Counted from the stretch's first letter, positions 1-64,000 are shown. The stretch is 64,000 bases of DNA from Gammaproteobacteria bacterium (GCA_965277715.1 OZ255836.1:1856001-1920000), one strand, 5' to 3'. Notes: generated by a model from the letters alone, not told the origin. Numbers and translations: made by a program.

Positions 1-18
1 AGTACGCGTGGCCGCTCA

Positions 19-1269
19 TCACCCTGCGCAGGCTTCTACTATTTCCCGCGCAGCCCGAATACCCGAATTAAACGCACCATGGCAGGTTGAATTGTCCCCG
101 ACAGTGGTTGCCTCACCGGCAAAAAACAAGCGGTTATCAACCGGGCGGGCCAATTCACGACGTTGATGCGCCTGTCCCGGCAATGCACACGAATACGACC
201 CTTTTGTCCACGGTTCAGTCGACCAGGCCGTCACAATAGAGCGGTTAACATGGCGTCGAACCCCATTGCCAAACACTTCGGCAATACGATCAACAGCATA
301 GTCGTGCCCCGCTCGCTGTCCCTGTTTTTCCAGCCAGATCGCGTGTCGACCACCCGTGAAGACTATCGCCGTATTCTGCCCCATTACGCTGGCTTCAAAT
401 CCGGCGGCTTCACCCGCTGCATTCCACACATTGTGGAAACCACGGCCATCGGCACCGAACACATCGCAATCGAAGTGCACACAGATCTTGTTCTCAGTCC
501 CTGTCGGCAAACCTGAGATAGCGCCCATCTTCCAGTCAGGCAGCTTAGGTGCAAACGCGATGTCACCCGCCGCCAGCACACCGTTAGAAACAGTGGACAG
601 CACCACACGCCCGCGCAATGCCCCCTTTGTCGTATCGACAGAGACGCCATCGGCAAACCAACTGATGCGCTTTACCTGTGTATTCAGCGATACAGGCACA
701 TCACAACCCCACGCAAGGACCAAATTCCCGTAACCGTTGAGCACGGGAATATCCGTACCATCGACAAAACCAACATAATCTGTACTTGATGTCTGATCGA
801 TATCCAGTGTATTGAGTGCCGCCATACCATTCATATACGACTCGGCATACTCACTGTCCAGATCCACCAGGTCGGCGATGGCAACATCCTCACCGCGCCC
901 GACAGCCGCAACAATCGCCTTTGTACACGCATCCTGATAGGCGAGATAGGCACGGTGCTCAGGCACACTCAATGGTGTACCATTTTTATGCACGCGGATA
1001 TGATTAAACATATCACCGTATTCTTTGCCCAGCACAACACCCAACGCATCGGCAATCGCTACAAAGGGATTTGTCCCGCCTTGATGCAAATAACTACAAC
1101 CCAAATCAAACCACACGCCGGGCGCAATCTCCTCGCTATAGGCCCTGCCACCGATGCGGTGCGAGCCCTCAATAACGGTATAACTCACACCCAGCGCGCC
1201 TAACGCCTTGGCCGCCGAAAGGCCAGCAGCCCCCGCACCAATAATGACAACATCGGTTTCAATCGACAT
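19..1269 (-). CDS. Flavin monoamine oxidase family FAD-dependent oxidoreductase
   Basis: GAGAAG dinucleotide motif followed by 'EGSHRIGGRA'; C-terminal 'W..GSYS...LFFAGEAT...HGA..SG.RAA'. Likely start ATG 1269 (MSIETDVV). Confidence 0.9.
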   Translation of the reverse strand: MSIETDVVIIGAGAAGLSAAKALGALGVSYTVIEGSHRIGGRAYSEEIAPGVWFDLGCSYLHQGGTNPFVAIADALGVVLGKEYGDMFNHIRVHKNGTPLSVPEHRAYLAYQDACTKAIVAAVGRGEDVAIADLVDLDSEYAESYMNGMAALNTLDIDQTSSTDYVGFVDGTDIPVLNGYGNLVLAWGCDVPVSLNTQVKRISWFADGVSVDTTKGALRGRVVLSTVSNGVLAAGDIAFAPKLPDWKMGAISGLPTGTENKICVHFDCDVFGADGRGFHNVWNAAGEAAGFEASVMGQNTAIVFTGGRHAIWLEKQGQRAGHDYAVDRIAEVFGNGVRRHVNRSIVTAWSTEPWTKGSYSCALPGQAHQRRELARPVDNRLFFAGEATTVGDNSTCHGAFNSGIRAAREIVEACAG

Positions 1270-1337
1270 AAATACGCCCGCTACTACCCTCAACTGTGCG
1301 AGAAAGTAGATAGATAGTCATCTGACAGAATTCCTGT

Positions 1338-2507
1338 CTATTGAAATAAGCCCGCTCTAATCGCATCAACCACCACCAGCGCTTCATCAACAGAGGCTCC
1401 CGTCACATTAATATGCCCCATTTTCCGCCCTGGCCTCGCCTCAGCCTTACCGTACAAATGCAGCGTGGCATCAGCCGGTAGCAGCGCCGCCCAGTCCGGC
1501 TCACCGCGCTGCCATAGATCACCCAATAAATTCAACATCACCACTGGCGTGGTCAACGCCGGATCACCAGCAGGTAATCCGCATACCATACGCACCTGCT
1601 GCTCAAACTGTGAGGTCACTGTGGCGTCCAGCGTATAGTGGCCACTGTTGTGCGGGCGTGGCGCAATCTCATTAATTAATACACGTTCATCCGTTGCCAC
1701 AAACATCTCGACACCGAGTACACCCACATAATCCAGTGCATCCGCCAGCGCCGTAGACAATCGCTGCGCCTCCACCGACAAATGACTATCTATCCGGGCG
1801 GGCACTGCCGAGGTCGATAAAATACCGTTGACATGTACATTCTCCGCCACTGGAAAGCACACCGCCTCCCCCTTATCACTGCGCGCCAACACAACCGAAA
1901 GTTCAGTGCGCAGGTCAATTTTCTCTTCCAGTACGCAGGGTACGCCAGCAAAGCGCGCAAAGGCTGCTTCAACGCCCTCACGGCTAGTACACACCGCCTG
2001 TCCTTTGCCGTCATAACCGAGCGTGGCTGTCTTCAAAATACACTCACCGCCGATCTCAGCAAACGCTGCGGCACAGTCTGAATCATTACGCACACAGCAA
2101 AACCGCGCTGTCGCCAGACCATTATCCCGAATAAACTGCTTTTCAAGCAGGCGGTTCTGCGCAATTTCCACCGCGACCAGCGACGGCGCCAACCGCACCC
2201 TCCCCTGCAAGGCACGCAGCGCCGCCGCCGGAATACTTTCAAATTCGATGGAAACCGCTGCGCAGTTTTCCGCGATGAAATCCAGCGAGGTAGAGTCTGT
2301 ATAAGCAGTGTGCAAATGCCGGGTGGCGATCTGCCCGGCAGGACTGAGTGGATCGGGATCGAGTACACAAACCCGGTAGCCCATAGTTAGCGCGGCTTGT
2401 GTGAATAGACGGCCCAATTGGCCACCGCCGAGCATGCCCAGCATTTTACCGGGGGGGATAATAGGTGAAGGGTGAAGGGTGAAGGGTGAAAAAGGGGGTG
2501 TGGTCAT
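1338..2507 (-). CDS. purK: N5-CAIR synthase
   Basis: [27 protein letters not shown] and [13 protein letters not shown] motifs; overlaps the purE stop codon. Confidence 0.97.
2464..2490 (+). repeat. 7-bp tandem repeat (GGTGAAG x~3.9) in the 5' end of purK
   Basis: ggtgaag ggtgaag ggtgaag ggtgaa read directly. Confidence 0.85.
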
Positions 2508-3046
2508 GTTTGTGTGGTGCTGTTGTTTGTTGGGGGGAGAGTCATGTTTAGGGATGTTTGGCGTTGTGTTAAGCGGTATTGCCGGAGTTTTTCAGCAAGC
2601 GATGGCGTTGTGGTTGCCAGTATGCTGACAGCGAATAAACCGGCATTTGCGGCGCCCGCTTCGCCAATGGCGAAGGTGGCCACGGGGACGCCTCTAGGCA
2701 TTTGTACGATTGAGTAGAGGGAATCCTGCCCGTGCAGGTGGCGTGATGGCACCGGCACACCCAATACCGGAACAGTCGTTTTTGCCGCCAGCATACCCGG
2801 CAAGTGAGCGGCGCCACCGGCACCGGCGATAATGCACACCAAACCACGCGCCTGTGCGGTTTCGGCGTATTCAAATAATAAGTCAGGGGTGCGGTGCGCA
2901 GAGACTACGCGGTACTCATGGGGCACAGCAAACTGCTCAAGCTGCTGCACTGCCTGCTGCATAATTGGCCAGTCGCTGTCACTGCCCATTACAATACCCA
3001 CCAGAGGGTGCCCCTCGGTGGTTAGCTCATTGCTTACATCAGTCAT
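2504..3046 (-). CDS. purE: N5-CAIR mutase
   Basis: [23 protein letters not shown] and SIVQMP.GVPVAT motifs. Confidence 0.98.
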
Positions 3047-3312
3047 AACGGCAGCTCAGCCAGATGAAAGCAGGGCATTCTCGCTGATTTTTTTGGTAAT
3101 CGCCAGTACACCGTCTACCTTATAATGCGTACCAGGCCGATAAGGCCGTACCTCAATCGTCGTTCTGCCGTGGTCAGTGGCAATAACTGACTGACAACAA
3201 AAACCCAAAAGCTTGCCTACCCTCGACAAGACACTGTTTACCCCACAAAATACAGATGCCTGAACACGCTGACTTTGGTAAGGTACGCGCCTCAAACTGC
3301 CCCAGGAAAACA

Positions 3313-4215
3313 GTGCCTTCTCAACAAGCAATTTTAGAAACCTGTATTCACTCGCTGCCGTTGATACACCGTGGCAAAGTGCGCGATTTATACGCAGTCG
3401 GAGAGGATCATCTGCTGATGATTGCCAGCGACCGCTTATCCGCATTTGATGTAATTCTGCCGCAGCCATTGACAGGCAAAGGCAAGCTACTGACCGCTAT
3501 CTCGTTGTTTTGGTTTCAACAACTCAACGACATCATTCCCAACCACCTCAGTGACTTATCGTTACAGAATGTGCTGCCAGACCCCAATGAATACGCCCAG
3601 GCGGAAGGCCGTTATATGCTGGCAAAGCGCCTGCGCGCCCTGCCGATTGAAGCCGTGGTACGTGGCTACCTCATCGGTTCCGGTTGGAAAGACTATCAAC
3701 ACAGTGGGCAGATTTGTGGCATCGGTCTGCCCAGTGGGCTGCGCATCGCAGAACAACTACCCCAACCGATTTTCACCCCGGCGAGTAAAGCCGCCGTCGG
3801 CGACCACGACGAAAACATCCCCTTTTCGACCGTCATCGACACCATCGGCGAAGACCTCGCCGAACAGGTACGCCGCACCAGCCTGGAACTGTACCAACGC
3901 GCCAGCGGCTACGCCCGACAGCGGGGTATTATCATCGCCGACACCAAATTTGAGTTCGGCCTCGATGAAAACGACCAACTGGTGTTGATGGACGAAGCGC
4001 TCACCCCCGACTCATCGCGCTTCTGGCCCGCCGACCAATGGCAACCGGGGTGCAACCCCCCCAGCTTTGACAAACAGTTTGTACGTGACTACCTGGAAAC
4101 CCTCGACTGGGACAAAACAGCCCCCGGCCCCCTACTCCCACAAGAGGTTATGGACAAGGCACTCGGCAAATACCGGGAAATCGTGTCACTGCTCACCGCA
4201 GACCCGGTGCACTAA
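3313..4215 (+). CDS. purC: SAICAR synthase
   Basis: GKVRDLY, SDRLSAFD, IIADTKFEFG, DEALTPDSSRFW and FDKQFVRD motifs. Likely GTG start at 3313 after AGGA; the ORF is open from 3256. Confidence 0.97.
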   Translation: MPSQQAILETCIHSLPLIHRGKVRDLYAVGEDHLLMIASDRLSAFDVILPQPLTGKGKLLTAISLFWFQQLNDIIPNHLSDLSLQNVLPDPNEYAQAEGRYMLAKRLRALPIEAVVRGYLIGSGWKDYQHSGQICGIGLPSGLRIAEQLPQPIFTPASKAAVGDHDENIPFSTVIDTIGEDLAEQVRRTSLELYQRASGYARQRGIIIADTKFEFGLDENDQLVLMDEALTPDSSRFWPADQWQPGCNPPSFDKQFVRDYLETLDWDKTAPGPLLPQEVMDKALGKYREIVSLLTADPVH

Positions 4216-4257
4216 TAGACAACTTTCCACACTCTCTTTATATCAGCAGGTTATCCC

Positions 4258-5151
4258 ATGACTACTTTTGAACAGCAACTACACAAAATTGAAACACAAG
4301 TGGGTTTTATCGCGGCGCTCGACCAAAGTGGCGGCAGCACACCCAAAGCACTGCGCCTATACGGTATCGAAGAAGACGCCTATGCCAATGAGGCCGAAAT
4401 GTTCGACGCCGTTCACGCCATGCGCAGCCGCATCGTCACCAGCCCCAGCTTTAACGGCGAGCGCGTAATGGGCGCTATTTTATTTGAAATGACCATGGAC
4501 CGAGAGGTCGACGGCCAGCCCTCAGCCCACTACCTGTGGAACGAAAAACGCGTTGTGCCCTTTCTAAAAGTCGACAAAGGACTCGCCGACGAAGCCGACG
4601 GCGTGCAACAAATGAAACCGATGCCCGCACTCGACGCACTGCTGGCCCGCGCCAGTGAAAAAGGCATATTTGGCACCAAGATGCGCTCGGTGATTAAACT
4701 GGCCAATGCAGCGGGGATCAACGCTGTTGTCGACCAGCAATTCGATGTCGGTTTGCAAATCATCGCTGCCGGATTAGTGCCGATTATCGAGCCTGAAGTC
4801 GATATTCACAGCACAGAAAAAGCCGCTGCGGAAAATGCATTAAAAACCGCCTTACTGGCGCGCCTGGATCAACTATCCAGCGACCAAAAAGTCATGCTCA
4901 AACTGACCTTGCCAGAAACCGACAACTTCTACTCAGACTGTGTAAACCACCCCAACGTACTCAAAGTAGTGGCGCTATCGGGTGGTTACAGCCGCGAAGA
5001 GGCCAATGCCCGCATGTCGCGCAACAACGGCGTTGTCGCCAGCTTCTCGCGGGCGCTCACTGAAGGTTTATCGGCACAACAAAACGACGACACCTTCAAC
5101 GTCATGCTCAACGACTCAATTGAAAGTATTTATCAGGCATCAAAAACCTAA
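4258..5151 (+). CDS. fda: Fructose-bisphosphate aldolase class I
   Basis: GFIAALDQSGGSTPKAL, FLKVDKGL, GTKMRSVI, LSGGY and ASFSRAL motifs. Confidence 0.95.
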   Translation: MTTFEQQLHKIETQVGFIAALDQSGGSTPKALRLYGIEEDAYANEAEMFDAVHAMRSRIVTSPSFNGERVMGAILFEMTMDREVDGQPSAHYLWNEKRVVPFLKVDKGLADEADGVQQMKPMPALDALLARASEKGIFGTKMRSVIKLANAAGINAVVDQQFDVGLQIIAAGLVPIIEPEVDIHSTEKAAAENALKTALLARLDQLSSDQKVMLKLTLPETDNFYSDCVNHPNVLKVVALSGGYSREEANARMSRNNGVVASFSRALTEGLSAQQNDDTFNVMLNDSIESIYQASKT

Positions 5152-5203
5152 CACCTCCCCAACATTGAATTGATAAATATATAAGGCAACCCAAAGAACC
5201 CTC

Positions 5204-5238
5204 TCAATCACCACAGACGGATCGATTGTGGTGATTGA
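5204..5238. terminator. Stem-loop between convergent fda and pyk, possible terminator
   Basis: 12-bp perfect stem tcaatcaccaca / tgtggtgattga; no clear U-tract. Confidence 0.5.
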
Positions 5239-5280
5239 AAGCCCCCCAGCAAACGGACAACAGACAAAAAGCACAACCCC

Positions 5281-5440
5281 ATACCACCAGCAATTAGTGT
5301 CAGCCTACTTTCCACAGAAACAGTTGGCGTACGACTGTATGGATACAGGAGAGAGAGCAACGCAGGAGCAGTTACCAGGGAGCGGTAGCTTCACCCTGCA
5401 AAGCGCAAAGAAAAACACCAAAACACCGCGAGCGAACCCC
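5281..5440 (+). repeat. Composite intergenic repeat, copy 1 (left arm + 47-bp unit + right arm)
   Basis: Left arm matches 7408-7455 and 53047-53094; contains acgactgtatggatacagga..gagcaacgcaggagcagtt; right arm matches 53317-53380. Confidence 0.85.
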
Positions 5441-5486
5441 CACAACACTACCTAAAGAAGAGTAAAACACCCTCACTCCTGCGCCC

Positions 5487-6926
5487 TCACTCCTCAGGCA
5501 ACAAATCAGCAACCTTAACCACCTCCATCACACTCGTCCCCCCACCCACTCCCGCAAGGTTACCCTTAGTAATAATCACTATATCATCGCGTTCAACAAT
5601 CCCCTCTTTCACCATCAGCGCCACCGCATCATGGTTCGCACTCTGGTGATCATGTTTTATTTCAGCCATCTCAACCGGATAAACCCCCCGGTATAAAGTG
5701 ACCTTACTGCGTGTGCGCGCATGCCGGGTCAATGCATAAATGGGGATACTGGAACTGATTCTCGACATCCACAACGCCGTGGAGCCAGACTCGGTATACG
5801 CGGCAATAGCACGCACATGCAAATGATTTGCCGCATACATCGCCGACATAGCAATCGACTCATCGATGCGTACAAACGTATCGTCAATGCGGTGCCGGGA
5901 GCGCGTAGCACTGCCGTGCAATTCAGCCTTTTCACAAATTTCACCCATGGCTTTAACCGCCAACACCGGGTATTCGCCCGCCGCCGTCTCGGCAGAGAGC
6001 ATCACCGCATCGGTGCCATCGATCACCGAATTGGCCACATCAAACACCTCGGCGCGTGTCGGAATCGGGTTTTTGATCATCGACTCCATCATCTGCGTGG
6101 CAGTAATAACCACCTTGTTTGCACTGCGTGCCTGGCTAATCAGGCGCTTTTGCACAGCGGGCAACTCGGCATCGCCAATCTCCACACCAAGATCACCCCG
6201 GGCGACCATAATAGAGTCTGATGCTTTCAGTATTCCCTCAATATTATCCAGCGCCTCAGCGCGCTCAATCTTGGCACAGATCAACGCATCACCGCCCGCC
6301 TCATGTAACAACTGGCGCGCCTCTTCGATATCCGCTGCATCACGGGGGAACGATACCGCCAGATAATCCACACCGATTTCGGCGGCGGTTTTAATATCCT
6401 CACGGTCCTTATCCGTCAACGCCGGGGCAATCAACCCACCGCCGCGCATATTAATTCCCTTATTATTGGACAACACCCCACCTGTCATTACCCGCGTGTG
6501 AATCTCCGCCCCCTGAACAGCCTTCACCTGCAACACGATGCGGCCATCATCCAGCACCAGTGTGTTCCCCTCGCTCACTTCCTGGGGGAGATTTTTATAC
6601 GTGATACCCACCCGCTCTTTGCTGCCGACATCCCCGGTCAGGCTGGCATCGAGAATAAAATCACCCCCTTTGTGCAGCAGTACCGAACCATCGACAAATT
6701 TTTCAGTGCGGATTTTTGGCCCCTGTAAATCCCCCAAAATACCCACACACCGCCCCAGTACTTTAGAACGCTCACGCACCCGTGCCGCACGCGTCTTGTG
6801 ATCCTCTGCTGTGCCGTGAGAAAAATTCAGCCGCACCACATCCACACCCACATTGATCAGCCCATCGAGCTGGCGTGTCGGGTCAGTTGCCGGGCCAAGA
6901 GTTGCAACAATTTTAGTTCTGCGCAT
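5487..6926 (-). CDS. pyk: Pyruvate kinase
   Basis: RRTKIVATLGP, RLNFSHG, DLQGPKIR, MVARGDLG, ATQMMESM and DAVMLSAETA motifs. Confidence 0.98.
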   Translation of the reverse strand: MRRTKIVATLGPATDPTRQLDGLINVGVDVVRLNFSHGTAEDHKTRAARVRERSKVLGRCVGILGDLQGPKIRTEKFVDGSVLLHKGGDFILDASLTGDVGSKERVGITYKNLPQEVSEGNTLVLDDGRIVLQVKAVQGAEIHTRVMTGGVLSNNKGINMRGGGLIAPALTDKDREDIKTAAEIGVDYLAVSFPRDAADIEEARQLLHEAGGDALICAKIERAEALDNIEGILKASDSIMVARGDLGVEIGDAELPAVQKRLISQARSANKVVITATQMMESMIKNPIPTRAEVFDVANSVIDGTDAVMLSAETAAGEYPVLAVKAMGEICEKAELHGSATRSRHRIDDTFVRIDESIAMSAMYAANHLHVRAIAAYTESGSTALWMSRISSSIPIYALTRHARTRSKVTLYRGVYPVEMAEIKHDHQSANHDAVALMVKEGIVERDDIVIITKGNLAGVGGGTSVMEVVKVADLLPEE

Positions 6927-7078
6927 AGCGGTATTGATTTCCAGAGAAAAAGGGTACGGATATACGTACTCTTAAGGTGTTAAACAGCGAGGATTATAGC
7001 CGTGTAACACCACAGGCAAGATAAAACATTTATTACAGCAACCACACCGGCAAGTGTAAGGTAAACGGTGTACCAACC

Positions 7079-7320
7079 TCAACCAATCGGCACCTTACCC
7101 CCTATTTTTGCCGTAATCTGCCCGGCGGCCCGGACTACCTCGGGGGCAATTTCAGCAATGGCATTATTCGGAAACCGGGCAGCAGGCCCAGATACAGAAA
7201 TACCGGCGACCGCTTCACCGTATGCGTTGTATACACAGGCCGCAATGCAGCGCATCCCCAGATAACGTTCCTCATCATCGTAAGACCACCCTCTCGCACG
7301 CGTTGTTTCCAGATCTATAA
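7079..7320 (-). pseudogene. C-terminal remnant of an IclR-family regulator
   Basis: 'DLETTRARGWSYDDEERYLGMRCIAACVYNAYGEAVAGISVSGP' is the IclR effector-domain end; no HTH upstream, where a repeat sits instead. Confidence 0.85.
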
Positions 7321-7380
7321 ACCTAAATTCCTCAGTCGAATTGATTAACAAAAACATACCAACCAGATAAACAGGCAATA

Positions 7381-7582
7381 CACCAGAGACACAACCTCAT
7401 GCACCAACTACCAGCAATTAGCATCAGCCTGGTTTCCACAGAGACAGTTGCCGTACGACTGTATGGATACAGGAGATAGAGCAACGCAGGAGCAGTTGCC
7501 GACACCTATATTGATTAGCACGGTATTCTTACGGCCTGTACCTGGCTCACTTACGGGCACAAAGAAGCCCAGGATAGTCAAA
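7381..7582 (+). repeat. Composite intergenic repeat, copy 2 (left arm + 47-bp unit + middle)
   Basis: Aligns with 53026-53172 apart from an extra 47 bp at ~7457-7503. Confidence 0.85.
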
Positions 7583-7665
7583 GAATTAAGAGGTGAGTGA
7601 AGCAACGATAACGGTCTGATTAAAATCAGGTACGCAAACTACTGGCTGACAATGAAATTCAACCT

Positions 7666-8847
7666 CTACCTGGTATAGCGTTCTTCCAGCATAGCCACAG
7701 CAGGCAGCTTCTTGCCTTCCAGAAACTCCAAAAACGCCCCACCACCAGTAGAAATATACGATACCTTATCGGCAATGGCATATTTATCGACAGCCGCTAA
7801 CGTATCCCCTCCCCCCGCAATGGAAAATGCCGAAGATTCAGCAATCGCCCTGCCCAGCGTTTCAGTCCCCTGACCAAACTGATCAAACTCAAACACACCG
7901 ACCGGGCCATTCCAGACAATAGTACCCGCACTCTTCAGAATACCGGCATATTGCGCAGCAGTTTGCGGGCCTATATCAAAAATCATATCATCGCCATTCA
8001 CGGCATCGACAGCTTTAGTTTCAGCCACCGCCGATTCAGAAAAAACCGCACCGATAACCACATCGACCGGCACCGGAATATCACCGCCTTTTTCGCGAGC
8101 CGCTTCACTCAAACGCCGCGCCTCACCAATCAAACCAGCCTCACACAGTGACTTCCCAATGTTATGCCCTTCACTGGCAATAAAAGTATTGGCAATACCG
8201 CCACCCACGATGAGCTGATCAACGATTCCTGATAACGCATCCAGCACCGTCAATTTGGTCGACACTTTTGACCCACCGACAATCGCCACCAACGGCCTGG
8301 CGGGGTTATCCAGCGCCTTACCGAGCGCCTCCAGCTCAGCGGCCAGCAACGGCCCGGCACAGGCCAGTGGCGCATACAAACCGACACCGTGAGTAGACGC
8401 CTGGGCGCGGTGCGCCGTGCCAAATGCATCCATCACATACACATCACAGAGCGCCGCGTATTGGCGGGACAAAACCTCGTCATTGCCTTTTTCACCCGCG
8501 TTAAAACGCACATTTTCCAGTAGCACAACCTCGCCATCATCAAGCTCAGGCACCTGATCACAATACGCTTTCACCAACCGCACCGGCGCACCAAGCAGGG
8601 TGGACAAGTGCTCAGCAACTGGCGCCAGTGAAAATTCCTCGGCGTACTCGCCCTCGGTCGGGCGCCCCAGGTGGGACATCAGCATAAGCTGCGCCCCGCT
8701 ATCCCGCGCCTGGTGAATCGTCGCCAGCGATGCACGAATCCGCGCATCGCTGGTCACTTTACCGTGCTTTATCGGTACATTCAGATCCTGGCGGATAAGC
8801 ACGCGTTTACCGGCCAAGTCCAGGTCGGTCATTTTCAACACGGACAT
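7666..8847 (-). CDS. pgk: Phosphoglycerate kinase
   Basis: [35 protein letters not shown] and STGGGA motifs; start ATG 8847 (MSVLKM). Confidence 0.98.
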
Positions 8848-8858
8848 ACAGACAAAAC

Positions 8859-9869
8859 CTATTGCGCGTTGGCCAACGCCACCGTGGTATCCAACATACG
8901 GTTGGAGAAACCCCACTCGTTGTCATACCAGGACAGTACTTTCACCATCGTGCCCTGCATCACTTTGGTGAGCGGTGCCTCGTAGGTAGACGAGGCTGGA
9001 TCGTGGTTGAAGTCAATCGACACCAGGGGTTTGTCGTTGTAGGCCAGAACACCTTTCAATGAGTCCTGAGAGGCTTCGCGCATGATGGTGTTAATTTCTT
9101 CAACACTGGTTTCACGCGCCGCTTCAAAAGTGAGATCGACAACAGATACATTAATGGTGGGCACGCGCATGGCGTAGCCGTCAAGCTTACCCGCCAGCTC
9201 AGGCATCACCAGCCCCACTGCCGCCGCCGCACCCGTGCTGGTGGGAATCATCGAGCTGGTGGCCGAGCGTGCGCGGCGCAAGTCACTGTGGTACACATCG
9301 GTCAACACCTGGTCGTTGGTGTAGGCGTGAATGGTGGTCATCAGACCATGCTTGACACCGATGGCATCGTGCAGTGGTTTCACCAGCGGCGCCAGGCAGT
9401 TGGTGGTACACGAAGCATTCGAGATCACCGTATCACTGGCTTTCAGCACGCCGTGGTTGACACCGTAGACAATCGTCGCATCGACATCTTTACCGCCAGG
9501 CGCCGAGATAATCACCTTGCCCGCACCACCTTGCAGATGCGCCGATGCCTTTTCCTTGCTGGCAAAAAAACCGGTACTTTCGTGCACGACATCCACCCCC
9601 AAATCACCCCAGGGCAGCTTGGCTGGGTCGCGCTCGGCGAGTACTTTGATGCGGTCACCGTTGATGATCATATCGTCACCATCGACAGACACCTCGCCAT
9701 TGAAACGGCCATGCGCGGTGTCGTATTGAGTCAGGTGGGCGTTGGTATTGGCATCACCCAAATCGTTGATAGCGACAATTTTTATGTCGTCACGGCCAGA
9801 TTCGTACAGGGCGCGCATGATATTGCGGCCGATGCGGCCATAGCCGTTAATTGCTACGTTGATAGTCAT
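8859..9869 (-). CDS. gap: Glyceraldehyde-3-phosphate dehydrogenase (type I)
   Basis: [21 protein letters not shown] and WYDNEWGFS motifs. Confidence 0.98.
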
Positions 9870-9902
9870 CAGTGCTCCTAAAGAGAATGTGCTTGAGGTT
9901 AT

Positions 9903-11894
9903 TTATAAAATTTTTTCGACAGTGTCGACAACATTGGCAACGGTAAAACCGAAGTGCTCGAACACCTGCTCGGCAGGCCCGGACTCACCAAAGGTATCAA
10001 GCCCTACCACTGCGCCATCCAGACCAACGTATTTGCGCCAGTAGTCACTGACGCCCGCCTCGACAGCCACGCGTCTGCGCACAGTAGAGGGCAGTACAGA
10101 CTGTTTGTAGTTATCGTCCTGCGCGTCAAATGCATCCGCAGAAGGCATCGAGACCAAACGCACCTGGATGGATTTTTCAGCCAGCACCCGCTGCGCATTC
10201 ATCGCCAACGCCACCTCAGAACCAGTGGCGATTAAAATTGCATCCGGCTGACCGTCACAGTCAATGAGGACATAGGCACCGCGCTCAATCGCAGCGATTT
10301 GTTCGGCACTGCGCGGCATATGCGGCAAGCCCTGGCGTGAAAACAATAAACAGACCGGGCCTTGGCGCCTTTCACAGGCAAGTTTCCAGGCTACAGCCGA
10401 TTCGACCGCATCGCACGGCCGCCATACCGACATGCCGGGGATCATGCGCAAGGTGGCTGTCTGTTCAACCGCCTGGTGGGTGGGACCATCTTCACCGAGG
10501 CCAATAGAGTCGTGCGTGTAGACAAAAATATTTGGCACGTTCATCAGTGCCGCCATACGCAGCGCATTGCGGGCATATTCAGAAAACATCAAAAACGTCG
10601 CGCCATACGGTTTAAAACCACCGTGCAGCACAATGCCATTCATAATCGCCGACATACCAAATTCACGCACACCGTAATAGATATAATTACCGGCGGGGTC
10701 ATCCTGAATGCCCTTAGCGCCAGACCAGAGCGTTAGATTAGAGCCAGCCAGGTCAGCGGAGCCACCGAGAAACTCGGGCAACAATTGCCCAAACCCTTCA
10801 ATCGCATTTTGCGATGCTTTACGGGTGGCAATTTTCTCAGCTTTAGCATCGACTGCAGCGACAAATACGCTGGCTTTTTCCTGCCAGTCGGCAGGCAGCT
10901 CACCCGCTGTGCGCCGTTCAAATTCGGCGGCAAGTTGTGGATGGGCTGCGCGGTAGGCGGCCAGTCGCTGCTTCCATTCCACCTCTGCGGCGGCACCTTT
11001 TTCCCGGGCGTTCCACCCCTGGTATACCGTTTGCGGTATTTCAAAAGGCGCATGTGGCCAACCAATAGCTTCCCGTGTCAGGGCAATTTCGGTCTCACCC
11101 AGCGGTGCACCATGACTGGATTCCTTACCCTGCTTATTCGGTGAACCGGCACCGATAATTGTTTTACAGATAATCAACGTGGGCTTGTCACCACTGGCAC
11201 GTGCCGCCACGATGGCTGCACTGACCGCCTGTGGATCGTGGCCATCGACAGCCTCAATAACCTGCCAGCCATACGCCTCAAAGCGTGCGGCAGTGTCATC
11301 GCCAAACCACCCGGCCACATCGCCATCGATAGAGATGCCATTGTCATCATAAAAGGCGATCAGTTTACCCAGCTTCAAGGTACCTGCCAGCGAGCAGACT
11401 TCGTGTGATATACCTTCCATCAAACAACCATCACCGAGAAAGCAATAGGTGTGATGGTCGACCAGGGTATGGCCATCGCGGTTGAATTGCGCGGCCAGTG
11501 TGCGCTCGGCAATCGCCATACCCACGGCGTTACTGATGCCCTGCCCCAGCGGGCCAGTCGTGGTTTCCACACCCGGTGCATAGCCGTATTCGGGATGCCC
11601 CGGTGTCTTTGAGTGCAATTGGCGAAACTGGCGCAGATCCTCAATACTGAGGTCATAACCGCTCAGGTGTAACAACGAATAGATCAACATCGAGCCGTGC
11701 CCATTGGACAAAACAAAGCGGTCACGGTTAGCCCAGGTGGGGTTGGCAGGGTTGTGAACCAGATAATCATTCCACAACACTTCGGCGATATCGGCCATTC
11801 CCATCGGCGCGCCAGGGTGGCCGGATTTGGCCTGTTGCACCGCATCCATACTCAGTGCACGTATTGCATTTGCCAGCGTTCTACGCCCGGACAT
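9903..11894 (-). CDS. tkt: Transketolase
   Basis: [27 protein letters not shown] and [15 protein letters not shown] motifs. Confidence 0.98.
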
Positions 11895-12201
11895 AGTGAT
11901 ACCCTCTCAAGCTAATGTATTGATTTATCAGCGTATTCAAAAATACCCTGATAGTATTTAATTGGATCAATGCGCCGTGCGCGCAGGCGCCGAATAAAAA
12001 GTCGGAAACAGTAAACCCAATTGGCCTATAGATCCATGCCATCAAGGTTTACCGGGGAAATATGCCCAAAAAGCGCGCATTTTCCTTTAACGCGCCGCGA
12101 TGAGCAAGCAAACTTTTCCATCGAAATGACTATAACATTACCACTGGTGTGCTATTTGCTCGTAGCATCCTGTGATTAATCAATGGCCTGAACAATTCTA
12201 T

Positions 12202-12231
12202 TTGAAAAAAACTTCGATAATTTGCTATAAT
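12202..12231 (+). promoter_or_regulatory. Putative sigma70 promoter of rpoD
   Basis: TTGAAA-N18-TATAAT with extended -10 (TGcTATAAT), 64 bp before the ATG. Confidence 0.6.
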
Positions 12232-12294
12232 TACTCGTTTATTTTCCCTGCCTTATTCTGGCAATAACCTTCATAATGTGGTGACATTACGCGA

Positions 12295-14115
12295 ATGGAT
12301 CAAGATCAACAATCCCGCTTAAAGCTATTGATCGCCAAGGGCAAAGAACAGGGCTACCTGACCTATGCTGAGGTGAATGATCATTTACCGGATGGCATTG
12401 TCGAGCCAGATCAGGTCGAAGTGATCATCAGCATGATCAACGACATGGGCATTTCTGTGCATGAGACAGCGCCCGATGCCGACAGCCTGATTCTTTCTGA
12501 TAATGTCAGCACTGACGAAGACGCCGCCGATGAAGCGGCGGCGGCGCTGGCCTCAGTAGATAGCGAATTTGGCCGCACCACTGACCCGGTGCGCATGTAC
12601 ATGCGCGAGATGGGCACTGTCGAGCTACTCACCCGTGAGGGTGAAATCGAAATTGCCAAACGTATCGAAGAAGGTCTCAAGCAGGCATTGACGGCACTTG
12701 CCGAATACCCGGCGTCTGCCAATAGCGTCCTCGCCCACTACAAGGCATTCGCCGACGGCAAGGCCCGCCTCAACGACCTGATGAGCGCTCTTATCGACCC
12801 CAATGCCATCGATGAAATCGCCACCCCCGTACAAAAAGACTCCAGCAATACCGAACAACAAGATGACACCGAGGACGAGGCAGAGCCCGTCGATACCGGC
12901 CCCGATCTCAACGAGGTCAAAGCGGTAATGAAAAACCTCAACAGGCTGCACAACAAATCATTGGCGGCACTGCAAAAGTCCGGCAACTTAAAAGATAAGC
13001 GCACGCAGACAGCACTTAGAAAAATGATCGAATTGTTTATGACGATCAAATTCTCCCCTGCATTTGTCGACAAAATGACCACCACCCTACGCGATATTGT
13101 TGCGCGTATTCGTCGCCAGGAGCGCATCATTCGGGATATTTGTATTATCGACTGCAAAATGCCACGGCAGGAATTCCTCGCTGGCTTCCCCGGCAACGAA
13201 TCCAATGACGAATGGTTGCAGGCACAAATCGATGCCGGGCACCCCTGGTCAGCCAGGCTAAACACCTACGCGGGCGAATTGCGTAAATCACAGCGCCGCC
13301 TACGCGCCGTCGAAACCGATTCATCACTGACAATTCACGAAATCAAAGACATCAGCCGCCGCATATCGATTGGCGAGGCAAAAGCCCGCCGCGCCAAGAA
13401 GGAAATGGTTGAAGCTAACCTGCGCCTGGTGATCTCCATCGCCAAAAAATACACCAACCGTGGCCTGCAGTTTCTCGACCTGATTCAGGAGGGCAATATT
13501 GGCCTGATGAAGGCCGTGGATAAATTTGAATACCGCCGGGGCTACAAATTCTCGACCTATGCCACCTGGTGGATTCGCCAGGCGATCACCCGCTCGATTG
13601 CAGACCAAGCGCGCACCATTCGCATTCCGGTTCATATGATCGAGACGATCAACAAGCTCAACCGCATCTCGCGCCACATGTTACAGAAAATGGGCCGCGA
13701 GGCGACGCCGGAAGAGCTGGCGGAAAAAATGGAAATGCCGGAAGATAAAGTGCGCAAAGTATTAAAAATTGCCAAAGAACCCATTTCGATGGAAACCCCG
13801 ATTGGCGACGATGAAGACTCACACCTCGGTGACTTTATCGAAGACCAGGGCGCCGTATCCCCAGTCGAATCGGCGACCAATTCAGGGCTGGGTGAAACCA
13901 CCCACGACGTGTTATCCTGCCTGACGCCACGCGAGGCAAAAGTATTGCGGATGCGTTTCGGTATCGACATGAACACCGACCATACACTGGAAGAAGTCGG
14001 CAAACAATTTGACGTAACGCGCGAGCGGATACGGCAGATAGAAGCCAAAGCGTTACGTAAATTACGCCACCCGACCCGCTCGGAACAGTTGCGCAGCTTC
14101 CTCGACGGCGATTAA
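12295..14115 (+). CDS. rpoD: RNA polymerase sigma factor sigma70
   Basis: Regions 1.1-4: [61 protein letters not shown]. Confidence 0.99.
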
Positions 14116-14160
14116 AATCACCACTCAGGGCAATCGCCCTACCCCACTGTTTAAACATGT

Positions 14161-14237
<77 letters not shown>

Positions 14238-14439
14238 CATCCATTCATTACGCGGGTTTCCGCGTGATTGGTTTCTCCAAAATCATAAGCCTTACTCAAT
14301 TCTTTTCTGGTGCAGGGTGGAATTCCTATACCCATTTTATAGTTGCCAAAGGTGTCTTTCCGAGCTAACTACCTATAAACTCAGATCAAAACCAATTTTT
14401 TATAACACTTGGTAAAACCAAGTGAACTAAGCGAACCAC

Positions 14440-16347
14440 GTGAATTCCCCAAAGCTTTCGTACAGAACTGAAATTGACGGCTTGCGAGCAATAGCTGTTA
14501 TCAGCGTCATTCTTTATCACGTCCAATATGCAAAATTTGGAAGAGTTTGGTTTGAAGGTGGCTTCATTGGTGTGGACATCTTTTTTGTAATCAGTGGCTA
14601 TCTGATTACTCGCATTATTCTTTCGGAACTGCAAACGAAAGACTCCTTTAGCTTTCTAAACTTTTATGAGCGAAGAGCTCGGCGCATATTGCCAATGCTT
14701 TTTGCAGTGATTTTTCTTTCTATGCCATTTGCCTGGGTAATTCTCAGTCCAAGTGACCTAATCGAGCTATCCCAAAGCATCATTTCTTCACTTTTCTTTG
14801 GGTCTAATTTCTTTTTCTATTTTAATACCACTGAGTATGGTGCTGACAACGCTCTTTTAAAGCCTTTTCTTCACACTTGGAGTTTAGGTGTCGAAGAGCA
14901 GTTTTACCTGGTTTTTCCGATCATTGCGATCATTACATTCAAGTACTTCAGAGCGCATTTTTTGACGATCATAGTGGCTCTGTCTCTTGTTAGTTTGCAA
15001 TTTGCAGAGCTAATGGAAGGTCGAAACGCTGATCTGAACTTCTACCTTCCTTTTAGTCGTTTTTGGGAATTGGCTGTTGGTTCTGCGCTCGCGTACAGAG
15101 AGCTTAATTACAAGCCATCAGAAGAAGGATTTGTTAACCGGGTTCTCCCAATGGTTGGTTTGTACTTGGTCACGTACAGTGTCTTGTTTTTTAATGATAA
15201 GACTCCTCATCCAGGTTTTCATACCATCGTTCCAATTTTGGGTGTGGCGCTAATTATTGGGTTTGCCTCAAAAGATGAGTTGGTTGGAAAGATTTTAGGT
15301 AGTAAGCCGTTTGTATGGGTCGGATTAATTAGCTACTCCGCTTATCTTTGGCACTTCCCAATTATGGCATTTATGAGGTCTGCATCATCGAAGATTTATC
15401 TTTCTTCTAAGGATTCAGGTGCCATTATTGTTGCAATTTTTTTTATGTCTTTTTTTTCATATCTTCTCATTGAGCGTCCCTTCAGAAACAGACAGAATTT
15501 GACGGCAAAAAAGTTTTGGGTGATCATGTTTTTTGCATCTTTAACAATCTTAGCTGCAGCGTTTTCTGTAATACAACAAGATGGTTTTCCGAATCGTTAT
15601 CCAAAATATCTGCAAAAATCCTCGTTCGACGATAGGTTCGCAAATTTAGAAATTTTCGACAAATGTCATAGGCTTAGAGGCGAATTTGCAGTTGAGAGAG
15701 ATGAATTTTGTTCTTTGGGCGAGGGCTCGAATGACGTATTCCTTATAGGTGACAGCCATATGGTCTCTATCGCTTTCAAACTAATGGAGGGTCTTCAACA
15801 AAGAGACGGAAAATTATTTCTTATGACGAGAGCCGGCAGTTTATTTGGAAGAAACAAAAAGCTTGACATTGCTCGCTTGGATTATTTGAAGGGCGTTGCA
15901 GACAGCACGGTTATTTTTGGTGGGTATGCCCACAGAGAAAATAGTGAATTTTTTAATTCCGTTCGCGATCAGTACGTGGATTTATTCAATGGATTGGAAG
16001 AGAGAAATAACAGCGTTGTGATCATTTACCCCATCCCATCAACCAACATACAGGCAAGAGGATTGAAGTTTGAATATATCGTCAATGGAAGGTTACTTGA
16101 TAAAACTTCTGCCCTGCAGACGTTTGAGAGTGAGTCAGCGGATGCGTACAGTTTTTATGATTCGTTCTCCAATGACAATATCTCCCGTATTTACCCAAAA
16201 GATTTTCTATGTGATGAGTCAACGTGCTTTGGTGTAAAGGATGGGCGGATACTTATTAGCGATATAGCTCACCCCTCGAATCTAACGGCAGAATGGATTG
16301 TGAATAAATTGTTTTCTGAATTGCATTGGGATGTGTTGGACATTTAA
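14440..16347 (+). CDS. Acyltransferase-3 plus SGNH domain O-acyltransferase (OafA/OatA-like)
   Basis: YRTEIDGLRAIAV, GGFIGVDIFFVISGYLI and HTWSLGVEEQFY motifs; C-terminal GDSH and DxxH; AT-rich compared with the flanks. Confidence 0.93.
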   Translation: MNSPKLSYRTEIDGLRAIAVISVILYHVQYAKFGRVWFEGGFIGVDIFFVISGYLITRIILSELQTKDSFSFLNFYERRARRILPMLFAVIFLSMPFAWVILSPSDLIELSQSIISSLFFGSNFFFYFNTTEYGADNALLKPFLHTWSLGVEEQFYLVFPIIAIITFKYFRAHFLTIIVALSLVSLQFAELMEGRNADLNFYLPFSRFWELAVGSALAYRELNYKPSEEGFVNRVLPMVGLYLVTYSVLFFNDKTPHPGFHTIVPILGVALIIGFASKDELVGKILGSKPFVWVGLISYSAYLWHFPIMAFMRSASSKIYLSSKDSGAIIVAIFFMSFFSYLLIERPFRNRQNLTAKKFWVIMFFASLTILAAAFSVIQQDGFPNRYPKYLQKSSFDDRFANLEIFDKCHRLRGEFAVERDEFCSLGEGSNDVFLIGDSHMVSIAFKLMEGLQQRDGKLFLMTRAGSLFGRNKKLDIARLDYLKGVADSTVIFGGYAHRENSEFFNSVRDQYVDLFNGLEERNNSVVIIYPIPSTNIQARGLKFEYIVNGRLLDKTSALQTFESESADAYSFYDSFSNDNISRIYPKDFLCDESTCFGVKDGRILISDIAHPSNLTAEWIVNKLFSELHWDVLDI

Positions 16348-16621
16348 TAACTTCTGGCAAGAACTTCTGGGATAGGCATCAAATCATTGACAGTAAGCGC
16401 CAAACCAACTACCTGTTGAAATTCCACGACAGTGACGTATCCACATCTTCCAGTGCAGACATATGTGTCTCAAATATGCAGGCGGTTCAATGTGATTGGC
16501 CTTGGCCGTAGTACTGCCCTGACTAGCGCTGAACACCTACTTCCTGCGGCCAATCACAAAAGGCCGGAGGGTATTTTCGGCCCGATTGTTGCCTAATTGA
16601 CATCAATTTAATACATGAGGT

Positions 16622-16831
16622 CTAGGAAACCACGTCTTTAACCGCTTCCGTGGTTACAAATGAAGACGTGCTTGCGGTATACGGCAAGGTGGTAATGCTC
16701 TCACCAAGGATACGACGGAAGCTTTGGATGTCAGCGGTGCGAACCTTCAAGAGATAGTCGAACGACCCCGCAATCATGTGGCATTGCTCGACTTCAGGGA
16801 TATTCAGAACAGCCTGGTTAAACGCCTGTAG
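16622..16831 (-). pseudogene. putR: C-terminal remnant of the Lrp/AsnC regulator PutR
   Basis: Manual translation: LQAFNQAVLNIPEVEQCHMIAGSFDYLLKVRTADIQSFRRILGESITTLPYTASTSSFVTTEAVKD*; no start or HTH; divergent from putA. Confidence 0.85.
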
Positions 16832-17000
16832 AGTGATAGCATATGCTCGTTATGCCGATAGAGTCTATTTTAGTGTTTCTATTACTAACGTCTATCAAGG
16901 CGGGCTTATGCCCAGTGAACAGGCTACCGGCGGGAATCATTCACTTTTATTCACTGCACTCAAATCTCATTAAATTTGAAAACATACAGGGCTAATTAGC

Positions 17001-20000
17001 ATGAACAACTCCGATGTATTTAGCAGGGAAGACGGCAGCGATTATCGTGTCGCTGTGCGTAAAAATTATGCGGCGGACGAGGCGACAGTAATACGCAATT
17101 TGATCGCATCTATTCGACTGAGTGCGGCCGAACGCGAAACTATCGCCGCAGCAGGCGCGAAAATGGTCGACCGTGTAAGACAGGAAACCACACCATCGAT
17201 GATGGAAAGTTTTCTCGCCGAATATGGTCTTTCGAGCGATGAGGGCGTCGGCCTGATGTGTCTCGCGGAAGCATTGCTGCGCGTTCCTGACGCCGAAACT
17301 ATCGACGATCTTATTCAGGACAAGATCGAACCTTCCAACTGGAGTGCCCACCTCGGCAACTCCGCCTCACCGTTGATCAACGCCTCTACCTGGGCACTGT
17401 TGTTGACGGGCAAGGTGCTCGAAGACGCCCCGAAAGGACCTGCAGCAGTGCTGCGTGGCCTTATCCGGCGTGTCGGTGAACCGCTAGTGAGGACTGCGGT
17501 TGCGCAAGCGATGAAGTTGCTCGGTCGCCAGTTTGTACTCGGCCAGACGATTGAAGAGGGTTTGTGCAACGCACGCGAGCTCGAACACGCGGGCTACACC
17601 TACTCCTACGACATGCTCGGCGAGGCCGCACGCACCGAGGCGGACGCGATTCGCTACCACCAGGCTTACGCCACAGCGATTGGCGAGATCGCGCAGCAGG
17701 CGAAGGGTGATGTCCGCTCCAGCCCGGGCATTTCGGTGAAGCTGTCCGCGCTGCACCCGCGCTACGAATACACGCACTACGCAACCGTCATGGCCGAGCT
17801 GGTGCCGCGCACCATCGACCTGGCCCGCCAGGCCGCCGCTGCTAACATCGGTTTCAATATCGATGCCGAAGAGCAGGACCGACTGGATTTATCGCTGAGC
17901 GTGATCGAGGTTCTAATGTCCACCCCGTCGCTCGCGGGATGGGATGGGCTAGGCATTGTGGTGCAGGCCTACGGCAAGCGCGCCGCAGCGGTTATCGAGG
18001 CACTCTACGATATGGCCAAACGCAACGACCGCAAAATCATGGTGCGCCTGGTCAAGGGCGCTTACTGGGATACCGAGGTGAAACTGGCGCAGGAGCTTGG
18101 CGTGTCGTCGTTTCCTGTTTTTACACGCAAGATTAACACCGATGTCAGCTACATGGCCTGCACACAAATGCTGATGGACAGGTGCGACCGGATTTACCCG
18201 CAGTTCGCGACCCACAATGCGCATACCTGCGCCGCAGTGATGGCATTAGCGGGCAATGACCTCAATAGCTTCGAATTCCAGCGCCTGCACGGTATGGGTG
18301 AATCGCTGCACAATATCGTGCGCGACACCCATGGCGTACACTGTCGCATCTACGCGCCGGTCGGCGCACATCGCGACCTACTCGCCTACCTCGTGCGGCG
18401 CCTGCTCGAAAACGGCACCAACAGTTCATTCGTCAACCAGATCGTCGACGAGAAGATTTCATCAGAGTCGATAACCAGCGACCCGGTGGCCGAGGTCGGG
18501 GCGCTCGGTGATGCGATCTCTAACCCGATGATACGCATGCCGCACGCACTGTTTGCGCCGCAGCGTCGCAACTCAAAAGGTTACCGCATCAACGAACCGG
18601 CATCGATTACCGCCTTACTCAAAGCGCGTGAACAATACACCGACCACATCTGGTACGCGGCGCCGATGATTGCCGGTATTGCCACAGCGAGCGGAGCGCT
18701 GCGAAAAGTCACTTCCCCGGCCGATGAAAACCGAATTGTCGCCGAAGTGCGGGAAGCAACCCCGGAAGAAGTGGCGCAGGCACTCGATGCCGCCCAGGGT
18801 GGGTTTAACGAATGGTCGACCATGTCAGTTGCCCGCCGCACCGAAATACTGCGCAAGGCGGCCGATCTGTACGAGGAAAATATCGCCGAACTGATCGCAA
18901 TCACCACGCGTGAGGCTGGCAAGACAGTGCCCGATGGCATCGCCGAGGTGCGCGAAGCGGTCGATTTCCTGCGTTTTTACGCCGACGAAGCCGAGCGCCT
19001 CGAAGACGAAGCACCGGCCACGCCCTGCGGTATATTTGTCTGCATCAGCCCGTGGAACTTTCCATTGGCCATCTTTAGCGGCCAGATCGCGGCCGCACTC
19101 GCGGCGGGCAACGCCGTGCTCGCCAAACCAGCGGAACAGACGCCCGTAATCGCGGCGCGCGCGGTTGTGCTGATGCGTGAGGCCGGATTACCGGAAGCGG
19201 CGCTGCAATTGCTGCCGGGCGACGGTCCCACGGTCGGCGGCCCGCTAACCTCTGATCCGCGCATTGCTGGCGTTTGCTTCACCGGGTCGACCGAAGTCGC
19301 CCAAACCATTCACAGGGCGCTGGCGCAAAACGCCGGGCCGGATGCGGTGCTTATCGCCGAAACCGGGGGGCTAAACGCAATGATCGTCGACAGTACCGCG
19401 CTTACAGAGCAGGCGGTGCGCGATATTCTGATATCGTCGTTTCAATCGGCCGGCCAGCGCTGCTCGGCGCTGCGTATGCTCTACGTGCAGGAAGAGACCC
19501 GCGAGCGGCTGCTGGAAATGCTCTACGGTGCGATGGAGGCGCTGTCGATCGGCGATCCGTGGAATCTCGACACCGATGTCTCACCGGTGATCGATGCCGA
19601 TGCACAGCAGAGCATCAACACCTACACCGCGCAGCACGAGGCAGCGGGGAAACTGCTGAAAAAATTACCGGCCCCGGAACAGGGTACTTACGTTTCACCG
19701 GCGGTGATCGCCGTCGACGGTATTGCCGATATGGCGCGTGAAGTTTTCGGCCCGATCCTACACGTAGCGGGTTTCAAGGCCCGCGATATAGACCGGATCG
19801 TCGACGACATCAATACACGCGAATACGGGCTGACCTTTGGTCTGCACACACGCATCGACGGCCGTGTGCAGCAAATCGTCGAACGCATTCACGTCGGCAA
19901 CACTTATGTCAACCGCAACCAGATCGGTGCCATTGTCGGCTCCCAACCCTTCGGCGGAGAAGGACTATCCGGTACTGGCCCAAAGGCGGGCGGGCCGCAC

Positions 20001-20666
20001 TACGTTAAACGTTTCCAACGCAGTGGTGAACCTAAGACGCACGATGCGCCGACCGCCTCCACAGTGGCCACGCAACAGATCCAGCACAGTATCGAAGCGC
20101 TCGATGCGCGTAACTGGTCGGCGCGGCTGGACCGTGTCGCAGTGCTGCGCAAGGCACTGGCAGGCAGCGGCAGCTTAATTCGCAAAGCCCTCGCCGAGAC
20201 AGCGGCCTTCGATATGACACCGCAAACACTGCCAGGGCCGACCGGAGAAAGTAATCGCCTCAGTCTCTACCCAAAGGGTACGGTCCTGTGCCTTGGGCCG
20301 ACCGCCGAAATCGCAATCGCCCAGGCTGCCCAGGCACTCGGTGCGGGCTGCCCTGTCGTTATCGTGGCACCTGATGTCGACAAGCCTGCCCGGTCCCTGG
20401 TTGAGGCAGGTGCCCCGCTGGCGTTTTTTAATGGCACAGTAGAAGCAGATACGCTCAGTGCGCTGAAAGGCATAGCGGCGGTGGCAGCAGCAGGCACCTC
20501 CGATTGGACACGTGCGCTGAGAATTGCCCTTGCGCAACGGCCGGGAGCCATCGTCCCGCTCGAAAGCCAGGAAATTGCACCCGAGCGCTACATCATCGAA
20601 CGCCACCTGTGTATCGATACTACCGCTGCGGGCGGTAACGCCAGCCTACTGGCTGCGGTCGACTGA
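17001..20666 (+). CDS. putA: Bifunctional proline dehydrogenase / P5C dehydrogenase
   Basis: SYDMLGEAA, RLVKGAYWD, EFQRLHGMGE, ETGGLN, SAGQRCSALR, GGEGLSGTGPKAGGP and DTTAAGGNASL motifs. Confidence 0.97.
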   Translation: MNNSDVFSREDGSDYRVAVRKNYAADEATVIRNLIASIRLSAAERETIAAAGAKMVDRVRQETTPSMMESFLAEYGLSSDEGVGLMCLAEALLRVPDAETIDDLIQDKIEPSNWSAHLGNSASPLINASTWALLLTGKVLEDAPKGPAAVLRGLIRRVGEPLVRTAVAQAMKLLGRQFVLGQTIEEGLCNARELEHAGYTYSYDMLGEAARTEADAIRYHQAYATAIGEIAQQAKGDVRSSPGISVKLSALHPRYEYTHYATVMAELVPRTIDLARQAAAANIGFNIDAEEQDRLDLSLSVIEVLMSTPSLAGWDGLGIVVQAYGKRAAAVIEALYDMAKRNDRKIMVRLVKGAYWDTEVKLAQELGVSSFPVFTRKINTDVSYMACTQMLMDRCDRIYPQFATHNAHTCAAVMALAGNDLNSFEFQRLHGMGESLHNIVRDTHGVHCRIYAPVGAHRDLLAYLVRRLLENGTNSSFVNQIVDEKISSESITSDPVAEVGALGDAISNPMIRMPHALFAPQRRNSKGYRINEPASITALLKAREQYTDHIWYAAPMIAGIATASGALRKVTSPADENRIVAEVREATPEEVAQALDAAQGGFNEWSTMSVARRTEILRKAADLYEENIAELIAITTREAGKTVPDGIAEVREAVDFLRFYADEAERLEDEAPATPCGIFVCISPWNFPLAIFSGQIAAALAAGNAVLAKPAEQTPVIAARAVVLMREAGLPEAALQLLPGDGPTVGGPLTSDPRIAGVCFTGSTEVAQTIHRALAQNAGPDAVLIAETGGLNAMIVDSTALTEQAVRDILISSFQSAGQRCSALRMLYVQEETRERLLEMLYGAMEALSIGDPWNLDTDVSPVIDADAQQSINTYTAQHEAAGKLLKKLPAPEQGTYVSPAVIAVDGIADMAREVFGPILHVAGFKARDIDRIVDDINTREYGLTFGLHTRIDGRVQQIVERIHVGNTYVNRNQIGAIVGSQPFGGEGLSGTGPKAGGPHYVKRFQRSGEPKTHDAPTASTVATQQIQHSIEALDARNWSARLDRVAVLRKALAGSGSLIRKALAETAAFDMTPQTLPGPTGESNRLSLYPKGTVLCLGPTAEIAIAQAAQALGAGCPVVIVAPDVDKPARSLVEAGAPLAFFNGTVEADTLSALKGIAAVAAAGTSDWTRALRIALAQRPGAIVPLESQEIAPERYIIERHLCIDTTAAGGNASLLAAVD

Positions 20667-20714
20667 CCGAAAACAGCCCCACAAATAGCCCAGGTAACAG
20701 CATGCCCGTTGTAC

Positions 20715-20845
20715 TAAAAACCGAATTCAAGGATGATTTTTTCGCCATCCAGCCTGGCCAGCAGGTGCTGCCCCTGTTTATGCCGATTTGCTGGCGGATA
20801 TTGGCGGGGTGACAACACGCCCGCTTTGACCGACAGCGATAAAGA
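20715..20845 (-). pseudogene. Frameshifted AbrB/MazE/SpoVT-family antitoxin remnant
   Basis: Reconstructed across two single-base losses: IAVGQSGRVV(I)PANIRQQIGI(K)QGQHLLARLDGEKIILE. Confidence 0.6.
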
Positions 20846-20989
20846 AATACGATTTTAATAAAAGCTTACGTTATAAACAGTGGTTGTCTTTTTTTAGATG
20901 CAAAAGCCAGCCGAACCACCAATAACAAAAAATCAGTCAAGGTAATAGTTAACTCAATATAGTGGTTTAACTTTTCCATTAATAATTGC

Positions 20990-21541
20990 TCACCTGAGCA
21001 AAACCATCTCCCACACCGAGTAATTTATCTCAGCACTGGTGCAGAGCTGGAGTGATAGTACGCGCCACCTATCGAGTGGTGAGTAGGTGACAGATGATGC
21101 ATTACCAACAGCCAGGCATAACTCAGATCCACGAAGTTTCAACTGGCCATTCCTCGTATAATCAAATTTTTGCAGGTCAGAAGTATCGAAAAATGCAGTA
21201 CGCTGATCACAAGGGCGAAGCAGAATCGACGTGCCTGGTAACACAGTATTGTTTACGCCGAATGCGGTGACGCAAACATTCGCACCCGGAAACAGTAACT
21301 GCCCCTGGTTGGTGTAAATGATCGTGCTATCGGGTGTTGCACCGCCTTTACAATTGTGTGCAAACAGTGGCAAATCCACACGTAAATTATTACCTGTTCC
21401 CAAGATGTCCAGGCAATATCCATCACCCGGGCGATCCAGACGGTCTTTCAGGCGTACATGGACTAAATCCATCGCGGCGACATTCGTGGTGATGATTGCA
21501 GTCAAAGCTGAAGCGAATAACGAAAAGCGCAATTTTTTCAA
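20990..21541 (-). CDS. Secreted ricin-type beta-trefoil lectin-like protein
   Basis: Signal peptide; GYCLDI..AHNCK, CVT..LRPC and GQL..ELCL repeats. Confidence 0.7.
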   Translation of the reverse strand: MKKLRFSLFASALTAIITTNVAAMDLVHVRLKDRLDRPGDGYCLDILGTGNNLRVDLPLFAHNCKGGATPDSTIIYTNQGQLLFPGANVCVTAFGVNNTVLPGTSILLRPCDQRTAFFDTSDLQKFDYTRNGQLKLRGSELCLAVGNASSVTYSPLDRWRVLSLQLCTSAEINYSVWEMVLLR

Positions 21542-21587
21542 AGTCTTACCCTCTGTTAAAGTACAGGTGCCCAGTGTGCTCCCTGTA

Positions 21588-23147
21588 TTAACAATGATTG
21601 GTCAAGGTCTTCTGATCTTTGTGACGACATGTGAGCATGTTAATGTCTCGTTGGTTGGAAAAATCGATCGTATCGAGAAATTTAAAAGCAGCATTGAATG
21701 AAGCGAGTAGATGCTCTGCCAGATTGTGCGTTAAATTGCTTTTTACGACAATGCGGAACATAGTCCGTTGACTATCTTCATCGTGGAAAAGGGAAATATT
21801 TTCCTCAGTGAGAGGATCGTTGAATCCCATACGATAGCCACTGACGTACCAGTGATGTTGTGATAATACATGTTGTAAATCGATATCATCGTAAGCAAAT
21901 TCACACGCTGGGTTTAACGCAGCAGTTACAACAGGTAAACAGTGCTGGTCGCCATCGTCTAAAATAACGAACCTGGGTGTGTTGTTGTAGGTCATCGCCT
22001 TTAATGCATCACGTAAAAACTTTGCGGTTTTCATCATGTTATCACAGCATTTTTGATAGCCCGATACGCCATAGCGCAGTAGTTTGTAATATTGGACGTA
22101 TACACCGCTGGCAGGTCTTGAAAAATTGAGTGTATAAGACTCGGCTTTACCACCAAGATAAGTGACTGAAATGGCGATATGTTCACTCAGATCTTTGCGT
22201 TGACGCCAGACTACCCAGCCTGTGCCACAGCAGGATTCGCCATACTTGTGGCCGCTTGCGGAAATAGACAATACGTTGTCTAGTCGAAAATCCCAGTCGG
22301 GTAGCCCGTCTTGAAAAGGTGCAATGAATCCTCCAGAGGCAGCATCGACATGGATACCGACCTGGTATCCTTTTTCCTTATTCACAGTCTCAACAACCTT
22401 GTTTATCTCCCACACAGGGTCGTACTGGCCACCGTAATGGTTACCCATAATACAGACCACGCCAATCGTATTTTCATCAATGGCCTCCCGAACGGCTTCT
22501 GGGCATAGTTTAAAAGTGCCGACTGAGGGGCTGATAAGTTTTGGCTCAATATCCATGTATCTAAACAGCTTTTCCCAGGCCGCCTGGAAACACGTGGACA
22601 TCACCACATTGGGGCGTATACCGAGTGTTTGATCAGTGGTTATATTTTTGCGTGCGGCATACCAGGTCCGCCAGCGAAATTTGAGTGCCAGACCAGCCAA
22701 TAAACACGCTTCAGTGGACCCTACAGTACCTGCGCCAGCGTAAACACCGTACTCATCGAAGTCATCGGGTTGAGGACAATGCCAGAGCCGTGCAATCATA
22801 TTGATCACGCTGTTATGCATTTTATAAGATTGCGGATACACGGTTTGATCAGCCAGATTTACTCGCATACCCATTAACGCCACAGCTTCCTCCTCCTCCT
22901 CAAAACTGACATTGACATAAGAAGATGTGTTAAGCCTTTCGTCAAAATCCAGGGCGTGATTGTTCTTAATGATAGTTTTAATGGTGCCAGCTGCTTGCCC
23001 AGATGCAGGTATTTCGGTCATATTGAGCCAATCGTGTTGGGCCAATGGGGAAATATAATAGGGCTCTTGCTTTTGCTGCTTGATCTGTTCCAATTCTGCG
23101 CGTAGCGTATTGATTTCTTCTTGTAATATGCTGGCTTTATCGGGCAT
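21588..23147 (-). CDS. Glutamate decarboxylase-like PLP-dependent decarboxylase
   Basis: TVGSTEA, WEKLFRY, IHVDAASGGF.APF, SGHKYG and TLNFSRP motifs; likely start ATG 23147. Confidence 0.88.
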   Translation of the reverse strand: MPDKASILQEEINTLRAELEQIKQQKQEPYYISPLAQHDWLNMTEIPASGQAAGTIKTIIKNNHALDFDERLNTSSYVNVSFEEEEEAVALMGMRVNLADQTVYPQSYKMHNSVINMIARLWHCPQPDDFDEYGVYAGAGTVGSTEACLLAGLALKFRWRTWYAARKNITTDQTLGIRPNVVMSTCFQAAWEKLFRYMDIEPKLISPSVGTFKLCPEAVREAIDENTIGVVCIMGNHYGGQYDPVWEINKVVETVNKEKGYQVGIHVDAASGGFIAPFQDGLPDWDFRLDNVLSISASGHKYGESCCGTGWVVWRQRKDLSEHIAISVTYLGGKAESYTLNFSRPASGVYVQYYKLLRYGVSGYQKCCDNMMKTAKFLRDALKAMTYNNTPRFVILDDGDQHCLPVVTAALNPACEFAYDDIDLQHVLSQHHWYVSGYRMGFNDPLTEENISLFHDEDSQRTMFRIVVKSNLTHNLAEHLLASFNAAFKFLDTIDFSNQRDINMLTCRHKDQKTLTNHC

Positions 23148-23327
23148 GTTGTTTCCTCGCAATATGATAGTAATTAAAGGGATCGGTAGTCTTTATAATA
23201 CCTGACCACTCGGTGCAGAATCTGTGACATGAGTAACTAAGAATAAAGGAAGACAGACCACAATTCAGGTAAAGCTGAACCCGGTGAAGCCATCGGCGAC
23301 GAATTGTTCACAGATTTTCACATAATC

Positions 23328-23400
23328 TGCTTCCCCCATCTGCGTGTCGATGACGCCCGGGTGAATCGAATCAACGCGTATCGGCTCGCCTTTGCTGGCA
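23328..23400 (-). pseudogene. Short-chain dehydrogenase (SDR) fragment
   Basis: ASKGEPIRVDSIHPGVIDTQMG resembles the SDR IRVNxxxPGxxxT motif. Confidence 0.6.
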
Positions 23401-23437
23401 AAGGTGACAGCAGCCTGGCCGATAAGGGTGCCCTGCC

Positions 23438-23488
23438 AGTAGAGAGGATATTGATATCGATCCGATCCAGTTTCGGGTTCCCGGTCAC
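23438..23488 (-). pseudogene. N-terminal remnant of an Lrp/AsnC regulator
   Basis: RBS then GTG-TGNPKLDRIDINILST immediately after the HAD gene. Confidence 0.65.
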
Positions 23489-23507
23489 CTTCTTTCCTCT
23501 ACTTGAT

Positions 23508-24230
23508 TTAACGCCCCGATTCTATCTGATGCGCTTTAACCATGCCTATCATGCTGTTGAACTGAAAGTTATATATAGGCATCTCTCCAGGGTTCATAGT
23601 GGCGCCAAAGCCCTCCTTATCGTGACGGCGGTAAATCCAGCAATTTGCCAATCCGTGCTTGTTTGCAGGGGCATGATCGTGAAACATGCTTTCAGCGGTA
23701 TGCAGGATCTCATGTTTTTCGACCCCCTGTCGTTTCAGTGCCTCGATCATATATTCAAAGTTTCGGTCGTCGGGCTTGTAACTACCAATATCCTCAGCAG
23801 TGTAGACCCCATCGAACTGAACACCCAACCGGGCGTTAGAGCCGGAGAAGCTCAAATTGTCCGTATTGGTCAGAACGATCAGCTTATAGTGTGCTTTCAG
23901 ATAACTCAGTGCTTCAGCGCTATCAGAAAAAGCGGGCCACTGACGAACCGAAAGACCGTAGGCGACACATTCTTCCCAAGTCACCGCTACACCCCACTCC
24001 TCAGCGAGGCGGCGGTATACCACGGGGAGTAACTCATAATATTTCTTCTCGGGTGTCCAGCGTTGCGTGGTCGACTCATAGTAAGCGTGAGCTTCCAGTA
24101 TGTCGTTTCGGGTCAAACTACGGGAGACTCGATCAGTCAGCGGCTTCAGGCCAGCAACCATACCGCTTTCCCAGTCGATCAGCGTTCCGTATACATCAAA
24201 AACCAACGCCTTATAATCACTCAATTTCAT
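23508..24230 (-). CDS. Haloacid dehalogenase type II (HAD hydrolase)
   Basis: FDVYGTLIDWE, TAEDIGSYKP and HTAESMFHD motifs. Confidence 0.92.
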   Translation of the reverse strand: MKLSDYKALVFDVYGTLIDWESGMVAGLKPLTDRVSRSLTRNDILEAHAYYESTTQRWTPEKKYYELLPVVYRRLAEEWGVAVTWEECVAYGLSVRQWPAFSDSAEALSYLKAHYKLIVLTNTDNLSFSGSNARLGVQFDGVYTAEDIGSYKPDDRNFEYMIEALKRQGVEKHEILHTAESMFHDHAPANKHGLANCWIYRRHDKEGFGATMNPGEMPIYNFQFNSMIGMVKAHQIESGR

Positions 24231-24483
24231 ACCTTACCCCTTGATACCCAGCATTGTATTAAAGTAGCAGCGAAAATATTCTGTTACATAGAAAAAACGC
24301 AGCATTTGTAAAGCCTACCTCACTACAATGGCCAAAAAACCCAGAATCATTTGGTATTTAAAAATAATCCACTAAAATTTGATCCTGGGCGGCATAATAT
24401 TTTCTACCCCTTCTTTTATATTTTACGCTTCTGCCTATGCTTGACCAACTTCAATTCAGCACGCCCAGTAGTACTCATCCATA

Positions 24484-25764
24484 TTAAGCAGCAATCCAAC
24501 TTTGGTTTAGCGCCGAGACACCAAGCCCTTGCGAGACGCTGACAAACTTTTCACCCACCAGCACTTCGCTGGTTGGAAATTTATTTTGAAACTGCCGCCT
24601 CAAATATCTGATGGATGTAGACCCCCCCGTAAAATAAATAGCGGTGATGTCAGATTTTTTTATTCCCGAGTTATTAACCAACTGCCCAGCGCATGCCACG
24701 ATTTTTTCAATACACACCATCAATGCATCAGACAAAATAGATTCAGATAAATACGACACCAGTTTGCTTTCAACAAAATCGAGATCAATTTGCACATCAC
24801 CGCCTTCTGAAACACCTATTTTTGCCACTTCGACTGCATCTATTATCCTATGACCCAGCCTATTCTGGAGCGCCCGCATAAGTCGTTCATGCATTTTTAC
24901 ATCGGCAAACTCAGAGCGCATCTCCTTGACTCTACTGATTTCGACCTTGTTATACAGTGTGTTGATTTCGTGCCAGGTCGAGAGGACAGAATAAACATTG
25001 CCCGGAAGTACCCTGCCGAATTTGCCGATAGCGCCAAAACCCAGAGTTTTCATGGCAGAACGGAGGCTTAAATAGTAATCAAAATCGGTGCCTGCAATAT
25101 GGATACCCGCCGTTCCAATCACACTTTTAGCGCGGTTTTCCTCACCCTTGAACGAAGGCCCCAGGTGCAGCAGTGAAAAATCAGATGTGCCGCCACCGAT
25201 GTCCACGATTAAAACAATTTTATCTTCATTAAGCCCCACTTCGTAATCCAATGCGGCGGCAATAGGTTCATATTGAAAACTTACTGCGTTAAAACCAATT
25301 GCGTTGACAATGCGCCTCAGGGTTACCTCGGCGTATTTATCCCGTTCCTCGTCGTCATTCACGAAGTGAACCGGGCGGCCCAGAATCACCTGCTCAACAC
25401 TGCTGCCCATAAATGACTCGGCTTTCTCTTTGATGTGTGACAAAAATAATTCTATAACGCGTCTGTGCTGAATCAACCCACCGCGCACCGCCGTTGATTC
25501 GTTTATCAACCTACTGCCCAGCACACTTTTCAGGGATTTCATCAAGCGGCCATTTGTTTCTAATTTGTACTCATCGATAGCGGCCGTTCCATACACAACG
25601 CCCAGTTTCTCGGCGCTGAAAAATATTGCGCTTGGAATAATCGGGTTGTTCCCTTCGAGCGGAATGACAGTAATCCTGCCATCTTGAACCCAGCAGGCTG
25701 AAGAGTTCGTCGTTCCAAAATCAATACACAGTATCGGTTTATCTGTTGTAATCATATAGGTCAT
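24484..25764 (-). CDS. yegD: Hsp70-family chaperone, YegD-like
   Basis: IDFGTTNS, GRLMKSLKS, GRPVHF, QYEPIAAA and DIGGGTSDFS motifs; start uncertain (25755-25797). Confidence 0.85.
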   Translation of the reverse strand: MTYMITTDKPILCIDFGTTNSSACWVQDGRITVIPLEGNNPIIPSAIFFSAEKLGVVYGTAAIDEYKLETNGRLMKSLKSVLGSRLINESTAVRGGLIQHRRVIELFLSHIKEKAESFMGSSVEQVILGRPVHFVNDDEERDKYAEVTLRRIVNAIGFNAVSFQYEPIAAALDYEVGLNEDKIVLIVDIGGGTSDFSLLHLGPSFKGEENRAKSVIGTAGIHIAGTDFDYYLSLRSAMKTLGFGAIGKFGRVLPGNVYSVLSTWHEINTLYNKVEISRVKEMRSEFADVKMHERLMRALQNRLGHRIIDAVEVAKIGVSEGGDVQIDLDFVESKLVSYLSESILSDALMVCIEKIVACAGQLVNNSGIKKSDITAIYFTGGSTSIRYLRRQFQNKFPTSEVLVGEKFVSVSQGLGVSALNQSWIAA

Positions 25765-26048
25765 CACCAATCGCAATACAGAATCCACTGGATACATTTA
25801 TCCTGTTCTTTGCAGTTGCCTATTTTACAATTATTTCAACTAATGTGGTTTATGTAAGTATTAAATAATACAAAACCCTGCCCACTAGAAAAAGAGTAGA
25901 CGTTAGCTCACCTTTTATGAATCTTTGTATTTATTCGTGGTGCTATAGGGATTTGGTTCGCGAGGCGAGTGAAACCCAATACGCCCGACATTATCTGAAT
26001 AAAAACAGAAACTGAGCAAACCACCCATCAATTCAAAACTGGAAAATA

Positions 26049-27746
26049 CTAATGAGACACTCCATTAAACACCTCTTCACCTCGTAATATTGTCATTGTA
26101 ACAACGGCCTTTTCAACTGCATCAGCACTCACATTAACAATACTGCGATCAAGCAACACAAAATCTGCAGATTTGCCCACTTCAATAGAGCCTGTAATCG
26201 CCTCCAACCCCAACGCACTCGCACCATTAATCGTCGCTGCGCGAATCGCGGTGTGAATATCAGGCAACCCTTTGGTGTTTTTAAGCCGCAAAGAATTGGC
26301 AATGGCAACAAGCGGGTTTAGCGGGTTCACAGTCCAGTCACTGCTAAAAGTGACATTTGCACCTGTTTCAAATACCGCCCGCATCGGCATCATGCGTTTG
26401 GCTTTTTCACTACCAATATAAAACCTCGCCCAATGCGTTTGAGCGAAGTATTCAGCACCGGCCTGAAAATCAGCGTGCACGTTGAGTTGCGCAAACCGAG
26501 CATAATCGTCTGGATCGATAAGTTCCAAATGCGTCATACTGTAAATCGCTTCAGAACCTGCGGCGCGTGCTTGTTCGATAGCGTCGAGCACTTCGCGCAC
26601 ACCGCCATCGCCGATGGCATGCACATGCGCACCGTAGCCAATCCTGTCCAGGTCAACCAACAACTGTGACAACTTATCGGGCTGGATATAATTGAGCCCG
26701 TACGGCAAGCCCTCCTGCCAACTTTCTCGATAAGGTGCCAGCATTTTTGCCGTCCCAAAATGCAAAACACCATCGATATACATTTTGACTTGATCGACGA
26801 TAAGTAAACTACCGGGGTCACCGCTATGGATTGTTTTGAGATAAGCCAATTGCTCGTCAAAATCTATCCCTGGATAAATCCACGGGCGCAGTGAAGTGCG
26901 CACAATCACCGCATTATCCTGTAACGCTTTCTGCCAGACTGCATACCAACCACGCCGCCAGTACAAACGACCATCGCCGATAGTGGTAATACCGTTGCTG
27001 ACGGCTTCATCCATACCCGCGATCAAACCATCGTAGCTGGCATCGAATTTGTCACTGAGACTATTCCACGCCAATTCCATAACAATATCACCCGCATTGT
27101 CGAACAAAATGCCGTTCGGGCGGTCATCGCTGCCGAATAAAATAGTGCCACCTTGTGGGTTCGGTGTATTTTCATCAAACCCCACCAGCGCCAACGCCTT
27201 CGAGTTAACTAACATCGAATGCGATGATTCCTCCATGATCACGACAGGGTTTTCAGGAAAGTATTCGTCCAGAATACTGCGCGGATTAGCCGATGGATTG
27301 TTTTGTAACAGCGTATCGAGCTGGTGACCGTAGCCAATCACCCATTCACCAGGGCCGCTAATGGATTGTTGGCAGTCCTGCAAAAACCGCACCTGACCGT
27401 TTAATGTGCGATCCCGTGACAACTCACAACCGCCACCCACTTCAGACGCACCCTCAAACACATGGTTATGTGTATCGATAAAACCCGGCATTAACATCTG
27501 CCCCTGCAAGTCAATTACCTCGGTTTTCTGTTTAATGTACGCTGTCACATTGGCGTCATCACCTACAAAGATAATTTTCCCATCCTCTACGGCCACAGCC
27601 GTGGCAGTGGGTTGTTTCTCATTAACTGTGTAAACAATGGCATTGTGGTAAACCGTATCTGCCGCCTGACATAACCCGGCAAAAAACACCGCACACAGTA
27701 CAAACGGCATACACGCACAATACCGCCTATCAGTGATCAATTTCAT
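26049..27746 (-). CDS. Amidohydrolase_3 (YtcJ-like) with signal peptide
   Basis: PGFIDTHNH, HAIGD, SSDW and GSIEVGKSADFV motifs. Confidence 0.9.
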   Translation of the reverse strand: MKLITDRRYCACMPFVLCAVFFAGLCQAADTVYHNAIVYTVNEKQPTATAVAVEDGKIIFVGDDANVTAYIKQKTEVIDLQGQMLMPGFIDTHNHVFEGASEVGGGCELSRDRTLNGQVRFLQDCQQSISGPGEWVIGYGHQLDTLLQNNPSANPRSILDEYFPENPVVIMEESSHSMLVNSKALALVGFDENTPNPQGGTILFGSDDRPNGILFDNAGDIVMELAWNSLSDKFDASYDGLIAGMDEAVSNGITTIGDGRLYWRRGWYAVWQKALQDNAVIVRTSLRPWIYPGIDFDEQLAYLKTIHSGDPGSLLIVDQVKMYIDGVLHFGTAKMLAPYRESWQEGLPYGLNYIQPDKLSQLLVDLDRIGYGAHVHAIGDGGVREVLDAIEQARAAGSEAIYSMTHLELIDPDDYARFAQLNVHADFQAGAEYFAQTHWARFYIGSEKAKRMMPMRAVFETGANVTFSSDWTVNPLNPLVAIANSLRLKNTKGLPDIHTAIRAATINGASALGLEAITGSIEVGKSADFVLLDRSIVNVSADAVEKAVVTMTILRGEEVFNGVSH

Positions 27747-27778
27747 TGCTACCTCTTTCTACCTTATTTCTCTTCTGT

Positions 27779-27873
27779 TCATCGAAAGTTCAGCCGCAGC
27801 ATTGCGAAAACTCAGGTGCCCGGCTCGCCTCGAACGCATAGAGCGCTTTAAATGAATACAGTTTTCGAGTCAT
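27779..27873 (-). pseudogene. N-terminal remnant of a LysR/GcvA-type regulator
   Basis: MTRKLYSFKALYAFEA, frameshift, then HLSFRNAAAELSM; divergent from the desaturase. Confidence 0.75.
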
Positions 27874-28004
27874 CCATACATCAATTTTTTTAATCTATAC
27901 GGCTAATTTTTTCATTTGCGGAATAAATATTATAGGCAATATACTCATGCGCCTAGCGTTTCGTTTCCAACGTGCACACTTTAGTAAGTTAAATAGTTGA
28001 CGCC

Positions 28005-29015
28005 ATGAGCACTTCTTCCCAGCAATCGTCGAAAAACAGCAACACCCCCAAGCAGGCATGGCATTACACGCCCGCGCTACCCTTACAGGTTTCACCGTAT
28101 TTCCGTCGTCCGTTCAATCTGTGGCATATCGCCCAATGGATTCTCGGTAGCTGGTTTCCGGTGTCCGAACGCCTGATCATATTGATACTGGCAATTATCT
28201 CCTGGGCCTATTTTCACCCTGCGCTGGCACGTTGCCAGAATTTCGCCCCTGACTGGATCGCCCAGATCTACCTGCGCAACCTGGTGTTGATGTGTGTCGT
28301 CGCTGGTGGTTTGCACCTGTATTTTTATACGTTTCGCTGCCAGGGTGATGAACGCCGATACGACGCCCGCCCGCTACCCACAAAGAATCGAAAATTCACC
28401 TTCAATTCCCAGGTAAGGGATAACATGTTCTGGTCTATTGTGAGTGGCGTTACAATTTGGACGGCTTACGAATCACTTATGATGTGGGCAATGGCAAACA
28501 GCTACATCCCAACACTCTCCGCGACTGAAGACCTACCCTGGTTGATACTTATGATCCTGCTGCTACCAATCTGGGAGACTGTCCATTTCTTTCTGATCCA
28601 TCGATTGATCCATTGGCCGCCCCTGTTTCGCAGGGTACATGCGCTGCATCACCGCAATGTCAATGTCGGCCCTTGGTCTGGCCTGTCCATGCACCCCGTT
28701 GAGCACTTGATTTACCTGAGCACGGTGTTGATCCATTGGGTGGTGCCCACCAGCCCCCTGTTCATTATCTACCACCTTCAATACTTTACCCTAACGGCGG
28801 CGACGACCCATACCGGCTACCAGGGCATCGTCATCGGTGGCAAAGTAGTACTGCCACTCGGTACATTTCACCACCAAATGCATCATCGTTATTACGAATG
28901 TAACTATGGCGGGCTTGAAATCCCTTGGGACCACTGGACAGGCTCGTTCCATAACGGCACCGATGCATCGCACCTCGCATTTCTTCAACGCCGAAGGAGA
29001 CAAATGCGTGGTTAG
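28005..29015 (+). CDS. Sterol desaturase / fatty acid hydroxylase family protein
   Basis: His boxes HRLIH, HALHH, HPVEH and HHQMHH; membrane segments. Confidence 0.9.
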   Translation: MSTSSQQSSKNSNTPKQAWHYTPALPLQVSPYFRRPFNLWHIAQWILGSWFPVSERLIILILAIISWAYFHPALARCQNFAPDWIAQIYLRNLVLMCVVAGGLHLYFYTFRCQGDERRYDARPLPTKNRKFTFNSQVRDNMFWSIVSGVTIWTAYESLMMWAMANSYIPTLSATEDLPWLILMILLLPIWETVHFFLIHRLIHWPPLFRRVHALHHRNVNVGPWSGLSMHPVEHLIYLSTVLIHWVVPTSPLFIIYHLQYFTLTAATTHTGYQGIVIGGKVVLPLGTFHHQMHHRYYECNYGGLEIPWDHWTGSFHNGTDASHLAFLQRRRRQMRG

Positions 29016-29134
29016 TACCCCCTTATCCTTTAAGTCTGGGGTGAATAGCCGCTAAAAAACGCACATTTTGCAAAGGACTCTATAGACAGGCCCTGTCGCG
29101 ATCAATTACCTTGCCCCGCTTATAAATAAGAAAA

Positions 29135-31963
29135 GTGATACGCGTGAAAATTCTCTTGTATAACAGGCTCAACCCCCACCAGATAACAGGGTTTGCCAAA
29201 TTCCGCGCCGCTATTGAGGCAGATAACCTTATCGGTGCCGATGTGCGAAAAGTAGGCGACAATCTGTTTCGCGCCAAACTCAACCGCAAAGACCGACTGC
29301 TCTTTTCCCTGTACCGCTATAACGATGAATGTTATTGCCTGGTATTAGAGTTTTTAGCCAACCACGCCTACGAAAAATCCCGCTTTTTAGCCGGAAAAAC
29401 CATCGTTGATGATACCTTAGTACCCGCCGAACCACTGCCGACAGTGGAGCAGGTAACGGCGATAAGCTACCTCAATCCGGCCAGTGGCCAGTTCAACCTG
29501 CTCGACAAGATACTGTCATTTGACGATGCGCAACAGGCGATTTACCAGTTGCCGCCGCCGCTTGTCATAATCGGTTCGGCCGGGAGCGGCAAAACCGCGC
29601 TGGTGCTGGAAAAAATGAAACAGGCGGTAGGCGACATACTATACGTAAGCCTATCGTCCTTTCTGGTTGAAAGTGCGCGAAACCTGTATTTTGCCAACAA
29701 CTACCAGAACGAGGATCAGGAAATAGAATTTCTTTCCTTTCGGGAATTTCTGGAAAGTATTCAAGTACCGGAAGGGCGTGAAATAACGCAACGGGATTTT
29801 GAGGGTTGGTTGCAACGCCACAGACCCGGTCGTGGAATTAACGATTCCCATAAGTTATTCGAGGAATTTCGCGGCGTGATCACCGGCCCCGATACCGAAA
29901 AACCCTGGCTGGAGCGGGAGGATTATCTGGCCCTGGGAGTTAAACAATCCATTTTCGCCGAAGAGGAACGCCCACAAGTCTACGATCTATTTGAAAAATA
30001 CCAAAAGCATCTGCAACAGGAAATGCTATTCGATACGAACATAATCAGCCATCACTACCAGGAAAAAGTCAGCGCACGTTACGATTTTGTCGTCGTCGAT
30101 GAAGTACAGGATTTAACCAATATCCAATTGTTTCTTATTCTTAAAGCCCTGCGTACGGCGAGCGGTTTTTTACTTTGTGGCGATTCCAACCAAATAGTAC
30201 ACCCCAATTTTTTTTCCTGGTCAAAGGTGAAGACCCTGTTTTTTCAAAACCGGGGAATAGCCGGTCAAAGCGAGGTAGTGCGGGTATTGAACGCCAATTA
30301 CCGCAACTCACCGCTGATTACCCAGATTGCCAACCGCATACTCAAACTTAAACAGGCACGCTTTGGTTCCATTGATAAAGAAAGCAATTATCTGGTGACC
30401 GCCATCAGTGCTAAACACGGCGCTTTGCAACTGCTGCCAGACGACGACAAAACCAAGTACGACCTGGATGCGAAAACCCGCCACTCCACACAATTCGCTG
30501 TTCTGGTGATGCACCCGGAGCAAAAACAGCAGGCGCGTCGCTGGTTTAATACACCGCTGGTGTTTTCCATCCAGGAGGCCAAAGGCCTGGAATACGACAG
30601 CATTATCCTGTTTAACTTTATCAGCGATGAAGACAAGGCTTTTCGTGAGATTGCCAGAGGTATTGACCCTGGCGAACTCGACAAAGACAGCCTGGATTAC
30701 CGCCGGGTCAAAGATAAAAAAGACCGCTCGCTGGAGGTCTACAAATTTTATATTAACGCCCTATACGTGGCGATAACCCGCGCCGTACACAACCTTTACG
30801 TTATCGAAGCCAAGGACGCCGCCGCGCTGATAAAGCTGCTTAAATTATCCGATTTCGGCGGCGAACTGGCGGTGGAACAACAAAAATCCAGCTTACAGGA
30901 ATGGCAAAAAGAAGCGCGCAAGCTGGAACTGCAGGGCAAGCAGGAACAGGCAGACGATATTCGCAGCCGCATTTTACAGCAAGTACCCGTGCCCTGGCCG
31001 GTGCTGACGAGAGAGGCGTTCACCACCCTGTTCGAGAAAGAACAAGCCGGGGAAACCAACAAAAAACAGCGATTGCAGTTATTGGAATACGCTCAACTTT
31101 ACTGCCACAGACCCGCACTCAAGAGCCTGCACGTGGCTGGTTTCAAGGCAGTCAACCAAGGGGAAAAAAAGTGTTTAAAGCAGCTCTACCGCAACCATTA
31201 CCTAAAATACGATTTAAAACACTTTGGGGCCGTGTTGCTTGAGACGGAAAAATTCGGCATTGACCACCGCACCGTGTTCAACCTGACGCCATTGATGGTG
31301 GCGACGCGACTGGGCAATACCGGCCTCGTAAAAGCCTTGCTGGAGCGTGGGGCCAACAGCGCGCTATTGGCCAGCAACGGCTTTAACGCGCTACAGATTT
31401 CACTGGAAATGGCACTCACCGATGAACACTATTCGAGAGAGAAAATCGCCGCAATTTATCCCCTGTTATCCCCTGACAGCCTATCTATACAGGTGGATGG
31501 GCGTTTAATTAAAGTAGACAACCGTTTGATGGGATTTTTTTTGATCAACGTGATGATCGCTCTGTTTTACCGCTACCTGGGCAGTTCGAAATTTCGGGGG
31601 CGGGGGTTTAACGCGAAACAACTGACCGACACCCTGGCGATGCTGCCGGAGAGCATCTTGCCGAAACGCCGTAAGCAACACCAGTACATCAGCAGTATTT
31701 TATCCGGTAACGAAGTATTCCGGGAAAGCAATTACAACCGTAAGTTGTTTCGCCGCCTGGAAAGGGGCTACTACACTATCAACCCCAACCTCAAGCTACG
31801 CATTGGCGAGGCCTGGGTGGCCGTGCACGATGTGTATCGTTTGGAAGATCTCGGAGCAGAATATATTGACATGAAACACAACTACTTTGACTTAAATGAA
31901 TTGGCTCAGAATGTCATCAATAGGTTTCGTCAACATGTACGGGATATGATTGAAGAAACATAA
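29135..31963 (+). CDS. SF1 UvrD-like helicase with N-terminal RelE/ParE-like domain and an ankyrin repeat
   Basis: GSAGSGKT, DEVQD, GDSNQ, NYRNS, AKGLEYD and YVAITRA motifs; ankyrin TPLMVATRLGNTGLVKALLERGAN; N-terminal 'LFRAKLNRKDRLLF'. Start may be GTG 29144. Confidence 0.85.
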   Translation: MIRVKILLYNRLNPHQITGFAKFRAAIEADNLIGADVRKVGDNLFRAKLNRKDRLLFSLYRYNDECYCLVLEFLANHAYEKSRFLAGKTIVDDTLVPAEPLPTVEQVTAISYLNPASGQFNLLDKILSFDDAQQAIYQLPPPLVIIGSAGSGKTALVLEKMKQAVGDILYVSLSSFLVESARNLYFANNYQNEDQEIEFLSFREFLESIQVPEGREITQRDFEGWLQRHRPGRGINDSHKLFEEFRGVITGPDTEKPWLEREDYLALGVKQSIFAEEERPQVYDLFEKYQKHLQQEMLFDTNIISHHYQEKVSARYDFVVVDEVQDLTNIQLFLILKALRTASGFLLCGDSNQIVHPNFFSWSKVKTLFFQNRGIAGQSEVVRVLNANYRNSPLITQIANRILKLKQARFGSIDKESNYLVTAISAKHGALQLLPDDDKTKYDLDAKTRHSTQFAVLVMHPEQKQQARRWFNTPLVFSIQEAKGLEYDSIILFNFISDEDKAFREIARGIDPGELDKDSLDYRRVKDKKDRSLEVYKFYINALYVAITRAVHNLYVIEAKDAAALIKLLKLSDFGGELAVEQQKSSLQEWQKEARKLELQGKQEQADDIRSRILQQVPVPWPVLTREAFTTLFEKEQAGETNKKQRLQLLEYAQLYCHRPALKSLHVAGFKAVNQGEKKCLKQLYRNHYLKYDLKHFGAVLLETEKFGIDHRTVFNLTPLMVATRLGNTGLVKALLERGANSALLASNGFNALQISLEMALTDEHYSREKIAAIYPLLSPDSLSIQVDGRLIKVDNRLMGFFLINVMIALFYRYLGSSKFRGRGFNAKQLTDTLAMLPESILPKRRKQHQYISSILSGNEVFRESNYNRKLFRRLERGYYTINPNLKLRIGEAWVAVHDVYRLEDLGAEYIDMKHNYFDLNELAQNVINRFRQHVRDMIEET

Positions 31964-32114
31964 GGTGCGACGATGCGCCGGGGCGCTCCCCGATCCTGGC
32001 CGTCTTCCTTATCACCTAAAAGTATTGACGCCTTTAATTTCTAAAAAACCAACTTCATTAGCCTTTACTGTATTACTAACTAGCATTATTGATTTTTTTG
32101 CATAGAATAATGTC

Positions 32115-32390
32115 ATGATCACCTTAAACACACCACTCAAAGATATGGGCCGTAGCTTACGCGCGGCCCGCAAGCGCCGCTTCCCCAACGATACCCAGGC
32201 AGATTTCTCCCGCCGTATCAGCGTGAGCCGTTACACCTATCAAAAAATGGAACAAGGCAACACCTCGGTAACCTTTGGGCACTACTACCAAGCCGCTGTT
32301 TTGCTCGGCTGCGCGGAGCGTTTCAACACCTTCTTCGACCAGGTACAGCGTGGCCTGTTTGAAGAGTTTGCCGAGCTTCATGCTGAGTAA
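32115..32390 (+). CDS. XRE/HTH protein, HipB-like antitoxin
   Basis: LRAARKRR..TQADFSRRISVSRYTYQKMEQG; overlaps the hipA start. Confidence 0.85.
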   Translation: MITLNTPLKDMGRSLRAARKRRFPNDTQADFSRRISVSRYTYQKMEQGNTSVTFGHYYQAAVLLGCAERFNTFFDQVQRGLFEEFAELHAE

Positions 32391-33594
32391 ACCCTATACC
32401 TATTGGTGGGTCAGCCCAGGGGGAGCCCTGCATTCGGTAGCCGACGCCATTTTGCAAACCGATGGCCGTGGGCGCTTTGTGCGTTTCGCGCTGCGCTACC
32501 ACAGCGATTACCTTAACCTTGCCGATAGCCCGGCACTCAACCCCGTGCACTGCCCCAAAAGCATCGACACATTTGAATGGCCCGGCCCCGATATACCCGC
32601 CGTTTTGGATGAGGTTTTACCCGGCGTGTGGGAACGAAAACTCCTGCTGCGCTGGTGGCAACACCGGGGAGACCGTCGTGATGCCGATGACTTACACGCC
32701 GTATTGAGCCATCGCCAGCAGTTCCCTATCGGTGCCTGGACACTACTCGAAAAAGGCCACACCCCCGTTATCAGTCCGGGGCGGAATATAGAAGAACTGG
32801 GCGAGTTAACCACTGAGGCCGGGAAAGTAGCAATCGCCGCAGACCCCGAAGCCCATGCCCTGGATCGTTTGTTTAACGGTTCCAGCGTAGGTGGCGCCCG
32901 CCCCAAGACTCTGGTATTCGATCACAATAGCAAGCGTCACTGGCTGGCAAAGTTTTCGCGTAAAGAGGATGCTTTCAACCACGTGCGTGTGGAATATGCC
33001 TGCCTGCGTTTGGCTGCAATCTGCGGCCTATCAGTACCGCAGGTAAATATTTGTAACGCGGGCCGGGAAATTCTGTTAGTCGAACGCTTTGATACCAGCG
33101 CAAAGGGACGCTATGCAATCATATCCGCCAACGCACTGCTAAAAGATACCCGCAACCAGGCAGATAAACTGCACGCCAGCTATAACGACCTAATCCATCT
33201 GGTTCAAACGCATTCAGAACAGGTGAGTCAAGATTTAAAACAACTGTTCTCGCAAATGTTATTTAACAATTGCATCAACAATCGCGATGACCATTTGAGG
33301 AATTTTTCTTTTTTGCACACAGGTAGCGGCTGGCGGTTGTCGCCTGCCTACGACCTGGTACCGTCTGATTCGGCAGGTGCATACCCCATCCTGGACTTCA
33401 ACTACTCACCCGTGCTGCCCTCACTGGCACAGGCCACAAAAGTGGCCAGATACTTTCAGCTAAGCCCCTCAGAGGCTCGGGATACTGTGCAACAACTGAA
33501 GGATGGGCTGGCAGATTGGCAGGCACAGTTTTTACGTGATGAAGTGAGTAAAAGAGATATAAAGTTATTGTCCATGCTGTTTCATAACGCTTAA
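32380..33594 (+). CDS. hipA: HipA-family kinase toxin
   Basis: SVGGARPK, LAKF, VERFD, NRDDHLRNFSFL and LSPAYDL motifs; ATG 32380 overlaps the HTH gene. Confidence 0.92.
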   Translation: MLSKPYTYWWVSPGGALHSVADAILQTDGRGRFVRFALRYHSDYLNLADSPALNPVHCPKSIDTFEWPGPDIPAVLDEVLPGVWERKLLLRWWQHRGDRRDADDLHAVLSHRQQFPIGAWTLLEKGHTPVISPGRNIEELGELTTEAGKVAIAADPEAHALDRLFNGSSVGGARPKTLVFDHNSKRHWLAKFSRKEDAFNHVRVEYACLRLAAICGLSVPQVNICNAGREILLVERFDTSAKGRYAIISANALLKDTRNQADKLHASYNDLIHLVQTHSEQVSQDLKQLFSQMLFNNCINNRDDHLRNFSFLHTGSGWRLSPAYDLVPSDSAGAYPILDFNYSPVLPSLAQATKVARYFQLSPSEARDTVQQLKDGLADWQAQFLRDEVSKRDIKLLSMLFHNA

Positions 33595-33650
33595 CCCCAT
33601 GTATTAGCCAATAATAGACAGCGGGTGGAAAAGAGAATAATTATGGGCCA

Positions 33651-35075
33651 TCAATTAGCATATTGCCCACAACCCCGGCCACGGGTTGTCGCGTTATTTT
33701 TGGCTTGCACAAAAGCATTGACTGAACGCGTGATGTCTTCTTCCGTTGTTGCCCAAGAGCAAACACTGATGCGTATAACGGGTTTATCGAACCACTTCGA
33801 CCCACCAACCCAGGCCTCGCCGGATGCCTGGATGTCGCGAATAATTTTATTTGTTGTTTCTTCATCCCCGCAATCGACGAGAACCTGATTGAATTCAATA
33901 TCGTTTACAATGTTAAAGCCAGCCGACCTGAGTTCATCTGAAAACTGTTTTGCTCTTTCGTGTAATCCATAAACCAGCGCGTCAATTCCCGCCCGGCCAA
34001 GGTACTTCATAGCAGCCCACAACTCAATTGCCCGCGCCCGACGTGACATCTCAGGGGTGTAAAGCATGCCGTCCCGATGTTCTGAATACATAATGTAGGC
34101 GCCAGAATTTTGTAATGCCTTAACAAGTGCCTCGGGGTCGGCACACAACGCAATGCCATTGTCATACGGCGTATTGAGTGTTTTGTGTGCATCGACGCTC
34201 CATGAATCAGCCATTTCCAGCCCATCGGTTAAGTGCCTTAGCCTCTTGCTCGCGGCGGCCCAAATACCGAATGCACCATCCACATGCACCCAGGCACCGG
34301 CTTCTTTTGCTGCTTCACAACACACTCGTATAGGATCAAACGATCCAGAATTGACATTGCCAGCCTGTAGAATCAGGATTGTATTCTCGTCGAGCCTGGG
34401 CAAACCATCTGACTTCAAGCGACCCTTCTCATCCACATCCACCCATTCGATGCGGGCAGTGCCAAACCCTAACAGCGCTATCGCCTTTAGCACCGTACTG
34501 TGTGTGTGACGTCCAGTGACGAGACGAATTTTAGGTGCGCCATCCAGCCCCTGGTGGTTAATGTCCCATCCAGCCTTTTGACAGATTCGATAGCGTGCTG
34601 AAGCCAGCCCGCAAACAATCGCCATAGATGTGCCGCTAACGAAACCGGCGACAGTATTTTCAGGAAGCCCCAGCAGTTGACGTAACCAGGATTGGCATAC
34701 CTCTTCCAGCTTTGCATTCGTTGGAGAGATTGCATGGAGAACGGCGTTTTGATCCCAGGCATCGCCCAAAAAGCGCGCCGCAAGGGAAGTGGGTATAACC
34801 CCGCCGTTCACTAAACCAAAGAACCGGCCTCCGGTCTGCGCCATCGTTCCCGGCGACCCATACCGATGCAGTGTTTCGATAATCGATGATGCATCGCCTT
34901 TGCTTTCAGGCAGCGGCTCATCAAATGCTGAAAGCGCATCCTGATCACATTGGTGTGGCGCAACATGGCGACCGCACGCTTTCTGCAAATATTCTTTTCC
35001 GTAATTAATTGCTTGATCAAACAACGCGCCTGATTGCATTTGCGACTGCATCTCCTCCCGGACTTTATCTATCAT
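33651..35075 (-). CDS. Group II PLP-dependent decarboxylase
   Basis: GNVNSGSFD, WVHVDGAFG, SVDAHKTLNTPYD and PEMSRRAR motifs. Confidence 0.9.
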   Translation of the reverse strand: MIDKVREEMQSQMQSGALFDQAINYGKEYLQKACGRHVAPHQCDQDALSAFDEPLPESKGDASSIIETLHRYGSPGTMAQTGGRFFGLVNGGVIPTSLAARFLGDAWDQNAVLHAISPTNAKLEEVCQSWLRQLLGLPENTVAGFVSGTSMAIVCGLASARYRICQKAGWDINHQGLDGAPKIRLVTGRHTHSTVLKAIALLGFGTARIEWVDVDEKGRLKSDGLPRLDENTILILQAGNVNSGSFDPIRVCCEAAKEAGAWVHVDGAFGIWAAASKRLRHLTDGLEMADSWSVDAHKTLNTPYDNGIALCADPEALVKALQNSGAYIMYSEHRDGMLYTPEMSRRARAIELWAAMKYLGRAGIDALVYGLHERAKQFSDELRSAGFNIVNDIEFNQVLVDCGDEETTNKIIRDIQASGEAWVGGSKWFDKPVIRISVCSWATTEEDITRSVNAFVQAKNNATTRGRGCGQYAN

Positions 35076-36765
35076 TGTCTATTTCTACCTCGTACAAAAA
35101 AGGGGGTGTAGCCGGTTTGGCCTTATTTTCGCTGAACTCCTGTAGCGCTTGCGCGACCTCGTCGATGACCACCGACCAGTCCTGCCCTTCAGCCTGCCTA
35201 AACAGCCGCATAACGCCGGGATACCAGGGAGAGTCCTTTCGTTCCAACAGCCAGCGCCAATCCACCGCAGCGAAGGGCAACAATACCCAGCAGTTGACCC
35301 CCAAAGCGCCAGCCAGGTGAGCAATTGCGGTATCTACGCTAATCACCAGATCCAAATGGGAGATAATCGCCGCAGTATCGGCAAAATCGGCTATCTGATC
35401 ATCCAACTGAGTAATAGTGTTTTTGCTGGACAATAGCACGCCCGAACGCCCGGCCTTTTTTTGTATGCTGAAAAAGCGCACTTTCGGCACCGCCCACAGC
35501 GGCTTTAGCTGGCCCGGTGAAGCCAGCGAACGATTATTGTCGTTACTGTGCTTGGGATTACCCGCCCAGACCAGACCCACTCGCAAGTGCCCAGGGGGGG
35601 AATAGGCAGCGAGCTCAGATGCCCATCGCTGGCTGTGGCCAGCGGGTGCGTACAGGTAAGGCAGTTGTGCCGGAATCGTATCCAGCCGAGTACCAAAATA
35701 CAGCGGCAGGCTCATAATAAAACACCAATAGTCCACCGAGTCCGCCATATCCGCCCGCCAGTGCTGCTTGGCAATTACCCGGTCGGCGCCCTGAATACCA
35801 GTGAACAAGTGTTTCAGTGGGTCTTTGCAAACCAGGCTAAGGCATTTTACACCCCAGCGTTTTAGCAACGGCAGGTAGCGGACAAACTGAATTTCGTCAC
35901 CAAAGCCCTGTTCGTACCAGACCAACAGGTTTTTGCCCTGTAACGGCTCACCAGACCACCGGGGAGCTGTTATTTCTGGCGGTGGGATAGAGTGATTTTC
36001 ACGCCGCGAATCAAAGCGCGCCTCGTAAGCCTGCCAGCCTTCCTCGAAATCGCCCTGGCGCAATAACCCACAGGCCAGATTGAAGCGTGCACCGGGATAG
36101 TCGGCCTCCAATTCCAGCGCCCGCCGGTAGCAATCTACAGCCTCTGCGTAACGGCCTAACCAACACAAAACCGCACCACGATTGTTAACCGCCGGGGCAA
36201 AACGGCTATCAATCTCAAGCGCCCTATCGTAGCTCGCCAACGCCTCCCCATATCGATGAGTCTGCTGTAACGCCCGGCCCAGGTTATTGTGTATGGGAGC
36301 ATAACCCGGGTTAAGCACTAATGCGCGGGTAAAACATTCTATTGCCTCGTCATGCCGATTTAACGACAGCAGGACATCACCCTTGTTGTTAGATGCTTTA
36401 ACTTCCCGGGGGTTTAACGCCAGTGCCTGGTTGTAGCTTACCAAGGCCTCTTTGTAGCGACGCAACGCCTGCTGGGCGACACCGTGGTTACAATAGGCCA
36501 CGGCATAGTCAGGCTGGATTTGATACGCCCGCTGAAAACTGTTCGCCGCTTCCTGGTAACGCCCGAGCATAACCCAGGCCCTCCCCTGAGCGTTGCAGGC
36601 TTTAGCGTGATTGGGGTCGAGAGCGAGTACTTCATCGTAGCAGGCAATAGCTTGTTGATAACGTTGCGCTTTCTCGTGCGTGTTACCCCTTTGGTAGGCG
36701 CTGGATACGCTGTTACGGCGGACTGTTTTAACAGGACCCAGTGCAATTTTTAATCGGCCAGTCAT
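35065..36765 (-). CDS. TPR-repeat protein with C-terminal GT9-like glycosyltransferase domain
   Basis: Multiple TPRs; EQGFGDEIQFVRY, VGLVWAG and DLVISVDTAIAHLAGALG motifs. Confidence 0.9.
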   Translation of the reverse strand: MTGRLKIALGPVKTVRRNSVSSAYQRGNTHEKAQRYQQAIACYDEVLALDPNHAKACNAQGRAWVMLGRYQEAANSFQRAYQIQPDYAVAYCNHGVAQQALRRYKEALVSYNQALALNPREVKASNNKGDVLLSLNRHDEAIECFTRALVLNPGYAPIHNNLGRALQQTHRYGEALASYDRALEIDSRFAPAVNNRGAVLCWLGRYAEAVDCYRRALELEADYPGARFNLACGLLRQGDFEEGWQAYEARFDSRRENHSIPPPEITAPRWSGEPLQGKNLLVWYEQGFGDEIQFVRYLPLLKRWGVKCLSLVCKDPLKHLFTGIQGADRVIAKQHWRADMADSVDYWCFIMSLPLYFGTRLDTIPAQLPYLYAPAGHSQRWASELAAYSPPGHLRVGLVWAGNPKHSNDNNRSLASPGQLKPLWAVPKVRFFSIQKKAGRSGVLLSSKNTITQLDDQIADFADTAAIISHLDLVISVDTAIAHLAGALGVNCWVLLPFAAVDWRWLLERKDSPWYPGVMRLFRQAEGQDWSVVIDEVAQALQEFSENKAKPATPPFLYEVEIDNDR

Positions 36766-36984
36766 TTCGGACTCTTCTTAGTATCGTACACCGTCTACCT
36801 TATATTGTTGGGTTCAGCGTTGTTTTTACTCACCATAGCACCACAAATATTGCCCTTTGACGATAAAAAATTTGCCCGGCGGGCAAATAAACCGGTGATA
36901 TTACCGCGAGTTGTTGTGCCAAAACAGTTAACTTTCCAAAGCGATGGTTTGCAGAAAATAAAGGCACAATAAGACCAACAGAAA

Positions 36985-37140
36985 TTTCCCGAAACCTCTG
37001 CAATAACATCCTCGTATTCCGGCCACCAGCCTAACTGCAACCGGGCTTTTTCCCCGCTCATCCGTTGATCTAATGGATAACCTTCAGCCCAACTGCCGAT
37101 CTCAGAAACCGCTGTCTTTATATCGCAGAATTGCATCGCC
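36985..37140 (-). pseudogene. C-terminal remnant of an NAD-dependent epimerase/dehydratase
   Basis: 'EIGSWAEGYPLDQRMSGEKARLQLGWWP' resembles the extended-SDR C-terminus. Confidence 0.55.
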
Positions 37141-37226
37141 ACTGCATACGACGGGGAAAAAAACAATTTGACCCACCAGTCACCTGAAATATACCGTATG
37201 CAGTCTTTTGCCAAACCAACCCACTG

Positions 37227-38645
37227 ATGCCTGAGTTTTTTCACCACGACACCCCACCGAATACTCTATTTGATGTGATCGTCGTGGGTGCTGGCGTAGT
37301 CGGTTGTGCGGTTGCGCGCCGCTTTACCCTGGAAGGCGCCAATGTACTGCTGATCGAAAAATCATCTGATCCACTGGACGGTGCCAGCAAAGGCAATAGC
37401 GCAATTTTGCACACCGGCTTTGACGCACCACCACCAGAAAGCCAGGAACACGGCTGCATTGTTGCGGGTTACCACGAGTACCTGGAAATTCGTGCGCAAT
37501 TGAATCTGCCGCTGCTAGCGTGTGGCGCGCTGGTACTGGCCTGGAGTGAAGCAGAGGCAGCTCAGCTCGATAAGCTGCGACAACATGCACACCACAACGG
37601 CATTGATAACACCAGCATCATCAGCGCCAGCCAGGTGTTGTGCCGGGAACCCCAGCTCGATAACTCAGTCTGCGCCGCCATTGCCGTGCCGGGTGAATCG
37701 TTAATTGACCCGTGGAGCGCACCCCATGCATACCTGCTGCAAGCGCTCGAAAACGGCGCGGGCCTGATGCGTGACTGCGCATTGCTCGGCGGCACATTTG
37801 ATGGCGGCGCCTGGACGCTTGAGACCAGCCGTGGCAGCCTGCGTGGCCGACAGGTCATCAACTGCGCCGGTCTCTACGGCGATCACGTCAACCGCTTACT
37901 GATGGGTGAAGCCCCCTTTACAATCCGGCCACGCAAAGGCCAGTTTGTTGTTTTCGATAAATCAGCGCGGGCGCTTACTCAATCGATTCTGCTGCCAGTG
38001 CCCAATAAGGTGACCAAAGGCGTTGTGGTTTGCCCGACAATGTTTGGCAACCTATTGGTCGGGCCAACGGCGGAAGAACAATCAAGCCGCGATGATGCCA
38101 GCGTCGATACCGCCGCACTCAAACAGCTAATCGCAACCGGCCAATCCATCCTCCCCGCTTTGCGTGAACAGGCGGTGACTGCCGTTTACGCCGGCATCCG
38201 GCCCGCGACCGAATTCAAAGATTACCAAATTCAGTGGCACCACCAACACCAATACTGCTGTGTGGGCGGTATCCGCTCCACTGGGTTGAGCGCGGCACTG
38301 GGCATCGCCCGGCTGGTTTTCAGGCAATACGCAGCATCCGGCGCGCAGCACACACCCCCCGCTTCGATTCGATGGCCACGACTGCCGACGCTGGCCGAAC
38401 ACGAACAGCGCGACTGGCAACAGGCCGGAAACCAAGGCATCGTCTGCCACTGCGAGCAGGTGACCCGGCGTGAAATTCAGCGGGCGCTCGACGGGCCAAT
38501 GCCACCGCGTAGCCTGGCCGGATTGAAACGCCGCACCCGAGCCACTATGGGCCGCTGCCAGGGGTTCTACTGCACAGCGGCCTTGAGTGAACTCACCGAT
38601 GGGCGCTTTACACAAGCGCTCAGTGAAAGGATGGCGAAAACATGA
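37227..38645 (+). CDS. FAD-dependent oxidoreductase (GlpA/LhgO-like) with C-terminal BFD-like [2Fe-2S] domain
   Basis: GAGVVG, ASKGNSAILHTG, CHCEQV and MGRCQGFYC motifs. Confidence 0.9.
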   Translation: MPEFFHHDTPPNTLFDVIVVGAGVVGCAVARRFTLEGANVLLIEKSSDPLDGASKGNSAILHTGFDAPPPESQEHGCIVAGYHEYLEIRAQLNLPLLACGALVLAWSEAEAAQLDKLRQHAHHNGIDNTSIISASQVLCREPQLDNSVCAAIAVPGESLIDPWSAPHAYLLQALENGAGLMRDCALLGGTFDGGAWTLETSRGSLRGRQVINCAGLYGDHVNRLLMGEAPFTIRPRKGQFVVFDKSARALTQSILLPVPNKVTKGVVVCPTMFGNLLVGPTAEEQSSRDDASVDTAALKQLIATGQSILPALREQAVTAVYAGIRPATEFKDYQIQWHHQHQYCCVGGIRSTGLSAALGIARLVFRQYAASGAQHTPPASIRWPRLPTLAEHEQRDWQQAGNQGIVCHCEQVTRREIQRALDGPMPPRSLAGLKRRTRATMGRCQGFYCTAALSELTDGRFTQALSERMAKT

Positions 38646-39904
38646 AACAGGCGCACTGCCAAGTGGCGATTGTGGGCGCGGGGCCGGGCGGTTTAGCGGC
38701 GGCCATTGAACTCAAACGGCTGGGTGTAAGGGACGTGGTGCTTATCGATCGCGAGCCTGTAGCGGGCGGTATTCCCCGCCATTGCGGGCACTCACCGTTT
38801 GGCCTGCGTGAATTCCAGCGCATTCTCTCCGGGCCACAGTATGCACAACGATTGGTAAAACAGGCCATCACCGCCGGTATCAGTTTGCAATTAAACACCA
38901 CCGTGACCGCACTCAAACCCGGCGGCATGCTCAGCCTGTCAACGCCGGATGGCACGTGCAAACTAGCCGCAGAAAAAGTCATACTGTGTACCGGCAACCG
39001 CGAATCACCGCGCTCGGCGAGACTGGTTTCCGGCACGCGCCCCCTGGGCATCGTCACCACCAGCGCCTTACAGTCGATGGTCTACCTCAAACAACGGCGC
39101 CCGTTTAAATACCCGGTGATAATTGGTTCCGAGCTAGTGGCATTTTCAGCGCTGCTCACCTGCCGACACGCTGGCATTAACGTAGCCGCCATGGTCGAGC
39201 CTGAAACGCGTATCACCGCCCTCCGGGGCGCAAGCCTGTTGCCACGCCTGCTCGGCACGCCGTTACTGCTGGATACATCACTCCAGACAATCAACGGCCA
39301 GGAACGGCTTGAGTCAGTGACCCTGCTCACAGGGAGTGGTAAAACCCAAACGCTCCCGTGCGATGGCGTGATTTTTAGCGGTCAATTTGTACCGGAAGCC
39401 AGCCTGATTACCACCAGCCACCTGCACAAAGACCACCGCAGTGGTGGCCCGGTGGTCGATCAGTATTACCGCTGCTCCGATCCCGGCTACTTCGCCTGTG
39501 GCAACCTGCTACACCCCGTCGATACAGCGGGCTGGTGCTGGTCTGAAGGCCGCCGGGTTGCGGCATGTGTCAACGCGGCATTAAAGGGCGCCCTGCCCGC
39601 TGCCAGCCAATTTATTGCGATCAATACAGCGGATGAGCACATCAAATACGTTACGCCACAGCGTATTGCATTACCCGATAATGCGAAAAGCCGTGCGGTC
39701 GCCGCACCCACGCAGGCCTTTCAACTGCGCTTTGCAAGCAATACACGCGGCCACCTGCAATTGCGTGACGACAAGGGCGTTTCACTCATACGCCGTAAAT
39801 TGCGGGTGCTGCGTGAGCGGCGTGTTTTACTCCCCCTACCCACCACTAACGACCTGCATAAAACCTCCAGCCTGTCACTGGGCTTTCACCCTCAAAAAGC
39901 CTGA
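38642..39904 (+). CDS. Pyridine nucleotide-disulfide oxidoreductase, partner subunit
   Basis: GAGPGG, GGIPRHCGH and FACGN motifs; ATGA-coupled to the upstream gene. Confidence 0.88.
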   Translation: MKQAHCQVAIVGAGPGGLAAAIELKRLGVRDVVLIDREPVAGGIPRHCGHSPFGLREFQRILSGPQYAQRLVKQAITAGISLQLNTTVTALKPGGMLSLSTPDGTCKLAAEKVILCTGNRESPRSARLVSGTRPLGIVTTSALQSMVYLKQRRPFKYPVIIGSELVAFSALLTCRHAGINVAAMVEPETRITALRGASLLPRLLGTPLLLDTSLQTINGQERLESVTLLTGSGKTQTLPCDGVIFSGQFVPEASLITTSHLHKDHRSGGPVVDQYYRCSDPGYFACGNLLHPVDTAGWCWSEGRRVAACVNAALKGALPAASQFIAINTADEHIKYVTPQRIALPDNAKSRAVAAPTQAFQLRFASNTRGHLQLRDDKGVSLIRRKLRVLRERRVLLPLPTTNDLHKTSSLSLGFHPQKA

Positions 39905-39924
39905 CTGAGGCAACGGTCTCCAGC

Positions 39925-41211
39925 ATGAGCAATAAACACATCGAATGGCCAGAGAGCCTGTGGAAAGCCACAGCGACACCACTACAGCCCCTACCCGCAT
40001 TGCCCGGCGATATGGAAACCGATTTATTGATAGTAGGTGCTGGTTACACGGGCCTATCGACCGCACTGCACGCGCTCGATAACACCTCAGATATTACCGT
40101 TATCGACCAGGCCCAGCCGGGCTGGGGGTGTTCCGGGCGCAACGGCGGCCAGGTAAACCCGCAGTGGAAGCCATCGGTAAACGCATTGCAGCAACTGTAT
40201 CCAGGCAAGGCGTTTGACCAATTTATCGCGACACTCGACGCCTCATCGCGTTTGGTATTCGACCTAATCGAACGCCACAATATCGACTGCCACACAGTCC
40301 GCAACGGCTGCCTTATTCCAACACGGGGGGCAAAAGGCCTGGCGTATTTAACACACTGGTCACAGCTTTGGCGGGAATACGGTGCCAATGTCACATTGCT
40401 CGATGCCAGGGCCAGCGCTGAATTGATCGGCACAAACGCCTACAGTGCCTGCATGTTCGACCGGCGTGGGGGTACGGTGCAGCCGTTATCCTATGCACGC
40501 GGGCTGGCGAAAGCGTGCCTGAAAAATAAGGTCAAACTATTCGCCGACACACAAGCCTTGTCCGTTACCCGCACAAACCAGATGTGGGTCGTAACAACCC
40601 GAAAAGGGCGGATCACATGCAAGCGCCTGCTTATCGCTACCAATGGTTACACCGATAAATTGTGGCCCGGCCTGGCGCAATCCATCATCCCGGTCGCCAG
40701 CATGTTAACCGCCACCAGACCACTCCCGCCGGATGTCGCCGATGGCATCTTGCCAGGGCGACAGCCCGTTGCCGAGTATGCCGGTGTGCCCGCTTATTAC
40801 CACATCGATGCATCCGGGCGTTTAGTCTTTGGTTGGCGGGGCACACGGCTGGGCGGTATAGGCGGGCTGAATACTGGCCACCTGAAAGCACAGGCAGTGA
40901 AAACCTTTCCGGCGTTGCAATCGGCGCAATGGGAGTACGACTGGGCGGGTTACGTCGGCGTCACCAGCCACCAACGCCCCATGCTGATCAGACTGGCCGA
41001 CAATGCCTATGCCGGTCTGGGCTACAACGGTCGCGGTATCACCATGGCGACGATGATGGGCAGACAACTGGCGCAGGCGTTAAACGGTGAAGATACCAGC
41101 GTACCGATCCAGGCATTGGAAAAAGTGCGCCTGCATTCGTTCTATCCACTGGGCGGCGCGGCGCGGATTGCCTACGGACATGCTTGTGATTTTATTGTTG
41201 ATCGATCCTGA
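39925..41211 (+). CDS. FAD-binding oxidoreductase (DAO family)
   Basis: GAGYTGLSTA, GCSGRNGGQ and GYNGRG motifs. Confidence 0.9.
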   Translation: MSNKHIEWPESLWKATATPLQPLPALPGDMETDLLIVGAGYTGLSTALHALDNTSDITVIDQAQPGWGCSGRNGGQVNPQWKPSVNALQQLYPGKAFDQFIATLDASSRLVFDLIERHNIDCHTVRNGCLIPTRGAKGLAYLTHWSQLWREYGANVTLLDARASAELIGTNAYSACMFDRRGGTVQPLSYARGLAKACLKNKVKLFADTQALSVTRTNQMWVVTTRKGRITCKRLLIATNGYTDKLWPGLAQSIIPVASMLTATRPLPPDVADGILPGRQPVAEYAGVPAYYHIDASGRLVFGWRGTRLGGIGGLNTGHLKAQAVKTFPALQSAQWEYDWAGYVGVTSHQRPMLIRLADNAYAGLGYNGRGITMATMMGRQLAQALNGEDTSVPIQALEKVRLHSFYPLGGAARIAYGHACDFIVDRS

Positions 41212-41220
41212 ACCAATCGC

Positions 41221-41430
41221 GGAATTTAGGTTCAACAACCCTCTTATCGCCCGGCCATGCCTCACCTTCCAGGCGCTTGCCAACGCACCTGAAAAAGACT
41301 CCAGATGCGGATTCAACGACGGCTTTTAAATCGAAAGCCCCCGCTGTCGAACACCCAGCGCGTCAGCTATACTGAATTACTCTCAAACACCCTGCAAAAA
41401 AACCACCCCGGAACCCGCTATGGACCAAAG
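41221..41430 (+). repeat. 210-bp direct repeat of the hsdM upstream region and first codons (other copy 49708-49917)
   Basis: Four mismatches seen by eye; ends at ATGGACCAAAG. Confidence 0.95.
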
Positions 41431-42045
41431 TAAAGGGTGTAACAGCAGATAAGCTCGATAGCTATTCCTGGTCGAGTTACCACGCTTACATCAACCAAGC
41501 CAAAGCACCAGAATGGTTGCATCGAGAGGCAACCTTATAGTGCACTCTGTGCTAAACAACGTTACGTTGCTTATAAGACATATGTTGGTCGAGGTATTGA
41601 TGAGGACATCAGCCGTTTTTATAACAAAGGCAATGTGGCGACGATACTGGGTGACAAATCCTTCAAGACGTATATTGCCGAAAACCGGGAGTCGATGCAC
41701 ATATCGGGGGACTTGTCCCGTATTGTGACGGACAAGCCAAACGGTGCAGCTATAGTCGATGCAGTGGCAGCGGTGTTTGGCGTTAACGCGAGTGATGTAC
41801 TTACGCGACAGCGGGGTAAACAACGGGCGAATCTGCCTCGTAAAGTAGCGATATATTGTTGTCAGCAATTGGGAGATATGCCGTTAAAAACGCTGGTTGA
41901 TATGTTTGGATATAGTCGTGTTAGTAGCCTTTCTCCTGCAATTGATTATGTAAAGAGTGGGCTGTCAGACGGCAGCTTGAAGGGCGTGTTTGAGCAGGTT
42001 TGCAAACGTTTGAAAGATATTAAATACGATTGACCCCTTTTTTTT
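41428..42045 (+). mobile_element. Y1/RAYT-like transposase element, copy A (5'-truncated)
   Basis: Near-identical to 47919-48533; ends TGACCCC plus T-tract; ORF 41635-42033. Confidence 0.9.
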
Positions 42046-42302
42046 AACGCGAGTGATGTACTTACACGACAGCGGGGGAGACAACGGGCGAATCTGCCTC
42101 GTAAAGTAGCGATATATTGTTGTCAGCAATTGGGAGATATGCCGTTAAAAACGCTGGTTGATATGTTTGGATATAGTCGTGTTAGTAGCCTTTCTCCTGC
42201 AACTGATTATGTAAAGAGTGGGCTGTCAGACGGCAGCTTGAAGGGCGTGTTTGAGCAGGTTTGCAACCGTTTGAAAAATATTAAATATGATTGACCCCTT
42301 TT
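42044..42302 (+). mobile_element. Y1/RAYT-like element, copy B (3' ~255 bp only)
   Basis: Tandem repeat of the gene's 3' end; TGACCCC at 42292-42298. Confidence 0.9.
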
Positions 42303-42320
42303 CTTTTTTATTTTTTCACG

Positions 42321-42512
42321 CTACTTTTTACTTTTTATTATCGAACTACGTCCTGTTACTCCGTAGTAACCAAGAAAAAGGCCGACAATAATAAATATTG
42401 TCGCAGTCGATTTATTCAAAAATTCTGGAAACTGCGGTAGCAACGTCTCAAGCCCCATGAACAACATAGCACTAGAAATCAGAAGAGCACATAACCTAAG
42501 AACAATTTTCAT
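42321..42512 (-). CDS. Small 2-TM protein, putative immunity protein
   Basis: 63 aa from ATG 42512; two hydrophobic helices; starts 10 bp after the toxin stop. Confidence 0.6.
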   Translation of the reverse strand: MKIVLRLCALLISSAMLFMGLETLLPQFPEFLNKSTATIFIIVGLFLGYYGVTGRSSIIKSKK

Positions 42513-42522
42513 TTTGCTATTC

Positions 42523-42966
42523 TCAAAAATTTGTACATTCGACTCGACAATAACCTTGGGCTCCAAGTTGAAAGCCAATAGCTCCAGCACCTAAAATCAG
42601 ACTTGCCGCATTGAACTTCCTAAATTGCGACAATGTTCTTAACTGTCTCTGGCCAGTCTGAAACTGTTTACTATTGCCATAGGAATTTCTGTTCCCTTGC
42701 TTTTGCAACTCGGTATCAAGAGCTTCTGCAACTTCATTACCCACGATCCCCGACAGACTTAAAGGATTTAAAGCACCAGCAGTTTCATACAGGGCACCGT
42801 AATTGTCCATAATACAAGTAGCAACACATTGCTTAAATTCATTTTTCCCAGAAATTTGATTACCAGTTGGCTGTTGAGACTGATTGCTATCACCATCCGC
42901 CCTCCAAGCACTCAACTCCGCATTAAACAAATGAGTAAACGCCGCAGTCTGTGCCCCATTTGCAAA
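42523..42966 (-). pseudogene. Orphan Rhs/polymorphic toxin C-terminal tip
   Basis: Begins at FANGAQTAAFTHLFN, a pre-toxin motif of Rhs proteins, followed by a variable domain with a Gly-rich hydrophobic end; no Rhs core upstream. Confidence 0.7.
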
Positions 42967-43368
42967 GATAGGTACGCTTGACGTGCATCCTCGTACCGAT
43001 GCCACTTTTCCTTTGATAAAACAATTAGTTAAACGTATCTTTTCCTTGATGCCATCCTGTTCTTGCGATTTTTTCCCTTGAGGCGGTTTTGGCACCGAGA
43101 CGACCAGCGCGGTACTTTTTTTCTGGATAGAAGCCGCCATCAGGTACAGCCAGGCCAACCGCCACAGACAGAGAACCTGCGGGGCATTAAGTTGAAGGGG
43201 GGATTGAGTCAGACACGTCATGCCCGATAGTTTACGCGATGATGGCACGATCACGAAGGCTTCTGTTTTTAGCGGCTTTTTTCTGAACCTTCAGGCCGCT
43301 AAAAGGCCGGGATTGCACCGGCCTTTATTGATTACTTGCACGGCTTCCAGAAAAGAAAAAAAGCAAAA

Positions 43369-43940
43369 AAAAGGGGTCAATCTTAAACAAAAGAGGTCAA
43401 TCCTATTTAATATTTTCAAAATAGTATAAATTTAATAGTGCACTCGGTGCTAAACAACGTTACGTTGCTTATAAGACATATGTTGGTCGAGGTATTGATG
43501 AGGACATTAGCCGTTTTTATAACAAAGGCAATGTGGCGACGATACTGGGTGACAAATCCTTCAAGACGTATATTGCCGAAAACCGGGAGTCGATGTACAT
43601 ATCGGGGGACTTGTCCCGTATTGTGGCGGACAAGCCAAAGGGTGCAGCTATAGTCGATGCAGTGGCAGCGGTGTTTGGCGTTAACGCGAGTGATGTATTT
43701 ACGCGACAGCGGGGGAGACAACGGGCGAATCTGCCTCGTAAAGTAGCGATATATTGTTGTCAGCAATTGGGGGATATGCCGTTAAAAACGCTGGTTGATA
43801 TGTTTGGGTATAGTCGTGTTAGTAGCCTTTCTCCTGCAATTGATTATGTAAAGAGTGGGCTGTCAGACGGCAGCTTGAAGGGCGTGTTTGAGCAGGTTTG
43901 CAACCGTTTGAAAAATATTAAATACGATTGACCCCTTTTC
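43369..43940 (+). mobile_element. Y1/RAYT-like element, copy C (both ends, internal deletion)
   Basis: Duplicated left end (GGGGTCA 43373, GAGGTCA 43393), jump at ~43435 to the position equivalent to ~48028, TGACCCC at 43929. Confidence 0.9.
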
Positions 43941-44596
43941 GTCTGGCTAAACAAATAATTCCTACCCAGCGACAAAGAGGAAAACCGATCCCCACTTGCT
44001 GGCCTGACTGTTGCGGATAAACTACCTGATTTTCAGGCGTATCGGGCATTGTCACAGTGGTGCCGTCAACCAATTTAACTGAACGCCCTTGCCAGTGCCA
44101 GTGACTGGCCGCTTCATTCGCCACACACTCGCCTGTACAACGGCCAAGCCCTGAGACGAGGGGGGTTGGCAGCCTTTGTCGTGCTTTACAATAACTCCCT
44201 GTCTACGTATTACTCACTGATAAACCTTCACTTAATCGCTGTACAGCGAGTGTGTTGACAGCTTGTTGGCAGGACTGATCTGCACTCATTGTTTGGTATA
44301 AAAACAGCGATAAGGTGTCTAGAGGAGGATAGCGACGCGCTCGAAAATCCGGTTGTAATTCTTCCAGTTTCGTAAGTAACTGAGAGGATGTCAGCAAGTG
44401 ATAAAAACTCAATGCATCCGAGGATTGAGCTCGGCTTTTGATGCGACGTTGAAGAATGTTGACTTTTACATTACTCTGCATGATGGCTGGTTCCTGTGGG
44501 ATAAAGGGTATTTGTGTTGGCAACAAATAACCTACCATAGAACCAGCTTTTTTTGTAATTACTTCAAATACTTACAGCTTAAGGAAGTGCCATTCG
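43941..44596 (-). mobile_element. IS4-family element fragment (frameshifted, 3'-truncated transposase)
   Basis: ATG 44481: R.YPPLDTLSLFL..SADQSCQQAV, YCKARQRLP, WQGRSVKLVDGTTVTMPDTPENQ; IR-like GAATGGCACTT near 44595. Confidence 0.85.
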
Positions 44597-44689
44597 GATC
44601 AAGGCAGTTATTTCCTATATTTCTTGCTGGAAACCACTGTTTTTATCCGTATTAGTCGTTGTATGGTGAATAATAAGCCTGACCCCCTT

Positions 44690-44731
44690 GCTTTCGAGAT
44701 TGTGCGCTTACTGTAAGGGCGACTTGTACAC
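44690..44731 (-). pseudogene. intI: Integron integrase N-terminal remnant
   Basis: AAGGA RBS, GTG-YKSP, then in shifted frames YSKRTI and ES, matching the IntI N-terminus KSPF...YSxRTIxxY; divergent from attI; cut at GGGGGTCA. Confidence 0.6.
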
Positions 44732-44741
44732 GTATAAATCC

Positions 44742-44770
44742 TTGTAAAGCAGAGAGTGTTATATGATAAT
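44742..44770 (+). promoter_or_regulatory. Putative cassette promoter Pc
   Basis: TTGTAA-N17-GATAAT pointing into the array. Confidence 0.5.
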
Positions 44771-44913
44771 CCAAAACCAAAATTTTAGGGAGTCGTTCCA
44801 GCATTTTTTTGTCTGTTATTTGCGATTTTTGTAGGGTTTTGTCATATTAATCAATGTTTTAGTGTGTCTTTGTGAGCTCAGTCTCGCAAAATTATCGCGA
44901 TTCCACATAATAT

Positions 44914-44953
44914 TGTTATCGAGGATTCGTTCCTCGATAACAGGCTGTTAGCT
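44914..44953 (+). other. Putative attI site
   Basis: CGATAAC-N5-GTTAGCT simple site; GTTAGCT is complementary to AGCTAAC at the end of cassette 1. Confidence 0.7.
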
Positions 44954-44987
44954 GTAATCAAGTCAAATACCGATTCATGGTTTAACT

Positions 44988-45839
44988 ATGGAAAGATCAG
45001 CAATTTATTTAGATAGTAATGTTGTAATCGATACAATTGAGGGACGTGATGACGAGCTAATGGGATTATTGTTCCGCAGCTTATATCTTGGGCCTTATTG
45101 CTACCCTTTTTCTGCAGAGTTGGTTGGAGAAATTACTGACTTGGATAGAGAAGAGCGCAACCAAGCTCGGTTAATGTATGTAGAAGACCTTAGTAAAAGA
45201 GTTTATTTTGAAAACTCTTTTACTAATATCGGTTTTAGGACTGTGCGCCCGCAAGAGGTTTTTGCAACGATTAATGACGTTGATATCGGTATCGATTTTA
45301 ACGATACCTTTGCAAATATGATTTCATTTGACCAAGTTTTAGAGCTGCGAAAAGCTTACAACTTAGATCCTGACTCACTAAACAATATGAAACCACGTGA
45401 GGCTCTCACCTACATAGATAATGCGCTTGAAAACTATGAATACGAAGTCGCAGAAGGAGCACCGAATCCTCCAAGAAGTATGAAGGATATGATATCTACG
45501 GTGTCAGCTATCTGTGAGGAAAGCTTTAAAAATGTTGGAGAAGGGCTCGGTACAAAAGCCGAGCATGATGCGAGTAAAAAGGATTTGGTAATGTTTTTTT
45601 CTTTGCTAGATAGCTTTGGATATTGGGGCGATCCAAGAAAGAAATATAAAAGGGGTTCCAGGTTGGTAGATGCACAACATGCTCTAGTTGGTTCTTACTT
45701 TAGCGCAATTGTTTCTAGAGATCCTCACTTTGTCCGTAAAGCAGAAGCTGCTTACGAGTATATGGGTATTACTACAAAGGCTTATACTACGGATGAGTTC
45801 AAACAACATTTATTTGGCATTTTAAGTGGCAGCAGCTAA
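44988..45839 (+). CDS. Integron cassette 1: PIN-like domain protein
   Basis: IYLDSNV near the N-terminus and DAQH...IVSRD near the C-terminus; the stop codon lies in the attC inverse core. Confidence 0.7.
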   Translation: MERSAIYLDSNVVIDTIEGRDDELMGLLFRSLYLGPYCYPFSAELVGEITDLDREERNQARLMYVEDLSKRVYFENSFTNIGFRTVRPQEVFATINDVDIGIDFNDTFANMISFDQVLELRKAYNLDPDSLNNMKPREALTYIDNALENYEYEVAEGAPNPPRSMKDMISTVSAICEESFKNVGEGLGTKAEHDASKKDLVMFFSLLDSFGYWGDPRKKYKRGSRLVDAQHALVGSYFSAIVSRDPHFVRKAEAAYEYMGITTKAYTTDEFKQHLFGILSGSS

Positions 45840-45947
45840 CAAAGCTGTCATAGGGACATTTTTTGCTTCGCTCCGTTTTGGGGTGGCTTCGCCACTTTAC
45901 CCCAAAACTCCACTACACAAAAAATGCCCCATACAGAGGCGTTAAGG
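45834..45947 (+). other. attC site 1
   Basis: AGCTAAC...imperfect palindrome (gttttgggg/ccccaaaac)...GTTAAGG. Confidence 0.9.
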
Positions 45948-46254
45948 TACACCAGCACTAAAAGCATTTAATCCCAAAAGTAAATAGCAGGCCCAAAGAA
46001 ATAAATATTAAAATACGCTCAAAATTGCATGCCACTGGTTTTGTTCTTGCTGCCAAACTTGAGCAAAATATAAGCATCAACTTTATGGTTTCAGTTGTGG
46101 TTGCCATTAAGAGAGTATAATTTTCGTGGCAAGTTTAACGCTTTTACTTTGTTCGTTCACGTAAGTTCAACGCGTAAGTAAAGCAAACACTCTTGCTATT
46201 ACACAAACTAAGCTGGCTTCGTCACACTCATTTTGTCGGTGTTCACGGGTGCCA

Positions 46255-46363
46255 CCTTAACCAAGCCATCGTGGCCGACCTAGGTAAACTGTCGTCTTTT
46301 TATGCACGCTTCGCGGCAAAAAAGCCGCCAGTTTACCTAGGCGCCACATGGCAGGCGTTAGAA
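46255..46363 (+). other. attC site 2
   Basis: CCTTAAC...cctaggtaaactg/cagtttacctagg...GTTAGAA. Confidence 0.92.
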
Positions 46364-46376
46364 CTCAGAGTACCCC

Positions 46377-46766
46377 ATGAATACATATCAAATAATAGAC
46401 ACTATCGAGAAACTGGAAACAAGGGTCAATAGCTATTGGAACTTCTACACCGTTGTAGTTCTGGCGGTTGTTGGTTGGGTCATAACTGAAGGGCTAGATT
46501 ACAGACAGTCAATAACAGTGTTCATTTCAAATTTTATTTTTTTTCTAATGAACTTGGTGCTAATTTTCGTTACTACTAAACAAATACTGGCATTTGAAGA
46601 AGATCTGAAGTTAATGATTGTTAACGAGCTTGCTGAAGAGTCTTTCATAAGAAAGTTTTTCAGCAAACGGAGGTTTTGGAAAAGATTGGAGTTTTCTTTT
46701 GTTCTTCATATTTCTGTGGATATAGCGCTATTTTATATGGTTCTTAAGTCCGGAGGGATTTTGTAG
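46377..46766 (+). CDS. Integron cassette 3: small membrane protein
   Basis: 129 aa, about 3 TM segments, between attC2 and attC3. Confidence 0.75.
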   Translation: MNTYQIIDTIEKLETRVNSYWNFYTVVVLAVVGWVITEGLDYRQSITVFISNFIFFLMNLVLIFVTTKQILAFEEDLKLMIVNELAEESFIRKFFSKRRFWKRLEFSFVLHISVDIALFYMVLKSGGIL

Positions 46767-46841
46767 CTAACTCTCTGAACCAGCAGGCCTGGTGTAAGAT
46801 TGTTGGTAAGAAATCGCTAATATGTTTATATTTAAATTCCA

Positions 46842-46950
46842 TTCTAACCAAGCCATCGTGCCGACCTACATAAACTGTCTTCTTTATTTGCACGCTTCGC
46901 GGCAAAAAAGCTGCCAGTTTATTCCGGCTGGCACATGGGCGGCGTTATAA
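46842..46950 (+). other. attC site 3
   Basis: TTCTAAC...GTTATAA; close relative of attC2. Confidence 0.92.
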
Positions 46951-46956
46951 CGGTGT

Positions 46957-47280
46957 ATGAAGTATTCAACATTACTAGAATGGGCAGCAAAACCGGTAAC
47001 CGATGAAAATAAACAGTTCATTGATGAATGGTTTTCACGGCTCGATTCAAAGGCAGAGCTTGATGATCTAGCTATTTGGCTAGCTAAATCATTTGTTGCT
47101 GGCGAGGTCAGGTATGACATTGCAAATGTATTGTTTAATCAAATTATGCCGGTTGTCGGGTTTGAAGAGGCACCCAAAATATTTTGGATATTTTATAGCG
47201 CATTTGAAGACTTTGAATTTTCAGAAAAACCTGATGAAGATGCTGTGGGTAGAATTCGGAGTGAACTTGCAAGGTTATAA
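46957..47280 (+). CDS. Integron cassette 4: hypothetical protein
   Basis: 107-aa acidic protein; ATG 7 bp after the core site, stop within TTATAAC. Confidence 0.75.
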   Translation: MKYSTLLEWAAKPVTDENKQFIDEWFSRLDSKAELDDLAIWLAKSFVAGEVRYDIANVLFNQIMPVVGFEEAPKIFWIFYSAFEDFEFSEKPDEDAVGRIRSELARL

Positions 47281-47385
47281 CAAACGGCTCAAATTGACCT
47301 ACACTGCGTTGCTCGTTTTGTGCTTTTCCGCTACGCTAGCACAAAACAATCAACTCCGTTCCGGCAACTTAGCCGGGCGTTAGGG
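47275..47385 (+). other. attC site 4
   Basis: TTATAAC...gttttgtgct/agcacaaaac...GTTAGGG. Confidence 0.9.
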
Positions 47386-47416
47386 TTTGGAACAAAAAAC
47401 TAGTAGACGAGAAATA

Positions 47417-47496
47417 ATGACCAATAAGAAGAAAGTTCAAATTGAAAGAGAGCGCCCTTTTTCACCACACCATATGTTACTTGGTGCTGCAAGACT
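47417..47496 (+). pseudogene. Integron cassette 5 ORF, truncated
   Basis: MTNKKKVQIERERPFSPHHMLLGAAR runs into the AAAAGGGGTCA end; no attC follows. Confidence 0.65.
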
Positions 47497-48533
47497 AAAA
47501 GGGGTCAATCTTATTTAATATTTTCAAAATAGTATAAATTTAAACGATACCTAGACCTACTCGAATACAATACGAAAATGCCTACTACCACGTTATGAAT
47601 CGTGGCAAAGCCAGACAGACCATCTTTCATGGCGAAATTTACTACCAGGCATTTCTACAAACGCTCGATGAAGCACATAAACGCTTTGATGCCTGCATCC
47701 ACGCTTACTGTTTGATGAGTAATCATTATCATCTATTGATCGAAACCCCTCGTGCTAATCTGGATCGCATCATGCGACATATCAATGGTATCTACACACA
47801 ACGCTACAACCTTAGACGCACGGATGGGCCTCTTTTTCGCGGTCGTTATAAAGCGATTATTGTGGATGCAGACGACTACTTATTACCCTTAAGCCGTTAC
47901 ATTCATCGTAACCCAATAGAAGTAAAGGGTGTAACAGCGGATAAGCTCGATACCTATTCCTGGTCGAGTTACCACGCTTACATCAACCAAGCCAAAGCAC
48001 CGGAATGGTTGTATCGAGAGGCAACCTATAGTGCACTCGGTGCTAAACAACGTTACGTTGCTTATAAGACATATGTTGGTCGAGGTATTGATGAGGACAT
48101 TAGCCGTTTTTATAACAAAGGCAATGTGGCGACGATACTGGGTGACAAATCCTTCAAGACGTATATTGCCGAAAACCGGGAGTCGATGCACATATCGGGG
48201 GACTTGTCCCGTATTGTGACGGACAAGCCAAAGGGTGCAGCTATAGTCGATGCAGTGGCAGCGGTGTTTGGCGTTAACGCGAGTGATGTACTTACGCGAC
48301 AGCGGGGGAGACAACGGGCGAATCTGCCTCGTAAAGTAGCGATATATTGTTGTCAGCAATTGGGAGATATGCCGTTAAAAACGCTGGTTGATATATTTGG
48401 ATATAGTCGTGTTAGTAGCCTTTCTCCTGCAACTGATTATGTAAAGAGTGGGCTGTCAGACGGCAGCTTGAAGGGCGTGTTTGAGCAGGTTTGCAACCGT
48501 TTGAAAAATATTAAATACGATTGACCCCTTTTT
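47497..48533 (+). mobile_element. Y1/RAYT-like element, copy D (complete, ~33-bp terminal inverted repeats)
   Basis: Left aaaaggggtcaatcttatttaatattttcaaa; right tttgaaaaatattaaatacgattgacccctttt. Confidence 0.9.
47547..48524 (+). CDS. Y1 HUH transposase (REP-associated tyrosine transposase-like) with C-terminal HTH
   Basis: PRPTRIQYENAYYHVMNRG, YCLMSNHYHLL (HUH), GPLFRGRY and RYIHRNP (Tyr) motifs. The expected start codon reads ATA at 47547; first ATG is 47595. Confidence 0.9.
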   Translation: MPRPTRIQYENAYYHVMNRGKARQTIFHGEIYYQAFLQTLDEAHKRFDACIHAYCLMSNHYHLLIETPRANLDRIMRHINGIYTQRYNLRRTDGPLFRGRYKAIIVDADDYLLPLSRYIHRNPIEVKGVTADKLDTYSWSSYHAYINQAKAPEWLYREATYSALGAKQRYVAYKTYVGRGIDEDISRFYNKGNVATILGDKSFKTYIAENRESMHISGDLSRIVTDKPKGAAIVDAVAAVFGVNASDVLTRQRGRQRANLPRKVAIYCCQQLGDMPLKTLVDIFGYSRVSSLSPATDYVKSGLSDGSLKGVFEQVCNRLKNIKYD

Positions 48534-48580
48534 GGAGTCAAAAACGAGCGTGCGTCTTTTACCTGGTAGGGCTTGGCTTC

Positions 48581-49459
48581 TTAGCGCATACCACGCAAAG
48601 CCACCCACACACCCGACAATACCAATATCGACGCCAGGACAAAATAGGTATCGATATATTCATTCAACAACACCCAGGCCAGCACCACACCAGAGACCGG
48701 TTGCAGAAACTGAAACAACCCTACCCGTTCGATTCCCCCCTTGCCCAGCGCCCAATACCAACACATATAACCGACAATAGTGACCCCAACGGCGAGATAA
48801 GCCAGCCCCAGCCAGGCCTCGGTCGCAACGGCGTTAAGCGCAGCCGTGTCAGTAATCAACGGCAGGACCAGTAACAGTGGTAATGCATAGAGCGCGGCAC
48901 CCCAAAATGTAGTGCCCACCGCCGGGTAACCCTGTTGTTGCAAACGCCCCCCGGCCACATAACCCAGCGAGGCAAAGAGATTTGACGCCAACACCAATGT
49001 ATCACCGTAAACACTCGCGCCCGCATCACCCGCACTTCCCGGGCTGCTAATCAGTAAAAACTCGCCTGCCAGGGCAATCGCGCACCCCAGCCACCAGCGC
49101 GATTGCAATCGACGCCTATTCCAAGTCGCCGCGATTGCACCGGTAAACACAGGCAATGCCGCGAGAATCATCGATGCGTGATTTGCCGATGTATGCGCCA
49201 GCCCCCAAGTAAACAACAGCGGAAAACCAACAAAGCCGCAAAAACCGGACAGCAATAACAAATAGCGCTGCCGTGCAGACGATGGCAAGGGAATACGCAA
49301 CATCAAAGCCAACGGCAACGCCACCAAACCACCCAGCGCAGTGCGCAGCACAGCCACGGTCAGCGGCGCCATCGTCGCCACCGATATTTTCGCCGCCACT
49401 GCGGAGCCACCCCATATCACCACAGCGGCCAGCGCTGCCAGAACCACCGTTAAGTGCAT
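48581..49459 (-). CDS. DMT/EamA family transporter
   Basis: About 10 TM segments in two EamA repeats. Confidence 0.92.
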   Translation of the reverse strand: MHLTVVLAALAAVVIWGGSAVAAKISVATMAPLTVAVLRTALGGLVALPLALMLRIPLPSSARQRYLLLLSGFCGFVGFPLLFTWGLAHTSANHASMILAALPVFTGAIAATWNRRRLQSRWWLGCAIALAGEFLLISSPGSAGDAGASVYGDTLVLASNLFASLGYVAGGRLQQQGYPAVGTTFWGAALYALPLLLVLPLITDTAALNAVATEAWLGLAYLAVGVTIVGYMCWYWALGKGGIERVGLFQFLQPVSGVVLAWVLLNEYIDTYFVLASILVLSGVWVALRGMR

Positions 49460-49594
49460 AAAAATTCCCCGGTTAATTGATACGGTATGATACTGGGCAT
49501 TGGGTACTGAAAGTCCCGGTTTAGATAGCGAATGTGTATAAAACCCATCTCAAACTACCAATACGTTTTCTAGGATAATGCACCGCAACCATCC

Positions 49595-49719
49595 AACCTA
49601 AATTCCGCAGTTGAGTCGTAGCGAGGGCGTCTAAGGTGCTGAAGCTGAAATCCTGGTAAAAGCACTTTAGATTCTGTGCACTAGGTGGTCGCAGTAGATT
49701 CAACTGAGGAATTCAGGTT
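49595..49719. mobile_element. MITE-like element with 23-bp inverted repeats
   Basis: aacctaaattccgcagttgagtc / gattcaactgaggaattcaggtt (20/23 match); related ends at 41219 and 54713. Confidence 0.7.
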
Positions 49720-49906
49720 CAACAACCCCCTTATCGCCCGGCCATGCCTCACCTTCCAGGTGCTTGCCAACGCACCTGAAAAAGACTCCAGAGGCGGATT
49801 CAACGACGGCTTTTAAATCGAAAGCCCCCGCTGTCGAACACCCAGCGCGTCAGCTATACTGAATTACTCTCAAACACCCTGCAAAAAAACCACCCCGGAA
49901 CCCGCT

Positions 49907-51586
49907 ATGGACCAAAGCCATGAGCAGCAATTTCTCCACGATTTAGAAAAAAAACTGTGGACCAGCGCCAACAAACTACTCCCCTCACTCGACGCCAGCC
50001 AATACAAACACGTACTGCTTGGCCTGATATTTATCAAATACGTATCAGACGCCTTTGACCTCCGGCGTGCCGGGCTAAAAGACCAACTGCAAGACCCGGA
50101 TCACGACTACTACTTAGACCCAGAAGATTTTGGTGGCCGTGAGAGCCAGGCGTATAAAACCGAAATTCAAACCGAGCTGGAAGTGCGGGACTATTACCGG
50201 GAAACCAACACCTTCTGGGTGCCAGCCCCCGCACGCTGGAAATTTTTACAAAACCAAAACAAAACCGTCATCACCGGCGAACTTGAAATTGGCCAGGGCA
50301 GGCAAAAGAAAAAAATCCGCAGCGTGGGCCAGCTTATCGACAACGCCCTGGAAACCATCGAGGCCGATAACCCCAAACTCAACGGCGTGCTCAACAAACG
50401 CTATACCCAACTGCAAATCGACCAGGCCAAATTGGGCGAATTGATCGACCTTATCGCCACCATTCCCTTCACCCACGCCAGCCTCAACGCCAAAGACATC
50501 CTCGGCCATGTCTACGAATACATGCTTGGCCAGTTCGCCCTGGCCGAGGGTAAAAAAGGCGGCCAGTTCTACACACCAAAATCCATCGTCAGCCTTATTG
50601 TACAAATGCTCGAACCCTTCAAAGGCCGCGTCTACGACCCCGCCATGGGTTCCGGTGGTTTCTTTGTGCAATCAGAAAACTTCATCACCGCCCACAAAGG
50701 CACCATGGGCAACGTCAGCATCTACGGGCAGGAAGCCAACCACACCACCTGGCAACTGGCCGCCATGAACATGGCAATAAGAGGCATCGACTTCAACTTT
50801 GGTAAACAACCCGCCAGCACCTACACCAACGACCAACACCCCGACTTACGCGCCGACTTCGTTATGGCCAACCCACCGTTCAACATGAAAGAGTGGGACG
50901 CCGGTGTCAGCGACGACGACCCGCGTTGGCAATACGGCACACCACCATCCGGCAACGCCAACTTCGCCTGGCTGCAACACATGCTCTACCACACCGCACC
51001 CAACGGCAGCGTCGGCCTATTGTTAGCCAACGGTTCCATGAGCTCCAACAGTTCAGGTGAAGGCGATATACGCAAGACACTGATCGAAGCAGACCTGATC
51101 GAGTGCATGGTCGCCCTGCCCGGCCAGTTATTTACCAATACCCAAATCCCCGCCTGTATCTGGTTCTTAACCAGGAATAAAAATAAGCGCACCAGTGCCG
51201 CAGGCAGAAAACTACGCACCCGCAAAGGTGAAATATTATTTATCGATGCCCGCAACCTCGGGTACATGAAAGACCGCGTACTGCGCGACTTCACCCAAGA
51301 TGACCTAAACCAAGTGACAGAGACATTCCACCACTGGCAGATAGGTGAGGGATATGCTGATATTGCGGGGTTTTGCCGCAGCGCCGGTTTAGAAGAAATT
51401 CAAAAACACGATTATGTACTCACCCCTGGGCGTTATGTTGGTGCCGCTGCCGAAGAAGATGATGGTGAACCCTTTGCCGATAAAATGGCGCGGTTAACCG
51501 CGACTTTAAAAATTCAGTTTGAGGATTCTGATCGTTTGGAAGCTGAGATTAAAAAGAACTTGGCGGGGTTGGGTTTCGATGTCTGA
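49907..51586 (+). CDS. hsdM: Type I RM methyltransferase subunit M
   Basis: GQFYTP, YDPAMGSGG, ANPPFN and LTPGRYVG motifs. Confidence 0.97.
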   Translation: MDQSHEQQFLHDLEKKLWTSANKLLPSLDASQYKHVLLGLIFIKYVSDAFDLRRAGLKDQLQDPDHDYYLDPEDFGGRESQAYKTEIQTELEVRDYYRETNTFWVPAPARWKFLQNQNKTVITGELEIGQGRQKKKIRSVGQLIDNALETIEADNPKLNGVLNKRYTQLQIDQAKLGELIDLIATIPFTHASLNAKDILGHVYEYMLGQFALAEGKKGGQFYTPKSIVSLIVQMLEPFKGRVYDPAMGSGGFFVQSENFITAHKGTMGNVSIYGQEANHTTWQLAAMNMAIRGIDFNFGKQPASTYTNDQHPDLRADFVMANPPFNMKEWDAGVSDDDPRWQYGTPPSGNANFAWLQHMLYHTAPNGSVGLLLANGSMSSNSSGEGDIRKTLIEADLIECMVALPGQLFTNTQIPACIWFLTRNKNKRTSAAGRKLRTRKGEILFIDARNLGYMKDRVLRDFTQDDLNQVTETFHHWQIGEGYADIAGFCRSAGLEEIQKHDYVLTPGRYVGAAAEEDDGEPFADKMARLTATLKIQFEDSDRLEAEIKKNLAGLGFDV

Positions 51587-52940
51587 TTGGCCAATTGTTC
51601 AATTGAATGAGATTGTTGAAATAACCTCAAGCAAACGAGTTAAAAGAGTGGATTATGTTGAAGATGGCGTGCCATTTTTTAGATCGAAAGAAGTAATAGA
51701 ACGCTCCAAGGGTAACGATATATCCACAAAGTTATTCATCAAAGAAGATCACTTTCAAAAAATCGAAGAAAAATTTGGAGCCCCTTTAGTGGGGGATATT
51801 TTATTAACTTCTGTTGGCACTTTGGGTGTTCCATACCAAGTACAAACGAGAGATAGGTTCTATTTTAAAGATGGAAACCTAACTTGGTTCAGAAATTTTA
51901 GTGAAAGAGTGAATCCCAAGTTTTTATTTTACTGGCTGACATCTCCTATAGCTAAGCGAAAGTTTGATGAAATCACGATTGGCTCGACTCAAAAAGCGCT
52001 TACTATTGTTGCTCTAAAGTCTTTAGACCTGCAGCTGCCTCCAATAAACATTCAGGATGGTATTGTTAAAATTTTAGATGCATTGAATGAAACGCTTACT
52101 AATAACCGCCAAACTAACCAAACCCTCGAACATATCGCCCAAGCCATCTTTAAAAGCTGGTTTGTCGATTTCGAACCCACTCGCGCCAAAATCGCCGCCA
52201 AACAAACAAGTCAAGACCCTGAACGCGCTGCTATGGCGGCCATCAGTGGCAAGGCGTTAGACGAACTTGATCAACTCAACCCAAAACAACTGGAACAACT
52301 CCAAGCCACTGCTGCTTTGTTTCCTGATGCGTTCGTTGATTCTGAGTTGGGTGAAATACCGGAGGGGTGGGATGCCTCAACGCTTGGTGAACATTTCAAC
52401 GTAGTTATGGGGCAATCCCCAACAGGCGATACTTATAATGAAGATGGTCAGGGCATGTTATTTTTTCAAGGACGTAGGGATTTTGGTTTTAGATACCCAA
52501 TGCCGCGAGTTTATACAACTAAACCAAAACGGCTGGCTAAGGCCGGGGATACGCTAATAAGTGTCAGAGCCCCAGTAGGTGACAGGAATATGGCCGCTCA
52601 AGAATGTTGTCTTGGTAGAGGAGTTGCCAGTATTAGGCATAAGTCAGAAGCAAGAAGCTTCACTTATGCATTTATTGGACACATAGAGAAGAACCTAAGC
52701 GATAGTGGTTCTGACGGCACGGTATTCAACTCTATCAATAAAAACGAACTAGGGGCCGTAGGATTTGTCGCACCACGTAGTAATTTATTGAATTTTTTTG
52801 AAGATAAGATTAAATCAATAGACCAACACATTGAAGTTAATTCGATAGAGATCAGGGTTCTTAAAAAGTTGCGTGATACGTTATTACCAAAACTCCTTTC
52901 TGGGAAATTTGCCATACAATCACCCCAAACAGAATTATAG
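51579..52940 (+). CDS. hsdS: Type I RM specificity subunit S
   Basis: Two TRDs; IAQAIFKSWFVDF, SELGEIPEGW and LRDTLLPKLLSG motifs; ATG 51579 overlaps hsdM. Confidence 0.96.
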   Translation: MSDWPIVQLNEIVEITSSKRVKRVDYVEDGVPFFRSKEVIERSKGNDISTKLFIKEDHFQKIEEKFGAPLVGDILLTSVGTLGVPYQVQTRDRFYFKDGNLTWFRNFSERVNPKFLFYWLTSPIAKRKFDEITIGSTQKALTIVALKSLDLQLPPINIQDGIVKILDALNETLTNNRQTNQTLEHIAQAIFKSWFVDFEPTRAKIAAKQTSQDPERAAMAAISGKALDELDQLNPKQLEQLQATAALFPDAFVDSELGEIPEGWDASTLGEHFNVVMGQSPTGDTYNEDGQGMLFFQGRRDFGFRYPMPRVYTTKPKRLAKAGDTLISVRAPVGDRNMAAQECCLGRGVASIRHKSEARSFTYAFIGHIEKNLSDSGSDGTVFNSINKNELGAVGFVAPRSNLLNFFEDKIKSIDQHIEVNSIEIRVLKKLRDTLLPKLLSGKFAIQSPQTEL

Positions 52941-52955
52941 AAGGCAGTTTAAAAA

Positions 52956-53000
52956 ATGGACTTCTCAGATTACATCATCTTTGTGAATGAAAGCGACACC
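52956..53000 (+). pseudogene. N-terminal remnant of a DUF3800-like gene
   Basis: MDFSDYIIFVNES resembles the FSDYIxxVDESG start of DUF3800 proteins; runs into a repeat. Confidence 0.5.
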
Positions 53001-53025
53001 AACCTCACAGATAAACAGAAAATAT

Positions 53026-53380
53026 ACCAGAGGCACAACCTCACACTACCAGCAATCAGCGTCAGCCCACTTTCCACAGAAACAGTTGGCGTACTACAGC
53101 ATTAATTAGCAAGGTATGCTCACCGCCTGTACCGCACTCATTTTCAGCCCTAAAGAAACTCAGGATAGTCAAGGCAATATATGAGCCTGGTTAGATATTA
53201 CTTGCAGTGCGCATAGACAGTGCTAATAAGAACACTAATCTTTAGCGCACTGGACATCGAGAGAGGTACAAGATACAAGGGATACAGGAGCTAGAGCAAC
53301 GCAGGAGCAGTTGCCGGGGAGCAGTAGCTTGGCTCTGCAAAGCGCAAAGAAAAACACCAAAGTAACGCGAGTGAAACCCA
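53026..53380 (+). repeat. Composite intergenic repeat, copy 3 (left arm, empty site, middle, partial unit, right arm)
   Basis: Shares segments with 5281-5440 and 7381-7582. Confidence 0.85.
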
Positions 53381-53417
53381 ATACCCCTACACTACTCACA
53401 CAAAAAAACAAAACCCA

Positions 53418-54182
53418 TCAAAACTTCCCATTATCATTCTTCCACTCACCTCGCGCAGGAATACCCTCAACTGTATTCCAATGCTCAACAAGTCGCTTTT
53501 TAGAAACGCGAAAAAGATCATAAAAAGCCGTGTGAACCCCACCACGGAACCCCTCACTAACAGCAAGCACAAAACACCCCTCTGCAAACACACGGTGATT
53601 TTGCGAATACTCGACTCTCAAAATACCCCCATCCATCGCTTCCAACGCCAACCGCAGCGCAGGTAAACCATCGGCAACGTGTGGATCATGCTGAATATAA
53701 CCTTCCTCACCGATATAACTTTCGAGTTTCTCAAGCCTGCGATTGATAAGCACCTCATCAACAAACGATCTTACTATTTCCCGATTGTCCTCGGTTCTAT
53801 CAAGATCGGTTACCTCAACCGGGCCATCGACCATAGTGTGGCCCGATGGGCCAGGACCCAACCTCGGTTGAATATTATCCCAATGCTCCACGGCCAAGCC
53901 ATCCTCAAACCTGAAGACCTCAAAACCGACATTCGAACGATCAAAATTATATTCCGTATGGGCGAACACATAATCGCCATCCCCAAAAACCCGAACGATG
54001 TTAACCGTTGGGTTCGTTTTCGACAGGCGCTTAAACAGCGCCGCCAAACCTTCGCTACCCTCATGCGTTTGAGGGTTGTGTTGAATATATTTATCCTCGT
54101 TGACAACCGCCACCGTTGTCGCATCACCCGTTTCGATGCCTTTCAGTAAATTGCAAATTTGTTCTTTTCTTAATGCAGTCAT
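53418..54182 (-). CDS. Tandem SnoaL/NTF2-like domain protein
   Basis: Two repeats of YIQHNP/YIQHDP...FR....EHW. Confidence 0.88.
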   Translation of the reverse strand: MTALRKEQICNLLKGIETGDATTVAVVNEDKYIQHNPQTHEGSEGLAALFKRLSKTNPTVNIVRVFGDGDYVFAHTEYNFDRSNVGFEVFRFEDGLAVEHWDNIQPRLGPGPSGHTMVDGPVEVTDLDRTEDNREIVRSFVDEVLINRRLEKLESYIGEEGYIQHDPHVADGLPALRLALEAMDGGILRVEYSQNHRVFAEGCFVLAVSEGFRGGVHTAFYDLFRVSKKRLVEHWNTVEGIPARGEWKNDNGKF

Positions 54183-54246
54183 GGATAGTCAAGCCCCGGT
54201 TACTATTGCACACTAACGCCACTGGTACGCCTACCAGCGTATTTTG

Positions 54247-54633
54247 TCACGTTACCTCATGCCCAAAGGTAAGCTTGTTACCATCCGGGTCCATAACAGA
54301 AAACTCCTTCATGCCCCAGGTTTGCTCAACGGGGTGAATGACGACACATGGATAACCCTCCACAGTATTTGTCACCAATCCGCGCTTTACAAACTTTTGA
54401 TACAGCGTATCAACATCATCGACACGGACATAATTCAGGCTTCCGAATGCACCATCATTCGAGTGGGAAGACAAGTGAACAAGCCCCCCTTCTCTCCCAA
54501 TCAGCGAATATCTGGACATAAACGCCTCGGGATTAGGGTCTGGCGCGACTATTACAGTGAAATCCAGAACCGCTGTATAGAAAGCCAATGAGGTTTTTAA
54601 ATTGCTGCATTTAATAAAAGGTTCGATAGGCAT
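54247..54633 (-). CDS. VOC/glyoxalase (bleomycin-resistance-like) protein
   Basis: FYTAVLDF, RVDDVD and QTWGMKEFSVMDPDGNKLTFG motifs. Confidence 0.9.
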   Translation of the reverse strand: MPIEPFIKCSNLKTSLAFYTAVLDFTVIVAPDPNPEAFMSRYSLIGREGGLVHLSSHSNDGAFGSLNYVRVDDVDTLYQKFVKRGLVTNTVEGYPCVVIHPVEQTWGMKEFSVMDPDGNKLTFGHEVT

Positions 54634-54712
54634 GGTTACAGTACTCCAGGAATCTGCCGGGTAATTATTTATACTGGTTACATATTGTCATCAATGTCAC
54701 CCGCCAGTTTAT

Positions 54713-54787
54713 CCTAAATTCCGCAGTTGGGTCGTAGCGAGGGCGTCTAAGGTGCTGAAGATGAAGTGTTTTTACCAGCATTTTAGC
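54713..54787 (+). repeat. Partial copy (left end) of the 49595 MITE
   Basis: cctaaattccgcagttgggtcgtagcgagggcgtctaaggtgctgaag nearly identical to the 49595 copy. Confidence 0.85.
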
Positions 54788-54974
54788 CATCCTGCCTGAA
54801 AAACCACTGCCCTATCAATTTATCAGCAACAGCACATAAAATACGGTAAGTTACCCACCGTTTAAATATTCAGCACCTTATACCCACATCAATGAGGCCA
54901 TTTTGATAAACACACGTAAAACAACGAACTATTGTCTGTCGATAACCTATGTGCCATTGGTATAGGTCGATACC

Positions 54975-57900
54975 ATGATCACCGAAGACCAACTGGAACA
55001 ACTCTGCCTCGATTGGTTTCAACTCACCGGCTATAACACGCTCTGCGGTTATGACATCGCCCCCGATGGCGATAACCCGGAACGCAGCGATTACCGTCAA
55101 ATCATTTTGCATAATCGCCTGCTTGACCAATTGGCAATCATTAATCCCCATATCCCCAGCGCCACACTGGAACAGGTGGCTTTCCAAATCGCCAAACCAG
55201 AAACCCCTGTTCTGATTAACAATAACAAAATCTTTCACCAACTATTGCTGCAAGGGGTAAAGGTAGACTTTAAGCAGAATGGCAAGGCAAAGACCGACTA
55301 TGTGCAGTTGGTGGATTTTGCCACGGTAGACAATAACCAGTTTTTAGTGGTGAACCAATACACCATCACCGGCAGCAAAGGTAACCGCCGCCCGGATGTG
55401 ATTGTATTTATTAACGGCCTACCACTGGCCGTGTTAGAACTGAAAAACCCCGCCGATAGCAATGCCGATATCTGGTCTGCCTATCAGCAGTTGCAAACCT
55501 ATAAAGAGGAAATACCCGGTTTATTTGCGTTTAATGAAGCCCTGGTGGTGAGTGATGGCTTAAATGCGCGGGTCGGTTCGCTCACCGCCAATAAGGAGCG
55601 TTTTTTGCCCTGGCGGGTGGTCAATAACGAAAACGATAAACCCCTGTTTGAATACTTTCTGGAAACTTTGGTAAAAGGCTTTTTTAAACCCGCGCTGTTT
55701 TTAGATTACATTCGCCATTTTGTGCTGTTTGAACAGGACGGCGATACGCTGATTAAAAAAATTGCCGGTTACCATCAATTCCATGCCGTGCGTGAAGCGG
55801 TAAAAGCCACGGTGATTGCCGCACAGCGGCCCGAGCAGGGCACGGTTGCCCAGCCCAGAGCGAATTATGCCAATAAAGTCGAACCGGGTTCCGGTAAAGC
55901 TGGCGTGATATGGCATACCCAGGGGTCTGGTAAATCGATCTCGATGGTGTGCTATGCCGGTAAATTATTGGCACAGCCTGAAATGAATAACCCCACCATT
56001 GTAGTGGTGACCGACCGCAATGATTTAGACGGCCAGCTATATAACACCTTTAGTATGGCGACAGACGCGCTAAAACAAACACCCATACAAGCCGGTGGCA
56101 GGGATGAACTGCGTGCGGTATTAGCGGCGCGCCAATCCGGCGGTATTATTTTTACCACGGTGCAAAAATTTGCTCTCCGCAAAGATGAGCAAGGGCGTGA
56201 TGAAGCCACCCACCCGGTACTGAGCACCCGCCATAATATTGTGGTGGTGAGTGATGAAGCCCACCGCAGTCAATACGGTGATAAAGCCAAGCTCAACGCA
56301 AAAACCGGGCAGTACACTTTTGGTTACTCCAAACACCTGCGCGATGCCTTGCCTGAAGCCTCATTTATTGGTTTTACCGGCACACCAATCGACGCGGCGG
56401 ATAAAGACACCCGCGCAGTATTTGGCGACTATGTTTCCATCTATGATATTCAGGATGCCGTCGAAGACGGCGCCACCGTACCGATCTATTACGAATCCCG
56501 TTTAGCCAAGCTGGATATCCATGCCGCCGATATTGAGGCGTTAAACGATGAAGTCGAGGAGGTGATCGAAGACGAGGAGGATGTCGCCACCCGTGAAAGC
56601 ACTAAATCGAAATGGGCGGCACTGGAAAAGCTGGTGGGCAGCGAGCCGCGTATGCAGCAAGTGGGTAAAGATTTGGTCGATCATTTTGAAAGCCGCACCG
56701 CCACCATGCCCGGCAAGGGCATGATTGTGTGCATGAGCCGCGAAATCTGTGTGGATATGTACGCGGCCATCGTCGCGATTAAACCCGAATGGCACGACCC
56801 GAATCCCGCCGGTGGCGCGATCAAGATTGTGATGACCGGTTCCGCCGCCGATAAAGAAAAACTGCAACCGCATATTTATACTAAAGACACCCGAAAGCGG
56901 TTTGAAAAACGCTTTAAAGACATCGACGACCCGCTGCAATTGGTGATTGTGCGCGATATGTGGCTGACCGGTTTTGATGCGCCGGGCTGCCATACGATGT
57001 ATATCGATAAGCCCATGAAAGGCCATAATTTAATGCAGGCTATCGCCCGGGTAAACCGGGTGTTTAAAGACAAGCCCGGTGGTTTGGTGGTGGACTATAT
57101 CGGTATCGCCAATGAACTAAAACACGCGCTCAAGCGCTATACCAACGCTAACGGTAGAGGTGCGCCAACCATCGACACCCGCGAAGCGTTTGCGTTATTG
57201 AGGGAGAATATCGATAAATTGCACGCCATGATGCACGGCTGTGATTACAGTGATTATGCAACCCATGCACTGCAATTATTACCCCGGGTAATGAACCATA
57301 TCCTGCATTTACAAAACCCGGGCAATGGCGAGCTGGACGGGAAGAAACGCTTCCTCGATGTAATGGCCAGCATTCGCTCGGCGTTTACTCTGTGCAGCAC
57401 ACTCGATGAGGCCAGCGCCTACTCCAAAGAAATCGCATTTTGGGGTTATGTGAAAAATGCCATCACTAAATTCACCACTATCGATAAGCGCCGCACCGAT
57501 GAAGAAAAGAATTCGGCCCTTAAGCAAATAATCGACAACGCCATTATCGCCGAAGGTGTGGACGATATTTTTCAGCTAGTGGGGTTAGACAAGCCGAATG
57601 TTGGTTTGCTTTCACCCGAATTTCTTGAGGATGTAGCCAGGCTGAAAGAAAAAAACCTGGCGGTTAATTTATTGGAACGTTTACTGCGTGATGAAGTGAA
57701 GGCGCGGATGAAAACGGATGTGGTCTCTGAAAAGAAATACTCCGAGCGCATCATGGAAACGCTGCGCAAATACCACAACCGTGCCATAGAGACAGCGCAA
57801 GTGATTGAGGAGTTGATTCAGATGGCAAAGGACATGGCAGCAGATGCCGAACTCGCCCGGCGCTCTGGTTTAAATACCGATGAATTGGCGTTTTATCGTG

Positions 57901-58160
57901 CGCTTATTCAAAACCAAAGCGCTGTTAGAGAAATGGGTGACAACAAGCTGAAAGAGCTGGCGAAATACGTGACAGAGCAATTGAGAAATTCGACCACGGT
58001 TGACTGGCAGGTGAGAGAGAGTGTCCGCGCCAGGCTAAGAAATCTGGTTCGGCGGGCCTTGCGCACATGGAAATACCCACCCGATGGCTCGGATGAGGCG
58101 GTTGAGTTGTGCCTTGAACAGGCAAGAGCGTTAAGTGAGCATTGGAGTGCGGATGCTTAG
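54975..58160 (+). CDS. hsdR: Type I RM restriction subunit R
   Basis: RPD..INGLPLAVLELK, WHTQGSGKS, DEAHRSQY, GFTGTP, MWLTGFDAP and MQAIARVNR motifs. Confidence 0.97.
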   Translation: MITEDQLEQLCLDWFQLTGYNTLCGYDIAPDGDNPERSDYRQIILHNRLLDQLAIINPHIPSATLEQVAFQIAKPETPVLINNNKIFHQLLLQGVKVDFKQNGKAKTDYVQLVDFATVDNNQFLVVNQYTITGSKGNRRPDVIVFINGLPLAVLELKNPADSNADIWSAYQQLQTYKEEIPGLFAFNEALVVSDGLNARVGSLTANKERFLPWRVVNNENDKPLFEYFLETLVKGFFKPALFLDYIRHFVLFEQDGDTLIKKIAGYHQFHAVREAVKATVIAAQRPEQGTVAQPRANYANKVEPGSGKAGVIWHTQGSGKSISMVCYAGKLLAQPEMNNPTIVVVTDRNDLDGQLYNTFSMATDALKQTPIQAGGRDELRAVLAARQSGGIIFTTVQKFALRKDEQGRDEATHPVLSTRHNIVVVSDEAHRSQYGDKAKLNAKTGQYTFGYSKHLRDALPEASFIGFTGTPIDAADKDTRAVFGDYVSIYDIQDAVEDGATVPIYYESRLAKLDIHAADIEALNDEVEEVIEDEEDVATRESTKSKWAALEKLVGSEPRMQQVGKDLVDHFESRTATMPGKGMIVCMSREICVDMYAAIVAIKPEWHDPNPAGGAIKIVMTGSAADKEKLQPHIYTKDTRKRFEKRFKDIDDPLQLVIVRDMWLTGFDAPGCHTMYIDKPMKGHNLMQAIARVNRVFKDKPGGLVVDYIGIANELKHALKRYTNANGRGAPTIDTREAFALLRENIDKLHAMMHGCDYSDYATHALQLLPRVMNHILHLQNPGNGELDGKKRFLDVMASIRSAFTLCSTLDEASAYSKEIAFWGYVKNAITKFTTIDKRRTDEEKNSALKQIIDNAIIAEGVDDIFQLVGLDKPNVGLLSPEFLEDVARLKEKNLAVNLLERLLRDEVKARMKTDVVSEKKYSERIMETLRKYHNRAIETAQVIEELIQMAKDMAADAELARRSGLNTDELAFYRALIQNQSAVREMGDNKLKELAKYVTEQLRNSTTVDWQVRESVRARLRNLVRRALRTWKYPPDGSDEAVELCLEQARALSEHWSADA

Positions 58161-58371
58161 GGGCCAGGTTGTTCTGGTTCTGGTCTGGCTTGGTCTGGCA
58201 TTTCCTAATAGTTATTTGCAATATCTTCGTTTTTGCCTGTTCAAAAATAAGTGTTTTTTCTTGTGGGTTAATGGTTCATCGGTTTTTAATTTGTTTACTT
58301 TTTTCTTTTTCTATGTGGGTAGTGTAGATTCCTAATCAATTTAGAGTTGGGTGAGTATTGGGATAATCATG

Positions 58372-59949
58372 CTACTTCCAGCGCGGATCAAAACGGGGCG
58401 GTCTCGGGTAGCGCGAAGTCACATCAAAATCGGTTAGTTCCATATGGCTGCGTGTATATTCATTGGCCGCATCACGCTGTGGTTGAAAATCCCAGCTTTG
58501 ATAACGCCCAATACGCAGCGCCGCGTGTACCGAGCGACGGCGTTGCTGATCGGCAATCACCTTTGCCTGTAGAGCCTCAGCATCCCAGTGCGCATCGCGC
58601 TGCGCCCTAAAACCCGCCAACACCGATGCCATTTGAGGGTCATCAGCCCGGTTGTGCAATTCGTCGGGGTCCGCGTGTAAATCGAATAACTGTTCCGGGT
58701 CGGTCTGGCAGTGCGTGTATTTATAACCACCGTTACGGATCATCAACATCGGCGCCGCTGTTCCCTCGGCCAGGTATTCACTGATAGTGGTATTAGCGTC
58801 ACCCGCCGTATCACCCTCACACAAACGCAATAAACTGCGCCCGGCGAGTGGGTCAATAGGCTCAGGTTTCACTACGCCGGTATTTTCAGCGGCAATATCG
58901 ACCAATGTGGGCAATACATCCACCTGCGACACGGGTTGTTCAACGCGCCGTGCCGCAAACCGATTGGGTTGCCAGATAATCATCGGAATACGGTTTGACC
59001 ACTCGTGAAATGACATTTTGTACCACAGTCCGCGCTCGCCCAGCATATCGCCGTGGTCGGCGGTAAAAATAATCGTCGTATCATCTGCCATACCGCACGC
59101 CTCCAAGGTCGAGCGCAAGCGGCCCAGCCATTCATCGACATACGATACATTAGCGTAATAGGCGCGCCGGGCACTGCGCACCTGTTCATCACTGACAGCG
59201 ACGGAATCGTGCGCAATCACCTGTAGCAGGCGCAGACTGTGTGGGTCATTTTCCGCTGGGGCCGGTCGGGGCACACGCGGCATATCAATCTCATCATCGC
59301 TGTACAAATCCCAATACTTTTGCCGTGCCGCGTAGGGGTCGTGTGGGTGGATAAAACTGGCAACCAGACACAGCGGTCGATCATCCTGGCTACACGCATG
59401 TTGATAAATCGCCCGCACGGCCTGGTGGCCAACTTCGTCATCGTAGTGCAATTGGTTGGTCGTTGCCGCCACCCCGGCCTGTACGACACTGGACATATTG
59501 TGGTACCACAAATCAATGCGCTCATGGGGGTTTGTCCAGTCGGGAATCCAGCCAAAGTCGGCGGGATATACATCGGTCGTCAGGCGATCCTCAAAACCGT
59601 GCAACTGGTCTGCGCCAACGAAATGCATCTTTCCTGACAGGCAGGTACGGTAGCCCTGCAAACGCAAATAGTGAGCAAAAGTAGGCATTGTCGACGGCAT
59701 ATAAGCGGCGTTATCGTAACCGCCACTGCGCGAACAGTACTGTCCCGTCATAAAGGCATAGCGCGCTGGCGTACACAAAGGGCTACTGCTGTAGGCCGCA
59801 TCAAAAACCACCCCCTCCTCTGCCAGCCTATCGATATGCGGGCTTTTCACCACCGGATGCCCATAGCACCCCAACGCCAGTGCGGTGAGCTGATCGGCCA
59901 TCACCACCAGTATATTTTTGTGTTTGATCGATGTATCAGTGGCGTTCAT
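58372..59949 (-). CDS. betC: Choline-sulfatase
   Basis: SPLCTPAR, GKMHFVGADQLHGFEDRLTTDVYPADFGW, WYHNM and GERGLWYKMS motifs. Confidence 0.93.
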   Translation of the reverse strand: MNATDTSIKHKNILVVMADQLTALALGCYGHPVVKSPHIDRLAEEGVVFDAAYSSSPLCTPARYAFMTGQYCSRSGGYDNAAYMPSTMPTFAHYLRLQGYRTCLSGKMHFVGADQLHGFEDRLTTDVYPADFGWIPDWTNPHERIDLWYHNMSSVVQAGVAATTNQLHYDDEVGHQAVRAIYQHACSQDDRPLCLVASFIHPHDPYAARQKYWDLYSDDEIDMPRVPRPAPAENDPHSLRLLQVIAHDSVAVSDEQVRSARRAYYANVSYVDEWLGRLRSTLEACGMADDTTIIFTADHGDMLGERGLWYKMSFHEWSNRIPMIIWQPNRFAARRVEQPVSQVDVLPTLVDIAAENTGVVKPEPIDPLAGRSLLRLCEGDTAGDANTTISEYLAEGTAAPMLMIRNGGYKYTHCQTDPEQLFDLHADPDELHNRADDPQMASVLAGFRAQRDAHWDAEALQAKVIADQQRRRSVHAALRIGRYQSWDFQPQRDAANEYTRSHMELTDFDVTSRYPRPPRFDPRWK

Positions 59950-60072
59950 TGTGCAACCTGGTTGTTAAGTAATGTAGGGGGCAATACTATCTAAAATAAG
60001 CGCAAAACTGTTAACCCTAAAACACTACCACTGCCAGCCCCAACGTTGAATTGATCACTTACAGACAAATCA

Positions 60073-60621
60073 TTAATAATCCATGCACCGTTGCAACATT
60101 GCCGCCATAGCCTCAACCCCCAGGCTGCGGGCGCGCTGAATATTATCCTCCGGTATGGCATCGACATTGGGGTGGCACGCCAACGCCGTCTCAACACCCG
60201 ATTCACGTAACACATGCAACATCGGCCAGGGTGAGCGGTTAGTATAATTGGCCGCATCATCCCTATCCGCACCGGCAAAACAATACTGAGGATGAAAACT
60301 GGCCACCTGATAAACACCCTCGTAATCACTCACAACCAGCGCATCTTCAGCGGCGGCAAGCAAAGACAAATAATCATCGAACGAGGCAAAGCCATCGGCA
60401 AATACCAGCAAGGCGGTCTCCGCCGTATCGTCATCGTCGAGCGCCCTGCACAATGACAAAAAAGCGACCAGACCGGCTTCCAGTTCACCACTGAGGCACA
60501 CCCTGTAAACAATACTGTCACGCTGATACTCACGCTGTGCAAAGGGGCAAAAATTATGTTCAATGACCACTGTGCGCAGCCATTTTTTCGTCATCTCCAG
60601 GATTTTTTGCTCACTTGACAT
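60073..60621 (-). CDS. DUF1415 family protein
   Basis: NFCPFA, YQVASFHPQY and YTNRSPWPMLH motifs. Confidence 0.9.
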   Translation of the reverse strand: MSSEQKILEMTKKWLRTVVIEHNFCPFAQREYQRDSIVYRVCLSGELEAGLVAFLSLCRALDDDDTAETALLVFADGFASFDDYLSLLAAAEDALVVSDYEGVYQVASFHPQYCFAGADRDDAANYTNRSPWPMLHVLRESGVETALACHPNVDAIPEDNIQRARSLGVEAMAAMLQRCMDY

Positions 60622-60685
60622 GCACTACACCTTAACCCACGATGCAGGCCATTTTGCCATATTAAACAGCCCGTAGCGCAGCCCA

Positions 60686-61906
60686 ATGAATACCACCCAA
60701 ACCGCCACGCCATTTTGGCGCTCGCCTGCCATGATTATTAGCGCTGCCTGCCTGATTGCCATTATTGGTTTTGGCATTCGCTCAACATTTGGGCTGTTTG
60801 TCGAACCGATGAGCCTGGATAAAGGCTGGAACCGGGAAACCATTGCATTGGCATTTGCCCTGCAAAACCTGCTGTGGGGTATCGGTGTGCCAATAGCGGG
60901 GGCAATCAACGACAAATTTGGCCCGGTTAAAGTCATTAGCATCGGCGCCTTGATCTACGCACTCGGCACCTGGGGGATAAACCAGGCAGACAGCGGTTTT
61001 GCCCTGCACTTTTTCGCCGGTATTGTCACCGGTATTGGGGTGGCGTTTACCGCATTCTCACTGGCGATGGCAGCGATGGCCAAGGCAGTTGGCCCAGAGA
61101 AGCGTTCACTGGTACTGGGCCTGGGAACCGCTGCCGGCTCATTTGGGCAAGTGGTCTTCTCACCCAGCACCCAGGCACTGATCAATCAGTTCGGCTGGAA
61201 CGACACCCTGTCAATACTCGCACTGTGCACCTTGCTGATGGTGCCATTGGCGCTGCTGTTACCCAATACGACAGCCTCCACAGCCGCACAGGAAAGTGCC
61301 AGTCAAACACTCCGTCAGGCGCTCAATGAAGCACTGGCGCACCGGGGTTATTTGTTATTGACCGCCGGTTTTTTCGTCTGCGGATTCCAGGTTGCTTTTA
61401 TTACTGTGCACTTTCCCGCGTATGTCAGCAGCATTGGCCTCGAAGCCAAAATAGGCGCTTATGCCATCGCCATTGTCGGGCTGTTTAACATCGCCGGGTC
61501 TTTTTTATCTGGCATGGCCGGGCAGCGCTGGAGCAAACGCTATTCGCTGTCATTTATTTATTTTGGGCGTTCACTGGTTATTTTGTGGTTACTGTTTGCC
61601 CCCGTCTCGAATAACACCATCTATATTTTTTCAGCATTGATGGGGATTCTATGGCTGTCGACAGTGCCACTCACCACGGGCATCGTCGCACAGGTGTTTG
61701 GTGTACGTTATATGGCCACTTTGTTTGGCATTGTGTTTCTCGGCCACCAACTCGGCAGCTTTGTCGGCGTGTGGATGGGTGGCTGGATTTATGACGCCAC
61801 CGGCTCCTACGACCTGATGTGGTGGGCGGGCATAGGGTTGGGCGTGTTTGCAACGTTGATCCATCTGCCGATTAATGAACGGCCTTTACAGCGGCGTGCG
61901 ATTTAA
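60686..61906 (+). CDS. MFS transporter
   Basis: About 12 TM segments; GFFVCGFQ and WLSTVPLT motifs. Confidence 0.93.
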   Translation: MNTTQTATPFWRSPAMIISAACLIAIIGFGIRSTFGLFVEPMSLDKGWNRETIALAFALQNLLWGIGVPIAGAINDKFGPVKVISIGALIYALGTWGINQADSGFALHFFAGIVTGIGVAFTAFSLAMAAMAKAVGPEKRSLVLGLGTAAGSFGQVVFSPSTQALINQFGWNDTLSILALCTLLMVPLALLLPNTTASTAAQESASQTLRQALNEALAHRGYLLLTAGFFVCGFQVAFITVHFPAYVSSIGLEAKIGAYAIAIVGLFNIAGSFLSGMAGQRWSKRYSLSFIYFGRSLVILWLLFAPVSNNTIYIFSALMGILWLSTVPLTTGIVAQVFGVRYMATLFGIVFLGHQLGSFVGVWMGGWIYDATGSYDLMWWAGIGLGVFATLIHLPINERPLQRRAI

Positions 61907-61933
61907 GCAATCCCGGCTTAACAAATACTCTGG

Positions 61934-63040
61934 CTACTCGACACGTGCCGGAATCACTGGCACACCACTGTCGACATCCCCATTTTGCGCCCGGTGCCGC
62001 AAAGCGTGATCCATAAGCACCAACGCCAGCATCGCCTCCGCGATAGGTGTTGCGCGGATGCCCACGCAGGGGTCGTGCCGCCCTTTAGTGACCACCTCTA
62101 CCGGTTCACCTTTAACGTTAACGCCCCGCCCCGCCAGCCGAATACTGGATGTCGGCTTTAGCGCCAAATGCGCAACAATATCCTGGCCTGATGAAATTCC
62201 GCCGAGAACCCCACCGGCATTGTTGGATAAAAACCCTTCCGGTGTCATCTCATCGCGGTGTTCGGTGCCCTTTTGGGCAACGCTGTCAAATCCCGCCCCG
62301 ATTTCAACTCCCTTAACCGCATTGATGCTCATCAACGCGTGGGCAATCTCTGCGTCGAGCCGGTCAAATACTGGCTCGCCCCAGCCAGGCGGCACGCCTT
62401 CAGCCAGCACTGTAACCCTGGCCCCCACCGAGTTACCCTCTTTATTCAGCGCCTGCATATAGGCTTCAAGCGCAGGCACTTGCTCCGGGTTAGGCCAAAA
62501 AAATGGATTTTGCCCAACGGCCTCCCAAGCAAATGCCGTACTGTCCAACATAATGGGACCTAACTGAGACAAGTACCCGCGCACCACCACGGCGTATTTT
62601 TCATACAGGTATTTTTTTGCAATTGCGCCAGCGGCAACCCGCATCGCCGTCTCGCGTGCGGAAGCGCGACCACCCCCCCGATAGTCGCGCAGACCATACT
62701 TTTGCGTATACGTGTAATCAGCATGTGCAGGGCGAAACCGCTCAGCGATATTTGAATAGTCTTTAGACCGCTGATCGGTATTTTCAATCAGCAGGCCGAT
62801 GGGTGTGCCTGTGGTTCTCCCCTCAAACACACCGGACAGTATTTTCACCTGGTCACCCTCACGGCGTTGCGTGGTATAGCGCGAAGTACCCGGCTTACGC
62901 CTGTCCAGGTCTACCTGTAAATCGGCTTCATCAAGCGCAAGCCCTGGCGGGCAGCCATCGACAATACAGCCGAGCGCAGGCCCATGGCTCTCACCAAATG
63001 AAGTGACACTAAAAAGCTTTCCGAATGTATTTCCTGACAT
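61934..63040 (-). CDS. aroC: Chorismate synthase
   Basis: GESHG, RPAHAD, RASARET and GRHDPCV motifs. Confidence 0.98.
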
Positions 63041-63161
63041 AGCGCTTATTGTAGCCGCTCGCTCACCCCAGCGAAATCACCATTACCCTATAAACACAAC
63101 ATCACAAACAAAACCACATACAATCAACAATCCGCATCGGCCTGCCTTCCCCTTCCATAGA

Positions 63162-63294
63162 AGCAGTTGCCGACGACTGTAGGGACACAGGAGCTAGAGC
63201 AACGCAGGAGCAGTTGCCGACGACTGTAGGGACACAGGAGCTAGAGCAACGCAGGAGCAGTTGCCGACGACTGTATGGATACAGGAGATAGAGC
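63162..63294 (+). repeat. Tandem 47-bp repeat, ~2.8 copies
   Basis: Unit agcagttgccgacgactgtagggacacaggagctagagcaacgcagg starting at 63162, 63209 and 63256; no spacers. Confidence 0.95.
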
Positions 63295-63401
63295 GAAGCC
63301 AATATAAATGGTCACCCACCAACCTAAAGCCGACGAAACACTAACGGAACATTTTCACTCCAGCACGCTCCAAGCCCCCAACGCCACCACTGGAAATACC
63401 C

Positions 63402-64000
63402 ATGCCAACGCTCCGCGCACTACTCCCAACCATCACCAGCACACTGTTCGCCATGACGCTATTCGCCACCTCTACCGCCAATGCCACCCGCTTTGAAAGC
63501 ACAGAAAAACAAACCAGCTTACTGGAACTTTACACCTCTGAGGGCTGTAGTAGCTGCCCACCCGCTGACCGCTGGTTGAGTACACTCAAACAGGAAGACG
63601 GTTTATGGCAGACGTTTATCCCCCTGGCCTTTCACGTCGATTACTGGGATTACATCGGCTGGGAAGACCGCTTCGCCAGCCCCGCCCACACAGCGCGCCA
63701 GCGCATACATGCACAAGAACAATCGATGCGCACAATCTACACTCCCGGATTTATGTACAACGGCAAGGAGTGGCGACAATGGTTTGTGCGCCGCTACCTG
63801 GATTTCCCTGAAACCGGCACAGTCGGCAAGCTGACCGTCGATATTAACCAGCAAACAGCTTCAGTGACATTCAATCCGGCAGCAGCGGACGGTGTCCATT
63901 TGGATGTCAATATCGCACTACTGGGCTTCGACCTCGAAACCCAGGTCAAAGCCGGTGAAAACGCAGGTGATGTGCTCAAACACGACTTTGTGGTGCTGGG
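63402..64000 (+). CDS. DUF1223 thioredoxin-like secreted protein (runs off the window)
   Basis: Manual translation: signal peptide, ELYTSEGCSSCPPAD, AFHVDYWDYIGWEDRFA, IYTP. Confidence 0.9.
   Translation, partial: MPTLRALLPTITSTLFAMTLFATSTANATRFESTEKQTSLLELYTSEGCSSCPPADRWLSTLKQEDGLWQTFIPLAFHVDYWDYIGWEDRFASPAHTARQRIHAQEQSMRTIYTPGFMYNGKEWRQWFVRRYLDFPETGTVGKLTVDINQQTASVTFNPAAADGVHLDVNIALLGFDLETQVKAGENAGDVLKHDFVVL

Follow-up and report, generated by a model that had tools for sequence, protein, structure and literature searches.

A stretch of some 7 kb in a gammaproteobacterial genome holds several pieces of one mobile element in a single orientation, with an Rhs tip, an IS4 remnant and a cassette array between them. 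This arrangement raises two questions: what the element is, and whether its own activity brought these pieces together. We addressed both in the 64-kb window, that is, the whole stretch of 64,000 nucleotides analysed. The explanation we favour, and consider fairly probable, is that TIRtrons have piled up, by the mechanism proposed below, in a variable part of the chromosome between an FAD oxidoreductase gene and an EamA transporter gene.

The element belongs to a described class

A TIRtron is a unit of about 1 kb with a RAYT-like Y1 (HUH) gene that also encodes a DnaA-domain-IV-like HTH, and with inverted ends beginning AAGGGGTCA. The ORF of the full-length copy D matches Pfam Y1_Tnp (E 2.3e-15), and both the HUH motif HYH and the Y-x3-NP motif (RYIHRNP) can be read in its translation; H60, H62, Y118, N122 and P123 are invariant in a 20-sequence alignment. 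For the C-terminal part, Bac_DnaA_C scored 31.0 bits in copy D and 34.7 bits in the copy A ORF, with a cut-off of 31.5. Searching solved structures with a 20-sequence profile gave six matches, all six to DnaA domain IV (E 1e-14 to 1e-6), and the same search with a single sequence gave just two weak irrelevant matches. The NCBIfam models REP_Tyr_transpos (53.6 bits) and transpos_IS200 (25.2 bits) stayed under their cut-offs of 80 and 55. As the earlier note had described, copy D is bounded by terminal inverted repeats (TIRs) of 33 nt, and its TGA stop (48522-48524) lies within the TGACCCC of the right end. The two repeats are 91 % complementary and spaced 970 nt. The head of the copy D end, GGGGTCAA, fits GGGGWSAS at 7 of 8 positions, the eighth being A and not S.

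Judged by its sequence, the element is thus a TIRtron encoding a TIRYT, equivalent to TnpA_Y1 subclass 2.1.2 and to RAYT group 1. According to the available parts of the papers, TIR-flanked RAYT-like genes (TIRYT/TIRtron), with GGGGWSAS as the end motif of the main TIR group, were described by Di Nocera, De Gregorio & Rocco (2013, PMC3733652), and the class was reclassified as RAYT group 1 by Bertels et al. (2017, PMC5581495) and as subclass 2.1.2 by Quentin et al. (2018, PMC6006769). The earlier statement setting Y1/RAYT enzymes apart from TIRs is therefore at odds with work published in 2013. The earlier note had itself named a match to an already described IS group with ordinary behaviour as grounds for refutation, and as regards the group this applies here. 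Searching the literature from 2018 onward for RAYT studies dealing with cargo or TIRs returned nothing relevant beyond Quentin 2018.

The ends are conserved among relatives

Conservation of the GGGGTCA/TGACCCC ends had been suggested as a check on homologues, and it holds as a family feature. The exact GGGGTCA...TGACCCC pair, spaced 1010-1217 nt, occurs in 40 of 80 related loci, and the inverted repeat is stronger than all 30 shuffles in 60 of the 66 testable loci, across phyla. Among the 60 relatives with a significant repeat, 39 have GGGGWSA in the matched arm. Significant end hairpins are found in many relatives (for locus L033, 0 of 200 shuffles fold as well), and at the ends of the copy D subfamily no hairpin is significant (z 0.5 to -1.4). 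Of 151 genomes sampled from a single class, 103 carried TIRYTs. On plasmids, a relative appears in 4 of 72,556 records, none covering 80 % of the protein, and a 24-nt end pattern gave 0 matches to JGI metagenome contigs.

A short GTCAA...TTGAC palindrome within the end itself was counted by eye in 39 of 68 relatives, and for this reason the ends look less like classical TIRs than like REP-like hairpins in inverted arrangement. This bears on the proposal of an undescribed HUH subgroup acting on TIRs, unlike all known Y1 enzymes. The anatomy is as that proposal claimed, and no functional study of the TIRYT class was found in our literature search. However, the class with its TIRs, GGGGWSAS motif and DnaA-like tail is in print (available parts of PMC3733652 and PMC6006769), and together with the REP-like palindrome this makes the proposal very improbable.

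One full and three truncated copies lie at the locus

Four copies had been counted in one orientation, and the orientation stands: truncated copies A, B and C point the same way as full-length copy D. The start assigned to one of them at 43369 is a 17-nt stub, and copy C itself begins at 43389. The features are collected in Table 1.

Table 1 Features of the locus, with positions counted from the first nucleotide of the window.
Feature	Position	Strand	Remarks
TIRtron copy A	41428-42041	+	5'-truncated; corresponds to 47920-48532 of copy D; intact right end
TIRtron copy B	42044-42302	+	last 259 nt with right end; corresponds to 48274-48532 of copy D
Putative immunity ORF	42321-42590	-	two hydrophobic stretches; directly after toxin tip; assigned by position, no family match
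Orphan Rhs-type C-terminal toxin tip	42523-43290	-	residues 124-255 match RHS-repeat protein P0001
Left-end stub, 17 nt	43369-43385	+	3 nt ahead of copy C left end
TIRtron copy C	43389-43939	+	47 nt of left end fused to equivalent of 48029-48532
IS4-family remnant, repeated element	43940-44598	-	N-terminal transposase pieces 44203-44538 and 43918-44124
Probable miniature TIR unit	44599-44694		loose contig ends at 44599 and 44693-44695; right end CCTGACCCCC
Repeated non-coding unit	44695-44950		ends in hairpin with 11-bp stem, then GTTAGC
Cassette array	44951-47496	+	ORFs 44988-45839, 46377-46766, 46957-47280, 47417-47518
TIRtron copy D, full length, 1036 bp	47497-48532	+	left end 47497-47529; right end 48500-48532; ORF 47547-48524

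The four copies are 96-99 % alike within 7 kb, and each has private differences and its own junction. Copy A contains one extra T near 41535, which shifts its frame (+1) relative to copy D. Copy B starts 2 nt past the right end of copy A and is nearest to copy D (3 differences), and copy C has an internal deletion of about 485 nt relative to copy D, by which the whole Y1 domain is gone and an HTH-only ORF (43533-43931) is kept. Since the copies have diverged by 1-3 % through private changes, the events that produced them are not very recent. Copy D starts with ATA, where relatives and the contig of the public runs described below have ATG, and it is without 3 nt present in that contig; given the ATA start, it is probably crippled. 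A promoter and terminator scan of copy D gave values at or below shuffle level.

The 11-mer AAGGGGTCAAT, allowing at most one mismatch, occurs 8 times in the 64 kb against 0.99 expected, a count reached by 0 of 100 shuffles. Seven of the eight matches fall within 42029-48530, and the remaining 57 kb of the window showed neither a further copy of the TIRtron end nor any dispersed repeat. A candidate 5' relic of a TIRYT in 41202-41537 was rejected, having no Pfam support and a nucleotide similarity between 41212-41432 and the 5' part of copy D of 18, with a shuffle mean of 18.0.

Strains differ at the element ends

We compared the locus with contigs of four public runs (X1, X3, X4 and X6) from three studies; DNA of the host bacterium is present in these runs, which are labelled sponge metagenomes. 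The junction between copy B and the following cargo is bridged by contigs in X1, X4 and X6, that between the cassette array and the copy D left end in X1 and X3, and that between the copy D right end and EamA in X1, X3 and X4. No contig among those shown from the four runs bridges copies A and B. This gap, together with a rival junction in X1 in which a right end, T8 and a left end follow one another, is what could be said for an assembly artefact, in which one repeat was mis-joined several times. Against it, each copy has its private differences and its own junction, and three junctions are bridged, each by contigs of two or three runs, so that we regard an artefact as extremely unlikely.

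The runs also contain other copies with other flanks, with alternative sequence at 47497 and 48534. In X4, an extra ACCCCTTTT... stutter, a tandem repeat of the right end, stands at the junction of copy D with EamA, and position 41246 directly adjoins an element end in both X4 and X6. The k-mer depth of element contigs in X1 was 1720.6, compared with 206-279 for neighbouring contigs (6-8x), a ratio of depth that does not equal copy number. The X4 contig departs from the cassette array at 45944; 45945-47422 is uncovered by X4 and X6 contigs, which cannot prove absence, and this stretch carries no weight here. The locus differs between strains exactly at element ends, and the breakpoints claimed at GGGGTCA/TGACCCC ends are seen both in the copies here and in contigs of other strains. 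A search of genome contigs for a close relative of the flanking oxidoreductase, which might reveal an empty site, found none; it returned just 3 loci, the best 61 % identical.

DNA between the copies

The element ends had been said to bracket an Rhs tip with its immunity gene, an IS4 fragment and an integron, and three genes to stop exactly at such ends. The first two items stand, with the immunity gene a putative one, assigned by position. Residues 124-255 of the tip share 68 % identity with the final 136 residues of P0001 (793 aa), which scores 22.3 bits for RHS_repeat against a cut-off of 22. No Rhs core lies within the 64-kb window, and the tip is therefore an orphan. The IS4 transposase fragment is indeed cut on its 3' side, at 43940-43943, by the right end of copy C; in all four runs a contig continues with other IS4 sequence before 43943 (loose ends at 43943), and run contigs of the IS4 element end near 44592-44598. 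Its boundaries, sought in plasmid records, gave no match. The sole Rfam match was one sub-threshold microRNA.

The lone TGACCCC end reported at 44680 has to be read differently. As a bare 7-mer it is at chance level, with 4 further copies outside the region. Nevertheless, 44669-44689 agrees with the copy D left end at 15 of 18 positions, a score reached by just 1 of 5580 control windows. In run contigs 44599-44694 is a separate repeated unit, preceded in X4 and X6 by AAAAGGGG; there the left head, AAAAGGGG joined to TCAAGG, is intact, and at this locus an IS4 end stands in its place. Probably, then, the lone end closes a miniature derivative on its right side.

The unit that follows (44695-44950) has other copies with a 36-nt insertion after 44715, and its closing hairpin and GTTAGC look like an attC or attI site. 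Each cassette ORF is followed by an imperfect palindrome ending GTTRRRY. As had been claimed for cassette 5, the last ORF, of 33 codons from 47417, ends at an element end: it runs into the left end of copy D (stop 47516-47518). The intI remnant said to end near 44690 was not recovered: none of three peptides from 44608-44947 matches Pfam, even at E 10, and none of the 36 ORFs of the window contains an integrase domain. An integron has intI beside attI and cassettes, and what is present here is an attC-like cassette array alone. The label of a defence locus finds no support either, as 0 of 6 proteins match PADLOC and intI was not found.

End-anchored duplications and a proposed mechanism

Relatives show comparable arrangements. 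Tandem heads 8-45 nt apart occur in 18 of 80 loci against about 1.5 pairs expected. In L022 and L071 a full copy is immediately preceded by a left end together with 29 or 85 codons, and G028:C3 is a further case of a partial left-end copy ahead of a full one. Extra partial copies at most 3 kb away are direct in 7 and inverted in 1 of the 80 loci. Two loci, L027 and L028, have toxin-antitoxin genes (a MazEF and a TacAT pair) enclosed by a full copy and a 5'-truncated one, the two copies in L028 being identical at 636 of 641 positions. The unselected 151-genome sample, by contrast, shows just 3 close direct pairs among the 150 matches listed, one of the three being the centre genome, which was itself picked for having one.

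From these arrangements we infer cutting at the motif and active capture. The HTH tail would bind the double-stranded ends, and the GGGGTCA head would be where the Y1 domain nicks one of the strands. With inverted ends, this sequence would be found on opposite strands at left and right, unlike in IS608, whose two cuts fall on the same strand. End-anchored duplications, from 12-nt stutters to several hundred bases, would then arise when copying is primed at the nick or when an element inserts next to an end already present, and would leave neighbouring DNA bracketed by direct copies: here the Rhs tip with the putative immunity gene, and the IS4 remnant with the cassette array. Copies A, B and C would have been trimmed through later deletions, and any current activity would stem from copies other than D. 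Capture of neighbouring DNA through such an end-directed activity is plausible, but variable regions often carry toxin-antitoxin genes and toxin tips, and the cargo may consist of pre-existing neighbours. The divergence of the copies, the ATA start and 3 missing nucleotides of copy D, the subfamily ends without a significant hairpin and the few close direct pairs in the 151-genome sample also count against the favoured explanation.

A passive origin deserves weight here. The TIRYT gene might be domesticated or dead, and the array might have formed at an insertion-tolerant spot through homologous and illegitimate recombination among repeats (TIRtron, IS4, attC), with the enzyme uninvolved. The ATA start of copy D, the divergence of the copies and the fact that IS4 and the unit 44695-44950 are likewise repeated all agree with such decay. 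In the available text of the two surveys, class 2 genes have low copy number and low inter-copy similarity (Quentin 2018, PMC6006769) and RAYTs are mostly housekeeping-like, yet group 1 comprises the most IS-like RAYTs, with 6.3 % near-identical duplicates, some on plasmids (Bertels 2017, PMC5581495). Decay also sits poorly with breakpoints that coincide exactly with element ends, both in other strains and in four copies at this locus, with the same end-anchored duplications in unrelated phyla, and with the excess of direct over inverted extra copies. We consider it possible but doubtful, and retain the end-directed pile-up as our preferred explanation.

Significance

No RAYT-like group is larger than the TIRYTs (RAYT group 1). 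The locus reveals no new class, but as natural material it is unusually rich: its four copies, nested or truncated, its miniature derivative, a right-end tandem-repeat polymorphism at one junction and DNA between direct copies supply concrete substrates, and predictions, with which this class could first be tested biochemically. A more far-reaching idea, which we think rather unlikely, is that TIRtrons, as active HUH transposons, start their own copying at a nick in either inverted end, settle next to ends already present and so build direct arrays and composite units (full copy, cargo, truncated copy) able to move toxin-antitoxin pairs, toxin tips and cassettes. Were it true, gene capture of the IS26 or ISCR type would have its Y1 counterpart here, and the short tandem stutters at ends would be the footprint of the enzyme.

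Comparison with known systems

In a REPtron (E. coli TnpA_REP/RAYT, with REP-BIME or REPIN) a Y1 gene is flanked on both sides by its cognate short repeat, in inverted orientation, and miniature gene-less copies exist. The E. coli TnpA_REP/RAYT with REP repeats was reportedly treated by Ton-Hoang in 2012 and Messing in 2012. The present element differs from REPtrons (RAYT groups 2 and 3) in its GGGGTCA start, the lack of a GTAG tag and its extra HTH domain, and copy D is not flanked by highly repeated GTAG REPs. IS608, of the IS200/IS605 family, has distinct subterminal hairpins on one strand, no TIRs and Y-x3-Q; He is said to have covered this family in 2016. The Y1 HUH core, the size of about 1 kb and the absence of a visible target-site duplication are shared with it, but TIRs, Y-x3-NP and the lack of a significant end hairpin place the element outside that family. 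IS26 arrays and IS91/ISCR one-ended capture likewise leave direct copies interleaved with captured DNA, and one-ended truncated copies. Their enzymes (DDE for IS26, Y2 HUH for IS91/ISCR) are unrelated or distantly related to TIRYT, so that this likeness is one of analogy.

The closest match is the TIRtron itself. The available text of PMC3733652 describes a RAYT-like Y1 gene between long inverted ends without GTAG REPs, a left end about 50 nt ahead of the start, a right end overlapping the 3' end of the gene, the GGGGTCA head, and solo and clustered end copies, all of which recur here; repeated, clustered and truncated copies with DNA caught between them, as at this locus, are not described in that text. 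With subclass 2.1.2 (PMC6006769), which equals RAYT group 1 (PMC5581495), the element shares Y-x3-NP, a length of about 325 aa, a C-terminal Bac_DnaA_C-like HTH, a patchy distribution across phyla and the absence of GTAG REPs, as far as the available parts of both papers extend. These same parts report low copy number and low within-genome similarity, whereas the present locus holds pieces 96-99 % alike, with further copies in the runs.

TIRtron copies at the locus

The element cluster at 41428-48532 is genuine, well preserved and unusually informative, and it belongs to a known class. Repeat finding recovered the four same-orientation copies described in the earlier note, and alignment of the copies refined them. 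The ends of copy D are 33 nt each and 91% complementary by repeat finding. Copy A carries one extra T that shifts its frame, and copy B starts 2 nt beyond the right end of A. The left end of copy C runs directly into the equivalent of 48029, so that nothing of the catalytic domain remains. All four right ends have TTGACCCCTTTT in common and diverge beyond it, and AAAAGRGGTCAAT is common to both left ends and the stub. In the window the 11-mer AAGGGGTCAAT occurs about eight times as often as expected, with 7 of its 8 matches within this region. Base changes private to one copy (1-3%) are found in all of them, and B is nearest to D in the alignment of copies. Open 132-codon frames with a GTG start are kept in C (43533-43931) and A (41635-42033) and encode the DnaA-like HTH tail alone.

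Features of the TIRtron locus and its neighbourhood (window positions)
Feature	Position	Strand	Description
HipA_C kinase-domain ORF	32275-33591		E 1.8e-45; toxin-antitoxin type gene, ~8 kb upstream of cluster
Copy A	41428-42041	+	last 613 nt of D (alignment of copies)
Copy B	42044-42302	+	last 259 nt of D
Rhs tip ORF	42523-43290	-	last 132 residues match C-terminal tip of 793-aa RHS-repeat protein, 68% identity
Left-end stub	43369-43385	+	17 nt, precedes copy C
Copy C	43389-43939	+	47 nt left end joined to equivalent of 48029
Copy D	47497-48532	+	full length (repeat finding)
hsdM	49907-51583		type I restriction-modification
hsdS	51519-52937		type I restriction-modification
SnoaL-like and glyoxalase genes	53418-54630	opposite to hsd genes	between hsdS and hsdR
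hsdR	54975-58157		type I restriction-modification

The encoded transposase and its class

The ORF of copy D (47547-48524) matches Pfam Y1_Tnp (E 2.3e-15), and its scores for NCBIfam REP_Tyr_transpos and transpos_IS200 both fall under their cut-offs. Bac_DnaA_C scores 31.0 bits in this ORF, just under the 31.5 cut-off, and 34.7 bits in the copy-A ORF. The HYH and YIHRNP motifs are present and are unchanged across an alignment that includes 19 relatives. When the profile of this 20-row alignment was compared with solved structures, DnaA domain IV was the only match (6/6, E 1e-14 to 1e-6, including 1J1V). The first codon of D is ATA; in column 1 of the alignment, at least 90% of the 20 rows have M. 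Across all four public runs labelled sponge metagenomes (X1, X3, X4 and X6), position 47549 is G in the sole contig covering it, giving ATG; the same contig carries three extra bases after 47810. The "complete" copy is thus a start-codon variant of the version in the runs.

Y1 proteins with a Bac_DnaA_C-like tail are assigned to TnpA_Y1 subclass 2.1.2 by Quentin et al. 2018 (PMC6006769), where subclass 2.1 is equated with the TIRYTs (RAYT-like Y1 transposases) of Di Nocera et al. 2013, the flanking inverted repeats share GGGG[AT][CG]A[CG], and 291 of the 292 sequences in RAYT group 1 of Bertels et al. 2017 are placed in subclass 2.1. The units were named TIRtrons by Di Nocera et al. 2013 (PMC3733652), who describe ends that overlap the 3' end of the gene and TIR families that are solo, dimeric or clustered. 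Of the RAYT groups, group 1 is described as the largest and as one of the most IS-like, with 6.3% near-identical duplicates and 1.2% on plasmids (Bertels et al. 2017, PMC5581495). The novel HUH subgroup proposed in the earlier note therefore gives way to a class whose TIRs and end motif are already published (PMC3733652, PMC6006769). In the literature searched, the terms TIRYT and TIRtron were found only in works cited here, and the search found no later study of its cargo or mechanism.

DNA between the copies

The Rhs tip and the IS4 fragment noticed earlier were both borne out, the former by its identity to an RHS-repeat protein (see table), the latter by NCBIfam fragment matches to its pieces and by the runs, in which the IS4-family element is repeated and elsewhere extends past 43943. 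Solely by its position, an 89-aa ORF beyond the Rhs tip is an immunity candidate. On its own, the bare 7-mer of the lone end placed at 44680 is uninformative, with four more occurrences outside the region. Over 44669-44689, however, 15 of 18 positions agree with the left end of D, a score that only 1 of 5580 control windows attains. In run contigs, 44599-44694 is a separate repeated unit; in X4 and X6 AAAAGGGG stands in front of it and restores a GGGGTCAAGG head, and the window has the end of the IS4 at precisely that place. This unit is a probable, not proven, miniature TIR derivative.

The adjoining 44695-44950 is a non-coding unit repeated in the runs, with copies in X1, X3 and X4 that have a 36-nt insertion after 44715; it terminates in a hairpin with an 11-bp stem, followed by GTTAGC. 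An intI remnant had been proposed here, but no integrase was found in peptides from the region or among the window ORFs, which leaves an attC-type cassette array in which no integrase is visible. A 3917-nt X4 contig matches 44922-45944 and continues with 2894 nt unlike the window; the switch falls at the GTTA of an attC-like site, the pattern known from cassette arrays. The label of a "defence" locus was not supported: PADLOC matched 0 of 6 proteins. Directly past the EamA transporter gene that flanks the locus, a type I restriction-modification system occupies 49907-58157.

Comparison with the runs

The strain comparison used contigs only, from four runs of three studies. Three junctions were bridged without differences in organism A: the right end of B with the cargo (X1, and in X4 and X6 too), the cassette ORF with the left end of D (X1 and X3), and the right end of D with the EamA gene (X1 and X3; in X4 it was bridged with differences). 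For the A|B junction, no bridging contig was seen in the four runs. Mis-assembly as the source of the locus order is unlikely, given these bridged junctions and the private differences between copies.

The element is repeated in the organism: contigs depart at 47497 and 48534 into different flanks, which shows that there are further copies. The depth of the element contig in X1 is 1720.6 versus 206-279 for neighbouring contigs, which suggests repetition, although depth is not a copy number.

Breakpoints and strain differences fall at the ends. Where the right end meets EamA, the X4 sequence is longer by 17 bases that repeat the end (TGACCCCTTTT twice). On the left flank, 41246 is joined straight to an element end in X4 and X6, and X1 and X3 are as in the window. 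X1 also contains, with the depth of a single copy, a junction that reads right end-T8-left end. The 181 nt between the conserved flank and copy A (41247-41427) are not contiguous with 41246 in X4 and X6, yet are present there on another contig; one of their frames, ...FKSK...RNPLW..., is faintly RAYT-motif-like, for which Pfam and nucleotide comparison gave no support.

In an X1 contig 47917 is followed directly by 48254, so that 336 nt (47918-48253) between the Y1 and HTH domains are lost in frame. The left breakpoint of this deletion lies at most 3 nt from the 5' breakpoint of copy A. The 47917/47918 region may be a recurrent break site, the coincidence not being statistically strong.

Ends and footprints in relatives

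At least 572 relatives are present in species-representative genomes; the analysis drew on the best 80, at 35-73% identity, from Gammaproteobacteria, Desulfobacterota, Nitrospirota and others. The ends are conserved: in 40 of the 80 loci an exact GGGGTCA lies some 50 nt ahead of the start, with TGACCCC at the stop and a spacing of 1010-1217 nt. A motif-free inverted-repeat test covered 66 of the 80 loci, leaving out seven with too-short flanks and seven with cut genes, and the upstream versus stop-region repeat beat all 30 shuffles in 60 of them. Counted by eye, GTCAA-N3-9-TTGAC lies inside the 20-mer of 39/68 left ends. Ends with this palindrome fold better than shuffles (z -3.7, -2.6 and -1.8 in L033, L009 and L027), and folding of the window's own ends is no better than that of shuffles (z 0.5 to -1.4). 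Judged by these sequences, the "TIRs" in much of the family are inverted REP-like hairpins with a GGGG tag. This softens the contrast that the earlier note drew between hairpins and TIRs.

Tandem heads (two or more, 8-45 nt apart) occur in 18 of the 80 loci, versus about 1.5 such pairs expected at random placement. The longest "stutter" seen has six TGACCCC heads, 12-18 nt apart, beyond the right end of one locus (L013, 1024-1103). In L022 and L071 a full copy is directly preceded by the left end together with 29 or 85 codons, and a genome of the wider 151-genome sample (G028) has a 129-codon version of this end-anchored partial duplication. Extra partial copies at most 3 kb away are direct in 7 and inverted in 1 of the 80 loci, and the locus's own 20-nt end has further copies in 16/68 loci. 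Locus L028 holds, in order, a full copy, a TacA/GNAT toxin pair and a 641-nt 5'-truncated copy; this second copy is 636/641 identical and has a right end of its own as well as a stutter. A MazE/MazF pair occupies the equivalent position in L027. Immediately past the truncated copy of L028 comes a ParE/ParD pair (6064-6631), which puts a toxin-antitoxin pair on either side of that copy's right end.

The five genomes of the genome search were picked because clusters were present. Among the 150 matches listed for the 151-genome sample there were three close direct pairs, versus about 0.5 expected by a rough estimate; one of the three is in the pre-chosen centre genome, and this sample therefore gives modest support.

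Proposed mechanism

The main rival account, passive recombination among repeats, would agree with copies that are not young and with a crippled copy D, but the same anatomy recurs in unrelated phyla, and we consider this account rather unlikely. The end-directed capture suggested in the earlier note is kept as a hypothesis, with comparative support from the relatives. Under end-directed capture, the DnaA-like tail would bind the double-stranded end and the Y1 domain would nick at the GGGGTCA head. The observed series, which runs from 12-nt stutters up to several-hundred-base duplications with the end always kept, would arise through copying primed from a nick at an end or through insertion next to an end already in place, and adjacent DNA would be left between direct copies. 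With the two ends in inverted orientation, the strand that is recognised would not be the same at both. A one-strand "peel and paste" pathway of the IS608 kind would not fit this in a simple way.
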